Source of the DNA: Epiperipatus broadwayi
Lineage: Eukaryota; Animalia; Onychophora
NCBI GenBank assembly: GCA_028023455.1
Contig: JAQFVV010000003.1
Coordinates: 23,560,001-23,624,000 of the forward strand
Length of the DNA: 64,000 nt
Direction of reading: 5' to 3'
Shown: in pieces, positions 1-64,000 of the stretch
Numbering within the stretch: position 1 is the first letter of the stretch
How the letters are laid out: the number at the start of each line of letters is the position of its first letter
Translations under genes and position numbers: made by a program
The notes under the pieces: model-generated
What the model was told of the DNA's origin: nothing
Databases searched by the model: none
What the model saw: only the letters and a program-made list of their open reading frames with translations

Positions 1-1805
1 TTTAGCATAATCGTAGAATGGGAAATTAAGAATTAGAAGTGCCCATATTGATTTCTAGATATTTAAAGTAGAAAAAAAAATTCTTTTATTGAAATAGAAT
101 GAAACTGTTATGCTCAATTTGCCATTTTGTTGGTCAGATGGCACATGACTCTGGAGTATTTGACATATAATCTTTTTTTTTTTTTTTTCAATTAGTCAAT
201 ATATTATTTTTCATTTTTGGTATATATAGAAAACATTTAACCTAATTTGAACTCACTTGCAAATGTGAATTATTTATATTATTTAGAACAAGATAGTATA
301 TTGGACTTGAGAGCTTAAAAGTTCTTGGATTTAAGTTCCATTTGTCATTTTGGTGCTCAGTGACAAATGGTATTAACAATATACAGTCAATTATTTATTT
401 ATTGAATATTAATATCAAAAATTTGTTTTCAATAAATCTTTTTAAAAAAATTAATTTTATAAGAATGAATTATTTTTGAAATAATAATGATGATGATGAA
501 GAGGATATGTTTTAGAAGTAGAAATGTTTGCTAATAAACTATTTTGTCTTTGTAATTTATTGTTAATTATTCAAAATCTGAGTTGCTCTGAATTACTTGA
601 AGGGATCTTTTTTTTTTTTTTTAAATCTTCTGAACTGCAGCTGACTTAAGAAATTAAGATATCATGGTAATATAATTTAGTTGACAGTGAAATACATATA
701 TGGGTAGAGATTATTATCCAGGAAACTAATTTTAATTTTTATCGGTAATTATTTGTTTTTCAAGCAGTTTGTCTTGTCAAGATCAATTAGTTTCTTTATA
801 CACCTGATATATGAAGAGCTCATGTTGTATTAAGCATATGCTTGACTATAAATTATAAGAATTAATTTGTGATTTGACATATTCGTATTAAGTATAGTAT
901 ATACACACTCAAAAGCTTTATGTAAGTGTGAAAATACTACTAGCATATACAAGTGCTATTTTTGCATACTGAATTAATTGTGTGTATATATATCACATTT
1001 GTGGAATATGAACTAAGTTAAACTTTGGTACTTAAAAGAATTTTAAAAACATTCTACAAACAAATAACTATTATTTAAATAACTCCAACAGTATTATTAA
1101 TAATAACAATAATATAGTTACTTTAGTTATTCTGGAGGTCATGATTTTCAAGATCCAAAAAAACTAGTTGAGCATAACAGTTCTACTCATTTGATCAGAT
1201 TAAGATTGAGTTTTTCCTCCTCCAATTACTCAACTGAAAATCAATTCCTGAAACTTTAGTTTTTGAGGCCACTATTCTACTACTGTTCACAAGACTTTAT
1301 TGAAATGGTATGGGAGTTGTCACTGACCAATTATTCTACTTGTATATATATATTTACTCAAAAGCAAATAAAGTATATATGCATCAGAGTACTATTTAAA
1401 CAATAATGATTATTATCAGTAATAGTTTATAATTTTTTTGTCATCTCTCTAACAGTTTATTTTAGCATCTTGGTTTCAGGGCTATATTAATGAGCTCTCA
1501 CATTAATGTCTATTAAATTCCAAAACACAGTACAAAGAACACTTCAGGGGTGCCACAAAATATAGTAATTAACAATCGCATAACACTTTTTTACAATAAA
1601 AATTTAAAATTAAAGTATAAAAAAGTAATTGATATATTCTGAATTATAAAAGATAAACATCCTCACATTATATTAGAGCTATTATTACTAATAAAGCACT
1701 TACATAATTTAAATGCAGTGATGGAGTAATGGAACTCTGGGATTCTCTAGTTGTATCATTTCTGGTATTTAAATATCTCAGTAATTTCCACGCAATAACC
1801 TTTCA

Positions 1806-1931
<126 letters not shown>

Positions 1932-4099
1932 TAAAGAGAGAGTGAGAGACTAAAACCAATAGAAAATATATGAGAGTATGCTTGCTAAAATTTTATCTAG
2001 CATTAAAAAAAATCTGTTGATCACATAGGTTCAAATATCTAAATATTTAATTGTATTTTAATAATCCATTATCACTTTTGTTATTGAATACATATACAAT
2101 TAAAATTATAAATTATTTAATACCTTTGTAATCATTTTATTGAAAGAGCTACATATGACTTAAACCTATTAATAATGTTATACATTATTTCTAATCATAT
2201 AAACATGACTTCTATGAGATGTTATATCATAACTCAAAATCATGAATTATGGAAGAGGACAATGAAATCTTTCTCATAATATCATTACATTTAAAGGTTG
2301 CAGATTAGGATGATATAAAATGACAAATTATACATGTAAAAAGTATAATAAGAAGTAGAAATGTCATAAGCAAAAATTATCAAAATAGGGTGCCCACTAT
2401 GATGATTTATTCATCTTCAAATAATTATTTACATCAAATTTTAATTATAACAAATATTCAAATAATATTTCTCAAATATATCATGTGATCTATTTTAGGA
2501 CTCATGACAACATTAAGGAGTAATTTAATGAAACTTGTAAAATGAGAGTTGGAATGGATCAGTGACTTAGAGTGTTATTTTTAAGGGGTGCCAAAAATTA
2601 TAAAAACCAGTAAATTGAATCTTTTTGTCAAACTTATCATGAATTACAAAATTGTTGAATATTTCTATTTTTTTTTTTAATCCATCATTTGTGTCTTTTT
2701 AAAAAACTAAAAAAACCTGGATTATTTGCTTCCTTTAATTTTTTAAAATATTTTTTTGTAACAAATTAAGCATTCATTGCAATGCATATAACTTTTATAA
2801 TCTTGTATAATAATAATATAAGTAATTAATCATGTGGTATTAAAGCACCCTATGACAGTTTGGACACAATCATCCCATTTAATTAAAAAAAAAATTGAGA
2901 ATAGATCCTGAAACTTTAATTGTTAAAGTGTTATCTTTCAATACTTAGAATTTAAAATGACTTTTTTTGTTCATTTTAAATAACTACAGTGTATGTTATA
3001 GGTATAATATTTATTCATTTATGGTAGCTTCCCTTGTATATTATATAAAATTATTTGTCATAGTGTTTACCTTCATTATAAAACAGCATATCATTTGGCA
3101 CTATTATACACATTTAAGAATTTGTTGTTTGTTATTACTAGTTGAAATGTAAATGTATAAGATAAAGTTTTTAAATAATCGATTGTACCACCAAGGCTTA
3201 CCTCATAATTACTCACAAAGAAGTATTAAAAAAGATAGCACTTTTTACCAGGATAGCCAATTGTCTTACAATGAGAGTTTCAACAGTTCTTCATCCTTGT
3301 TTTACTGTGTAGTGAACTGTAGCAAGTACACATTATTTACCAACAAACATGAGCTGAGTTTGGCTGTGGGCCAATTATTAAAAAAAAAAAAAAAATAAGC
3401 CTTAAAAAAAAATTCATGTTTATTTCGTGCAAATTTAACCCAAGTCATAACACAGAAAAGCTATAGCTGCATTATTTTTATTTTATTTTAAGTAATATTC
3501 TTTATTAAAAAACACAAAGGATATTTACATAATTACCAAAGATATGTTTAGTTTAACACAATTTCTTCAAAGCTGTCACAATTAAACTCGAGATATATAT
3601 ATAACAAAAACCACAATCTCAAATATATATATGAACAATATTTCTCTCTTATTCCAGCAAAACAGAGCTTTCATTAAATGTTTTTGAGAGGTTTAAAGGG
3701 AAATAATTATTTTTCTATTTTTTCAAGTTATTCTTTCTAGAGAAGATGAGAGCAAACATTTTCTGCTTGAATCATAAAGATGACTAACTAACTGGGCTAA
3801 GTTAGAGTGTGATTTTTTTATCACACACATCCAGGTTTTTTTTTTCCAAAGTTAATAACTTATGATACTATTAAATAAAAATCTTTTTCATTCATTGTAG
3901 TAATTATAATTTCCTTTTCTTAGTAAATGTATATATCTTTTAATTTCTTCAACAGGTGTTTTTTTCTTCTTTTTATGTCAACATTCATATCTACTAATCC
4001 TTTACATTTTTCTCCCACATACATGACTTCATCTTATTAAAACTTTTGTCTTGATTTCAAATTTTATAAAAATTTAATATATATTTAAAAACCTATTTA

Positions 4100-5200
4100 A
4101 TAAAGATCTCATTTTTAATTTTAGTTAACTTGACTTATCGAACTTGCTCTCTCAACTTTTATAGCTGTTTTTATTTTTTGCTTTAAGCTTTATTTATAGC
4201 AAATTATTATTTTTGTCCAAATTTACTGTCGCTACCATATCACAGTGAATCCTCTGCTCCACGTGGTGTGGACAATGGACCTGAGAGATAAAAGTTTCTG
4301 AATTGATTTTCAGCTACATAAAGTATAAAAAATGTTTATGTCTTTTGAATTGAACTGTTGCGCTCAGCCTGTCACTTTAGTGCTTGAACCATACAATTAT
4401 CGACTTCCTCTTCCTTTCTATATATTTATAGAATATGTACATGAAGCAGCGGCAACTTGTTTAAAATATATATCAACAAAACTAAAACTGTCATTGAAAG
4501 TAATTGCTTTATGCTTTTGTTAATTGCGATTTATGTTGTACTTTTAAAATAACAAAGAACTACTAATCTTATATGATCTAAAACTCATCCTGGGATGAAG
4601 AGTATTTGAACATTCTGTTAAAGTATATGTCATCTCGTTTTGAATTTCTATGTAACTGCAAATTTATGCACAAAAATACAGTGGTAGTCAATGCAATTGT
4701 AAAACTAATGAAAATGTCAGATAATTGGTATTGGGATTAACACAATACGTGTTCAATAATTACATCAATGCTGTTAGATGTAGATAAAAGACAGCACATT
4801 TAAATAAAGAATTGCATTCTTAATGCCAGGGAGAGAAAGTTTAAAATTATGAATCGAGAAGGAATAATTATTACCTTATTTTGATGTGTTATTTTTCTGA
4901 AATTCTGGGTGCTTTGGTCGAATCATGGATTTTGGAGCTCAATATCCATGGTTCGCAACTGCGTTCTGTCTTCTTCAAAGTGTCCGCATTTTAAACGAAC
5001 TCTCTGGGCAATAGAATATTCGATTATTATATTATTCTTCTGGGGAAAAAAAAGTACCATTTTTATTAAGATAAATTTTTGCTATTTTCATCATAATTTG
5101 AAATAATTTGATTTCGAATTGTAAAAAAAATTATTTCAAAATTATATTTAAAAAAAAATCGAGTAAGGATTTTAATAGTTTTTTTTTTTAAAAAAAAAAA
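4100..5200. promoter_or_regulatory. CpG-retaining patch, candidate unmethylated promoter / 5' region
   Basis: Many CG dinucleotides (gcagcggc, ttcgcaactgcgttc, gtccgc, aacgaac, ttcgatt) against a background where CG is rare. Promoter role is inference. Confidence 0.4.
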
Positions 5201-6280
5201 AAGAACCCCCCCCCCCCAATATTATAATATTAGTTTTTTGGGAGATGGCATGTACTTAAGATATCATTCACTTAATCTGAATACTTGCTTTAATAATAAT
5301 CCTTAGATCAGAAACATATTTGATAATGATTAATAGATGTATTAAAATTATGACCATTAGAATATAAAGAGAAAACTATTTAATCAGAAAGAAAATCTAA
5401 ATACGTATATAAAAGAAAATTTTGAAAAAAAAAAAAGATGTAACAATTCCTTAAGGTTTGGCACTTGGAAATCCCATGTATAGACCAAATGAGGAATAAG
5501 AATATATTAAAAATAACTGAATAAAAACCAAATATTTAAAAGGTGATGATAGGTCATATCACTGGATACTGAGAATAGAGCACCATGCTTTTCGATGTAA
5601 AATGAGGTTTGGAAGAAATTGATGAAAATATTCTTCAGAGATATTCCAACCTAAATCAAGAAAGAATGTTATTGAAATTAAATTATGATGTTGCAGTGAA
5701 AAGAGTTGAAAAAGTAATTAATAGGGAAGGGTATAAAGAGATGGTAGATGTATGTGTATACAGACTGAAAGTCATCCTAAAAAAAAAATTATGGCAATAT
5801 TTTTTTCATATTGAGAGTATGAATATTTTGACATTATTGATTATTCATTATACTGTAAAAAGCTTAGTGAAGATGCAGATTATCACTACATAATTTGGAA
5901 ATAGCACATTATACCTAGTTTGATATACACTATTCTATGATTAAAAGTCTGTAATTACTTTTTAACTAAAATATTTATTTACAAAAAAATTAATCTGATT
6001 CATGTAGTAACTTGCTTTCAAACTGTAGTACAAAAGTAAAAAAGTACAAAATAGAGCAATTTTAATAGTTTTTCTTGTCTAAATGAAAATAAGTTGATCG
6101 GAAATCGATTATAAAGTCTGTACATAATAATATTCTGAATGAAGATAGTGTATATTGTCTATATATTAAAACAGGCAAAACTCTCCATACAGTAGTGCCA
6201 CTCAGTGCAAGCCAGAGTAATCAATGGATGCCAGAAGGCTTGTATATAAGATCTCTGTCTAGAGCCTATTCATCCAATAT

Positions 6281-6320
6281 CCCCAGACTAGTTTCTAGCT
6301 TTTGACTTTCATCAGTGAGG
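6281..6320 (-). ncRNA. Minimal type I hammerhead ribozyme (family A copy 1)
   Basis: - strand reads cctca CTGATGA aagtcaaaagcta GAAAC TA GTC tgggg. Stem I is cctca/tgggg, stem III is palindromic ACTAGT, cleavage triplet is GUC; stem II is decayed. Confidence 0.75.
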
Positions 6321-6734
6321 AACCTTGGATCTGAGAGCACTGCACCTAAATCTTAGGATCTAATGTAATCCTCCAGCAGCTACATTTTATGTCTACTTAA
6401 CTACAAAACTATGAGAATAAAATTGAGAAACTATAATATTTTCAGTCCAAACTCATTAGCTTATATAATCATATAGGTCTGAACTCAGTTCAGTACCCAT
6501 ACATTTTGGTATCTTTGGTTCTTTAATAATCATGGCCACCACTATCCTATTAGGCAGGATTGGTATTAATCCACTAAACATCACATTATCATAATTTCTT
6601 ATGCTTGCTCAAAACCGTTATTAAAACAGGCAAACTCTCCATACAGTATTGCCACTCAGTGCAAGCCATAGTAGTCAATGGATGCCAGAAGGCTTGTGCA
6701 TAAAATCCCTGTCTAGTGCCTACTCATCCAATAT

Positions 6735-6774
6735 CCCCAGACTAGTTTCTAGCTTGTGGCTTTCTTCAGTGAGG
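6735..6774 (-). ncRNA. Minimal type I hammerhead ribozyme (family A copy 2)
   Basis: - strand reads cctca CTGAAGA a-agc-cacaa-gct-a GAAAC TA GTC tgggg. The core is intact; stem II is agc/gct with an A-A closing mismatch. Confidence 0.8.
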
Positions 6775-8228
6775 GATTTTATGCACAAGCCTTCTGGCAT
6801 CCATTAATTACTCTGGTTTGCATTGAGTGACACTATTGTATAAAGAGTTTTGCCTATTTTAATAACAGTTATGAGCAAGCATAAGAAATGGTGATTACAT
6901 GATGTCTATATATTGAAAAAGTTGTAATGTTTGTTTGGATAAAATTTTATATCATGCTTATTCCTTTTTAACAAGAATAATTATAAATTATATTAGCCAG
7001 TATATGGGCATTCTGTCATAAAATTTCATGATACAATATTTATGATTGCCCTTTTCTGTTATATTTGAAGAAGTAAAAAAATCGGTATTCTGCTTTTAGT
7101 GCTAATAGAATAGTTATTTTATCTGTTTGATAATCTATTATAATGAAATAATGATCCTTTAAATGTTATGATATGGTGCTAAAAGTGATAAGTGAGAATG
7201 AATTGTTAAATATGGTGTTAAGAAATGATAAACTAGAACTGATGATCTATTATCACTTGATCATAGTTCTTTGGTGCTATTAAAAAAACAACTATATATC
7301 TATTTTATTACATTTTTTTTTTAAAAAAAGCTGAATTTATATAATAAATTATGATGGCTGGTGAAAAATTATGCTTCCTTGAAATAACTTTTTATTATCT
7401 TTATAAATCTTAATGGAATGAAATTATGTGAGCAGAAATTAAATTAACTTTAATTTTATTACCTCTGACTGTTTGGGGTGACAAATCTATGCTGTTTTGC
7501 TTATAAAAGATGGAGGTGAAATAAAATATTAAACCAGTTACATTTTTCATAAAGAAAATTAATAAGAACATGAAAAAATAATCAAGAACTGTATTATTTT
7601 ACTACTTTTCTCATACCACTGAAAATCCAACAAAATAATGACTTATAGTATATATAGCCATATAAAAAAAATCTTCAATAGGAATTGTTAGGGCAGTAGG
7701 TTTTTGATTCAATACTTTGCCTATGGCCTGGGGTTCTAATCCAGACCAAGTAAAGTTATTTTCAGAGACTTAGGACTTTTTTCATAACCAACTGACCAAC
7801 CAACAATGGTCTGTAGAAGGGTATTTAAACAAAAATGAAGAAACACTAATCACCACTCAGCAATTAACAAGCATTGTTGAGCACTATTATTTTCACTCTT
7901 TCTCTGAGGAGCTGCCCTGTAGTTAGTTAGTTTTAAAAACCTATTTCATCTTTCTATGTCTGGCTATTCCATATAAAATATATATCTGATTTTAAACTTT
8001 CAATTTTCCAAACATCAAAATAAAATACAAAGTCAAAAAATACTGTTTGCTTTTTGATTAATATTTTATATCATTGTGATATATATATATATTCATTTTA
8101 TTATGCAATGAAATCTTTAGCTATTGTTTTCACTTTTTATTTTCTTGCATCTTTTGTTTGTTTTCATTGATCACAGAATCAGTGCCATAAAAATTAAGTT
8201 ATGTTCCGCTCTTGCTCTGTTGTTACTT

Positions 8229-8334
8229 TTTTTTCATTTCATATGTCAAATGCGTTGACTGGGAAGCGAACCCAGGCCAGTTGCTTGGAAGTCAACTATG
8301 CTAACCACTAGACCACCAATGCTTGATTGCTCCA
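8229..8334 (-). pseudogene. tRNA-Gly(TCC)-derived retrocopy/SINE with A-tail and 9-bp TSD
   Basis: 8322..8251 reads gcattggtggtctagtggttagcatagttgacttccaagcaactggcctgggttcgcttcccagtcaacgca, close to the animal tRNA-Gly-TCC consensus but with broken stems. It is followed by tttgacatatgaaatgaaaaaaaa. ttgttactt occurs at 8220-8228 and 8335-8343. Confidence 0.85.
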
Positions 8335-10719
8335 TTGTTACTTGAACTATCATTTTGCAAGATCTTGATGCACTATTTTCTCACATCAATAATTGTTTTT
8401 TAAAGAAATTTGAAATATGTAGAGTTTTTTTTTGGATTAAATGAAGGCTTAAATAAAATAAACAATCAAATGGTCTATATTACTTGAAAATTCGTAATAA
8501 TTTCATGGCCAGGATCCATGAACCTTGAACTCCAGACTCTACCCTTCTACTATTGCATTGAGCCAGTGACCCTTTGAAAACAATGTTTTATGAGCATTGA
8601 TTTAAATATTTTAATTTATTGCAATGATTTCTTTCAACGTAATGATCTTCAGTTAATTTTATATTTTATTCTTATTATTGGCAAATTTGAAATTGTGCCG
8701 TTATCTAAACTTTTGAAATATTGATAAAACTAAAAGCTTTCAGAAACTAGATACATTGCATGTGGAAACAATACTGTACTCTGACTATGGAAGTGATATA
8801 ATTCTAGCAAAATCATATAGTAAAAGTTTCTCAAAACAAATATTAATGATTTTCTTACAGAAAATAGTTTTAAATTTTTTTTTAATTTATAAAATATCGA
8901 ACTATAATTTTAAAGAACTTTTCATTTTGTCTTTTGATATTTATAAAGTTAAATCGATATTGTTATAAAATATAAAAGATTTGCAAATATCTATTCACTA
9001 AGTATTTTATAACTTGGGTTTTTAAATGATACATTAGTAATTACTGTACCATGCTATTGAAAAACAACTTTTAATTTGGATGGTTAACAATTTAAAAAAG
9101 TGAGCCAGTTTAAATATCTTAATAATTTTATGAGTAGAAAGGCAGATTTAGATATTAATATACAACAGGTAAGCCTACATATATATTGTAGCTGCTTTTA
9201 ACATGTTAAAAACATGATGTTTATTACTTAAGAATGTGAGCAAATTTAAATATCTTGTTAGTTTTTTGAGTAGAAAGGCATTAGATGTTGAAATGTAATG
9301 CAGACTTCAAAGTGTTGCAGCTGATTTAACAAGTTAAAAGATAGGTGTTTCATTGTGATAATGTAACCACTGTAAGTAATTTTTTTTGCATATAAATCTT
9401 ATTATTTTGCCCAATTTTTATAGGAAAATGAAAGGTGGACCTCTTACTAACATAACATAAAGACATCAGAAACATTTCACTTAAAAATACTCCATAAAAT
9501 TATAAAAATATGGATGGTAAGATAATAAGTCTAATCAGTATATCCTTCTGTTGTCAGATGCAACATTACAGAGTCTGTTAGTGTAAAATTACATCTTCAT
9601 TTGAGTAAACATGAAATAAGTGAATGGTAACAATCTATAAAAATATATTATGGTAGACTTTAGCATGATTTTTGCAGGAAAGTAGATCCTGTTTATGTTA
9701 TAAATTATTATCTCAACAATACTAAAAAGAAGTGCAATTTTGATTGCTTTTAGGAAGAAATAGAGGATAAAAAGAATACAGCGTAGAGCTACAATTAATG
9801 AAGGTGTTGAAGAATTTTAATAAGAAAAGTTTTGATGAACCAATGATTTTTCTACTGCCAATGATGACCCAAACACACTTTATATTCAGATGTGTTTATA
9901 TGTATACAATTTTAATATTACAGCAGTTCCATTGGATAATCATTTAATTGTTTTCACCTGTTATTTTTTTTATATATTCTCTATACTATTATTTTTTATG
10001 TATCATATATTTTTTGCAGTTCCTTGAAAAATGATGGATCAAGTTTCCTATAATTGAAATAACTTATTGTGTAGAATTTGGAAAGTAAAGAAAAGTTAGG
10101 TATAATTATACTAGAAAAAGTGCATTAGTAATTAAACTATAATTAGTACAGCATTTTGATTTGGGAATTATTTCTATTGAAGTAAGAGTTAATTTTCTGT
10201 TAATAATTTAATAAAACAATATTTCATTATTTTGTTTTTTTATTTAATTATAATACTATCTTTATGTTAGTAATATTTATTAAGGCTACCCACACTTATT
10301 TTATACTACAAATTATTGTACTCTTTGATGAGGAATAAATTTTGTAAAAGTATTGTATAATATCTAATTTTCTTTTGAAAGTAAAAATGTATAAACTTAT
10401 TATTTATTAATTTTTGTTTACATTGTAACTTCAATGTGTTAAATTTTATTTTTGATATAATTACTTATCAAACAATTTATTTTTGATTTAAATCTGTGTA
10501 TACATTCATAATACAGAAATAAATATTTGTGTGCCTAAATTAAAAAAGTAAAATGAATATAATGTCCTTTGGGATGGTATAAAATTATGTTGCCATGCAG
10601 TATTAATGGTAGTATATGTATTCATACTATTTGGTTCAATATTATTAATCGATTATCAGATAAGCATAAAATGTCAATCATTTTACTAAATAGTTTTTAT
10701 CATTTATTGATAGTGTGTA

Positions 10720-10975
10720 ATCATCATCATCGTCAAACATTATCAATCCATGGCAGAATGATGGTCTCTCCAAGTTCAATCTGCCTTCTCCGATCTTTAG
10801 ATTCACTTCCCCACATCACCCCTGCACACTTTCTTATTTCATCCATCCATCTATGTGGTCTCTTTCTGGGTCTTTTACAATCTCTTGGAATCCAGTTTAA
10901 GACTTCAATTGTTCATCTATTATCATCTCTTCTAGCAATATGTCCAGCCCAACTCCACTTCAGTCTTTTAATATA
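10720..10975 (-). mobile_element. RTE-clade LINE 3' fragment
   Basis: - strand encodes a RTE-like C-terminus (LKWSWAGHIARRDDR/WTIEVLNWIPRDCKRP-type) and ends in a (TGA)n tail; homologous to 23.4-23.7 kb and 40.9-41.2 kb. Confidence 0.85.
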
Positions 10976-12746
10976 ATTAATATAAATTATAATTCTTTTC
11001 TTTTACTAATTTTTCTGCGTTGACTATATTAGTATTAATATAAATAAACAAGAACATCACACTCTTCTATGCACTTTAAACAATGCATATATTGTGTATG
11101 TTAAAGCTCTGAAAAAAATCAGTGTAACTGTCAAAATTGTAGGCTAATTTTGGAAATTCGGAATAATAAAATATTGAATCAGTATTGTGTAAAGTGCATA
11201 GACAAATGTGTTAATTTTGTTTGTAATTATAAAATTATGATAAGCACTAGATATATATTTTTCTCTTTATAATTAATAAATAATCACTTTGTGTCTATAT
11301 TTATAATGAGTAAGATATATGTGATATATATTTCACACAAATAAAATAATAAATGCGTAAAACAAGCAAATGAATGAAGTGCAATAAATAAATAATTAGC
11401 TATTTGAGTTTGATTAGCTAAGTACTTTCTTGGTTAAGTGCAATAATTAAATTTATATTTGATCATCAGGTTAGAATGACTGACTTGGGAACAAAAGATT
11501 TTGAATTGATTTTTAGCAAGTAAAATTAAAAAAATATCCCAGCAGTGAATAAAATATAATTAATGCACTAAATCTGCTATTTTAGTGTTTGTCCATCATA
11601 CTTTTCCAAACAACTAATCCTATGATTATTTCAGGTTATGGGAATGTATTCCAGATATACTTATCTGCAGAAATATTTGTAAAGTAATGATGTAAACTGA
11701 CTGACAAATAGTTTGATAGCAGCATACTTTTAGTAGCAGCCATTACATCATGAAAAAATCTGGGCTTTTGTTTTATCATTTTGTATTGGGTGGAGATCAA
11801 TTGCATGTAGTCAGGAATTTAATCTTATAATTTGACCTCATGTTTTTCATATGATGCAAACTAATTTTTTAATTTTTATATCATCATTTTTTTTTAATAT
11901 ACATCTTTATTTGTGAGATTTATTAAAGTTTATATCACTCAAAATTAAGATTCTAGAATAAATTATGTTAAATACGACCACCAAGGATCAAGTGTTACTA
12001 CTTGCTTGTAATACAATTCCATTGCATAGATAATCTAATAAGCTTAGACAATTCTTAAGATATACTTTTATTACATTTTCATCTATTTCATAAATTTTGT
12101 TATATGATATTCTTTTGTTTTAAAATATTTGATATTTTAAAATATGGCATAATTGGAGAGGCTACTTTTAAAATTATTCTTATGTAGTGTTTATATACTG
12201 TATATAGAATTTTTCCATATTTCTAACCTTTGATAGTTTTTGAATTTTTTTTGCTAATTCAATTAATATACTTTTATTCCTAATTTGTTTCAAAAAGTCA
12301 AATTTTACATCTACTTGTATATCATTTTTCTTTTCCTACAGTGTAAATTGATGGTAGATAAAGTTTCTGGATGAAAGTTCAATTATTACTTTTGGTGCTC
12401 AGATATCACAACCTCCCAAATTATTTGCCATTCTATTGATATTTATTAATTCCATAAATTCTTTTACTTGTATATTTTACATACATTAACTTTGATTTAT
12501 AATTAATGACTTTTTCAAACATATGGTTGAAAAACTATGCTAGATGTATTTCAATCAATCAGGTTTCTTTAACTGAATACTTTTTAATCTTTATTAACTT
12601 TTTATTGTGGTTTAATAATTTTCAGCTAATATTGTTTTTGTTTTTTTGTTAATAAAATAGGATTTGTTGCAATGGCTGAAAAATTCCTTATTCAAATTAT
12701 ATAATCAGCAATTCTTATTTTATACCTGTGTGTATATATGTAATAT

Positions 12747-13418
12747 ATAGGATATATGAGCACAGACTTTCACATGAGCAACCACTCTCCACACTATCTC
12801 ATATCACTGATACACTTGAACACATATATGTTGAAAAGATAAATAATCACCAATATACATATTTCATGCTAAACCAGCAATCATCAGTTGGTCCAGATTA
12901 CCATCTCTACACATATATGCTATAAATGCTCAGATATATATTAAGATAGCCAATTCTCATACTCTAATGGACAGGCTTCAATCCACTCCACACTCCAACT
13001 CTTCAACCGTCCATCCAAGTAGAGATGTCTGCACATCCCTTGTATATGTATTAAATGGATTATGTCCTGTACAATGAGGGGTCAGATTGATCTTAGGTCA
13101 ACATGGTTGTGACAAGAATCTCGGCCTCAGGATGGCATTTGAGCATTCCATCATCAGATTTTTAATTGGATGGACGGTTGAAGAGTTGGAGTGTGTAGTG
13201 GATTGAAACCTGTCCATTAGAGTATGAGGATTGGCTATCTTAATATATATCTGAGCACTTATAGCATATATGCGTAGAGATGGTAATCTGGTTTAGCATG
13301 AAATATGTATATTGGTGATTATTTATCTTTTCAACATATATTTGTTCAAGGATGTCAGTGATATGAGATAGTGTGGAGAGTGGTGGGTCGTGTGAAAGTC
13401 TGTGCTCATATACCCTAT
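12747..13418. repeat. Long inverted repeat (arms 12747-13018 and 13166-13418, 147-bp spacer), hammerhead family B
   Basis: The arms are high-identity reverse complements; the right arm lacks 19 nt. The core shares sequence with the 45.1-45.85 kb repeats. Confidence 0.92.
12849..12892 (-). ncRNA. Minimal type I hammerhead ribozyme (family B copy 1)
   Basis: - strand reads accaa CTGATGA t-tgct-ggttt-agca-t GAA ATA-TG-TAT A ttggt. Stem I is a perfect 5 bp, stem II is 4 bp, stem III is 3 bp, triplet AUA. Confidence 0.8.
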
Positions 13419-14804
13419 TTATTCTTTTAAGTAAATTAGGAAAAACCAAGTCATTATAAAATGCATATTTTTAAAATAATTAATAATATAATTTTTAGGG
13501 TAATGTTTCAGCATAGCAGGCTATCATTTAACAGCAGGCTATCATTTAACAATCAGTCATAGAGATTATCAGTCGATCGAATTCATGACATCTTTTTATA
13601 AACTTGTGTTAAAGTGAATTTTTTAAATATCTTTTTTTTTTTTTGCAAATTCATTTAAACTAGAATGTTTATTTTATTTGACTTCTTTTTTTTTTTTACT
13701 AATGCTACTCTAACTCAGTATTGTATCTAACTTATATAATTAATTTTTATTTGTTATATTTAATCTTTTTCTCATGCTAACGTATAGCTAGCTTTATTCC
13801 TAATGTTTTTAGCATTAATACTTATCTTCTCCAGTTTTTTTAGTTTCTCATCAAATTATTTTTTGTCAAAATATTGACTCTTTAAAAGTCAATCTTGTCT
13901 TTTTTTAAAAAAGCGTTAACTATTTTGGGTATAGTTTTTCACTTTTGAATTATTCGAAAAGATATTTAATAAATATAAATAGCATTTTTTCCCCAGTGTT
14001 TTATTGGCCCTGCTATATCTATTTAGTATTGATTTTTTTTTTTTAAGGTTAAAAACTATTTCTTCTACATGATACTACTGTACAAAGCCCCAAAATAGCT
14101 TTTTGAGCATAATTTTCTTATGTTAGGCAACATGATCTCAATGTAATCTCATTTTATTACACTTTTTTTTTTTTTACAGATGCTATTTGAATTATTTCTT
14201 ACTTTTTTCATCTATCTTCATTATTTGTTGGTTGTCAAGATTGTCTTTACTATAGATATTCATATAATTTTTAAATTTATTTCACTAATTTGATTTTGTT
14301 TTTTAAAATGATTCACTTTTGCTCTGCCATTTATTGCAAGCCCCATAATCAAATGTTAGATATTATTGCCATATTCATATCTCTAGATTAGTTTCTGCCT
14401 ATTATTCTTTTTAGTAAGGAGCTTCAGATTTGCATAAATACATACAACAGCCACCTTTACTATTTTATATTATCCTGTGAATCCAATCCATCAAGCTTTG
14501 AATCCAAGTTTTTAATGCGAAAACTTAAAAGTATATAGTGAAAGTTAAGGGATGCTTTTCTTTTAAAAATAATTTTCAATTCACATTTTTAAATATCTCT
14601 TTACTGTTCATTTCTGCTCAGTTTTATTCAAACTCATGACATTTAGTTTATTATTATTTTTTTTATAGTATTTAATATATTTTAAATTACAATTAACTAT
14701 GTATATTTTAAATATTTTTTTGCTTATGTTATAGTATTAATTTTTTTTGAATTGATTAATCTTTTCCATTTGATCCTTAGATGGCAGTGCTAGTAATTTT
14801 CATG

Positions 14805-15455
14805 AATATTTGTACAAAAGGTAGGATAATTGTGTTAGGAGGATTGTTGAGGGTTATAGTGGTAAGGAATGGGATAGAAGAATAGATGCATTAATAAAGA
14901 ATAGGGAGTTGGAGAGATGGAGAACTAGTATGGAGAGTAAACAGAGTTTAAATATATATAAAAGTAAATGGAACGTTGGGTGTGATTTAATTTATGATAA
15001 TAGCAAAGAAAGTAATTTATTGTTTAAGGCTCGAACGGGATCTTTAGCAACAAGGGAATATACATGTAAATGGAAAAATATGGGTGATTTAGTCTGAAAA
15101 TTGTGTAAGGAAGGCATAGAAAATATTAGGCATTTGTTAATTGAATGTAAATGCTTGAAAGCAGAAAGGGTATAAGTAATGAAGTTATGGAAGAATAAAT
15201 ATGAACAAAGTGATTATATAGAAAGTGGATTATTAGTTTTTATGCTGGGTTTGGGAAAAGATAAGAGGGATTTAGATGTGAAGGCCATGGAGTTGACAAA
15301 GATTATATAGTGGAAATGGGATGGAGCAGATTATGGGAAAACTTAGGATGAGGAATGGAAAGGGTAGGTAAAGTGGCTAACAGATTTCTCTGGGCATAAT
15401 TGCTGGGAGATTCCTGACTCCGTATAAGGAGAAGTTACAGTGCATCACATCACAT
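14805..15455 (+). mobile_element. 3' fragment of the esterase-ORF1 LINE family with (CACAT)n tail
   Basis: Encodes LLFKARTGSLATREY..CKLCKEGIENIRHLLIECKCL (CCHC-like) with stops; ends gcatcacatcacat; homologous to 26.65-27.3, 29.68-30.3 and 34.3-34.85 kb. Confidence 0.9.
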
Positions 15456-16254
15456 ATCTAGTTTTATTCACCAAAGATTATGTATGTGTGTTCAATGGCT
15501 TTATTATATTATTTAAATAGAAGACATTGAGCTGCAAATAATCTTAGATTTTGAACTCTGTCTGTTCAATATTATGATCTCAAATTAGTTTATAATTTTA
15601 TATTTTTAAACAATTTCAGATTCTTTCTAACCGCATACAATATAAAGACATTGAGGTGATGCATATCATTGTAATAGACTAAATCATGTGATCTTTTATT
15701 TGCTGTTCCTTTACATTAGCTATATGTTCTTTTGTTCTGTAGCTAGATGTAATTTTAAAATTCATTTATTGAGGGTTGTCAATAGATTTAAGTTAATCTA
15801 ACTTAGCATCTGACTAATGTAAGAATGGAAATCACTTTCGAAGATAATGTTTAATTTTTAGCACATCAATGAAGGGAAGGGGGCATTTGTATTAACCATG
15901 TAATCCTCTAGTTAAACATTTTATCTGTCAAAAGGTTTAAGCAAATTTGACAGTTAGATGACAGGTTCAAAATTACAATTTAAAGCAAATATAATAAAAA
16001 ATAATCTAAAAATAATTATTAGAAATGATTATTTTTTCATCTTATGTTTGCGGGTATTTTGACACATCTGCGTGTAATTTCTCTTGAAACCAATAAACAC
16101 GCGATAGATTCACATTATTAAAATAACGTGAAAAGTTACAGCTTTGTTTCTGTTTTTATTCATTACTTAAATACTATTTTTATTAGCATATTTTCTTTTT
16201 AATTTATTTTATCACAATATTATTTATCCTCAACATCGTAACTATATAATTCAG

Positions 16255-16328
16255 ATCCTACTTCTGGATTACATTTTATATATAAATGGCTCCAGGAGCA
16301 ATTTCAACTTGAAAAGCAACAACTTTAA
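16255..16328 (+). CDS. Candidate terminal coding exon of an unidentified gene (xPTSGLHFIYKWLQEQFQLEKQQL*)
   Basis: Preceded by tcag; open protein-like phase-1 frame to TAA; lies in a CpG-retaining patch and matches no repeat I could see. No protein family recognised. Confidence 0.22.
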
Positions 16329-19300
16329 ATGAGCGTTTCTGGTATTTTGGCAACGTAGTCTGATGTCCCCTAATTAAATCATTGCTTGCTTTTACAACAA
16401 GGGATTAATGGAGGCTGACATTATCATATGTATTTAATTTGAAATTATGTATTAGATAGTTTGAACAAAACAAAGATAACTAATAAGTTTAAAGTAGAAT
16501 ATGAGAATTTGTTGAATTATATATGTATAATTAATTATCTAAAACAGTGATTCTTAATTTGAGATACATGTATGCTCAGATTTATAAACGAGGACATTTA
16601 GGTATGTGAAAATATTGAAAAAATGGCAGAAAAGGCACATATATCAATTAATGTTAAGTAGCTTTTTTTTAAATGCAATATGTGATATGTTTACTTAAAT
16701 ATATCTATTTTTTGAATGTTAAATGCCTAATAATCACATTATTATTACATTGCTTTTTAATTCTGTTATTGGGCGATTTATTTATAGTTACAACATGTAA
16801 ATCTGAAATAATATCAACTATATAATTGCAATCATTTTGGTAATATGAAGATTGGAAATGGGCTGCTAAAGAATAAATACATAAGTGAAAAATGGTTGGT
16901 ATTGAATTCTGATAAGAATGGCTTTAAAAATAAACTTATTAAATGGATAAAGATAACACTATATAAATGGGATAAAAAAATAAATAGATCGAATGTTTAA
17001 GAATCTATATAGATTAGAGAATGAATGTATATAGATTAGTGAATGATAAATGAAAACATTTTATGGAGAACAAGTAGTTTGATTTCTTATTCGTTCAGAA
17101 ATTTATGAATGATAAAGAAGAAATTACATCTACTGGTTTATAGGTTATCTTCAAGTACTGCAAGCTGCAGATAAATATATTTTTAATTTACTTTCACTTA
17201 AATATAAAAACCAATAAAGTCTTTAGTGAATATCATTTTTCCATATATATATAAGTCAAAAGTAAAAGTAAATTAAGTTCAAAATAGAACAATTGATTCT
17301 TGCTAATATGAAAATATTTGTTTTCTTTATAAAGCAAAATAAAACTTAAATCACTAAGATTAAGATTTATAAGCAGTAATAAATTACCTATATGAAAGAA
17401 ATCCATGAAACCAATAATGAATTGAGAGTAACCCAAAGTGACATTAACAAGATCAGCACTTCAAAAGAATAACCATTCGCTGAAAGTCTGTAATATGTTT
17501 TTGAAGCATTAATAGAAAAATTAATTATTATATAAATAAAATGCAAGACCTTACTTTTTTCCTGAATAATGAATATAGAATCATTATAGATATTTAGCTA
17601 TGCTATCTGGTGTTCATAAATGAGATCATTGTTTATACTACTAAGAGTAAGAACTAAAAGAACTCAGCATTTGGTATTATATTTATTGTCCACTATTTGC
17701 TATCTTCAGATATTATTCTGGAAGAACTGATGTGATCTTTTAAACTAATATTTTTATTATTCATTTTACTATATTATTGACAGTTCTAAAGATATGCATG
17801 TATTGCATAAATTGAAAAATCTTTTCTATATTGCTAAATTGATTTTTTTTTTATGTGTGTTTATGCTTGCATACTATAAATAAAAAGTTTTTCTTAAAAA
17901 AAAAATGAAGTAAAAAATATATATATAATGGACACATCACTAATGGTTTGAATGTTCCATTAAAAGTGAGTTTTATTAGTACACAGCATATATGGTTCAC
18001 TGTTAATTCTATTCAACGCAAAGTACATTTAAATTTTATTAATATAAATCAGAGCCAATTATACTATGTGTAGCATCTATTAGATGATTAAGTGTGAATT
18101 CAAATTTCAATTTTAGGAGCAGCATGGTAGAATCATAGAATCAAACTAATATACAATATAAATAATTAGAGTCTATGGTAAAATTATTGAATAAACATTT
18201 TTATTATATAAACTACATTATCTTAATACATAATTAATCATGAATCGAAAGTCTTTGTTATCAAGTTTTTCTTGGTTAATGATTTTTCTGGTGGGCATTC
18301 AGTAAGTTAAAATAAACCATAGGTGTTCAAATTTATTATTATATGGCATTATATTAATTAAAGAAATATAAAAATTACATACTGTTTGCTGTGATTTATA
18401 AGTGTATATATATTTGCATGTTAGCAGCCATTCTAAAAAGGGAGAGATGGAAGAGAGAAAAGAAGATAAAAGGAGAATGTTGAAGATGAATTATATGAAT
18501 CTGTAATCCATGAATCAGGATATTATCCAGATATATCATATGCTACTCGTTTAATTTGTCATCTTGTCTTATTTGCTATAACATTTTTTTTTCTGAAAGT
18601 CTTTTTAAGATTGTCTCCAATTGCAGCTCTCTTTTGTATTCTAATTATTAACTATAATTTCAATGAAGTTCTTTCATTGTTTATATATATTGAATTTACC
18701 AAATGTCCATAACTATCATTCACAAAATGATAGTCTCTTTATTAAAATATAAATTTCATTAACACTCCTTTAATACTTTAAGCAAACAATCTTTATTTAT
18801 TTATAACAGTTTTGACTGTCCTAGCAGTTTTCTTCAGATATACAACAAAAATTATACAAATATTACTCTTTTTAAACTAACAGTATATGTAATAAAATGA
18901 CCATTTATGCATTCTAACTTCAGATTGTGTAGAATTGGGAAATTTGAACAATAATATTATCAAAGCTAAACATGATTCACCTTTTTTCATGCAACTTTAT
19001 GCAATTGCCAATGACATTTGATCACTTTAATATTTACATTAATTTATATGTGGGTAATTTAAATAGCAATTCTATTTAATTTGTTTTGGAGTTTATTTTG
19101 ACAAATTAAGAGTCAACTGTTTTTAAATGATTACTACTTGTGATTTAAAGAGCAACATCTAATTCCATAACTAATTATCTAAAATGACCCCCAAAAGATA
19201 CAATTTTAACAAATCCTAGCTCCAATTACTATTTAAAAATTGTTTTATCAAAATTCACTCAAATTAATAACTCAAAATTCAAACACTGTAAGATTTTGAA

Positions 19301-19498
19301 CCTAAACCATCTTGCTTAAATAGCTATATAAGTTGAATTCTTGACCAATAATGATTTATGCTAGTGATTTCAGTTATATACACATTATATTTATCTTTGA
19401 TCTTCTAAAACTAATTATATTTAAATCTCAGCTCATTAGATTGGCTAATCTAAAAAAAAATGAAAGTGGTTACTGGATCGATGGGTGATAGGTCAGTG

Positions 19499-19541
19499 CT
19501 TCTCACTGAAGAAAACCAATATCTAAAAACTAGTTTGGAAG
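19499..19541 (+). ncRNA. Decayed family A hammerhead
   Basis: cttctca CTGAAGA aaaccaatatcta AAAAC TA GTT tggaag. The G of GAAA is lost; the ACTAGT palindrome is retained. Confidence 0.55.
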
Positions 19542-22500
19542 CCCTTTTCTGGATGTTGAACCAAAGATCTTTTCAAACTGCTAAAAAATTACAGTATAAA
19601 AAGGTTCTTCTTATGAGTCTCCAAACACTTTTTTTTTCAGATCCAACAGTAAAATCATTTGGTCTTATTAGTTGGTATTAGAATCTCTTCATAGATTCAG
19701 GACAATGTCTATGTCTCTTGTGCTAATCTGTTTTGTAAATGGAATTTAATAGTCATTGGCATATGAAAATGTCATGTAAAAATTATGAACCATATAAATA
19801 ATACTCAAATTAATGAATATAATAGCAGAATTAAAGAACTTAATAAAGCCATTAATCTTCTGATTAGAATAGTTCAGGGATTTGAAAATGGCATTATTAT
19901 ATAATATGCATAGATAACTTAATCGTAAAATAAATGGCTTTTAAATAGAATGGATTACTTTTTCTAAGGCAATTGTTGAAAGTAAATGAGTTATATGACA
20001 CTTTTTTGTTGAAGATATTTCAATTTTTTGTTAATATTATAATTATCTCTTATTTGAATTTGTCAATTTTTTTTTCTATCTTTCACCTTTTCTGTATATC
20101 TTTCATAATTTGACTATCTCATTATACTTTTTTTTTTTACAAAAACAAAAAAAAAACTCTTTTTAATATTTTTATACCGTATTTGTAAACTTTTCTTTCC
20201 AAGTTTTTTAAAATCTATTCTTCCACAAATCTACTTTTCAAAAAGCATCTAGCATTTTTTTTTTTCTAATTATTCAAGTCACTTATTCTATTATTAAATT
20301 ACAATCTAAACATAATATCTTCAAGTCTTTTTTTTAGAGGGGCAGATCTAAGAATTAGAGACCCATGTTATCATAGCTCCATACCATTCAGTTAATTTTT
20401 TTAAATGGGCTTCAAAATTAATTTATTTTAATCACATTATTGAAAGCCGTTTAATCATTTATATTCAGAATTTATATCATTATCTAAGCAACTTATTATA
20501 GATTTAAAAGCATTAATCTACTATTTATTTTATTTATCTATTCAGAAGTCATTCTTGAATTTTTATGACTTCTACATTCATCCCCACCCCCTCCACACAC
20601 ATCACAAACAAAAGAGAATTGTATATTTTAACTATGCCATGATCTGTACCACTAGCTAAACAATTAAAAACCTGAAAATAGTTTCACTACTGTTTTGATT
20701 CCTTTTTTAATTCACTATTTTTTTATATTGACATATTCTATTAATAAATGATTAATTTATAATTATTTAAATGCATTGATTTTTTCTTTTTTCTGTATTT
20801 TTACTATTTAGAAATATTTCTGTCATTCAGATAAATATAATGGAAAGTTTGAGGAAGTCTACTAGATATTTGAAACAAAAAAATAACACTGAAAAAAATA
20901 AAATAAACTTGGTTATTCTTTACTATTATTTGAAATTACATATACACATTAAGATTTCAACAATAAATAAAACTACTATTTTTTTTCTTCAATCTTGTGA
21001 TGAAAATTGATAATGTTTAAATGCCAAAGATATAATATGTGAGTAATCTTAAATTGTTAAATTTTAATGGGATCACCAGATTTATGCTTCTAAGTGAATA
21101 TCAAGTTAATTAAATGTTTTTTTCTGCATCCACAAATGCTATAAGCATTACTATAATATAGAGTGGAACCAAAATGATTTTACTATAATATTTTATTAAC
21201 ATAATTGTAAAGTCGAACATTTGAATTTATGTCTCTAAACTTGCTGATTGACTTAAAAATATATTTAATAAGAATAGACAGAATTAATAAAATAATAATA
21301 ATAATTTTTTAAACTTTAATTTTTTAATTCATACAATCACTGGCATGCCATTTACAAAATATCACAAACAATAGCTACAAATCCTTTTATAGCATAGGTA
21401 GACATGCTTAAAATTTACCAATTAAAAAGAGTAATTGAATCTTTTAATTTCACCACTAGCAATCTTCATCACAAGAAGAGTGAAGAATGAAAAATAATAA
21501 ATATTCTTTTTGCTGATGTCTTAATATGTAACTGTAATTTTAAAATAATTTATATTAAGTATATACATACTGTATATACATTTATGTTTAACACATGTAT
21601 TGTACATGGTATATTTAGAATGTATATTATGAAGAGTATGGTATTATCCATAAATTTTATCCAGAAGGGTCTTGAAACCAATTAGTATTTCATTAATTAT
21701 TTATACTTTATTAATTGTTTCATTAACACTGTTAATTCAACATTTATAAAAAAAATTAAAAACTATAATATTATGGTAAAATAAAAGAGAAATTTAAAAA
21801 ATATTAGTAAAAAATAAAAATAAAATAGACATAAATGTTTTTTTTCTTATCACAAGCATTAGATGTAGATGCAATTTAGCTAACATAAAAATATTATATA
21901 TATATAAGTACACAATTCTTTTATAAAGTTTGTGAAATTGTCACTGATTAATGTTGGAAATAGAGTCATGCTACTAAAAGAAAAAGCTACTTGGTGCAAT
22001 TTTTAGACTCAGATAATAAATGGGTGTTGCTTAAAAATCACCACAATGGCACAAATTAGTTTTTTTTTTAAAAAAAGCACTGTTATAGCAAATTGTTAAG
22101 CAAAAACCACAATGCAAAGTTCATCTATGCATAATTAATATAGTGTTTAAATAAAGTTTTACTATTGTGATAGACATTACAATCATATTATAAATAAATG
22201 AATTTTTCAAATAAATAACTAATGTATTATTTTTTTACAATGAAGTAATCTAGAAGTATTAAATTTAATTGAATTTTAAAACCTTTCTCATTACCTAATG
22301 AATTTAAGATATAATTTTAATTGCACAAAAATAAGTATTATAATAATAGATAGGTGGGGGTGGGTGCTTATATATGAAAGCAAAGTTTAAAAAAAATATA
22401 TTATGAAATTAATTCAGGCTAACATAGGATACAGATGTTTTATTGTCATTTGTTATCAGCTGTTGCTCATACAATTTTATACAAATATGCAGGGATCATG

Positions 22501-22904
22501 TCATTTAAATATATATATATATCTAAGTTCCAATATTTTTTGAACATATGATATTACTACTGTGTTATAATTCAATATATATAAACAACAAACATTGCAT
22601 GTTAAATAATGTTTTAATGTGTAATGTAGTTTTAAATGTACTATAAGAAATATTGTTATGAATAAACAAATGCACATACAAAATTACACATATTAAATTT
22701 AATTAGATTATGCGTAAGATTTTGAAAATATTTTTGACTTACTTGGCATGTGTATATATATTTATTCATTAATTACTATGTATTGTAAGCTTGCAATTGC
22801 TTGTCCTGAAATTCTTTGATAATGTAGTTTGACAGTGAAATGTCAATATCCTACACTCATTGTTTACAATATATTACACTTATATTTAATTATTATATAT
22901 ATAT

Positions 22905-23692
22905 ATTATTATTTAAGCCATTTAGATTTCACAGATGATGTAGTTCTTTTTTGCAAATAATGCTTTAGAGCTTCAGGATATGTTACAATAGTTATCAGAT
23001 GAAAATAAAAAAAATAGGATTAAAGATGAATGTTAAAAAAAGTGAAGTAATGTTCAATGGATTTTTTCTAAAGAAGAAAATAAAGATTGATAATGATGAG
23101 TTAGAATAAGTTAATAATTACAATTATCTTGATCAGATTATTTTTACAGATGGAAACATAATGGATGAAATTAATCATAGAATTAAATTTTTGGAATGCT
23201 TCTGGTTGAAATAATTTAATATTAAAAGGAAATATACATATGTGTTTGAAAAGAAAGGTTTTCAATAAATTTGTGTTATCAGTTCTTATTTATGGATATG
23301 AGATCTGGACACTTTAAAAAAGCAATACAGAGACTGCAGACCATTCAAAGAAGTATGGAGATATGCATATTAGGAATAACAAGAAAATGAAATGCATGGT
23401 GAGAGAACAAAACAAACAGGTGCTACTGATATTGAAAAAATTAAGAGACTGAAGTGGAGATGATCTTGATATATTTCTAGAAGAGATGATAATAGAATGA
23501 CAGTTAAAATATTAAACTGGATTCCAAGAGATTGTAAAGACCTAGAAAGAGACCACATGTGAGATGGATGGATGAAATAAGAAAATGTTGAAGTGTGATG
23601 TGAAGAAGAGAGACTAGAGATCGGAGCTGGATTAAACTTGGAGAGACATTCATTCTGCAGTGAATCAATGATGATTGAAAATGATGATGATT
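22905..23692 (+). mobile_element. RTE-clade LINE, 5'-truncated (RT domain 5 to 3' tail)
   Basis: YLSHLDFTDDVV (FADD variant), RTE-like C-terminal region, gatgatgat tail; many stops. Confidence 0.85.
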
Positions 23693-23699
23693 GTAATAT

Positions 23700-25930
23700 C
23701 AATCCATTGCAGAATAAAGGTCTCTTCAAGTTTAATTCAGTTTTTCTGATCTCTAACCTTTCCTCTTCACAATACACCAACAAACTTCTTTATTTTATTC
23801 GTTCATTTCACACATGGCCTTTTTTTTTTTAGATCTTTTACGATCTTTTTGGGACACGATTTAAGATTTCAATTGTTCATTTATTATTATCTCTTCTAGT
23901 AATATTTTAAGTCCAGATCCATTTCAGTCCATAATTCTTTCATCAATATCAGTAATGCTTGTTTGATTTTTTATCATGAATTTTCTTTTAGTCCTTTCTT
24001 GTTATTTCTAACATACATTTCATACTTTGTTGAGTAGTCGGGGTCTTTGTATTGCTCTTTTGTTAAGTATTTAAAATCTTGCTTCCATAAATGAAAATTG
24101 ATAAAACATGTTTATTAAAAACCTTCCTTTTCAACCATATAGGCATATTATATTTCCTTTTAATATTAAGTGTTTTACTTTTGTTAAGTATTCAAAATTT
24201 TGGTTCCATAAATGAAAATTGATAAAACATGTTTATTAAAAACCTTCCTTTTCAAACATTTAGACATATTATATTTCCTTTTAATATTAAGTGGTTTCTA
24301 CTAAAAGCTGTCCATCCAAGTTATAGTTCTATTATTAATTTCATCCTTTATGATTCCATCTATTATAACAATGTGATTAAGATATTTATAGTTATTAATT
24401 TTCTAATTCATTATTTTCTTTATTTTCGTCTGAGAAAATTGATTGAATATTACTTTACCTTTTTAGCATGTATCTTTATTACATTAATTGATAACTCTTG
24501 CAACATTTCCTGAAGATATGAAGCATTATTTACAAAACAAAACAAAACATACAACTTGCAAAATCTAAATGACTTTATTAATAATATTCATTTATTTTTA
24601 CTTCCTTAGCTTAATTTACATAATACTTGTTGTAAAACTGCTGTAAAAAGCTTTGGAGATATGAAATTATTCTGTTGAACACCCTGATCAATGTTAACCT
24701 TTTTAGTATACATGTAATCTAATCATTGCTGTCACATTTTGATAAATATTCTTCAAAATATGACAATGTTCCAGTCTAATATCTTGATGATACAATGTGT
24801 TAATCACTTTATAAATGCTTATAAAATCAAATGTTTTTTCATGATATATAAATCCAAGACATAATGCTAATTCATATTCAATGGTTATTTCTATAACTCC
24901 ATTTAATTCTTGGATATGGTCTATTGTGCAAAAATCACTTTTCACTCCAGTTTGTTCTTTTAATTGGATAAAACCCAATGTTTACTGTAAATGAATTACA
25001 CTTATCTTGCTAAAAATTTTGTATAGTACTATAGATCTGTAATTTCTAATATCTTTTTTATCATCTTTCTTAAACATCAATATTTATTACTGTATTCTTT
25101 CAATTATCTGATATATCTTTCATTTGGACATTTGGTATATAACTTTGACAACAATTTTTCTATTTCTTCACTTATTTTTTTTTAAGATATCAATTATAAT
25201 TTCATCACTTCTTGCGGCTTTTCACTTTATAGATTTAATTGCATGTCTCACTCCTTCATTTAAAATGCTGACCAATTCAGATGATAATAGTCGGGGGTTG
25301 TTTTGTTCTTTATTACTATATAATTCTTCATAGAATTCTTCCAAACATTTCATGATGTCATCTCTCTTTTTCAGTAATAGTTCCATATTTTTTTTTATTG
25401 CAGAAATAACTTTTTTTTCAATACTAAGATGTTTTCTCCTTTTGAATCTTTTATTCTATCTATATTTTTTTTTTTGGTTAATTCACAATTATATTTTTTT
25501 ATTAATGGATCATGTTTATATATTTTCATATTTCTTATTTTCTTTATACATTCCTTGTCTTAGTAGAAAATTTACTGGTAAATTGCTGTTTTTTTTTTAC
25601 CAGCTATCTTTGTTGTAGTTCTTACTTGCACTATCAGTTATCTTCCAGTTGATTTCATTCAAATCTGAATTATCTTAGCAATCTGTTAATATTTTAAAAT
25701 GATTTGCAAGTTCTAATTTAAATTTATTAGAATGTTTTTGAAGATTAGAAATATTAAATGTTAATACTGACTTTTTTATTAGTTTCTCTCTCTCCAGTTT
25801 GCATTAATGTGTTTCTTACATGTGACCAATCAATAATCACTGCCTGTATTGAATCTGTTAAAAACAATACAATTTTGAAACACACACTTTCTATTAATCA
25901 AATATTATTAGATTCTTCTGTACCTTTATT
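23700..25930 (-). mobile_element. RTE-clade LINE remnant (linker/RT/3' end), internally deleted, with a ~121-bp tandem duplication at ~24060-24300
   Basis: ORF-track pieces give TIDHIQELNGVIE..EYELALCLGFIYHEKTFD (RT domain 3) and KNKPPRLLSSEL..LNEGVRHAIKSMK. Its 3' end faces the + copy. Confidence 0.8.
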
Positions 25931-26652
25931 TGGATATATATATAATCTGAATTAATGTTTTAAGTTTCAATGTGTAATTGTTGTTAAGGACAACACATTA
26001 AAAAGTATATATTTAAATACGAGCAGAATTTCATTATATATAAATAATTTGTATATTTATTCTCTATATTGAAGGTTATTAAAATGTAATGCTCACTTCC
26101 AGATCTTATTTTAATCATATTGTTATTTTACAATTATTTTGATTTTTTTTATTCTTACTGTCTACATACTCATTTTGTTGATAATATAGTCTATGATCTG
26201 ATGTAGAATAGAGCCACTATTTACATAGTAACATTATACCAATAAACAAATTGGAAAATAATCAAATTTATACATTTCACAAAAAATCAAAACAACAACA
26301 ACAAAAACTCTATGTATTTAGCAGTCAAACAATATATAATAATTACAAAATTAAATGCATTCAATAAGTGTGATCGTCACAAATTTTTTGTAAGAAATGA
26401 AATTAGTGAGGAGTTGCATTTGGTATCATTGCTAATTTAATTTTTATAGAATGCTTGTGATAATCACACTTACAGAATGTGTTTGTTTTGTAATCATTAT
26501 GCATTGGTTTGATTACTAAATGAATTATTTTCTGGTTTCTTTTCTAAATATAATATATTATTTTTATGTTTTTAAACATAAATATTATTATTTGTTATTG
26601 AAAATGTATTTAAACTTAGTAATTACATTTTCACTTGCTTAATTTAAGAGTA

Positions 26653-29600
26653 ATGATGTGATGTGATGCACTGTGATTTCTTATATGGACTCAGGAATCT
26701 TTCATCAACTATGCCCAGAGAAACCTGTTAGCCACTTTATCTTCACTTTTCATTCCCCACCCTAAGTTTTTCCCATATTCTTCTCTATCCTGCTCCTGCC
26801 CATTTCCACAATATAATCTTTGCCAACTTCATAGCTTTTATATTTGAAACTCCCTTTTCTTAAACCCAGCATAAAAACCAAGAACCCACTTTCTGTATAA
26901 TCACTTTGTTTATATTTATTTTTTCACAACTTCATTATTTGTATCCTTTCTGCTTGCAAGCATTTACATTCAATTAACAGGTGCCTAATATTTTTTATGC
27001 CTCTTCTACATAACTTGCAGACTAAATCACCCATATTTTTCCATTTACATGTATATTCCCTTGTTGCTAAAGATACTGATTGAGTCAACAGTAAACTACT
27101 TTCCTTGCTATTACCATAAATTAACTCACACCAATATTCTGTTTACTTCTATGTATATTTAAATTCTTTTTATTCTCCATACTAGTTCTCCATCTTGCCA
27201 CTATAACACTCAACAATTATCCTAACACAATCATCTCAATTTTTGTATAAATACACTGATATAAATTCTTTATCCAAATCTTCTGCATACCATACTACTT
27301 TTCTCATCTATCTTATTGCCTGTCCTTTATTCACAACCCAATTAAATGCTATTTTGGCTATTCTCTCATTATCCATAAATTGTAATCTACATTTTCATTT
27401 TGCTTTTTGCATCTCTCATATAAAAACTTGATCATTCTGTCTCTCCTTGAATTGCCTTCTGTGCCATCCACACATCTGCATCTAATGCATGTTTTCCTAT
27501 TTCTCTTTGTACTTTTTCTAAGTAATCTAACACCCCTTTATTAACCCATAACACACCATTATCATATGTTAACACTGCTACTGCCACTTCTTTCCATACA
27601 ATTTTAGCTACATCATATTTTTTAATTTCTTTATCAGTTCTTTTCTTTGCTTCATTTTCCAATTTTTCTCCCATTCATTCAAGCAATTTCTCTGATTACT
27701 TAAGATGATTTCCAAATAGTTATATCTATTTACCACAATTTTATATCCATATCTATTTACCACAACTTTATATCCCCCAATAAAAAATTCTTTCTCTTCT
27801 CTTTTCCCAGTATTAATCATCATTACTTTTGATTTTTCTTCACCAAATTTAATTCCCATCTCTTTATCCACTCTTACTCATGTCTTCAGCATAACCTCCA
27901 TATCTTTCCTACTTTCTGTGCCCAAGAAGTCATCATCTGCAAATAAAAGACCTAATAATGTATATACTCCCTTGCCACTCATTAATGCTATCGCTGCCCC
28001 TCTTCCTAGTCTTTCTATTGTTCTCTCTATTTTTCTCAAATACAACAAAATAGATGAAATAGAGCATACCTGCCTTAGTCCCATTTGATTTTTAACTTTA
28101 ACTGATTCTATATTTCCTAATTGATATATATAGTAATTATTTTCCACACAATTACTTAATGAGATCTACTAAAGCTCCACCCATTCCCAAATTTAATAAA
28201 CTTACCCATAATCTATTTCTATTTACTCCATCATATGCCTTCTCTATATCTATAAAAACCAGATATAACTGTCTATCTCTATTTCTACTCATATCTATAA
28301 GTTGTGTAACTACAAATAAACTATTTCCTATATGCCTATCTGATCAAAAACCTCCTTACATTTCTCCCACTATATTATTTTCTTCCATCCATTTTCTACA
28401 ATTTTTGCCATCACATATGTAAAAACTTTCCACTGATGTTACCATTATCGGTTTATAATTGCTTAACTTTCTCTGATCTTTACTCTTTCCTTTAAATAAT
28501 AGCCTACTCTTGTATTATTCCAACTATCTAGAAATTCTCGCTTCTGTGCCATTCTATTAAAACATGATAATAGGTTTTATTTTGCTCTATTTCCTAAATT
28601 CATTACCATCTTTGATGACCATCCATCTAAACCTCTTGCCTTTCCACTTTTCAATTTCTTCCCTGACTCTTTCAATTTATTTTCTGTAAACCTAATATTT
28701 TCATTATTAAATGCTTTCATGTTTGTTATTACTCTGTCCTTTACATCTAACATCTTTTCTATATCCATTACATAATTATTTAAGATTGTCTCTAATTCTT
28801 CTCTAGAGCTACACTATTTCCTCATCATCTAGGAATACTATTTCTCTCTCCCCTACATTCCTTCTTTTAATGTATTTCCAAATCTTTTTACTTCCATCTC
28901 TTCCACTTCTATTAATATAATCCAACAATTTACTATTTAATTTCATTCTCTCTCTATAATTATCTATTTTAGCCAACTTCTCTTTTTAAATATACTTTTC
29001 CCATTTAACATTAGCATCTTTTTCACTTTCTTTGTTCTTAATAGCGCATTTATATTCTCTGTATGCTTCCTCCCTCTCTTTTACATTTTTACTAACTCTC
29101 ACTTTTCTATTATTTCTATTCTTTTGAATATTATCATCTAAAACCCTATTTGACACTTTTTCTACTTCACTACACCATTGCTTATATTAATCCTCAATGA
29201 ATTCTTTCATGATATTCTTCTAACTTATTCTTATCATTTATTTTCCATCCACATCTTTCACTATCCTTTCTACTTTCATTACTATTTTCCATCACATTAC
29301 TAACCATTTCTATTATAAAGAAATTATGATCACTATTACATACTCTCTCTTCATTATTAAACACTTTAATTTTCAGTACTTTATTCATTCTCTCTTTCTC
29401 CATTAATACATAATCTACTGTGTGAAATATATTATTTCTAGACCATATGTATTGTCTGTGATAAATATTCGATAAATTTCCAATGCTCAAATTCACTCTC
29501 TGACAAAAATTCTTCAAAAGTTGCCCATTCTTGTTATCTATATCATTAATTTCTTCAACATTCCCATTTATATCCTCTCTAACCATTATTTTCTTCCTCT

Positions 29601-29676
29601 TTTTTGAACCTCTGTATATCCTTAACTAGTCATTCATATATTTTACTGTTCCACTCTTATTCTAGTTTGACTTATC
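26653..29676 (-). mobile_element. Esterase-ORF1 LINE family copy: APE C-half + RT + CCHC + (CACAT)n tail, decayed
   Basis: APE motifs (EDINGN, HTVDY, NSDH), RT motifs (GLRQ, LLFADD, RYNYL), tail atgatgtgatgtgatgca at 26653; multiple stops and frameshifts; 27-bp duplication at ~27722-27775. Confidence 0.92.
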
Positions 29677-32050
29677 TGATGTGATGTAATGCACTGTGAC
29701 TTTTCCTTAAACAGAGTCAGGAATTTTTCAGCAACTATGCCCAAAGAAACCTGTTAGCCACTTTACCTTCCCTTTCCATTTCCCACCCAAAGTTTTCCCA
29801 TAATCTGCTCCATCCCATTTCCACAACATAATCTTTGTCAACTCCATGGCCTTCATATCTAAATCTCCCTTTTCCCAAGCCCAGCATAAAAAAACCAATA
29901 ATTCACTTTCTGTATAATCACTTAGTTCATATTTGTTCTTCCATAACTTCATTATTTGTACCCTTTCTGCTTTCAAGCATTTACATTCATTTAACAGATA
30001 CCTAATATTTTCTATGCCTTCCTTACAGTATTTGCAGACTAAATTGCCCATATTTTTCCATTTACGTGTGTATTCCCTCCTGTTGCTAAAGATCCTATTC
30101 AAGCCTTGAACAATAAACAACTTTCCTTGCTATTATCATAAATTAACTCACACCCAATGTTCTATTTCAATATATATTTAAATTCTTTTTACTCTCCATA
30201 CTAGTTCTCCATCTCTTTAACTCCCTATTCTTTATTAATGCATCTATTCTTTTATCCCATTCCTTACTACTATAACACTCAACAGTCTTCCTAACACAAT
30301 CATCCCATTTTTTGTACAAGTATACTGATATAAATTCTTTATCCAAACCCTTTGCATAACACTCATCTTGTTGTCTGCTCTTTTATGTGTAACCCAATTA
30401 AATACTCTTTTGGCTATTCTTTTATCATTCATAAACTGCAACCTACCAAACATTTTTATTTTGCTTTTTGCATCTCTTATATCGCTGTCCAAACTTGACC
30501 ATCCCATTTCTCCTTGAATTGCCTCCTTCGCTGTCCACACATCTGCATCTAATGCATGTCTTTTTACTTTCCCTTTGCCCTTTTTCTAAGTAATCTAATA
30601 CCCCGTTACTAACACAAGACACATCGTTACCATATGTTAACCCTGCTACTGCAACTCCCTTCCATACAATTCTAGCTACATCATATTTATTATATGAAAA
30701 CACTGTTAATTTTTTTATCAATCCCTTTTCTTTCTTTCCTTCATTTATCAATTTTTTCTCCCTATCATCTAAGCAATTTTCCTGATTACTTAAGATGATT
30801 CCTAAATAATTATATCTATTCACTACACTTAACTTTACATCCCCCAATAAAAATTCTACATCTTCTTTTTCCCTAGTATTAACCAACATTATATTTTGAT
30901 TTTTTCTTCACTAAATTTAATCCCCATCTTTTTACCCACCCTTGCACATGTCCTCAGCATAGCTTCCATATCTTCTCTTCTTTCTGCACACAAAAAGACA
31001 CAATCAACACAAAAAAGACCAGACAAAGTATATACTTCCTTGACACCTATTAATGGTATCTGTATCCCTCTTCCTAATCTTTCTATTGCTCTCTCCATTT
31101 CACTCAAATACAACAAAAACAAAATAGGTGATATAGGGCATCCTTGCCTTAGTCCCACCCCATTTTTAACTTTAACTTATTCTATATTCACTAATTGATA
31201 TATATATATATAATAATAATTATTTTCATATAATTTCTAAAATAATATCTACTAAAGCTTCATCCATTCCCAAATTTGCTAAACTTATCCATAATCTATT
31301 TCTAGTTATTCTATTATATGCCTTCTCTAGTACTATAAAACTCACATATAACTGTCTACCTGAAATCCTACTCATATCCATAAGTTGTGTAACTACAAAT
31401 AATCCATCTCCTATACACCTATCTGATCTAAAACCTCCTTGCATTTCCCCCACTACCTTATTTTTTTGCATCCATTTTGCAAGTTTTCCAGCCACCATAT
31501 ATGAGAAAATTTATATAAATCTAATGTTACCACTATTGGTCTATAATTGTTTAACTTTCTATGATCCTTACCCTTTCCTTTAAATAATAATCTTATTCAT
31601 GTATTACTCCAACTATCCGGATAAACTCTCTTTAATCTTGTATTACTCCAACTACCCCGATAAACTCTCTTCTGTGCCATCTTATTAAAACAAGATAATA
31701 GCTTTACTTTTGCCCTATGCCCTAAATTCATTACCATCTCTGCTGCCCATCCATCTAAACATCTTGCTTTTCCACTTTTCAATTTTTTTCCTGCCTCATT
31801 CAGTTCATTTTTTGCAAACTTAGTATTTCCCGTTACTATATGCTTTCATGTTTTTTATTACTCTGTCCTTCACATCTAACATCTTTTCTATATCCATTAT
31901 ATATTTATTTAAGATTCTCTCTAATTCTTCTCTAGAGTTACACTCTATTCCCTCATCATCTAGTAACACTATCTCACTCTTCTCTACATTTCTCTTTTTA
32001 ATGTAATTACAATTTTTTTGCTCCCATCACTTCCACTTTTATTATCTCCA
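29677..32050 (-). mobile_element. Second copy of the same LINE (RT to tail), apparently 5'-truncated
   Basis: GEMQGGFRSDR, EKAYNR, GLRQGCPISPILF, RYNYLGI, CKYC..YLLNEC; tail at 29677; homology to the 26.65-28.9 kb copy stops near 32040. Confidence 0.9.
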
Positions 32051-34240
32051 GTGGCTATATACACTATAGCCACCATTCATTATTTTCTTCCTAATCTTAT
32101 CTCAAACCACAAATATTCTTGACATTTAACAGTATTTAAATATTTTTTTTACATAACTCCTATATCACCAGCCTTTTTCTTTTCTATTTATACTCTGCCA
32201 CACTAAGTCTTCCAGCATAGATTTTTCTTCTCTTAAATGTGTTTCCAGTACCAGTAGTATCTCAAGCTTTTCATTTTTAACTGCTTTGTTTAATTCCAGC
32301 CACTTTTCTGGTCTTCTACCATGTTGCATATTCAAACATTCAATTTTAACATTTTTTAATCCTATTTCTTTTATAAATTCTTTTGACTCTTACTCCTCTA
32401 TTACATTTGAAAGTAATTTGCTTACTATTAATTTTACAGACCCATTCCTCGTCACATCTACATTAATATCCAAATCAGCTACCCTTTGTTTATTTCTTTT
32501 ATTTCATTCATTCTTTTTGATAATGCTGCAATTTGTCCCTCCCCCCATAAGTTTTCCTAACTATAATATTTTTTATAAATCAAATTTCTTAAAACTTCAT
32601 TTTCTTGTTTTGCTAAGTGCAATCCAACTTTATTATATAACTCCCTCTTACTAATGAAAAAAGTCCCACATATCCACAAACATAACCATTTTTCTCACTT
32701 AATTTTTTCAATCTCTTATTTATAGCACATGCCTTATGTAACATATATCTATTGGCAAATCTTAGTAATAATCCAACCATTCCTACTTTTCCTTTAATCT
32801 TACTCAAATTACTAAGCAATTCTATGTACTCATCCCTTACTCTCTCTGATGGCTCCAACAAATTATTTGTCCCTATCATAACATACACATCTCTACTCCC
32901 TTGTTTCTTTACTTTATCTGCAATGTCTTTAACCCTAGCTCCAGGCAATCTACCATAACATACACATTTCTATTCCCTTTTCTTTATATTATCTGTAATG
33001 TCTTTAATTCTAGTTCCAGACAAACATATTCTTATTTAACTGTTTCAGCTCCAGGCAATCTACCATAACATGCACATTTCTATTCCCTTTTCTTTACATT
33101 ATCTGTAATGTCTTTAATTCTAGTTCCAGACAAACATATTCTTACTTAACTGTTTCTATTTTCTCTTGCAATTACATCTCCACATTCTTTGATTAGTGAA
33201 TCTCCTATCAGTAATATCTCATAGTTTACTTTTCCTAATTCATCTGTAACAATCTCTTCCATCTTCTGGACTTCCTTGTCTATTCCTTCCTTATCATTTC
33301 TATCCAATAATTCCTTTATCTGCTTTCACTTCATCTCTAATGATTTTAATTCTGCTTCTACATTCTTTACCTCTTTCTCTATCTTACTTATTTTTTGGCT
33401 AACCAACTTCATTGCATTACTTATTTTGTCATCCATATCTCTTGTCATTCCACTAAAACCATACCATATCCTATCTTTCTCAATTATATTTTGCTCTATT
33501 TCTCCTGACTTTATTTTCTAACTATCTGCACTTAAAACCATTTTTTCATCTCTTTTATCACATTTTCATATAGTCTACATAACCGCACACCTGTTACAGC
33601 TTTCCTAGTTTTATTTAAGCATTTCAAATGATAAACCTTATCACATATGGTACACTCTACCACAGCATGCCTAATTTCTTTCTGACTATTATATATACAT
33701 TGTGAGATATAAATATAATTTATATTTCTTATTTTTCAAGTCTCCTACTTTATACTTAACTTTATGTTTTTTCTCCTATTCTTCAAATCCCTTTATAAAA
33801 AAAGGAGGAGAAAACTTTTCTTTCTTTCAAAGGCGATCGATAAAAATGTATTTTCTAACATTACACCTCAAAAACATTATCTTCTTTCTCAAATAAATCA
33901 TTCTCTTTCATAAATTAAAAAAATTCTTTAATAGCAAACCTACTAAAAAACTATATAATCTTACAATATAACTTAGTTTTACATTCTCCTTACAGTAACA
34001 AACACTCACAAAATATATATTTTCCTTTTATATTTAAGATGGCATAACTAAACACTTTCCAAACATTATCAATATTATTACCAATCTTCCCAAATCCAAT
34101 TAAATCTATTTCTCTTCACTCCAGTTTTCTTTTCACTTCTATACAGTAAGTAAAAAACTTAGTAACATCAAAATTTTTCCATGTAATATTAAAAAAAATA
34201 AAAATAAACTTTAACATCTTGCAGCACAAATCACTTACGT
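32051..34240 (-). mobile_element. 5' half of the LINE: 5'UTR, ORF1 (PHD-like finger, coiled coil, GDSL/SGNH esterase) and APE N-terminus
   Basis: VECTICDKVYHLKCL at 33601-33660 then CGLC; coiled-coil-like KISKIEKEVKNVEAELKSLE; EILLIGDSL (GDSL at 33194-33205); LPGARVKDI..VMIGTNN; APE LNMQ..LETHL. The 5' end is approximate. Confidence 0.85.
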
Positions 34241-34294
34241 CAGCTAAGATTGTTTGTATTATTCTTATATGCTAATTGACATAAATGCTAGTAC

Positions 34295-34851
34295 TGTGAT
34301 ATGATGCATTGTGATTTCTCCTTATACAGAGTGAGGAATCTCTCAGCTATTATGCCTAGAGAAACCCGTTAGCTACTTCTCTTTCCATTCTCTTCCCTGT
34401 TTTCCCATATTCTGTGATGATGTGATGTGAAGTCAAGAATCTCTCAGCAATTATGCCCAGAGAAACCTGTTAGCTACTTTATTTTACATTCCCCAATTTA
34501 AGTTTCCCCATATTCTGCTCCATCCCATTTCCACAACATAATCTTTGTGGAACTCTATGGCCTTTATATCTAAATCCCCCTTACCTTTTCCCAAACCCAA
34601 CATAAAAGCCAATAATCCACTTTCTATATAATCACTTTTTTCATATTTATTCTTCCATAACTTCATTATATGTGCCCTTTCTGTTTCAAGCATTTACATT
34701 CAATTAACAGATACCTAATATTTTCTATTCCTTCCTTACATAATTTACAGACTAAATCACTCATATTTTTCCATTTACATGTATATTCTCTTGTTGCTAA
34801 AGATCCCGTTCGAGCCTTAAACAATAAACTACTTTCCTTATTATTATCATA
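34295..34851 (-). mobile_element. Two more tandem 3'-end fragments of the same LINE (34295-34413 and 34414-34851)
   Basis: Each starts on + with a tgtgat/atg-type tail followed by the conserved 3'UTR gaatctctcagc..atgcc.agagaaacc.gttagc. Confidence 0.88.
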
Positions 34852-36025
34852 TATTATTGTTATTGCTGTATGGACAGTGGCTACCTCCTATTATAAACCA
34901 TGAGCTATACTAGCATCTATCTTTTCTTTACAAATTTTATTTAATATATGAACCATATTTCTTGCTATTTATATATCGATTATTCTATTATTCTATCTAC
35001 TATATTCTGTGGCCATTTTCATAGTTTATTTTTAGTTATTCCTTTATATAGTTAATTTCATTTCATAATTATATGAAGAAACAATTATAAATAGATCTTG
35101 AATGACTATAGAAAATGGTTGAAACATATATGAAAGTATAGATTATTAAATATACGTAGAGAAATTTGGTTCATAGAATAAAGATTTTGTAAAAAAAAAA
35201 ACGGGCATAGCAATAATTTTTATTTATTGTATTGGAATTAATGAGCCATTTTTGAAAGAAGTAAAACACACTGTTTATTTAATTAATTATCTTTAAATTT
35301 TGTTGATTACCTTTTCTGTTTAACATATTCCAAGCTATCTGTGAAAAAAATTCTTTCCTTGTTTTTGACTTGGAAAAATTTTTCATTTTTTTCTAAACCA
35401 TTAATATAATAATGTGCTATATTAAAGAGAAGAAAAATTCAAAAATTGTGTTAAGTAATTGTTTTCTATTATCTTGAATTAAATAAAATAATCTTTAAAA
35501 TCTAACTACATTGAGCAGAATCCAAGATAAACCATAATGATAATTTAAGTAGTCTTTAGTTACATAATATTTGCACATCAGCAATTATACCAGACTGCTA
35601 ATGCTTTAAAATTAGATGCAAAATAAGTAGATCAAAAATGATGCTAAAGAAAGAAATAACATTGAGCCAGTTGCAAGCAAATAGTACAGAAAAAAATAAT
35701 AATGTTAAGATAGTATCATTGAAAAAACGAAAAAAGGTACACTTTGTTTAAATCAATCAAAAGACAAATAGCATTAGATCTGCAATTATAAAAATATATT
35801 CTTCAATAAGTTGGAGATGTATTTCATAACAAGATATGATGATGAACTTTAGAGTAGATGTATTGGAGAAACAGATCTTGTTTACATTATTTAAAACAGT
35901 AAAAAGGTGAGACATTGATTGCTTTTATTCAATAGATATGGCTGAGTATAAAATACAATAGAGAATTACAATTAAACAAGATGTTGAAATCCTTCAGAAA
36001 GTCAAATACAACTTAAAAAACTGCA

Positions 36026-36112
36026 GAAACATTGGTGGCCTAGCGGTTAACATAGCTGTCTTCCAAGCAGCTGATCCGGGTTCGTTTCTCAGTCAACACT
36101 TAGATATATATA
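36026..36112 (+). pseudogene. tRNA-Gly(TCC)-derived retrocopy with perfect 16-bp TSD
   Basis: 36029-36100 reads acattggtggcctagcggttaacatagctgtcttccaagcagctgatccgggttcgtttctcagtcaacact; aacttaaaaaactgca occurs at 36010-36025 and 36113-36128. Confidence 0.88.
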
Positions 36113-38279
36113 AACTTAAAAAACTGCACAGTGAGATAACAAATGAACAAACTGAAAGACCAATCTATGATACATGTGGATATACTTATATTATCTAGAT
36201 TAGTTTAAAAAAACCATGGCAAAACTTTGCCATTTTTTAAAACAGTTACTAATCAAGATAAGATTATAGAAACAAGATTAGCAATTAAAAATTATGGAAT
36301 ACTGTATATGTTCAGTAGGTTTTGTGATATAAAATACTTCTTGATTTAAAATGAAAAAAAAAATTGTCATCAAAAGTATTTTTATAAAATATCAGTAAGA
36401 GCATAAATGCATATCATCTTTAATAGAAAAGGTAGAAAAAAAAAAAAGAGTCAAAACTCATAAATTAAAAAAAAAAGAAAGATAAAGATAGTTAGCACAA
36501 TAAAAGATAAAAACATTTAGGAAAAAATAAATAAATAAATGGGGAGAAAAATAGATAATTGGATGAATTATCAAGAGAAGAGGATATCATTATAGAAAAT
36601 AAGTTTATCAATTTTGAAATGAAAAGATACTAATATTTTCTTAGAATTTAATTAGCACCCTAAGCATAGCATAACCTGTGAATTTATAATTCTGATATAT
36701 TATCATTCTTTTGCCCAAAATTTAAGATGTTTACAGATATTTTTTAATTAAAGTTATTAAAATATATCAAAACGAAACTAATTTCAGATCTATCTAGTCA
36801 TTTATGTAATTAGATTTGATTTCAAAATCATATATTTTAAAACTCATACATTAAATAGCATATATAGGATAGTTTGATGCAAAATTGTCTATTTTCATGA
36901 AAAGTAGAAACTAGTGGAAACTTCAGCATTTATTGTCAACTTATATTTGTAGTTCTAGAATTTCTTTAATATAAAAAAGTAGTGGAAACTATTGGAAATT
37001 CCAGCAAAGTTTCATTAATTAACAGAAACAACATTGATTCTTGAATAGTATATAGTTTTCGTAAATTCCATATTTAAGCCATGCATGTAAATTTAAATTA
37101 TTTATAATACATTAGTTTACGATTCAAGTTGTTTGTAAAAATACTGTCTTTACACATGTGCAGTAAAAACATTTTTAAAAAGCTCACTGTGAAGTGAATC
37201 TCTCCAACAGTCTCTTTGACTATTTCCACTAGTGAAGCAGTAAAAAAGAAGACATTGCTAAACAACCATGTTATTTTCTTAATGAGAAATTTGAGTGCTT
37301 TTCTATCACTATTTTAATTTCTGGCCAAGAATAAATACCCATTGTCTGATCAATCTTGAATGGTTAGGTATAATGAACATCCACTTGAAAGACAAATCAT
37401 ATACCTAATTGAAACCTGAAATTTTTTAAAACTTATTCAAACCATAGGATAACAAACAAATACATTATTATTACACCATAAGGGTCATAGATTTTCAGTT
37501 GACTGCATTATATTAATAATATTGTTCACTGACTAAATGTGAGAAATCTGTCCTATTCTCATTGATCTAGTTATCATGGATGATGTGTTTGTCTTACATG
37601 TCTATACGAAATATATCATTGATTGGCAATAATATATATTTAAACACAGATTGTGGCATTAAATTTATACATATAACTACATGTACAAAAAAAAATCTTT
37701 CCTACTTATTAATTGAACACACATATGGTAAAAACAAGCTCTTTTGTGAAGAGAAGTTGATAGTTCCCATTACAAAGGTTTCATCTGTTTTCTAACAAGA
37801 ACTTACTGACTTGTTAATTCTTTGTAATTCTTAAGTGAGCTGAAAGAAGCTTTGTTTATGGTGACAGAAGGTATTTTATAAAAGGAACTGTTTCAAGTAA
37901 CACCATGCCTTTCTATAATTATTCTGATTATGTAATAGAATTAAAACATTTAATTTCTTGACAGTCCATCGCCGTCTGTGGATGGTAATTTTAACTATAA
38001 TTTGATTATTTCCCATTACAATCCCTTATTTATGTAAATCAGATTTATGCACATATCAGTCTTATGTAAACATTTTCTGGCATATATAAGGGGGGGGGAT
38101 CCTATTCTTATTTATTGTTTATCTAATGCTATATGAACATTTCTTGCCATTTCTCTTATACAAATAAATAATCATAAAGTACTTACTACATAAAAGTTAA
38201 ATGACTGTCTGTGTATATATAATCATGTGATTAGTTGCAAAACTAGACAAACATTATTATGAAATATAGTATAATATTT

Positions 38280-41195
38280 TCAGATGATATTCCTAACCTT
38301 CAGAACATTATAATTAATTTAAATTAGGTCTTGCAAATTTTGAAGATGGATCAGATTTGAAAGAAATAATAGTAATAAAAAACTGTTATAGCATTAAGAG
38401 CGGAAACAAAGATAGTCTGTAGCAATTTACTAGTAAATGTTTTGCTGAGTCAAGACAATATATGAAGAAGAAAAAAAAAGGAATATGAAAAAATATAAAA
38501 ATAATCCATTAAGAAGAACTGAGTATCTAGGGTTTTGTAAAATCATAAGTAAATGTGTTAACTAGATATAAGAAAATATAATTATGATTTACCAAGGAAA
38601 GGGAAGTGAATAAGAGTCTCATTAATGAGATATAAAAAAATATAATTGGGAATTACCAAGAAAAGCTATCGAAGTGAACTAAAAGTCTCAAAAGTGTAAA
38701 ACAACATTTTGGAATTAGTAGAAAACTTATTTTTGCAATAAGAAGAGAAGATAGAACAATTACAAAAACAAAAGATGATATCATGAAGTATATGGAAGAG
38801 TTCTATGAAGAATTATATAAATATAAAGAACAAAAGCAATCCCTATAATTGCTACATCTTCTGAATTATCCAGTATTTTAAGTGAAGAAATGAGTCATGC
38901 AATTAAATCTATGAAAAAAGGAAAAGCTCATGGTAATGATGGAATTATAATCAATATTTTAAGCAAGTGAATAAATAGAAAATTTGTTTCCAAAGTTATA
39001 TACCAAATGTTTTCCTTAAGGTTTGTGATGATCTGTTATAGTTATATTTATTGTTTGGACTATTTCCATCATCTAATGTGAATATTGAATGTCTTTAGAA
39101 AAATTTAATTTTATTTAGATATTCCAAATACATTCAACTGTTAGTAATAGCATATCAAACAGGTTAGTATATGCACAACATTTCAAGATGTATTATTCTT
39201 CTTTCTTCTTCAGGTATTGCTAGCCCGACAAGTGACAATAGCAGCATGGGAATTGAGCCTGGACCCTTAGATTCTTCAATATTGAATTTTAATGTAATGC
39301 TCTAACTAACAGCCATTAGGTGTTGCCTGCCTGACCAATGACAATACTAGTATGGGAATCAAACCTAAACCCTTAGATTCTTGAGTACTGAATTTTAAGT
39401 AATGCTCTAGCCAACCATCCTCATTTGGTTAGAACATTATCTTAAAAAACAATACCCAAGAATCTAAGGGTCCAGGTTTGATTCCTATTCCAGTACTGTC
39501 ACTGATTAGGTCAGAAATATCTGTAGATGAGGGGTCTTAATTGGTTAGAGCATTACCTTAAAATTCAACACTCAAGAATCTAAGGATCCACGTTCGATTC
39601 CCATGTTAGTACTGTCACTGCTTAGGCCAGCAACATCTGAAGAAGAGAGAATAATACCTTTCAAAACATTGTGCAAATATTAACCTGTTTGATGTGCTAT
39701 TAGTAACAGTTGAATGTATTTGGAATATTTAAATAAAGTTAAATTTTTCTAAAGACATTCAATACTCATATTAGATTATGGAAATAGTCCAAACAATAAA
39801 TACAATTATATACCAAATGTCTAAATAATAAAGATGTACCAGATGATTGGAAGAATATAAGAGTAATTTTAACATATAAAAAAGATGATAAAGAAGACAT
39901 TAAAAATTACAGACCTAGAAGTCTTTTATCAGTTCTATGCAAAATTTTTACCAAAAGAATTACAATTGTCTATAGTAAAATCTTGATTTTAACTAATCAA
40001 AAGAATAAACAGGATTTAAAAATGGTTTTACTACAGTGAATCACATCCAAGTGTTGAGAGAAGTTACAGAAAGTATCAGTGAAACAGAGTTGCCATCATG
40101 TTTTGAATTTGTGGATTATGAAAAGGCATTTGTCTGTATAAGTATTTATTTGTGATTAAAGTATTGGATCATCAAAATATAGACCCAGGATATTGTCATA
40201 TTTTGAAAAATATTTATAATGCAAATGCCATGATTAAATTATATAGTTATATCAAAAATTTAATTTCCTTCTGTTACTAATTGTAAAATATTAAAACCAA
40301 CAACAACAGGGGTGTCGATTTTAATATTTTATGGTTGTTCTAAGGAGATTAACATTGAAAAAGATATGCCATAGGATGATCTCATATCTCCAAAACTTTT
40401 TACAGTAGTTTTAAAAGAAATATTTTGTGGATTAGAGGATTAAAAGTAAATAGTGATTATTTAAATCATCTAGATTTTGCAGATGTATTGTTTTTTTTTT
40501 TGAAAATAATGTTTAAGAGCTTCAGGAACTGTCACAAGAATTATCACATGAAAGTAAAAAAATAGGACTAAAGATAAATGATAAAAAGACTAAAGTAATG
40601 GTTCAATGGATTTCTTAAAAAAAGATGAATAATAATGCACTTGGTCAAATTATTAATACAGATGGAAACATAATGGATGAAATTAATTATAGGATTAAAC
40701 TTGGATGGAGTGCTTTTAGTAAAAATAATTTCATATTAAAAAAGAATTGCCTAAATATGTTTGAAAAGAAAAGTTTTTAATACATGTCTTTTGCTAATTT
40801 TCACTTATGGATCTTAGACTTGAACACTTAATAGAAAAGCAATATAGGTACTTTCAACCAATAAATGAATTATGGAGTGATGTGTTAGGAATAACAAGAA
40901 GAGATCAAAAATGTAATATATGGGTGAGAGAATAAACAGATATTACTGACATCATTGAAAGAATTAAAAGAGTAAAGTAGAGCTGGTCTGGACATATTGC
41001 TAGAAAGTAGGTTAATAGGTGGATAGTTAAATTCTCAAAATAGATCCCAAAAAATTGTAAAAGACTTAGAAAGAGACAACATATAAGATGAATAGATGTT
41101 GGAGTAAATAGTTAGTAATCAGGAAAACTGAATTAAACATGGAGAGACCTTCACCTTGCAGTGGATAGATAATGGTTGAAAATGACAATGCTTGT
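38280..41195 (+). mobile_element. RTE-clade LINE (linker, RT, 3' end), decayed, interrupted by an insertion
   Basis: KLYTKC|LNNKDVPDDWKN..KNYRP..LLSVLCKIFTK, VDYEKAF, DFAD, RTE C-terminus and gagagacc..tgcagtggat 3' end. Confidence 0.9.
39011..39805. mobile_element. Fold-back (palindromic) insertion: 2 tRNA-like units + hammerhead-like core per arm, 15-bp TSD
   Basis: ttatataccaaatgt occurs at 38996-39010 and 39806-39820; removing the insert restores the RTE frame. Arms are 39037-39414 and 39425-39810, spacer 10 nt. A-box-like tggttagagc; B-box gttcgattccc at 39592-39602. Confidence 0.88.
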
Positions 41196-41570
41196 AATAA
41201 AAAAAATTAAATTTAGATTATATAAAACAAACGCAATATGAGATACCATTTGTAGTATTGATGTTATTATACCACATTGTAGCTGTTGTAAGTTCATGTT
41301 GTTGACCTGCCCATGAGGGGGAACATTTCTAAATCACTTGCAGAGAATGAAATAGTTATAATATAGCATATATAATTTTCTTCTTTTTCTTCCTTTTCCT
41401 ATGTGTTGATTACTATTTGAATATATACCATTTACATCTCTCTTAAACACTTTATCAATACTATTTATTTATATCAAAACTAACAGTTTTGTCTGTTTTA
41501 TTTTGTGTATTTAATTATGTATATAAATATGTGGATAAGTGTAATAACTGTATAATTATATATTTGAATA

Positions 41571-41623
41571 TTATAGCTCTGATGATGACTGCAGTACAGT
41601 CGACACTGATAGTTTTGATATAA
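41571..41623 (+). ncRNA. Hammerhead-like motif (family C), decayed
   Basis: ttatagct CTGATGA t-gactg-cagta-cagtc GACAC tgata GTT: perfect 5-bp stem II, GAAA changed to GACA, followed by ataaataaata. Confidence 0.55.
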
Positions 41624-43574
41624 ATAAATAGTATTGATAAAGTGCTTAAGAAAGTTGTAGCTCTTCTGACACTGAAATGCATTAAATTCACAATAGAAAA
41701 AACATTGAAAGTAATAAATACAATCTTAATGCATTTTCAGTGTTGACTACTTTTGTCAAAACCATAATATTCATAACAAAATTTGTGCTGAATTTAATGG
41801 TTGTCTGGATTAGGGTACTTAGTGCTGAAAATGCATCAAGATTATATTTAATTTTTCCAATATTTTTTTACAAATAAGTGGTATAGAATGCTTTTAATTA
41901 ATTATATTTATATTTTGATGTATTTGTAGTGAAATATATATTAATTATTTATTTTCTTACTTAACATTCTTGTATATTTTGACTTTTATACTATGAAAAT
42001 AAATATGGCTTTCATCATAAAGTAGAAATTCTATAGTTAACTGATTATTCATCCTATTAATAGGGACTATCCATATCATGGCTGTTTTTGAAGAGTTAAT
42101 GTTATTAGTTTATATGTAATGGATATATTTTAATTTTATAAATATTATTATATGAATATTACTAAATTTCATGGTAGAAGTAATAGATTTGATAGGTAAA
42201 GGTTTCCAGTGCTTAAATAACACATGACCACCTGTCTAACAAATGATTCAATTTCTTTTTTAAACATGTGAACAAATAATCATTATATTTCATAGTATTA
42301 GAATTAAAACTAATAGAAAACATTGTTGATATGATCAGCATGCATTAGCTTTTTTGGATATGACAGTTACATTTCAATTGTTCAACCAGCTTTTTTATAA
42401 TTGGAGCTCAATTAAAAATTTTTTCCTGCCAATAATTTATTGAATAATTGAAATTAAAATGTAAAAAAATGTTTTGCTTGATTAGTTGGGCTAAAGTAAA
42501 AAAGAAAAAAAGCATGCTGAGATGAAAAATAAGAAAAAGAAATTTGTGAAGAGCTTTAAAATAAAATGATTAGTGTATTATCCTGGAATTCGACAGATCA
42601 ATTAGCTGGAGTTGTAAGCAAGATTGCTTACATTTATATACTTAATGATAATATTAATTTTCCCATTGCTTTTATATGTAATGCTTTTGCGTATGTATAT
42701 ACATATGTGTAACAGTGGTTTCTTTCTTATTTTTATATCATAATGCTGAGTGCTGCTTGTCATTGAAAGTGCATTCAGTATTATGATACAGATAAGAAAC
42801 AATCCACATCGTTTCATATATGCACATACATATGCAAAGGCAATACCTAATGATAATTACATTGGCAATTATAACATTTTAAACATGGTTAATGTAAATA
42901 TTTGGTTATTTATTTGCAGAATTTTAAAACAAGACAAAATAGTTCTGCTTTGTAAATGTAAGTATTAGTTGATTCAAATCAATTTTCCTTAAATATTTCA
43001 GTTGATTTAGCAATCACTCCTCTAGCTATTGTGATTTAAGAATGCTTTACATATAAAAAGTTGGATACACAGTAAAAAGCAGTCATTTTCTTCCTGTAAA
43101 AAAATAATTGAATTATAAGGTCTAGAGGGCAACCTGGTTGTTAATATTAAAAGTGCATGAAGTGTATCATTTCATATTACAAGAGATGGAAAGATAGGCA
43201 AAAACTAATCTTCCAGTCTCCTATTCTATATAAAAAGAAAGAATAAAATAGTTTTTAAACAACCCATTAAAAGTAACAAAGATCTTTCTAAAAACCACTG
43301 GTAGAGAAACTATGAAGAAGTCACTACTTAGCATGCTTATTAAATGCCAGGTAGTAAAGGTTTGAACAGATTTTTTATTATTATTTTATCCATTAATCAG
43401 GCATACCTACCTTTTCATTTTCTGACCAATTTGGACAGATTTAGCTATAGGCTGTCTATCGGAAAAAAAAAATACTAAGTCTAATTTGAATCTGAAAAAT
43501 TTTCAAGTTTACCCTGCTTGGATCAGTCATGGTATATTATATGGTTGCACTACTGTTGTGTCTCGAGATATTTT

Positions 43575-44250
43575 TTAACATCACATTACCAACTAGTTAT
43601 CACATTGTCTTTGCTTACATCTTGCTGTTCATTAGCATTATCTACTGTTCTCACCACTTGTATTACATCTGATATAAGTTTTAGTAATCAGTAAATGCTG
43701 CAAGGTAGTGCTTAATAAATTTCTATCCAGTGTTGTTCTATATAAATATTCCCAGACTAGTTTCTAGATTATGGCATTTGTTTTTGGATTTTTTTTGAAC
43801 AATGCACTTGTAATTTTGGATCTAATGCACCTTTCTTCTAGTAGCTATTTTTAAATGTTTGTTATACTTTCAGGCTACTACTCCAAAATGAAAAACATTA
43901 ATTTTTTTCAATCTGAGACTATTTGCTTGCAAAGTTATATAGATCAGAAACCAGTTCAGTTTTCTATCTACTATGGTGGCCTTGGTTTTTTATTAACCTT
44001 AGGTACTTTTTCTTCATCAATAAATGTTACTATACTATTAAGACATCATGTAATGAAACTAGTCATCACATTTCCTTTGCTTGCATTTTCTATTCTCACC
44101 ATTTTTATGTCAAGTTGTGTAAGCTTTAGTAATCAGTAGATGTCAGATGGTAGTGCTTAATAATACCTATCCATTGCTATACTATCTAGGGCATTTTGGA
44201 TTTTTTTTTGAATAGTACACTTGGATGTTTGGATTTAATGCACTTTGACT
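43575..44250 (-). mobile_element. Second locus of family A: diverged tandem repeat (period ~466) with decayed hammerhead at ~43750-43790
   Basis: aactagt.atcacatt..ctttgc at 43591 and 44057; cccagactagtttctag shared with 6282/6736; the spacer resembles 6340-6560. Confidence 0.7.
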
Positions 44251-45099
44251 CTAGATATTGAGAGGTCAAATATAAATTGCATTAAGAGTGAGCAAAATAT
44301 TGTTGATAATGATCATGTGATATTGCTTGATCATATTAGAATAACACCTTTTAATAATGACTCTTTACTCAAAGGTTATTTGTCATAATGATGACATTTT
44401 AAAATTGTGTTCTGATTATTTATGCAGTTTTTGACAAAGCACATTTAAATACGAGTCCAAGACAGACACCAAGAATTATTTTCTTTTTGGAATATCATTT
44501 TTTTTAATCTGTTTTTATTTTCATGCATTGCATAGATCTGGAAAATTTTCAAACTTTATAAAATTATTATTTATTATATTTTATATATTATTTGAATGAT
44601 TTATGCTATTTATTTAATACAAACATAATTAGTATTATTAAAAAAAAAAGTCATAAAGGTTTTGGTTTAATTGCTAAAAATGTGTTTCATCATCCATACA
44701 ATAAATACATGTATTATTAAATATAATCAAATTAAGTTTATGCAGTAACTAACTTTTAAACTACTGAGTATATAATTTAAAGCATCAATATACATTGTAT
44801 TTAAAAGCACTTAACTAAATTAAGATTCCTGATAATTAAACAATTTTAATTAGACATTATCAGATTACCAATTTTGAATAATAAACAATGAAATTATTTT
44901 TTTTAGGCATTAGTAATTATGATAACATCTCAAAGAATCTTAGTTTAATTACTAGCTAAAGTGAAAGTATATTAATGCTTTAAATTACTGTATACTGTAT
45001 TTTTAAATGTCACTGCAAGAAATATATTTTAATTATAATCTAAACCAACTTACTTTACAAACAAGTAGCCAAAGACAGCAAAAAATGCAAACAAATGCT

Positions 45100-45850
45100 A
45101 ATATTTCTGTAGTGTAATTTTCACTACATCACTCTCATGCAAGATAGGTCAAGTACTGGTTTCTTATCAGCTTTTTACACCTTATGGAGGGATGTAATCA
45201 TAAACATAAGATCAAGGATGTAAAAAAGACATATGATTCCCAAGATGCACATTTTGTGCTGAACCAGCACTCATTAGTTGGCCCAGACTACAATCTCTTA
45301 CACATATCTTTACAATTTAATTGATAATTGGCAAAATTGTTGCACACACAACCTTGACACAAAACTTTTAATGGAAATATATTATTAATTTTTAGTAGTC
45401 ATTCATTAGATTAGAGATTTTCCAATAATAAATAATATTTCTGTAGTGTAATTTTCACTACACCATTCTCACACAAGGTAGGGACTAACTTTTATTTGCT
45501 TTTAATACCCTGTGGAGGGATGTAATCATAAACATATAATCCAAGACATGTGAAAAAGATGTATGATTCCTATGATACACATTTTATGCTTAACCAGCAC
45601 TCATCAGTTGATCCAGACCACAATCTCTTACACATATCTTTTATCACTTTAGTATTACTGTTTAATTAATATGTCAAACACAACAAATTTGACACAAAAC
45701 ACTTAATATAGAAGTGTATTAATAATTTTCATTGGTCATTCATTAGATGAAGGATTGAGAATGGTGTAGTGAAAATTACACTACAGAAATATTAATTATT
45801 GCATAATTTCTAGTCTAATGAATGACTAATAAAAATTATTGATATGCAAA
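45100..45850. repeat. Family B tandem repeat (period ~330-334) plus inverted segment 45757-45850, with hammerheads at 45239-45282 and 45569-45612 (-)
   Basis: aatatttctgtagtgtaattttcactac occurs at 45100 and 45434 and inverted at ~45765-45795. Cores read gccaa CTAATGA gtgct-ggttc-agcac AAA ATG-TG-CAT C ttggg and atcaa CTGATGA gtgct-ggtta-agcat AAA ATG-TG-TAT C atagg. Confidence 0.85.
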
Positions 45851-47684
45851 CAAGTGTTGTTTATAAATTAAAAATCAGTTTATTTACATCATTATTAAAA
45901 CGTTTGATTTAATCCTCCTGAGTAAAAAAAAGAAAAGAACCTAAGTTTAATCATACATTTAATTGTGATTATATATTTTCTCTTTAAAATTAAAATATCT
46001 AAGTTAAAAAAAATAATAATTTGATGTTTAAAAAAAAATTGTTTGGTGTTTATACATATTTACTTTTTACATTAATATTTAAAAATTTGGGAGTTTTAAA
46101 AATAAAGCTTTATACGACTATCACATGGCTCCAGATTTCATATTTCTGTATTAGCAGCATACTCGCTTTGGTGAAAGCAAAAGAATATGCTGCTGAAAGT
46201 TTATAATTTAAATTGGTATCAAGTAAATAAATATTCATTTTTAAGGGTGTCATATATTGACTAAAAACTGTATGTTAATGTGTAAAAATAATAGTTGCAT
46301 GTGTGTGGATAAATTTATTCAATAATAAAAGACATTAAAAATTTATTTAGAAAAAATTGGAATGCTTAATAATTAAAAATTATGCAAAATTGAAAATAAT
46401 ATAGATATGCTAATTTGCAAAGATGTAACATGGAAAGTAATTATGCAAATTAGATAAAGCAAAACAAAACTGCCAATCTAGATACGTGTCTGAGGAATAC
46501 CATACATAGAGTGCTTTGTGAGCAGTACCATGCTTGCAGTGCAGTAGTGTGTGTGAACACTTTAGTTTGATGAAATGGCATATAGTACAAAATTATCTGT
46601 GAAGAGTTAGCAGCGCAGAATGAAGTGCAGTGAAATAAAATGCACAATTTTAGTTCAACACTAAAGAACTATGCATGTATGGACTATAAATGAAAAAGAT
46701 GAAACACAAGAAAATTCCTTAATAGTATGTGCAAGTTAATTTAATACAAAACAACAAGCAAGCGGCTAATTGAAGTACTAATATTTAGTAATATTATATA
46801 TTCAGAGTAATAAACTCTTCCTTAAATTTAAGTTTGAACATGTATTTATTTTCCAAAAATTTATTATTGAGTGTACAACTTAGGTAAATCTGCCCATGTA
46901 TACATCAAAGGGTTAAGCAATGAGTTTATTTTGCCTTTATAATACTCTTTTGTAGATATAGCAAACGTGATATAAATTCCTAAAATCTATTTTAGATTGT
47001 TTAAAATTAAAACTTTTAAAAATATATTTGTATTCAAAATTAATATTTGAAAAGATAATATCTACTAATTAAATCAAAATTAAAGTAATTTATAAACTGA
47101 ATGCAAACAAGATTTGAATGAATACTGCAAGGATTGAATAATTTTATTACTCTCATTCATTAAGCTGAGTAAATATAATAAACTTATTATACATTATTAT
47201 CATGAGAGAGAAGCAACAGCCTTGAAACAGAAACTTCAATCTTAAATAATGCAGATTAGGAAAAAAATTACAGAAATTAGTTTTTTAAATATATAGTGCA
47301 TAAATATTGCTTTGTAATGATAGTGATTGCTAGATGCTGTAATAGAAGCTCTTATATAGTGGATAGAAGTCTTATAAGATATTTTGTTAGGTCAGGTTAA
47401 TAGTGATTCCTATTTCCAGAATTAATAAACATATTGGAAAACAAAATTCAAGCTTACAGTAATATGTATATGTAATAATCATATGATTAAATGTTTAAAT
47501 TGAAATGTCATGTCCAAGCTCCACCTTGGTGATTTGAACATGATAGTTCTATTCAGTTGATTGAGTTAAGGTTAAGATTTTTTTTTTTTAAAAAAACTTT
47601 CTCAGGGCTGAAAACTAGGTCCAGGAATCTTTAGTTTTTGGAGTTTACATCATTACAACATTGCATTAAATCACACATACAAAA

Positions 47685-47770
47685 AAAAAAAATTGAGGAT
47701 CACATGGATTCAAACCAGGAACATTTTGATCTAAAATCTAGTACTTTGTCTCTGAGCTATATTCGCAACT
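47685..47770 (-). repeat. Decayed tRNA-derived (Phe/Lys-like) SINE remnant; a second, more decayed one on + near 47890-47960
   Basis: - strand reads gcgaatatagctcag...agattttagatcaaaatgttcctggtttgaatcc, resembling tRNA A/B boxes. Confidence 0.5.
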
Positions 47771-48249
47771 TGACAAAAAATATCCTCTTTATCATATTGG
47801 GAATCAAAAGTGGGATGCAAATACTTTTTCTAGGGAGATAAAGAATTGATTTCCACTACGGAAAAAAGATTTAATTTGCCGTGCCTAGTGTAGTTTAGGG
47901 CAGTGCTATAGTGGTAGATTTAAGATCTAAAGATGCCTGTCAAATTTTCGATTGAGTTAAAAAAATAATAATTTCAAGTAAGTCAAATAAATAGAATTGT
48001 TATGGTCTGCCTAATATTTTGATGCAAGTGTCACATGACTTTCAGTCAGAAATTCAGGGAAATTAAGATATATTTGCTATGTCCTTTATTAAAGAGAGAC
48101 TTCATGATAATAAATCTGTCCTCCATGTCTATAGTCTGAGTTTGAATCTATCGCTGATAAAACTTGAAAAATAATTCTAATCAATCTTAGTATTTTTTCT
48201 TTTCAGATCACTTAGTTCAGCTAATAGTCCTTTATCTAAATATTCTTAG

Positions 48250-49850
48250 AGGGAAGATTTTTTTTTTTTTGCGTTTTATATTACATTATCCTTAAAAATA
48301 AAATAAAAACGCAGATTAATTTATCACAAAATTGTCTTCCAATTGCGTATGAAAGCAAGAATATTAAAAAATAATGTGCTATAGTTTTTATTAGTGGTTA
48401 CTTTTAACTATTCATCATTAACTTAACCCTTTTAATATTTTATTTAATGATGCCATCGCTTATGTCGAAGCAATTGTATCTTTTTTAAAAGCCAAAGAAG
48501 ACTGTCCATTGGTAGAGAAATGTAAAAGTCAACAAAACATGCTTTCCAGCTGATTATTTTATATTTTGAACCATGTGATCGTCAGATAGCGCTTAAATTA
48601 CTGACCTCCGCAAATACCTTTGTTTAGTTTCAAATTTCATGAAAATCTGGATACTTTTCAAATTTCGTTAGTAATTCAGAAATCTGTAAATGAATTAATA
48701 AACTAGTAATTGTATATATGTTAGTCTGTTTAAAAAAAAAAATATTTTTTTAAAACTCAATTTCTATTTGATTTGTGACTAAGTAAAGTTTAATCAGCTA
48801 AAAAAAATTAATTATTTCCTTTTTTCCATACTTGTTTTATCTGTTAAAAATTTTCAGGATATTTAAATTTCCTACTGTCAGGAAAAATGAGCTGTTTTAA
48901 ATTCTGATAAGTAAATTTAGTTAATAGTAAGTATTCATTTCATTAAGGGAAACTTGCTTATTTACACACGGACAGACTGCATATATTTTGCTGATATTAA
49001 ATTTTAATTTCCTTTTTTAAAGCGTGAATTAATGAAACAGAAGCTATCATAAGCAGCCTGTATTTTAATTATAGGATCGCATTGAAGACAATATATGAGT
49101 ATTAGAACTTTATTATTATTTTTTTTTTTACATAAAAAAGTTATGTATTTTTTCCTTCAGAATCTATTATAAACGAAAACATAGTTGTTTATGTTCTGTT
49201 TAAAATTTGCCCCTCCCCCCCTCTCCTTTATGTAAATCGGATGCATAATAATGTTTGGAAATTATAATTATCAATTAGAATGATTCCAGCACATCTGTCA
49301 ACTTTAATATTGTAAAAATTAATGCATTTTATTTTTATTATCAAATCGCCTTTTCAAAATGGTTCCTCCACCAAAAATTTCATTGTTCGAATAATTTTCC
49401 CAGTTAACAAAATCATCATCACTAATACTTTTTCTAACAATATACATATTTAATACTTGTTTCGAAAAATGCTGTTCCTACACATCAACTCCACAAACTT
49501 TTTCCAAATCGTTATTTTTATTGTTCTTTTATACAATCATGTCTTTCTTTTTATAAAATCAATTAATTTTTTATTTTTTATCTGTATAATAAAATATCAT
49601 TGTGATTGAGATTGACGTATGTAATTGCTTCAGTTTAAGAATTATATCTTTTTTAGAAACATATTTATAATATTTTACAAATTTTTTCAACTTTTCATTA
49701 ACAATCAAACATTTATATATCAACTTTTTTTTTATTACAAAAAATGGCAAAGTCAAGCATTTATTTATTCTAGCTTGTTTGGAATGTTACATAACTCTCC
49801 TTCAAAAATGCTGAAATTTGACAATATTTTCTCGCACTTTTATGTCTTTA
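48250..49850. promoter_or_regulatory. CpG-retaining patch, candidate promoter/regulatory region
   Basis: Dense CGs (gccatcgcttatgtcgaagc, gatcgtcagatagcgc, cctccgc, acacggac, ggatcgc) relative to flanks; no repeat or ORF explains it. Confidence 0.42.
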
Positions 49851-49929
49851 TCTCATAAAAAGAACCAACTGAATGAAATCCACACATAGTTAAGAAGTTG
49901 TGCCATTGTTTGCCACAATGGCATGACAG

Positions 49930-52900
49930 TAAGTAGTTCAAAGATATTAAGGTTGGACAATAGGTTCTATAAATGAGAGATTGAAAAAAATATACAAGAG
50001 AAATAATGTTATGTTTGTGGATGTGTGGGAATTTTTTATTAATAATAGGGAATTATACAATAAAGGTAGATTGCACTTAGCAAAACAAGGAAATGAAGTA
50101 TTAGGGAGTTTGATTTATAAAGAATATTATAGTTTGAGAAACTTATAAAGGGGAGTAGAGTTTTAAATCACAATATTGTCAAAAAGAAAAATGGATGGGA
50201 TGTAAAAAATAAATGAGGGGTAGCTGATTTGAATATAAATGTAGATGTCAATAGGGATTGGGTCTGTAAAATTAATGGTAAGCAAGTTACTTACAAATGT
50301 AATGGAGAAGGTCAAAATAATTTATAAAAGGATAGTAAGAAAAGAAGACATTGTTAAAATTGGATATTTGAATATGCAAGATGGTATAAAACCAGAAAAG
50401 TGGCTGAAATTAAACAAATCAGTTAAAAATGAAGAGCTTGAGGTATTAGCAGTAGTAAAAAGACATCTAAGAGAAGAAGAACCTATACTGAAAACTTGAT
50501 ATGGCAGGATATAACAATATGGGTTATGTCAAAAAATATTTAAATACTATGAAGTGTCAAGAATATTTATGGTTTTAGATAGGGTTAGAAAGACAATGGA
50601 ATGGAATAGTAGCATATATGAATGTCTAGTTAACGATATACAGATGTTCAAAAAAAAGTGAAAAAATAATGATTAAATGCCTAGTTAAGAATATACAGAG
50701 GTTCAAAAAAAGGTGAAAAAAATAATAGTTATAGGAATATGAATAGGCATGCTGAAGAAATTGATGATATGGATAACAAGAATGGACAGCTTTTGAAAAT
50801 TTTTTGTCAGATTGAATTTGAGCATTGGAAGTTTATCAAATATTTATGAGAAACAATACACATGGTCTAGAAATAATATATTTCACACAATAAATTATGT
50901 ATTAGTAGAGAAAGAGGGAACAATAAAGTATGGAAAATTAAAGTGTTTGATAATGAAGAGAGAGTATGCAATGATCATAATTTCGTTAGAAATGGTTAGC
51001 AAGGTGGTGGAAAATAGTAATAAAATTAGAAAGGATAATGAAAGATGTGGATGGAGAATGAATGATAAGAATAAGTCCGAAGAATTATAAATAAAAGTAT
51101 AAGAAATCATGGAAGAGTTTGTTGGGAGTGAATGTAAGGACTGCTGTGATGAAGTAAAAAAAGTGTCAAATAGGGTTTTAGATGAGAATATTCAGAAGAA
51201 TAAAAGTAATAGAAAAGTGAGAATTAATAAAAGTGTAAAAGAGAGGGGAAAAAGCAAGCAGAGACTATAAATGTGCCATTAAAAGCAAAGAAAGTGAAAA
51301 AGTTATTAATATTAAATGGGAAAACTATTTAAATAAGTTGACTAAAATAGACAATTATATATAGAGAGAATGAAATTAAATAGTAAATTATTGGAGGATG
51401 AGATGGGAGTAAAAATTTTTTGGAAATATATTAAAAGAAGGAAGAAATAGTATTACTAAATGGTGAGAAAAAAACTGTATAGTTCTAGAAAAGAATTAGA
51501 GACAATCCTAAATAAGTATATAATAGATATAGAAAAGATGCTAGATATGAAGGACAGAGTAATAACAAACATAAAAGCACATAGTAATGGAAATGAATTA
51601 AATGAGACAGGGAAGAAGTTGAAAAGTGAAAAGACAAGAAGTTTAGATTGATGGGCAGCAGAGATGATGATGAATTTAGGAGATAGGACAAAATTAAATT
51701 TATCATATTTTTAATAAGATGGCATAGAAAAGAGAATTTCCAGATAGTGGAATAATACAAGAGTAAGACTTATTTAAAGGAAAGGGTAAGAATAATAGAA
51801 AATTAAACAATTATAGACCGATAGTGGTAACATCAATGTTATATGAAGTTTTTCCATATATGGTGGCTGGAAGAATGGCAAAATGGTTGGAAAAAAATAA
51901 TTAGTGGGAGAAATGCAAGGAGGTTTTCAATTGGATAGGCATATAGGAGATAGTTTACTTGTAGTCACACAACTTATAGATATGAGTAGGAATACAGGTA
52001 GACAGTTAAATCTGGTCTTTATAGATATAGAGAAGGCATATGATAGAGTAAATAGAAATAATTATGTGTAAGTTTAATAAATTTGGGAATGAATGGAGCT
52101 TTAGTGAATCTTATTAAGAGATTGTTTGAAAATAATTACTATATGTATCAATTAGAAAATATAGAATCAGTTAGAATTAAAAATGGGATGGGACTAAGGC
52201 AAGAAAGCCCTATGACACCTATTTTGTTTTTGTTACATGAGAGAAATGGAGAGAGCAATAGAAAGACTAGGAAGAGGAGTAGAGATACCATTAATAGATG
52301 ACAATGGAGTGTATATATTATCAGGTCTTTTATTTGCTGATGATATATTTTTGTGCATAGAAATTAGAGAAGATATGGAAGTTATGCTGATGACATGTAC
52401 GAGGATGGGTAAAGAGATAGGAATTATATTTAGTGAAGAAAAATGATGATAAATTTTTGGTGAAAGAGAAAAGAAAGAATTTTTATTAGGAGATATAAAG
52501 TTAAATGTGAATAGGTATAACTATTTGGGAATTGTTTTAAGTAATCAGAGAAATTGTTTGGATGAATGGGAGAAAAAATTGGTAAATGAAGCAAAGAAAA
52601 TAAAAGAACTGATAAAAAAATTAACAGCATTTTCATATAATAAATATGATTTAGCAAGAATTGTATGGAAGGAAATGATAGTAGCAGAGTTAACTTATGG
52701 TAATGATGCATTATATGATAGTAAAGGAGTGTTAGATTACTTAGAAAAATTATAAAGAGAAGTAGGAAGACATGCATTAGATGCAGATTTGTGGATGTAA
52801 AGGAGGTAATTCAAAGAGAAATGGGATGATCAAGTTTTATATGAGAGCAAAAAGTAAATGATAGATTGCAATTTATGAATAGTAAGAGAATAACCAGAAT

Positions 52901-53070
52901 AGTATTTAATTGAGTTATGAGTAAAGGACAGGCAAAAAGATGGATGAGAAAGATAGAATGGTATGCAGAAGATTTGGATAAAGTCTTATGTCAGTATACT
53001 CAAACAAAAGGTGGGATGATTGTGTTAGGAAAATTGTTAAGTGTTATATTGGCAAGAAATGGACTAGAAG
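49930..53070 (+). mobile_element. Esterase-ORF1 LINE family copy (end of ORF1, APE, RT), both ends truncated, decayed
   Basis: IGYLNMQDG, HTINY, GEMQGGF, DIEKAYD, GLRQ, LLFADD, RYNYLGI; collinear with the 26.6-33 kb copies; short tandem duplication ~50627-50720. Confidence 0.9.
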
Positions 53071-53099
53071 AATAGACCCATTAAAAAAAAATTAGAGTT

Positions 53100-54500
53100 G
53101 CAGAAATGGAGAACTGGTATAATAAGCTGCTTTATTTATCTCTTGCTCACAGTAATAGTTTATAGAGTTCTTGCTTCCTAAGCTAGATTTGTGCATAACA
53201 GTTATATGGGGTAGTAGTTTATCTTTAGTGTTATGGATACCCACTTGATAATGATTTCATTACTTCTCTAATCCTGGTTGGTGCAAAGAGTATGCACATT
53301 TCATTTAATTTTATTATTTCATTAGAAATTTAGTTTATAGTTGGACAGCATCTTAATGGTTCTAAATGGCAAGAGCATTGACGATGGTCAGAATGTTTTT
53401 AGCATCTCAATATTATTTGATTTATCATTGTAGTTTATTGAAGTCACACCTAAGTATGTGCATCCAGACAATTATTGTTTGTATTCCTGCCCTAGGTTTG
53501 ACAGTGGCTAAATAATTATCCTGATCTATAGGGGACCACTTTCAAATCCAATCACAAGATTGACTGTTGATTTATTTTTATTGTTGATTATTTATAATAA
53601 ATGATTATTAATTTTGTGTAATGCTGATGATTTTCAAACTCATTCTTTTTATACTTAATTTTATATTTTGTTTATTTAGGGGTGATGATAGTTTTCCATC
53701 TCATAATTTAGCCCTAATGTGGTGTACTGTTACAAATGGCTATCTAATTATGGGAATTTGTAACTCCAGATTCTGCCATTTTCACCCCTATTTTCCATAC
53801 TGGTACAATATATATATACACACACAACACCTTATTACACTCTTCTGAATTATCATGGTCTTTTAAAAAATATATTTGTACACTTTTTTTATTATCAAAA
53901 GATAGATATTCTATTACTTTGCTTTTATCATTAAGAGAAACATTTCATCATAGTCTTCCTGATTTTTCTTCATTTATATATATATATCCAATTCATTTCT
54001 ATTCAGATTAGTATTCTTCTCAATAAATTATTTCATATATTTCTGTTAAACTTTTTATAATACAATTATTACTATTATTTAGTAATCCTGTGTTGTATTA
54101 TTGTGGAGTTGTGTTAGTCTATCTATCTCCCATGAGTAACTTGAATTTGAATCTGGACTGAGTAGAAACTTATAAAAATTATTTAAAATTCTAATCGTGC
54201 TTAGAATTTTTTTTTTAGACATACAATCCCATAGATAACTAGCTAACAGTTTAGTGCTGGCTAGTAAATGGATATTCACTTATTATTAGCTAAAGATTAA
54301 AACCAAGAATAAAAAAACAATTTCTCACTATCATGAAATTGGTGAGATTTGGTGAGTGATTTAGACTTTTTATTGTTTTTATATGGAAGACTGTAGAAAA
54401 AGTGTGTGCCTTGCAGTGGGCTTTAAAAATTATTTGCTTTACGAGCCTCACATGGGTTAATCCAGTGATAGAGTAATGTATTCTGGAGCTCAATGCTCAA
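53100..54500 (-). mobile_element. Highly decayed LINE-like RT remnant of a different family
   Basis: Only scattered motifs on - (TYLGV thumb-like, WKTIITPK); no continuous frame. Confidence 0.3.
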
Positions 54501-56635
54501 TGATCACAGATTCACTTTGTTACTTCTATTGCTGAACTTTTTATGAAATCTCAAGCAATTAACTATTGAATTATTTTTTTAGTTCATTAAAGTAAATTAT
54601 GATGAAAATTAAGAAAGGTAGATTACTTAAATTTTACAGTGTAACTTATTTTAGATTTGATAGTTGTAGATTATTAGTAGATAATATTGTCAGATATCAT
54701 TACAAATAAAAATAACAGTGAAATTGATTGTCTTAAGATTTAAATAATGTTAATAGCATTTTCTTAATTTTAATCTTGGGCTAAGAATTACTGCATAATG
54801 CCACAAGTTAAAATTTATAAATTTTCACAAAATGGTGAATGTAAACCAACAAAACACCACATGACCCCATCTTATATAATGCTGTTTAGTAATAAATTCT
54901 CTTTCTCTCATCCCAGTTATGCCATTTATTGTAAGCTTGAATAATCAATAGATATTAAATGGTGGTGCTATTCTTGGACTTTTTGGATCTAATGCTTTTT
55001 TTCTTCAGCAACCATCTTTTATTTATTTGTTTATTATCAAGCTATCTAAACTGAAAAACCATCTTAATGCTAATAGGCACCCTTTTTCTATTGACCAAGA
55101 TTGATATGAAAACAATAGAACTTCACATAAAATGGCAGAGTTGGGGAGAACTCTAATCTTATATTGTTTATATTATCCTTGATTAAGAAGTTTTAATACA
55201 TTACATTTTTTATTACTAAATATTAATTTGCATTTTACTAAACATATTTTTCAAGGCATTCAAATGTTTTTGGAGTTAAAATGATAGTTGTATTTGAGAA
55301 AAAAAAAGAAAGAACGTGTGTGTATTCATATTTAAATTTAAAAAAGTTTTTAGTGAAAGTTAAATTTGTACATCAGATTTAAACAGTTATAGAAAATCTT
55401 GTTAAAATAGATGGAATCATGACTACATTAGAAAATTGAGATAAATATAGTTTTGAAAATAGGACCAAATATAATGTCTTTGTGAAATGAAATGGTGGAA
55501 AATGTAAGTAAATCAGTTGATTCATTATCTAGCAGCTTTTTTTTTTCAATGATTTTGATAATAGAGGGATTCTAAATAACTATTATCATTTTCTATATTA
55601 TTTTTTCCAAAGTTGTTTTTAAAAAATTTAATACATTTTATCATTTAAGTTGATAAAAATAATCAAATCTATAGACTAAAACATAGTAGCATCCAATTTA
55701 ACTAAATAAATCAATAACATTTTAGAAAGTGCCATATTTTTTCAGATTGCAACATTTCACCCTAATGTATGTATATAGGAAAAAATTAACAAAGGAGAAA
55801 TAGAATCTATTTAAGACTTTTTAGAATCTTAAATCAACATGGTGTATTAATCTCGATTTTTTTTTAAAACCAATTTCCCCTTTTTTTCAATGATTTTTAT
55901 TGATAATCTATGTGTTGTATATAACCTATAATAAATTATTATATTAATAATAAAAAAACTTTTTGTCTTCAATGTATTTTTTTATATTCAATTCTTCAAT
56001 CCATATTTTTCTTCCATTTTCTTTTTGTTTTGTTTTCAAGAATAAATTTGAACAATTTTTTATATTTAAAGTTTTGTCCACAACTTTGTTATATATATAT
56101 GTAAGTTGCTTTTTTGTTCATCTGATTCTAGAACTTTGAGACTAGATGACTCTTTTATTATTCATCTAAAATGGATTTTCTTAAAAAGATTTTTTTACAA
56201 TATTTTTTTTGCCTTATTATATTCATTAAGAAAAAATCAGATTTTACATTTTGTTTTTTATTCATATTACTAATAGGAATGAAATTTTTCATAGCATCCT
56301 AGAATAATATGCTTCAGAGAAAACTAATTAAGGCCTTTTTTCTATAACTTATCAATGTGTTCATTTTATATATCTATTCTATATATTTAAAATGATAAGA
56401 TGAAACTGAGGTAATAACAAAAATCGTAGATAAATTGTTTATAAGAAATTAAAATGGCCAACCTTATAAAAAAGAACAAAATGTTGTTAAAAATATAGCA
56501 GAAAAGAGCATTGTAATAAAAAATATAGTTTTCTGAAAAAGTATGAATAATTATTTATTTAACAATAAACTTGCTCTGATTCAATTGATAATATGTTAAA
56601 GGGAAAAAGTTGCATTTTTTGGAATAGTTATTGAC

Positions 56636-58420
56636 TTTTTTATTTTTATTTTTATAAAATATAAAATTTTTATTCAGAAATTTGGTTACAACACATGATA
56701 ACAGTTAAACATAGAATATATTACATGATAATCAGGGGGATAAAAGTTCAATATTGATATCTTGCTTGACACCAGGCTAAAAGGACTAATGTGAAGCATA
56801 TCAGCAAGGAACGAGTCCGGAATAGTATCTTGTTGATAGGTGACCATGCTTGCATGTTTCATACAGTTCAACGATAGATCTAATCTTTTATCCATACTCG
56901 GTATGAACAAATTGACTCTTCATATTGGAGGTTACATCCATAAAACTCAGAGTCTGGGCAATAATCACGCAGAGCAAGGTGAGTCATCACAAAGGGATGC
57001 AGGCCATTCAGCCTCAAATCACTCTCCAGGGTAGGAGCTTTCTATTCAGGAGTGAAAGGGATCAGCTTTTTGGGGCAAATCAATAACCTCCATGTAGAAT
57101 CGTAGATGTAAGAGGGGGCCAAATTTTGGTTCCTTTTCCAAATTTTTTTCCATTTTATTAATATAGAGCTCGAGCGGACTTTCCAGTGCATGATTAAAGG
57201 TGAACCAGCACCGCGTATACCATAGTGAGAATAGTACAAATGTTGTTAATCATATCTCCGGGATAGATCTACATAGTATATTCTCAATGAGAGTCGACAG
57301 AGCAGATATATTATTTAACATGGAGGCTATAAGGACCCTGTAGGGGTGAAGGGAAACAATGGCAGAGGAGTAAAGAGAAGTTTCATTCTCTCTGAGACAT
57401 AGTGAGCAAGTGGATTCTATGTTTGAGAATCCTTGGCGATGCACCAGAAAGTGTTTAGTAGGCAAAGCATTAATATTTATCTTCATTAGGAAATCAAAAT
57501 ATTTAGGTTCAAGGAACCATCGCTTGAATTTCTTGATTAGCAGATGGTTGTTAAGCCTGAGGAGAGTTGATCCTGCAGAAACATCAGGATTAAGAATGTA
57601 GTATGCATCCCAGAACTTGATTTTTATTAAGGTCGATTTGTTAGGAAGCATAGTATGTTTGGAGATAAGACATGCGAGGGTTGCCAGCCAATCAGTCCCA
57701 ATTGGGGGAGGCTTATCTGTGGGAGTGACATCTCTGAAGGGTGAATAGTTGGGATACTGCAGACACATTCTGTAGAAAAAATTGTAGGAATGTTGAAATA
57801 TAAAAGTATCTATGGAATGTAGGGATAATTCATTGAGTTTTGTGTGTTTCTGTAGATTTCTCAAGCTTATAGTTGCACTCCCCCCCCCTCTAATGAAATC
57901 AGTGCACATCTTGTGTATCTTCCTGATGAAGACTTTGGTAAAATTGACTACTGGGGTGAAATAGGATATTCTAGGGAATATTAGTATATTGATAAGGGAA
58001 GATTTGACGAACATGGACATGTAAACTTTGGATAGAGAGGATGTGATTCTCTGTGTGGATTGAATTTGCTTTCCTTGGAAAGATCTCATGGCAGAAGTGG
58101 ATTCAAATATAGGGAAGCCCAAGAAGTTCTGAGGCTTCACTGCAAATGGTCCTGGAATGGTCTTACCTGAAGATATATACCAGGCTGATGACTTGGCCAT
58201 ATTAAACTGGAGGCCATATTGATCAGAGAATTCTTTAAGTATTGATAAAAGTCTGGAAATTAAATTTTTTTGATGGAAGGAAAATAGCCAAGTCATCCAT
58301 ATATAGGTGATGTGATGAATTGATGTATTTAAAATTGGGATGAATGCCAGGAAGAGATCTCTCAATTTAAAGAAGCAGAGGGTTGAGGTAAGTGATGAAA
58401 AACCCATCTGACCCAAACAT
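56636..58420 (-). mobile_element. L1/Tx1-like non-LTR retrotransposon, 5'-truncated (RT domain 4 to zf-RVT, 3'UTR, AATAAA, A-rich tail)
   Basis: RT frame FITYLNPLLL*IERSLPGI..HHLYMDDLAIF (YMDD at ~58292-58303) shifts at an A-run into ORF 57250..58416 (GLQFNMAKS, NFLGFPI, LINILIFPRISY, CSLC..ENET); AATAAA at 56669-56674. Confidence 0.85.
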
Positions 58421-61400
58421 ATTAGTTCAGGCTCTTTATTCTGACTATTTCTAGATTGCTAGCTAAAAAATAAACAATAAATCCTTAGGCTGTTTATAGC
58501 CAGAAAACATTTCTAAGATCTATTCAGCACAGATTTAAATTCCAGATGATTAGTTTAGCAAATAGATGTGCTAACCATCACCATATTATGCAATAAAACT
58601 TGGAAAACATAATTCATGAAGTTTTCCAAAATGATCTATATTTATGTTTAGTGAAGTCGAAAATACTGAAGAAATAGACAATCTGAAAATGGAGTTTACC
58701 ATCTAAGAATATGAAAAAATATTTTGAATCTTGAAATTATATTGCAGAAAATCTATTGAGATATAGTTTTCACAACTACAAGTGCATGCAAGAAGCCACC
58801 AAGAAAGAGAAAGATACTTTTATTTAGTTTAGCCTTTTTAAATATTTAAATAAAATGCAATAGCCCATAAATATAGAATTTCTTGTATAAAAGTGGAATT
58901 GATTTACATCAGGGATACCCAATCCACAGACCATGAGCCATATGTGCTATGAGTGCAATACAACACCCAATTGTAAACTTATTAAAAATATTATGAGATT
59001 TTTTAAAAATTATATGTTACAATGTAATTAAAGCAAACATATATATATATGCTCTCACTATTTGTATGCATGCGTGGTTTCAGTTTTATGGCAGTGTGCA
59101 GCTTCCAAGGTATTATCTTCCAAGCACAGACAGAAAAATTGTCATCAGCAGATGTTATATGTACTCATGGTGACTTGACAAGGCAGTGCCAATCAATAAT
59201 ATTTCAACCTATCTCTGCAATGTTAGAGATTTTAGAGATTTGAAGTTATATAGAACTCAGTTAAGCATTTTTATTTGATTATTAAAGGTACTTCCCTAGA
59301 TTGGTGACACCTTACACATGCACTGTGTAATATATACATTTTCTATATTCATAATTACAAACTTGGAACCTGCTCGATGATTTTAAGATTCTCCTAATGA
59401 CTGTTGCATAATTAACATTATTGTATGAGGACTTTTTTGGCTTATCTGTAATACTGGATAATACATAAATTATTCACATATCTTTTTTTTTACTGGTCAC
59501 CTTTGGGTAGTGTTTATATATTCAATGTGTATCCTAAGACAATTCTTTTTCCAATATTACTCAGAGTCACCAAAAGGTCGGACACTCTTGATTTATATAT
59601 ATATTCAATGTATTTAATGCATAGTCCGTGAGTGGTGGGTGAAAAATTAAAAAAAAAAAAATTATATTATTAAAAAATGTTTATTTCTTTATTTTTTAAT
59701 TGATAATAAATTTAGTAAAAAAAAAAAATCATTTAAGAATATGTTTATTTAATTCTAAACTTTCTGATGTTTTGATTTACTAACAGGAATTTTAAAAATA
59801 ACAGTGTTGATTTGATGAAAGAAATTCATAGTTTAAAATTTGATTTTTTTTCCTTAGTAACACCTGATGTTTTGAGTGAATGCTTTTCTTCCTTGCAAGA
59901 ATTTCCTTGTCACATTTAAAATTAGATTAGTTTAGCTACTCAAAACTTAGTGAAACCAGTTTTTGATATATATACACGGATGGTTTTACATGTTGTGTTT
60001 AGGATACTTATGAGTATGGAAGAAGTGTTAAATGAAATAATTGAATGGATTTTATTAAAAATTAGTTATTTTGTAGTTTAGTTAAAAAAATAATAATTTT
60101 ATGATTTGTTACTTAGTAGACATACAGGGTTCAAGTACTTAGCATTATATATAGGTTATGTGATGTTTTATTGATTTGACTTGACCAAACTGATATTTTT
60201 CTTTATTTTACTTTCCTCAAAAAAATCGATCTGTGAATCTTTTATGATAAAATGCTTGATTTTGTTAAATTTTATGAATTTTTTTCCTGAAATTTGGTTC
60301 TAAAAAGAATTGAAATAAAACAGAATTGGAATGATAAGTTATAAATCCTAATTAGAGTGTATATGAAAAGTTGTGAAAAAAAGACTGATTTTCTCATCCA
60401 GTAAGATCTGGTCATATCATCCTGTGCTATCCAATATTTTGATTTATTTCACTTTATATAAGATCTACTTTTGTACCAAATGCGATTTTTATTTACTATT
60501 TTTGTAGTGAGCAATGAATTTTAATGATGTGAAAGACCCATTAAAGTTTTTGTTTTTATTTTTCAAAATATATATGTAGTTTAACACAATGGTAAAAAAG
60601 TGGTTAGAGAGTTAAAGATTCCTTGATTGAAGATTAACTTATCATTTTTGCTGCCCAAATGTCAACTGATGATCAAAGTTACTAACTTTTATTATATGGT
60701 AACAAGTTATGGCAGTCTACCAATAATGATAATTGCATTTGTTGATTAACCTCAAATCCTTTTTAACAGAGAACTTTACATTATAGGCATCATGGCAGTT
60801 GCCCACCTTATTTATGTCCTAGAATTGGATCTAGACTGGCTAAAACTTTCAAAAAAATAATATTCTAATCAAGTTTAGGATTTTTATTTCAATAGCTGAA
60901 CCATAATTAATGCAGATAAATATCCATTAGGTATTTTGTTATTTTTAATAGAGAGTAAATAAATATTAAAAATTAGTTATTAGAAAGCTTGGTAAATAAT
61001 ATCTTCTCCATCATTATTTTTTTATGACTATCTATGAAAGAGATCTTTGCTCTGCTACAATCTTTTTAAAGGCTATTTTATCTATTTTTATTTTACATAT
61101 AATCTGAAGACTTATTGTTGGAATTTACTTTATTATATAATATATACAAGCACAAACAGGCTAAGCGCTTTCAAGGTGTTATCCCTCATAATCATAGCCA
61201 AAATAGTAGTTGTTGTTGTGATATTATTATATAAATAGTTATGTAATGTGTTGCACCTCTGCATAATTTGGTGCAATAATAGATTGGCAAATTTTGGAGA
61301 TTGAGGTTCATGGATCATGGCTCAGCTGTCCTGGTGCTTCAATATCTTATGAACTCTATGCATAAACCATTTGATTATTTACATATTTTTTAACTTTTAA

Positions 61401-63644
61401 TGTAAACACAAAATAAAAATAAAGAACTATATATATAAAACTAATTAATATTCTTGATAGATGTGAGCACATACCTGTTTTCCTCAACTTGTGAACTAAA
61501 GGCAATCTTTTTAATAATACAACGGAAGAAAAATACAAATTAAAACAACTATAATAATTAAAAAATTTAAACTCATCTTATATTTGTTTTTGAGCAATTT
61601 AAGATCATTGCTAATTTAAATTTCACACTTCTTGTTTGAATAGATCTGTATTTCAATATACTTAACAACACTGCAGCATACGATCAAGTGATTACCTTTA
61701 GGTCATGGTATTTGAAATTCAGACTTCTTTGTTTACAAGATCCCTTGATTATATTGTATATTTATTAGAATGTCCTATATTACTGTCATTAAAAAGCTTA
61801 ATTAATTATTAAATTTTTACTTTATTTGTTTTATAAATACTATATAAGATGTAAAAACAAATGTTTAGTTTAATATATATATAAATTGGAATTATATATA
61901 TATATTGGCCGTAATATAAAGTAAGATACTAAAAAAATGGCATGGATGTAATTTTTCCATGCAGAAAATAAAAATATTCAAATGGCTTGTCACCCTGGAA
62001 ATCATATAAAGTTCAGTAACTAGCAATGACAGCTTCTTTTCACACATGATTACCCTAAGCAATTCAGAAACCTCTGAACCCCTAGAGCCATGCAGTGATA
62101 GAGGTGCAGATTTCAGAAAGCTAAAGATTACTAACTGGGAGAATGAGAACTCAATTTAGACAATAGAATGGAACTGTTGTGCTCAACCTACCACTTGGGT
62201 GTTAAAAATTATTGATTACTTTTTCTGTGCAACTGTGATCATTCAATAAATCTTGTCGTAAGCAGCATAATTCACTGATATGATAAACTTAAGAGCTAAA
62301 GATTTATAAACTGATTCCCATCTGATTAAAGCAAAAACTAAATCAGTTTGGTCAACTGAATGTAGTTGTTGTGATGAAGTTGCAATTTGGATACTTAAAT
62401 GCCATATGAACTCTCAGCAACTAATGATATGATTACTATTGCTATATATTGTGTTAATCAAGTTAACCAATATCTCATGTCAGCAAGCAACTTTAGTGCA
62501 ATCAAGATAATATCTTTATTTCAAATATCAAAATGAACAAGAAGCATATCACAATGATTTATAGTTTGATGATAAATGTTAGTGATTGAATGGCTGATCA
62601 GAAATTAGTTTGTTATCTGTAAAAGTATGCATTAACAGATATATTAATTCTAAGATTATACAGATCAAAATTTTTGTAAGTACATAGCAAAATAATTTCT
62701 TACCAATTTTCATAATCTGACTTACTTTTATGTGGAAACCTTTTCAGTATGTTTTTTTATTTAATTTAAAGACAATTTTTTCCTTCCAAGATTAGTTATA
62801 AGTGTTAGCTGCCTGGTCTAATAAGAGAAGCAGGACAATTGTCTTAGCCATGAATCAGAATATATACTGTACTAAAATCAGACAATATTTTGAAAATTAT
62901 TTTTATGAAATCAGTAGCTGAAAATATGTAAAAGAAATAATATGATTTGAGAAATTCTTAATGGAAAGAATATTTCTCCCACTTTTTTTTTTTTAATGGA
63001 AAATTAAATCTGTAAACAAATTTTTTATTCATTCATAATATTTTCCTAAATAATCCTTCAATGAAACAGAAAGAGTCTGGAATCTCTTTTAGCTATGAAA
63101 TAAACTATTTTCCAGGTAATCTGAAAATTGTAAGTAAAAACATTATTGATGATTTAGCACCAAAAACCCATTATTTGTTTATTTTTAACTATTGATTAAT
63201 AAATGAGTTTAAGATTTTTCTCATTATCTTAACAAAGATTAGCTATATTTTCTATTTCTTCCTCCCATATTATGTAGTGCCTTATATTTGTAGAATTGCT
63301 TCATGGTGATTTATAACTTGATGAGATATATCAATGATTAAATGGCCAATCAGAAAACAGAAGGAAGTGAATAGTTGAATGCAGATTGTTGTTTTAGAAG
63401 TTTGTGTGAAAATAATTTTGAATGTTTATTGATATTAACAAGCATTGTTATGGTCCAAAATATTATAAATGTAGACCAAAAAGCATTTTTCTGTACATTA
63501 AAATTCCAAAAAGTTATTTACAACAATAATGATGGTTCAAAATCAATTAAGTATTCTACCAACAATTGTATAGAAATACTTTATCTAAAATAGTGAATCA
63601 TGAAGAAATTATCATGCCATTTACTGCAACAAAAACCTGAAGAA

Positions 63645-63757
63645 GTCAAGTGTTGTTAGCCGAGAGATCATCGCACCCGCCTTGCAAGCAAGTAGTTGGT
63701 TGCATACAGGTGTGGGTTCGCATCCCAGCCGATGCTATGACATATGAAAAAAAAAAA
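63645..63757 (+). pseudogene. Retrocopy of a class II (long variable arm) tRNA-like RNA, anticodon position TGC, with poly(A) and 14-bp TSD
   Basis: 63650-63736 folds as acceptor gtgttgt/ccgatgc, D arm gccgag.., anticodon loop cttgcaa, ~19-nt variable region and T arm gtggg-ttcgcat-cccag. Then atgacatatg(A)n. aaaaacctgaagaa occurs at 63631-63644 and 63758-63771. Confidence 0.8.
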
Positions 63758-64000
63758 AAAAACCTGAAGAATGATTTAATATATTATAATTGTTTTATTC
63801 TGTGAGTTTTTTATTATTTTATTTTGTTTTAGGGTTCTCATTTTTTTTAGTTTTATATTTTTTATTTATTCAATAAGTTACTTTAAATAAGTAGGCAACA
63901 CAGTCATTTTTAAAAAATAGCCAACACAGGATCAAACCTTCATATGGGATAAATGAAGAAGGCGATACTCAATAGGTTTTCCAATTATAAGATAATGAGG

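Follow-up and report, generated by a model that had tools for sequence, protein, structure and literature searches.

How does a long palindrome of tRNA-like and hammerhead-like sequences come to lie between two perfect direct copies of one short target, in the middle of a decayed reverse-transcriptase frame? This question is raised by a locus in a LINE-rich stretch of 64,000 nucleotides from Epiperipatus broadwayi, the whole of which was analyzed and is referred to here as the window. The locus is probably a single old and inactive integration of a very high-copy tRNA-derived SINE, for which a Penelope-like element (PLE) supplied the machinery in trans, with the palindrome as the integration product. 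Its parts, in window coordinates, are:

38680-38995, plus strand: upstream part of the host, a decayed LINE reverse-transcriptase frame, from the reading frames; itself a high-copy repeat in the reads
38996-39010, no strand: left copy of the TSD, 100% repeat match
39011-39041, minus strand: one-sided 3′ extension ("tail") of 31 nt, left arm only, from the arm alignment
39042-39172, minus strand: structured 3′ region of the left arm, a long hairpin (z -2.4) with T5 at 39099-39103 and an AATAAA-like end
39173-39213, minus strand: hammerhead-like motif of the left arm, with CTGAAGA at 39207-39213, GAAA intact, helix II decayed with a 3-nt insertion, and TG at both inferred CpG sites
39214-39309, minus strand: left outer tRNA-derived unit, whose head extends to about tRNA position +7, from repeat comparison
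39318-39423, minus strand: left inner tRNA-derived unit, whose head extends to about tRNA position +2 to +4, from repeat comparison and the family 5′ end
39415-39423, no strand: head-to-head junction, read against the family 5′ consensus
39417-39535, plus strand: right inner tRNA-derived unit, 3′ end CTGTAGATGAG, from repeat comparison
39536-39636, plus strand: right outer tRNA-derived unit and spacer, with a box A remnant at 39542-39551 and box B at 39592-39602
39637-39674, plus strand: hammerhead-like motif of the right arm, with CTGAAGA at 39637-39643, an unpaired A, helix II GAGAG/CTTTC and an 8-nt loop
39675-39805, plus strand: structured 3′ region of the right arm, a long hairpin (z -2.7) in the deepest read bins, with T5 at 39744-39748 and AATAAA at 39795-39800
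39806-39820, no strand: right copy of the TSD, 100% repeat match
39821-41100, plus strand: downstream part of the host LINE frame (PDDWK...NYRP...FADD-like motifs), from the reading frames and a weak R2 reverse-transcriptase match

The original prediction described a retro-insertion with a perfect 15-bp TSD into an RTE frame, and as an insertion into a LINE frame this description holds. The direct copies of the TSD, TTATATACCAAATGT, at 38996-39010 and 39806-39820 are 100% identical, and they bracket a 795-bp palindrome within the decayed frame. Removal of one copy restores a continuous reading frame across the site (...NLFPKLYTKC/LNNKDVPDDWK..., where the slash marks the site). Paralogues of the host LINE are uninterrupted at this position, as seen in contigs of the DNA run with joints from 38962 to 39804-39810 and from 39008 to 39824, and 329 contigs carry host-LINE sequence straight up to 39806. 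As to the kind of LINE, comparison of the flank with R2 reverse transcriptases gave only a weak match (E 0.07), and a Pfam search with short pieces of the flank gave none.

The palindrome is composed of a left arm (39011-39416, minus strand) and a right arm (39417-39805, plus strand), oriented head to head with their 3′ ends outward and 82% identical across 372 aligned nucleotides. Each arm carries two tRNA-derived units, followed by a CTGAAGA...GAAA motif (AAAA in the right arm) and a structured 3′ region of about 130 nt. The predicted palindrome is thus confirmed in its arms but not in its symmetry: the left arm goes 31 nt beyond the end of the right one (39011-39041). Identity between the arms is 75-77% in the heads versus 92% in the tails (p = 7e-5). 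At the junction (39415-39423), ATCCT could belong to the 5′ end of one inner unit or of the other, a case of microhomology. Sub-threshold Rfam matches at the palindrome centre belong to plant miRNA precursor families; a miRNA-family reading of the centre was rejected, the matches merely reflecting the long hairpin.

The tandem units, two per arm, are about 106-116 nt long. The right outer unit contains tggttagagc at 39542-39551 and gttcgattccc at 39592-39602, and family majority letters from the contigs were noted within it at 39569, 39591 and 39623. The four local units have all kept only a degraded box A, and all four head junctions lie at about tRNA +2 to +7. The internal Pol III boxes A and B follow each other as in a tRNA: the 5′ end of the family includes TGGCTCAGTTGG, and the units contain GGTTCGATTCC. 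Upstream of 39541, 183 contigs read GGCAGGATGGCTCAG, a clean tRNA 5′ end with box A. The two tRNA-like units predicted for each arm were therefore recovered, with clean boxes in the family consensus. So was the claimed excess in box spacing of about 13 nt over a mature tRNA, a hand count on a family-like head giving 13-14 nt more than in tRNA. The accompanying reading as an intron-containing pre-tRNA drew no support from ARAGORN, which with default settings reported 0 tRNA genes in the four units or the family-like head. With lowered thresholds it returned a tRNA-Ser with an intron, which was discarded as nonsensical. The Rfam tRNA model had no match at E ≤ 10 in any of the four units. The four units cannot be folded as tRNAs. 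The arms are supported as tRNA-derived SINE-like units, which would have been transcribed by Pol III.

The motif between the heads and the 3′ regions keeps CTGAAGA in both arms and GAAA in the left arm only. After helix II, the right arm reads AAAA, CA (putatively a former CG) and TT, and then GTG, which pairs with an upstream CAT. The complementary decay of the arms noted in the original prediction is real: the arms show CA versus TG at exactly both proposed CpG sites, and the reconstruction of an ancestral TCGAAACGTT by CpG decay appears sound. The same discordance suggests that the right arm lost its G12 through CpG decay. It also points to a CG at 15.2-16.2 (TG in the left arm versus CA in the right), intact in neither of the two arms. 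With both CpGs restored, the right arm has one nucleotide left unpaired between A9 and 10.1; its helix II is 5 bp long and has G10.1-C11.1 as the closing pair, and positions 15.2-16.2 form a palindromic CG. In its present state the left arm has neither the unpaired nucleotide nor the G10.1-C11.1 arrangement, and its three extra nucleotides would separate the core from helix II by 4 nt. Pairs of helix II are regained in the left arm when the family-majority letters are put in at 39189 and 39200; with this correction, one helix II position is changed on both sides relative to the right arm (A-T versus G-C), the sole two-sided change. Helix I is limited to 3 bp in either arm (G-U/U-A/G-C and G-C/U-A/G-U) in the cleavage-competent register. 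RNAfold favours a shifted pairing in which the cleavage site is buried, and the hammerhead regions fold no better than shuffles (z -1.4 and -0.6). A structural descriptor, written after the site had been seen, matches only this site in the window, with about 0.01 matches expected per 64 kb of Markov-1 sequence.

A better-looking PLE-type hammerhead motif is located at about 6290-6330 on the minus strand of the window. Rfam misses that motif as well, so the lack of a match in the Rfam hammerhead search of the present site counts for little. The region was also considered as a third, truncated tRNA-like unit and this identity was dropped, its alignments to the four units being no better than shuffles in seven of eight tests. 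A putative hammerhead is a plausible call, and the motif is most likely a relic of a PLE-derived 3′ module. In the present copy CpG decay, at C11.1-G12 and also at 15.2-16.2, has left both motifs dead; any self-cleavage is something that we infer.

The 3′ regions form stable folds in both arms and end without poly(A) or a microsatellite; AATAAA lies 5 nt from the end of the right arm. A conserved T5 about 60 nt ahead of the 3′ end would make Pol III terminate early. No LINE in the window, the host copy included, is similar to the 3′ region. The 64-kb window contains no PLE reverse transcriptase, GIY-YIG gene or further sequence resembling the 3′ region, and no second copy of the family.

The wider family was studied with 84,135 contig pieces from one DNA run, placed on a 1.6-kb stretch (1,601 letters). 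It is very high-copy, with tens of thousands of contig pieces in this one run, and it is also seen in DNA runs of other, related species. Depth reaches 4.5-5.2 million in the 3′ region (39680-39787) versus 0.8 million in the head, a roughly sixfold bias that is the pattern expected from 5′ truncation. Many family pieces among the contigs are non-palindromic. In other copies, a joint from 39185 to 39541 connects a nearly complete head with an arm that is cut off at the hammerhead, as expected if every fold-back is made afresh. Joints between opposite strands were also encountered among the contigs; these were left out of account as apparent artefacts of placing simple copies on a palindromic reference, since their mirror coordinates are contiguous. 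Loose-end contigs ahead of 39693 read TTTTAAAAAATTGTG, without GAAA. Protein look-ups of three window ORFs, one of them a 44-aa stop-free frame spanning head and hammerhead, returned nothing, and viral, metagenome and prokaryote-genome collections scanned for exact patterns yielded only one chance 21-mer, in an Acinetobacter genome. In the proposed layout, a family member starts with at least one tRNA-like head, which contains the internal Pol III boxes; a spacer comes next, then a small hammerhead motif of Penelope type, and last a structured 3′ region of about 130-160 nt.

Integration by PLE machinery may be pictured as a short series of events. A staggered cut with nicks 15 bp apart would yield two 3′ ends, and reverse transcription would be primed from both of them with SINE RNAs as templates. 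Synthesis of each cDNA would continue up to the RNA 5′ end, near tRNA position +2 to +7, after which a microhomology of a few bases would let the two cDNAs join head to head. The 31-nt 3′ tail, which is optional, would remain on one arm. The connection with Penelope-like elements drawn in the original prediction fits the head-to-head arms, and fits also the one-sided extension, which that prediction had missed. It is only through the architecture of the insertion that a PLE partner can be suggested. A more detailed version of the PLE reading is offered tentatively: a PLE-dependent Pol III SINE whose cDNAs were made from separate RNAs and stitched at their +1 ends, the four heads representing four RNAs and the minimal hammerhead acting in trans as a dimer. 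Four RNAs would explain why the heads differ three times more than the tails. If this version were true, PLE template jumping would be naturally recorded in such loci, and they would represent the first clear example outside flatworms of PLE machinery mobilizing Pol III transcripts.

A rather unlikely alternative dispenses with the PLE. A tRNA SINE dependent on an RTE or other non-LTR partner would have been inserted as two cDNAs primed at both nicks, and CTGAAGA...GAAA would be a chance occurrence in a purine-rich stretch. The LINE-rich surroundings are in keeping with this, as is the weakness of the hammerhead, with its 3-bp helix I, no intact arm, folds that do not surpass shuffles, and some family contigs that lack GAAA; a PLE gene is likewise not seen in the window. 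However, the 3′ region resembles no LINE there, not even the host copy, and it lacks the poly(A) or microsatellite end. The motif also bears three hallmarks that lie outside the pattern used in the original prediction. Furthermore, a fully overlapping head-to-head dimer with a 31-nt one-sided tail has been described for PLEs and is stated to be absent from target-primed reverse transcription by LINEs (PMC8557442).

Other alternatives concern the palindrome itself. The original prediction considered it a mobile, bidirectional unit; central tRNA-like promoters would drive outward, self-cleaving Pol III transcripts, and the unit would be copied as a fold-back. The heads do face outward from the centre in both arms, but this proposal is very unlikely. 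The fold-back most likely arose at integration, since the arms end unequally and their heads have diverged far more than their tails; the latter difference would not be expected from one common source for both arms. The joint from 39185 to 39541 in other copies is what fresh formation of fold-backs would produce, and outward transcription from the centre cannot give an RNA with 400-nt inverted arms. Bidirectional Pol III activity fares poorly given the degraded box A of every unit and the early T5. A fold-back or MITE-type DNA transposon, whose long terminal inverted repeats happen to consist of SINE sequence, would account for long inverted-repeat arms between direct duplications and is still highly improbable. 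The 31 extra nucleotides at one end mean that the termini are not mutual inverted repeats, and the family has a 3′-biased abundance with many non-palindromic pieces. To our knowledge, a 15-bp TSD exceeds those of known cut-and-paste superfamilies. There is just as little to recommend a single SINE insertion later made palindromic by inverted duplication at the DNA level, for example through a replication template switch. Palindromes can form in this way and the arms have diverged, but such an event would invert the flanking 15-mers or leave one of them. The direct orientation of the two TSD copies contradicts it, and the host frame resumes exactly.

Under the preferred reading, integration of a SINE by PLE machinery, the locus is one old, inactive insertion that is likely to have no function of its own. 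Its interest lies in the process. The literature on PLE integration asks how the tandem and inverted structures and the one-sided tail come about. An abundant, short, non-coding passenger with PLE signatures would supply thousands of alignable integration products that document junction rules, tail usage and TSD lengths, and it would show PLE machinery acting in trans on Pol III transcripts. For annotation, the family accounts for many TSD-flanked palindromes of this genome, which might otherwise be taken for MITEs or miRNA-like hairpins.

Several known systems share features with this element. Animal non-LTR retrozymes are also non-autonomous, hammerhead-bearing short repeats, and they have been proposed to be PLE-dependent (bioRxiv 10.64898/2026.07.22.740005). 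In retrozymes, tandem monomers that each possess a hammerhead are arrayed head to tail and give rise to circular RNAs, whereas the present element is a dispersed, TSD-flanked insertion in which only the tRNA-like head is repeated in tandem, the repeat ending at CTGAAGA, some 32 nt ahead of the predicted cleavage site. A closer parallel in design is found in schistosomes. Sm-alpha and Sj-alpha are high-copy, short, SINE-like retroposons in which a tRNA-derived, Pol III-type head is joined to a hammerhead motif of type I; a set of 2,342 tRNA-Gln-like predictions from S. mansoni proved to be Sm-alpha (PMC2770079). In a comparison made by description only, the Sm-alpha hammerhead is canonical and Rfam-detectable, whereas the one here is a minimal PLE-type variant without an Rfam match. 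The present window is also much more AT-rich (24-30% GC) and the heads are often in tandem, unlike in Sm-alpha.

The minimal hammerheads of PLEs (min-HHRs) have hallmarks that include an unpaired nucleotide after A9, G10.1-C11.1 and a palindromic 15.2-16.2, and they are also reported in pairs, one motif per strand, at distances of 100-700 bp (Cervera and de la Pena 2014, PMC4209133). In its restored form the present motif would be similar in all of these, in its CUGANGA and GAAA boxes, in its short helix I and in the near absence of helix III, which makes such motifs dimer-dependent. It differs in that helix II has 5 bp versus 7-8 and helix I 3 bp versus 4-5, and in that it is recovered only once two CpGs are restored.

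PLE insertions, with their pLTRs, carry a one-sided tail of 31 bp or 30-40 bp (PMC3846280; PMC8557442). The present insertion shares with them the head-to-head inverted arms with outward 3′ ends, the TSD, the 31-nt extension of one arm and a hammerhead motif within the repeated arm (PMC3846280; PMC8557442; PMC4209133). Unlike PLE insertions, it has no RT/GIY-YIG ORF between or near its arms, tRNA-derived heads replace PLE 5′ sequence, and both arms are near full length where a PLE has one strongly truncated. The architecture, which the original prediction did not recognize, is thus made of familiar parts: Sm-alpha already combines a tRNA head with a hammerhead, and PLE insertions as a rule have inverted arms placed head to head. 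The locus illustrates well a type of event that is already known and does not represent a new class.

The insertion at 39011-39805 is an imperfect palindrome of 795 bp between two copies of the 15-mer TTATATACCAAATGT, located at 38996-39010 and 39806-39820 by repeat comparison of the window. The element is flanked by a decayed reverse-transcriptase frame that becomes continuous once one copy of this target site duplication (TSD) is removed (NLFPKLYTKC running directly into LNNKDVPDDWK). With both TSD copies found and the frame resuming, the original prediction of a palindromic retro-insertion with a perfect 15-bp TSD inside a LINE frame is upheld. That prediction had also named the host as RTE; the reverse-transcriptase frame stands, the RTE identity is no more than putative. 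Pfam returned nothing on the short stop-free pieces of the host frame, and its best match among solved structures was to R2 reverse transcriptases, weakly (E 0.07). Two related LINE copies lie elsewhere in the window, at 26000-34000 (-) with a GC skew of -0.4 to -0.6 and at 50000-53000 (+) with +0.3 to +0.56, and contain RVT_1 (E 8e-9 at 30892-31176), endonuclease pieces and several stop-free stretches of 90-150 aa. A further stop-free frame of 402 aa at 57253-58458 (-) has a weak RVT_1 C-terminal match, and RVT_1 and zf-RVT occur in its neighbours in the protein atlas. No homologue of this frame, or of any window ORF tried, was found in a large protein collection from which the organism seems to be missing.

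The element consists of two head-to-head arms, each with a CTGAAGA motif after its tandem units:

39011-39416, minus strand: left arm
39207-39213, minus strand: CTGAAGA of the left arm
39417-39805, plus strand: right arm
39637-39643, plus strand: CTGAAGA of the right arm

Alignment of the two arms over 372 positions gives 82% identity. Reading outward, each begins with two tandem head units of ~106-116 nt, followed by CTGAAGA, a short hairpin and GAAA or AAAA, and closes with ~130 nt of AT-rich sequence that stops just past AATAAA (39795-39800). The two ~100-bp units and CTGAAGA that had been foreseen for each arm are thus present in both.

Sequencing runs were aligned to 38600-40200 at 80% likeness: a DNA run from the same organism, a pair of RNA-labelled runs, and a DNA run from a related species. 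From the same-organism DNA run, 84,135 contig pieces aligned; the host LINE and the inserted sequence each have a very high copy number, and the SINE family was found in runs of other species too. Host-LINE paralogues are uninterrupted at the site (joints 38962 to 39804-39810 and 39008 to 39824), and 329 contigs have host-LINE sequence ending in TTTTTGGCAAAG directly before 39806; for a repeat, these paralogues are the nearest thing to an empty site. Summed depth in the DNA run reaches 4.5-5.2 million over the 3′ region (39680-39787) versus ~0.8 million over a tRNA-like unit (39518-39625), the pattern of 5′-truncated retro-copies, which places the heads at the centre and the 3′ ends outward. 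An exact 21-mer match to the SINE tail pattern at 7693-7713 of an Acinetobacter genome (locus L001) is due to chance and irrelevant to the element.

Neither ARAGORN nor Rfam calls a tRNA in any of the four head units, and a family-like head built from read-table sequence likewise goes unrecognised by ARAGORN. Despite this silence, sequence features mark the heads as tRNA-derived. Upstream of 39541, 183 contigs have GGCAGGATGGCTCAG, which together with the following TTGGTTAGAGC corresponds to the acceptor 5′ strand, the box A and the D arm of a textbook tRNA. Box B, GGTTCGATTCC, lies 13-14 nt farther downstream than tRNA spacing. The family 5′ end and box B support the tRNA origin originally proposed, and the box spacing, put at ~13 nt longer than in a tRNA, is confirmed; recognition as tRNA by ARAGORN or Rfam failed. 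None of the four local units keeps an intact box A. At 39569, 39591 and 39623 their consensus agrees with the family-majority letters, which makes each unit a copy of the family sequence that mutated independently. Spacer-like sequence of the kind that follows a unit also precedes the family head; tandem heads with varying junctions therefore seem common among family members. Elsewhere in the window, an intact tRNA-Gly(TCC) at 8251-8322 (-) (ARAGORN; Rfam tRNA, 42.3 bits) is the sole Rfam match over the gathering threshold, and a weaker tRNA-like match (24 bits) lies at 47695-47766 (-). Sub-threshold Rfam matches to the plant miRNA precursor families MIR7504, MIR2606 and MIR2593, at 39354-39486 and 23620-23750, are long hairpins of inverted repeats rather than miRNA genes.

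All four head junctions, the central one included, fall at about tRNA position +2 to +7, and at the centre ATCCT is assignable to either inner unit. Such junctions fit cDNAs reaching the 5′ end of RNAs begun at tRNA-like +1 and, with the good A and B boxes of the family consensus, support Pol III transcripts as the probable templates. A T5 run at 39744-39748 (mirrored at 39099-39103), ~60 nt before the 3′ end, is conserved between the arms and in the family's deepest part; it would end Pol III transcription early unless read through. Measured against the 3′ region, the bin 39572-39625 (T-loop and spacer) is 5-13x richer in X10 and X12, both RNA-labelled, than in the DNA run. This is only a hint, contig depth being a poor gauge of expression; its source could be Pol III transcripts of copies that carry heads, or cross-matching.

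The most telling feature of the element is taken to be its one-sided extension: in the arm alignment the left arm runs exactly 31 nt (39011-39041) past the end of the right, which the original prediction did not mention. Loose ends of the family past 39792 continue for at least ~8 nt like this extension, and the tail is therefore element sequence, not target. A fully overlapping head-to-head dimer with a one-sided tail of 31 nt has been described for Penelope-like elements (PLEs) and, according to PMC8557442, is not seen when LINEs insert by target-primed reverse transcription. Head-to-head arms, long TSD and one-sided tail together match the PLE insertion described there. A later inverted duplication at the DNA level is excluded because both 15-mers are direct, and a fold-back DNA transposon is unlikely given the mismatched ends of the element and the 15-bp TSD. 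The proposal that the fold-back was itself mobilised as a unit is probably wrong. The arms end at unequal points, and two indels separate them, one of 10 nt where the units meet and one of 3 nt in helix II. A single folded-back cDNA would be expected to leave mirror-image units more closely related to each other than to any other unit, with a likeness equal to that of the tails; every unit pair, within or between arms, is about equally distant (74-83%), and the heads are 75-77% identical versus 92% for the 3′ regions (50 differences in 205 positions versus 10 in 130; Fisher p = 7e-5), a threefold greater divergence of the heads. It is possible that the heads mutate faster; separate RNA templates for the arms, perhaps for the heads too, fit better. 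The read-table joint 39185 to 39541, in which an arm cut off at the hammerhead meets a near-full head, is consistent with each fold-back forming anew at integration.

That a genuine PLE-type hammerhead was present in the ancestor of the family is about as likely as not. Across the entire element, CA in the right arm faces TG in the left at two adjacent-column pairs and no more, and both lie inside the proposed core. This classic footprint of ancestral CpG makes TCGAAACGTT a sound reconstruction of the putative ancestral core, as first proposed from complementary decay. Restoring both CpGs turns the right arm into CUGAAGA, then one unpaired A, a helix II of GAGAG/CUUUC whose G-C pair adjoins the core and whose loop has 8 nt, GAAA, CG, UU and GUG, the last pairing with an upstream CAU; in this restored form all three PLE min-hammerhead hallmarks are present. 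For PLE min-hammerheads, dual motifs on opposite strands have been reported at spacings of 100-700 bp (PMC4209133), and the two motifs here are ~420 bp apart. In the left arm, family-majority letters at 39189 and 39200 bring back a 5-bp helix II with one pair changed on both sides relative to the right. A CpG-decay-tolerant descriptor with the hallmark features matches nowhere else in the window than at this site, and 6.4 Mb of Markov-1 sequence gave a single match (~0.01 per window, a generous figure since the descriptor was written after the site was seen). Against a hammerhead, helix I has only 3 bp, RNAfold favours a shifted pairing that hides the cleavage site, the motif folds not above shuffles, the 3-nt insertion in the left arm would part helix II from the core, and one class of family contigs has TTTTAAAAAATTGTG at the motif position. 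Rfam finds no hammerhead at E<=10 in the element region, nor at E<=5 across the whole window, a silence that says little because it also passes over a well-formed PLE-type motif at ~6290-6330 (-).

That motif belongs to another repeat family, at 6285-6335 (-) and ~6745-6780 (-), and reads CTGATGA ... GAAACTAGTC with a self-complementary ACTAGT; an Rfam search of 861 nt missed it even at E<=10. A third family, at 45230-45290 (-) and 45575-45615 (-), has CT(G/A)ATGA, a helix GTGCT/AGCA(C/T) and then AAAATGTG, a decayed C-GAAA-CG pattern like that of the element.

The architecture had been presented as unrecognised. Schistosome elements Sm-alpha and Sj-alpha share the design of tRNA head plus hammerhead, and in Schistosoma mansoni 2,342 tRNA-Gln-like predictions proved to be Sm-alpha (PMC2770079). 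For PLE insertions, inverted arms, a one-sided tail and min-hammerheads are already well documented, and a recent argument holds that animal retrozymes derive from PLEs and are non-autonomous (bioRxiv 10.64898/2026.07.22.740005). With both the tRNA head plus hammerhead and the PLE-type insertion already known, the locus belongs to a known kind.
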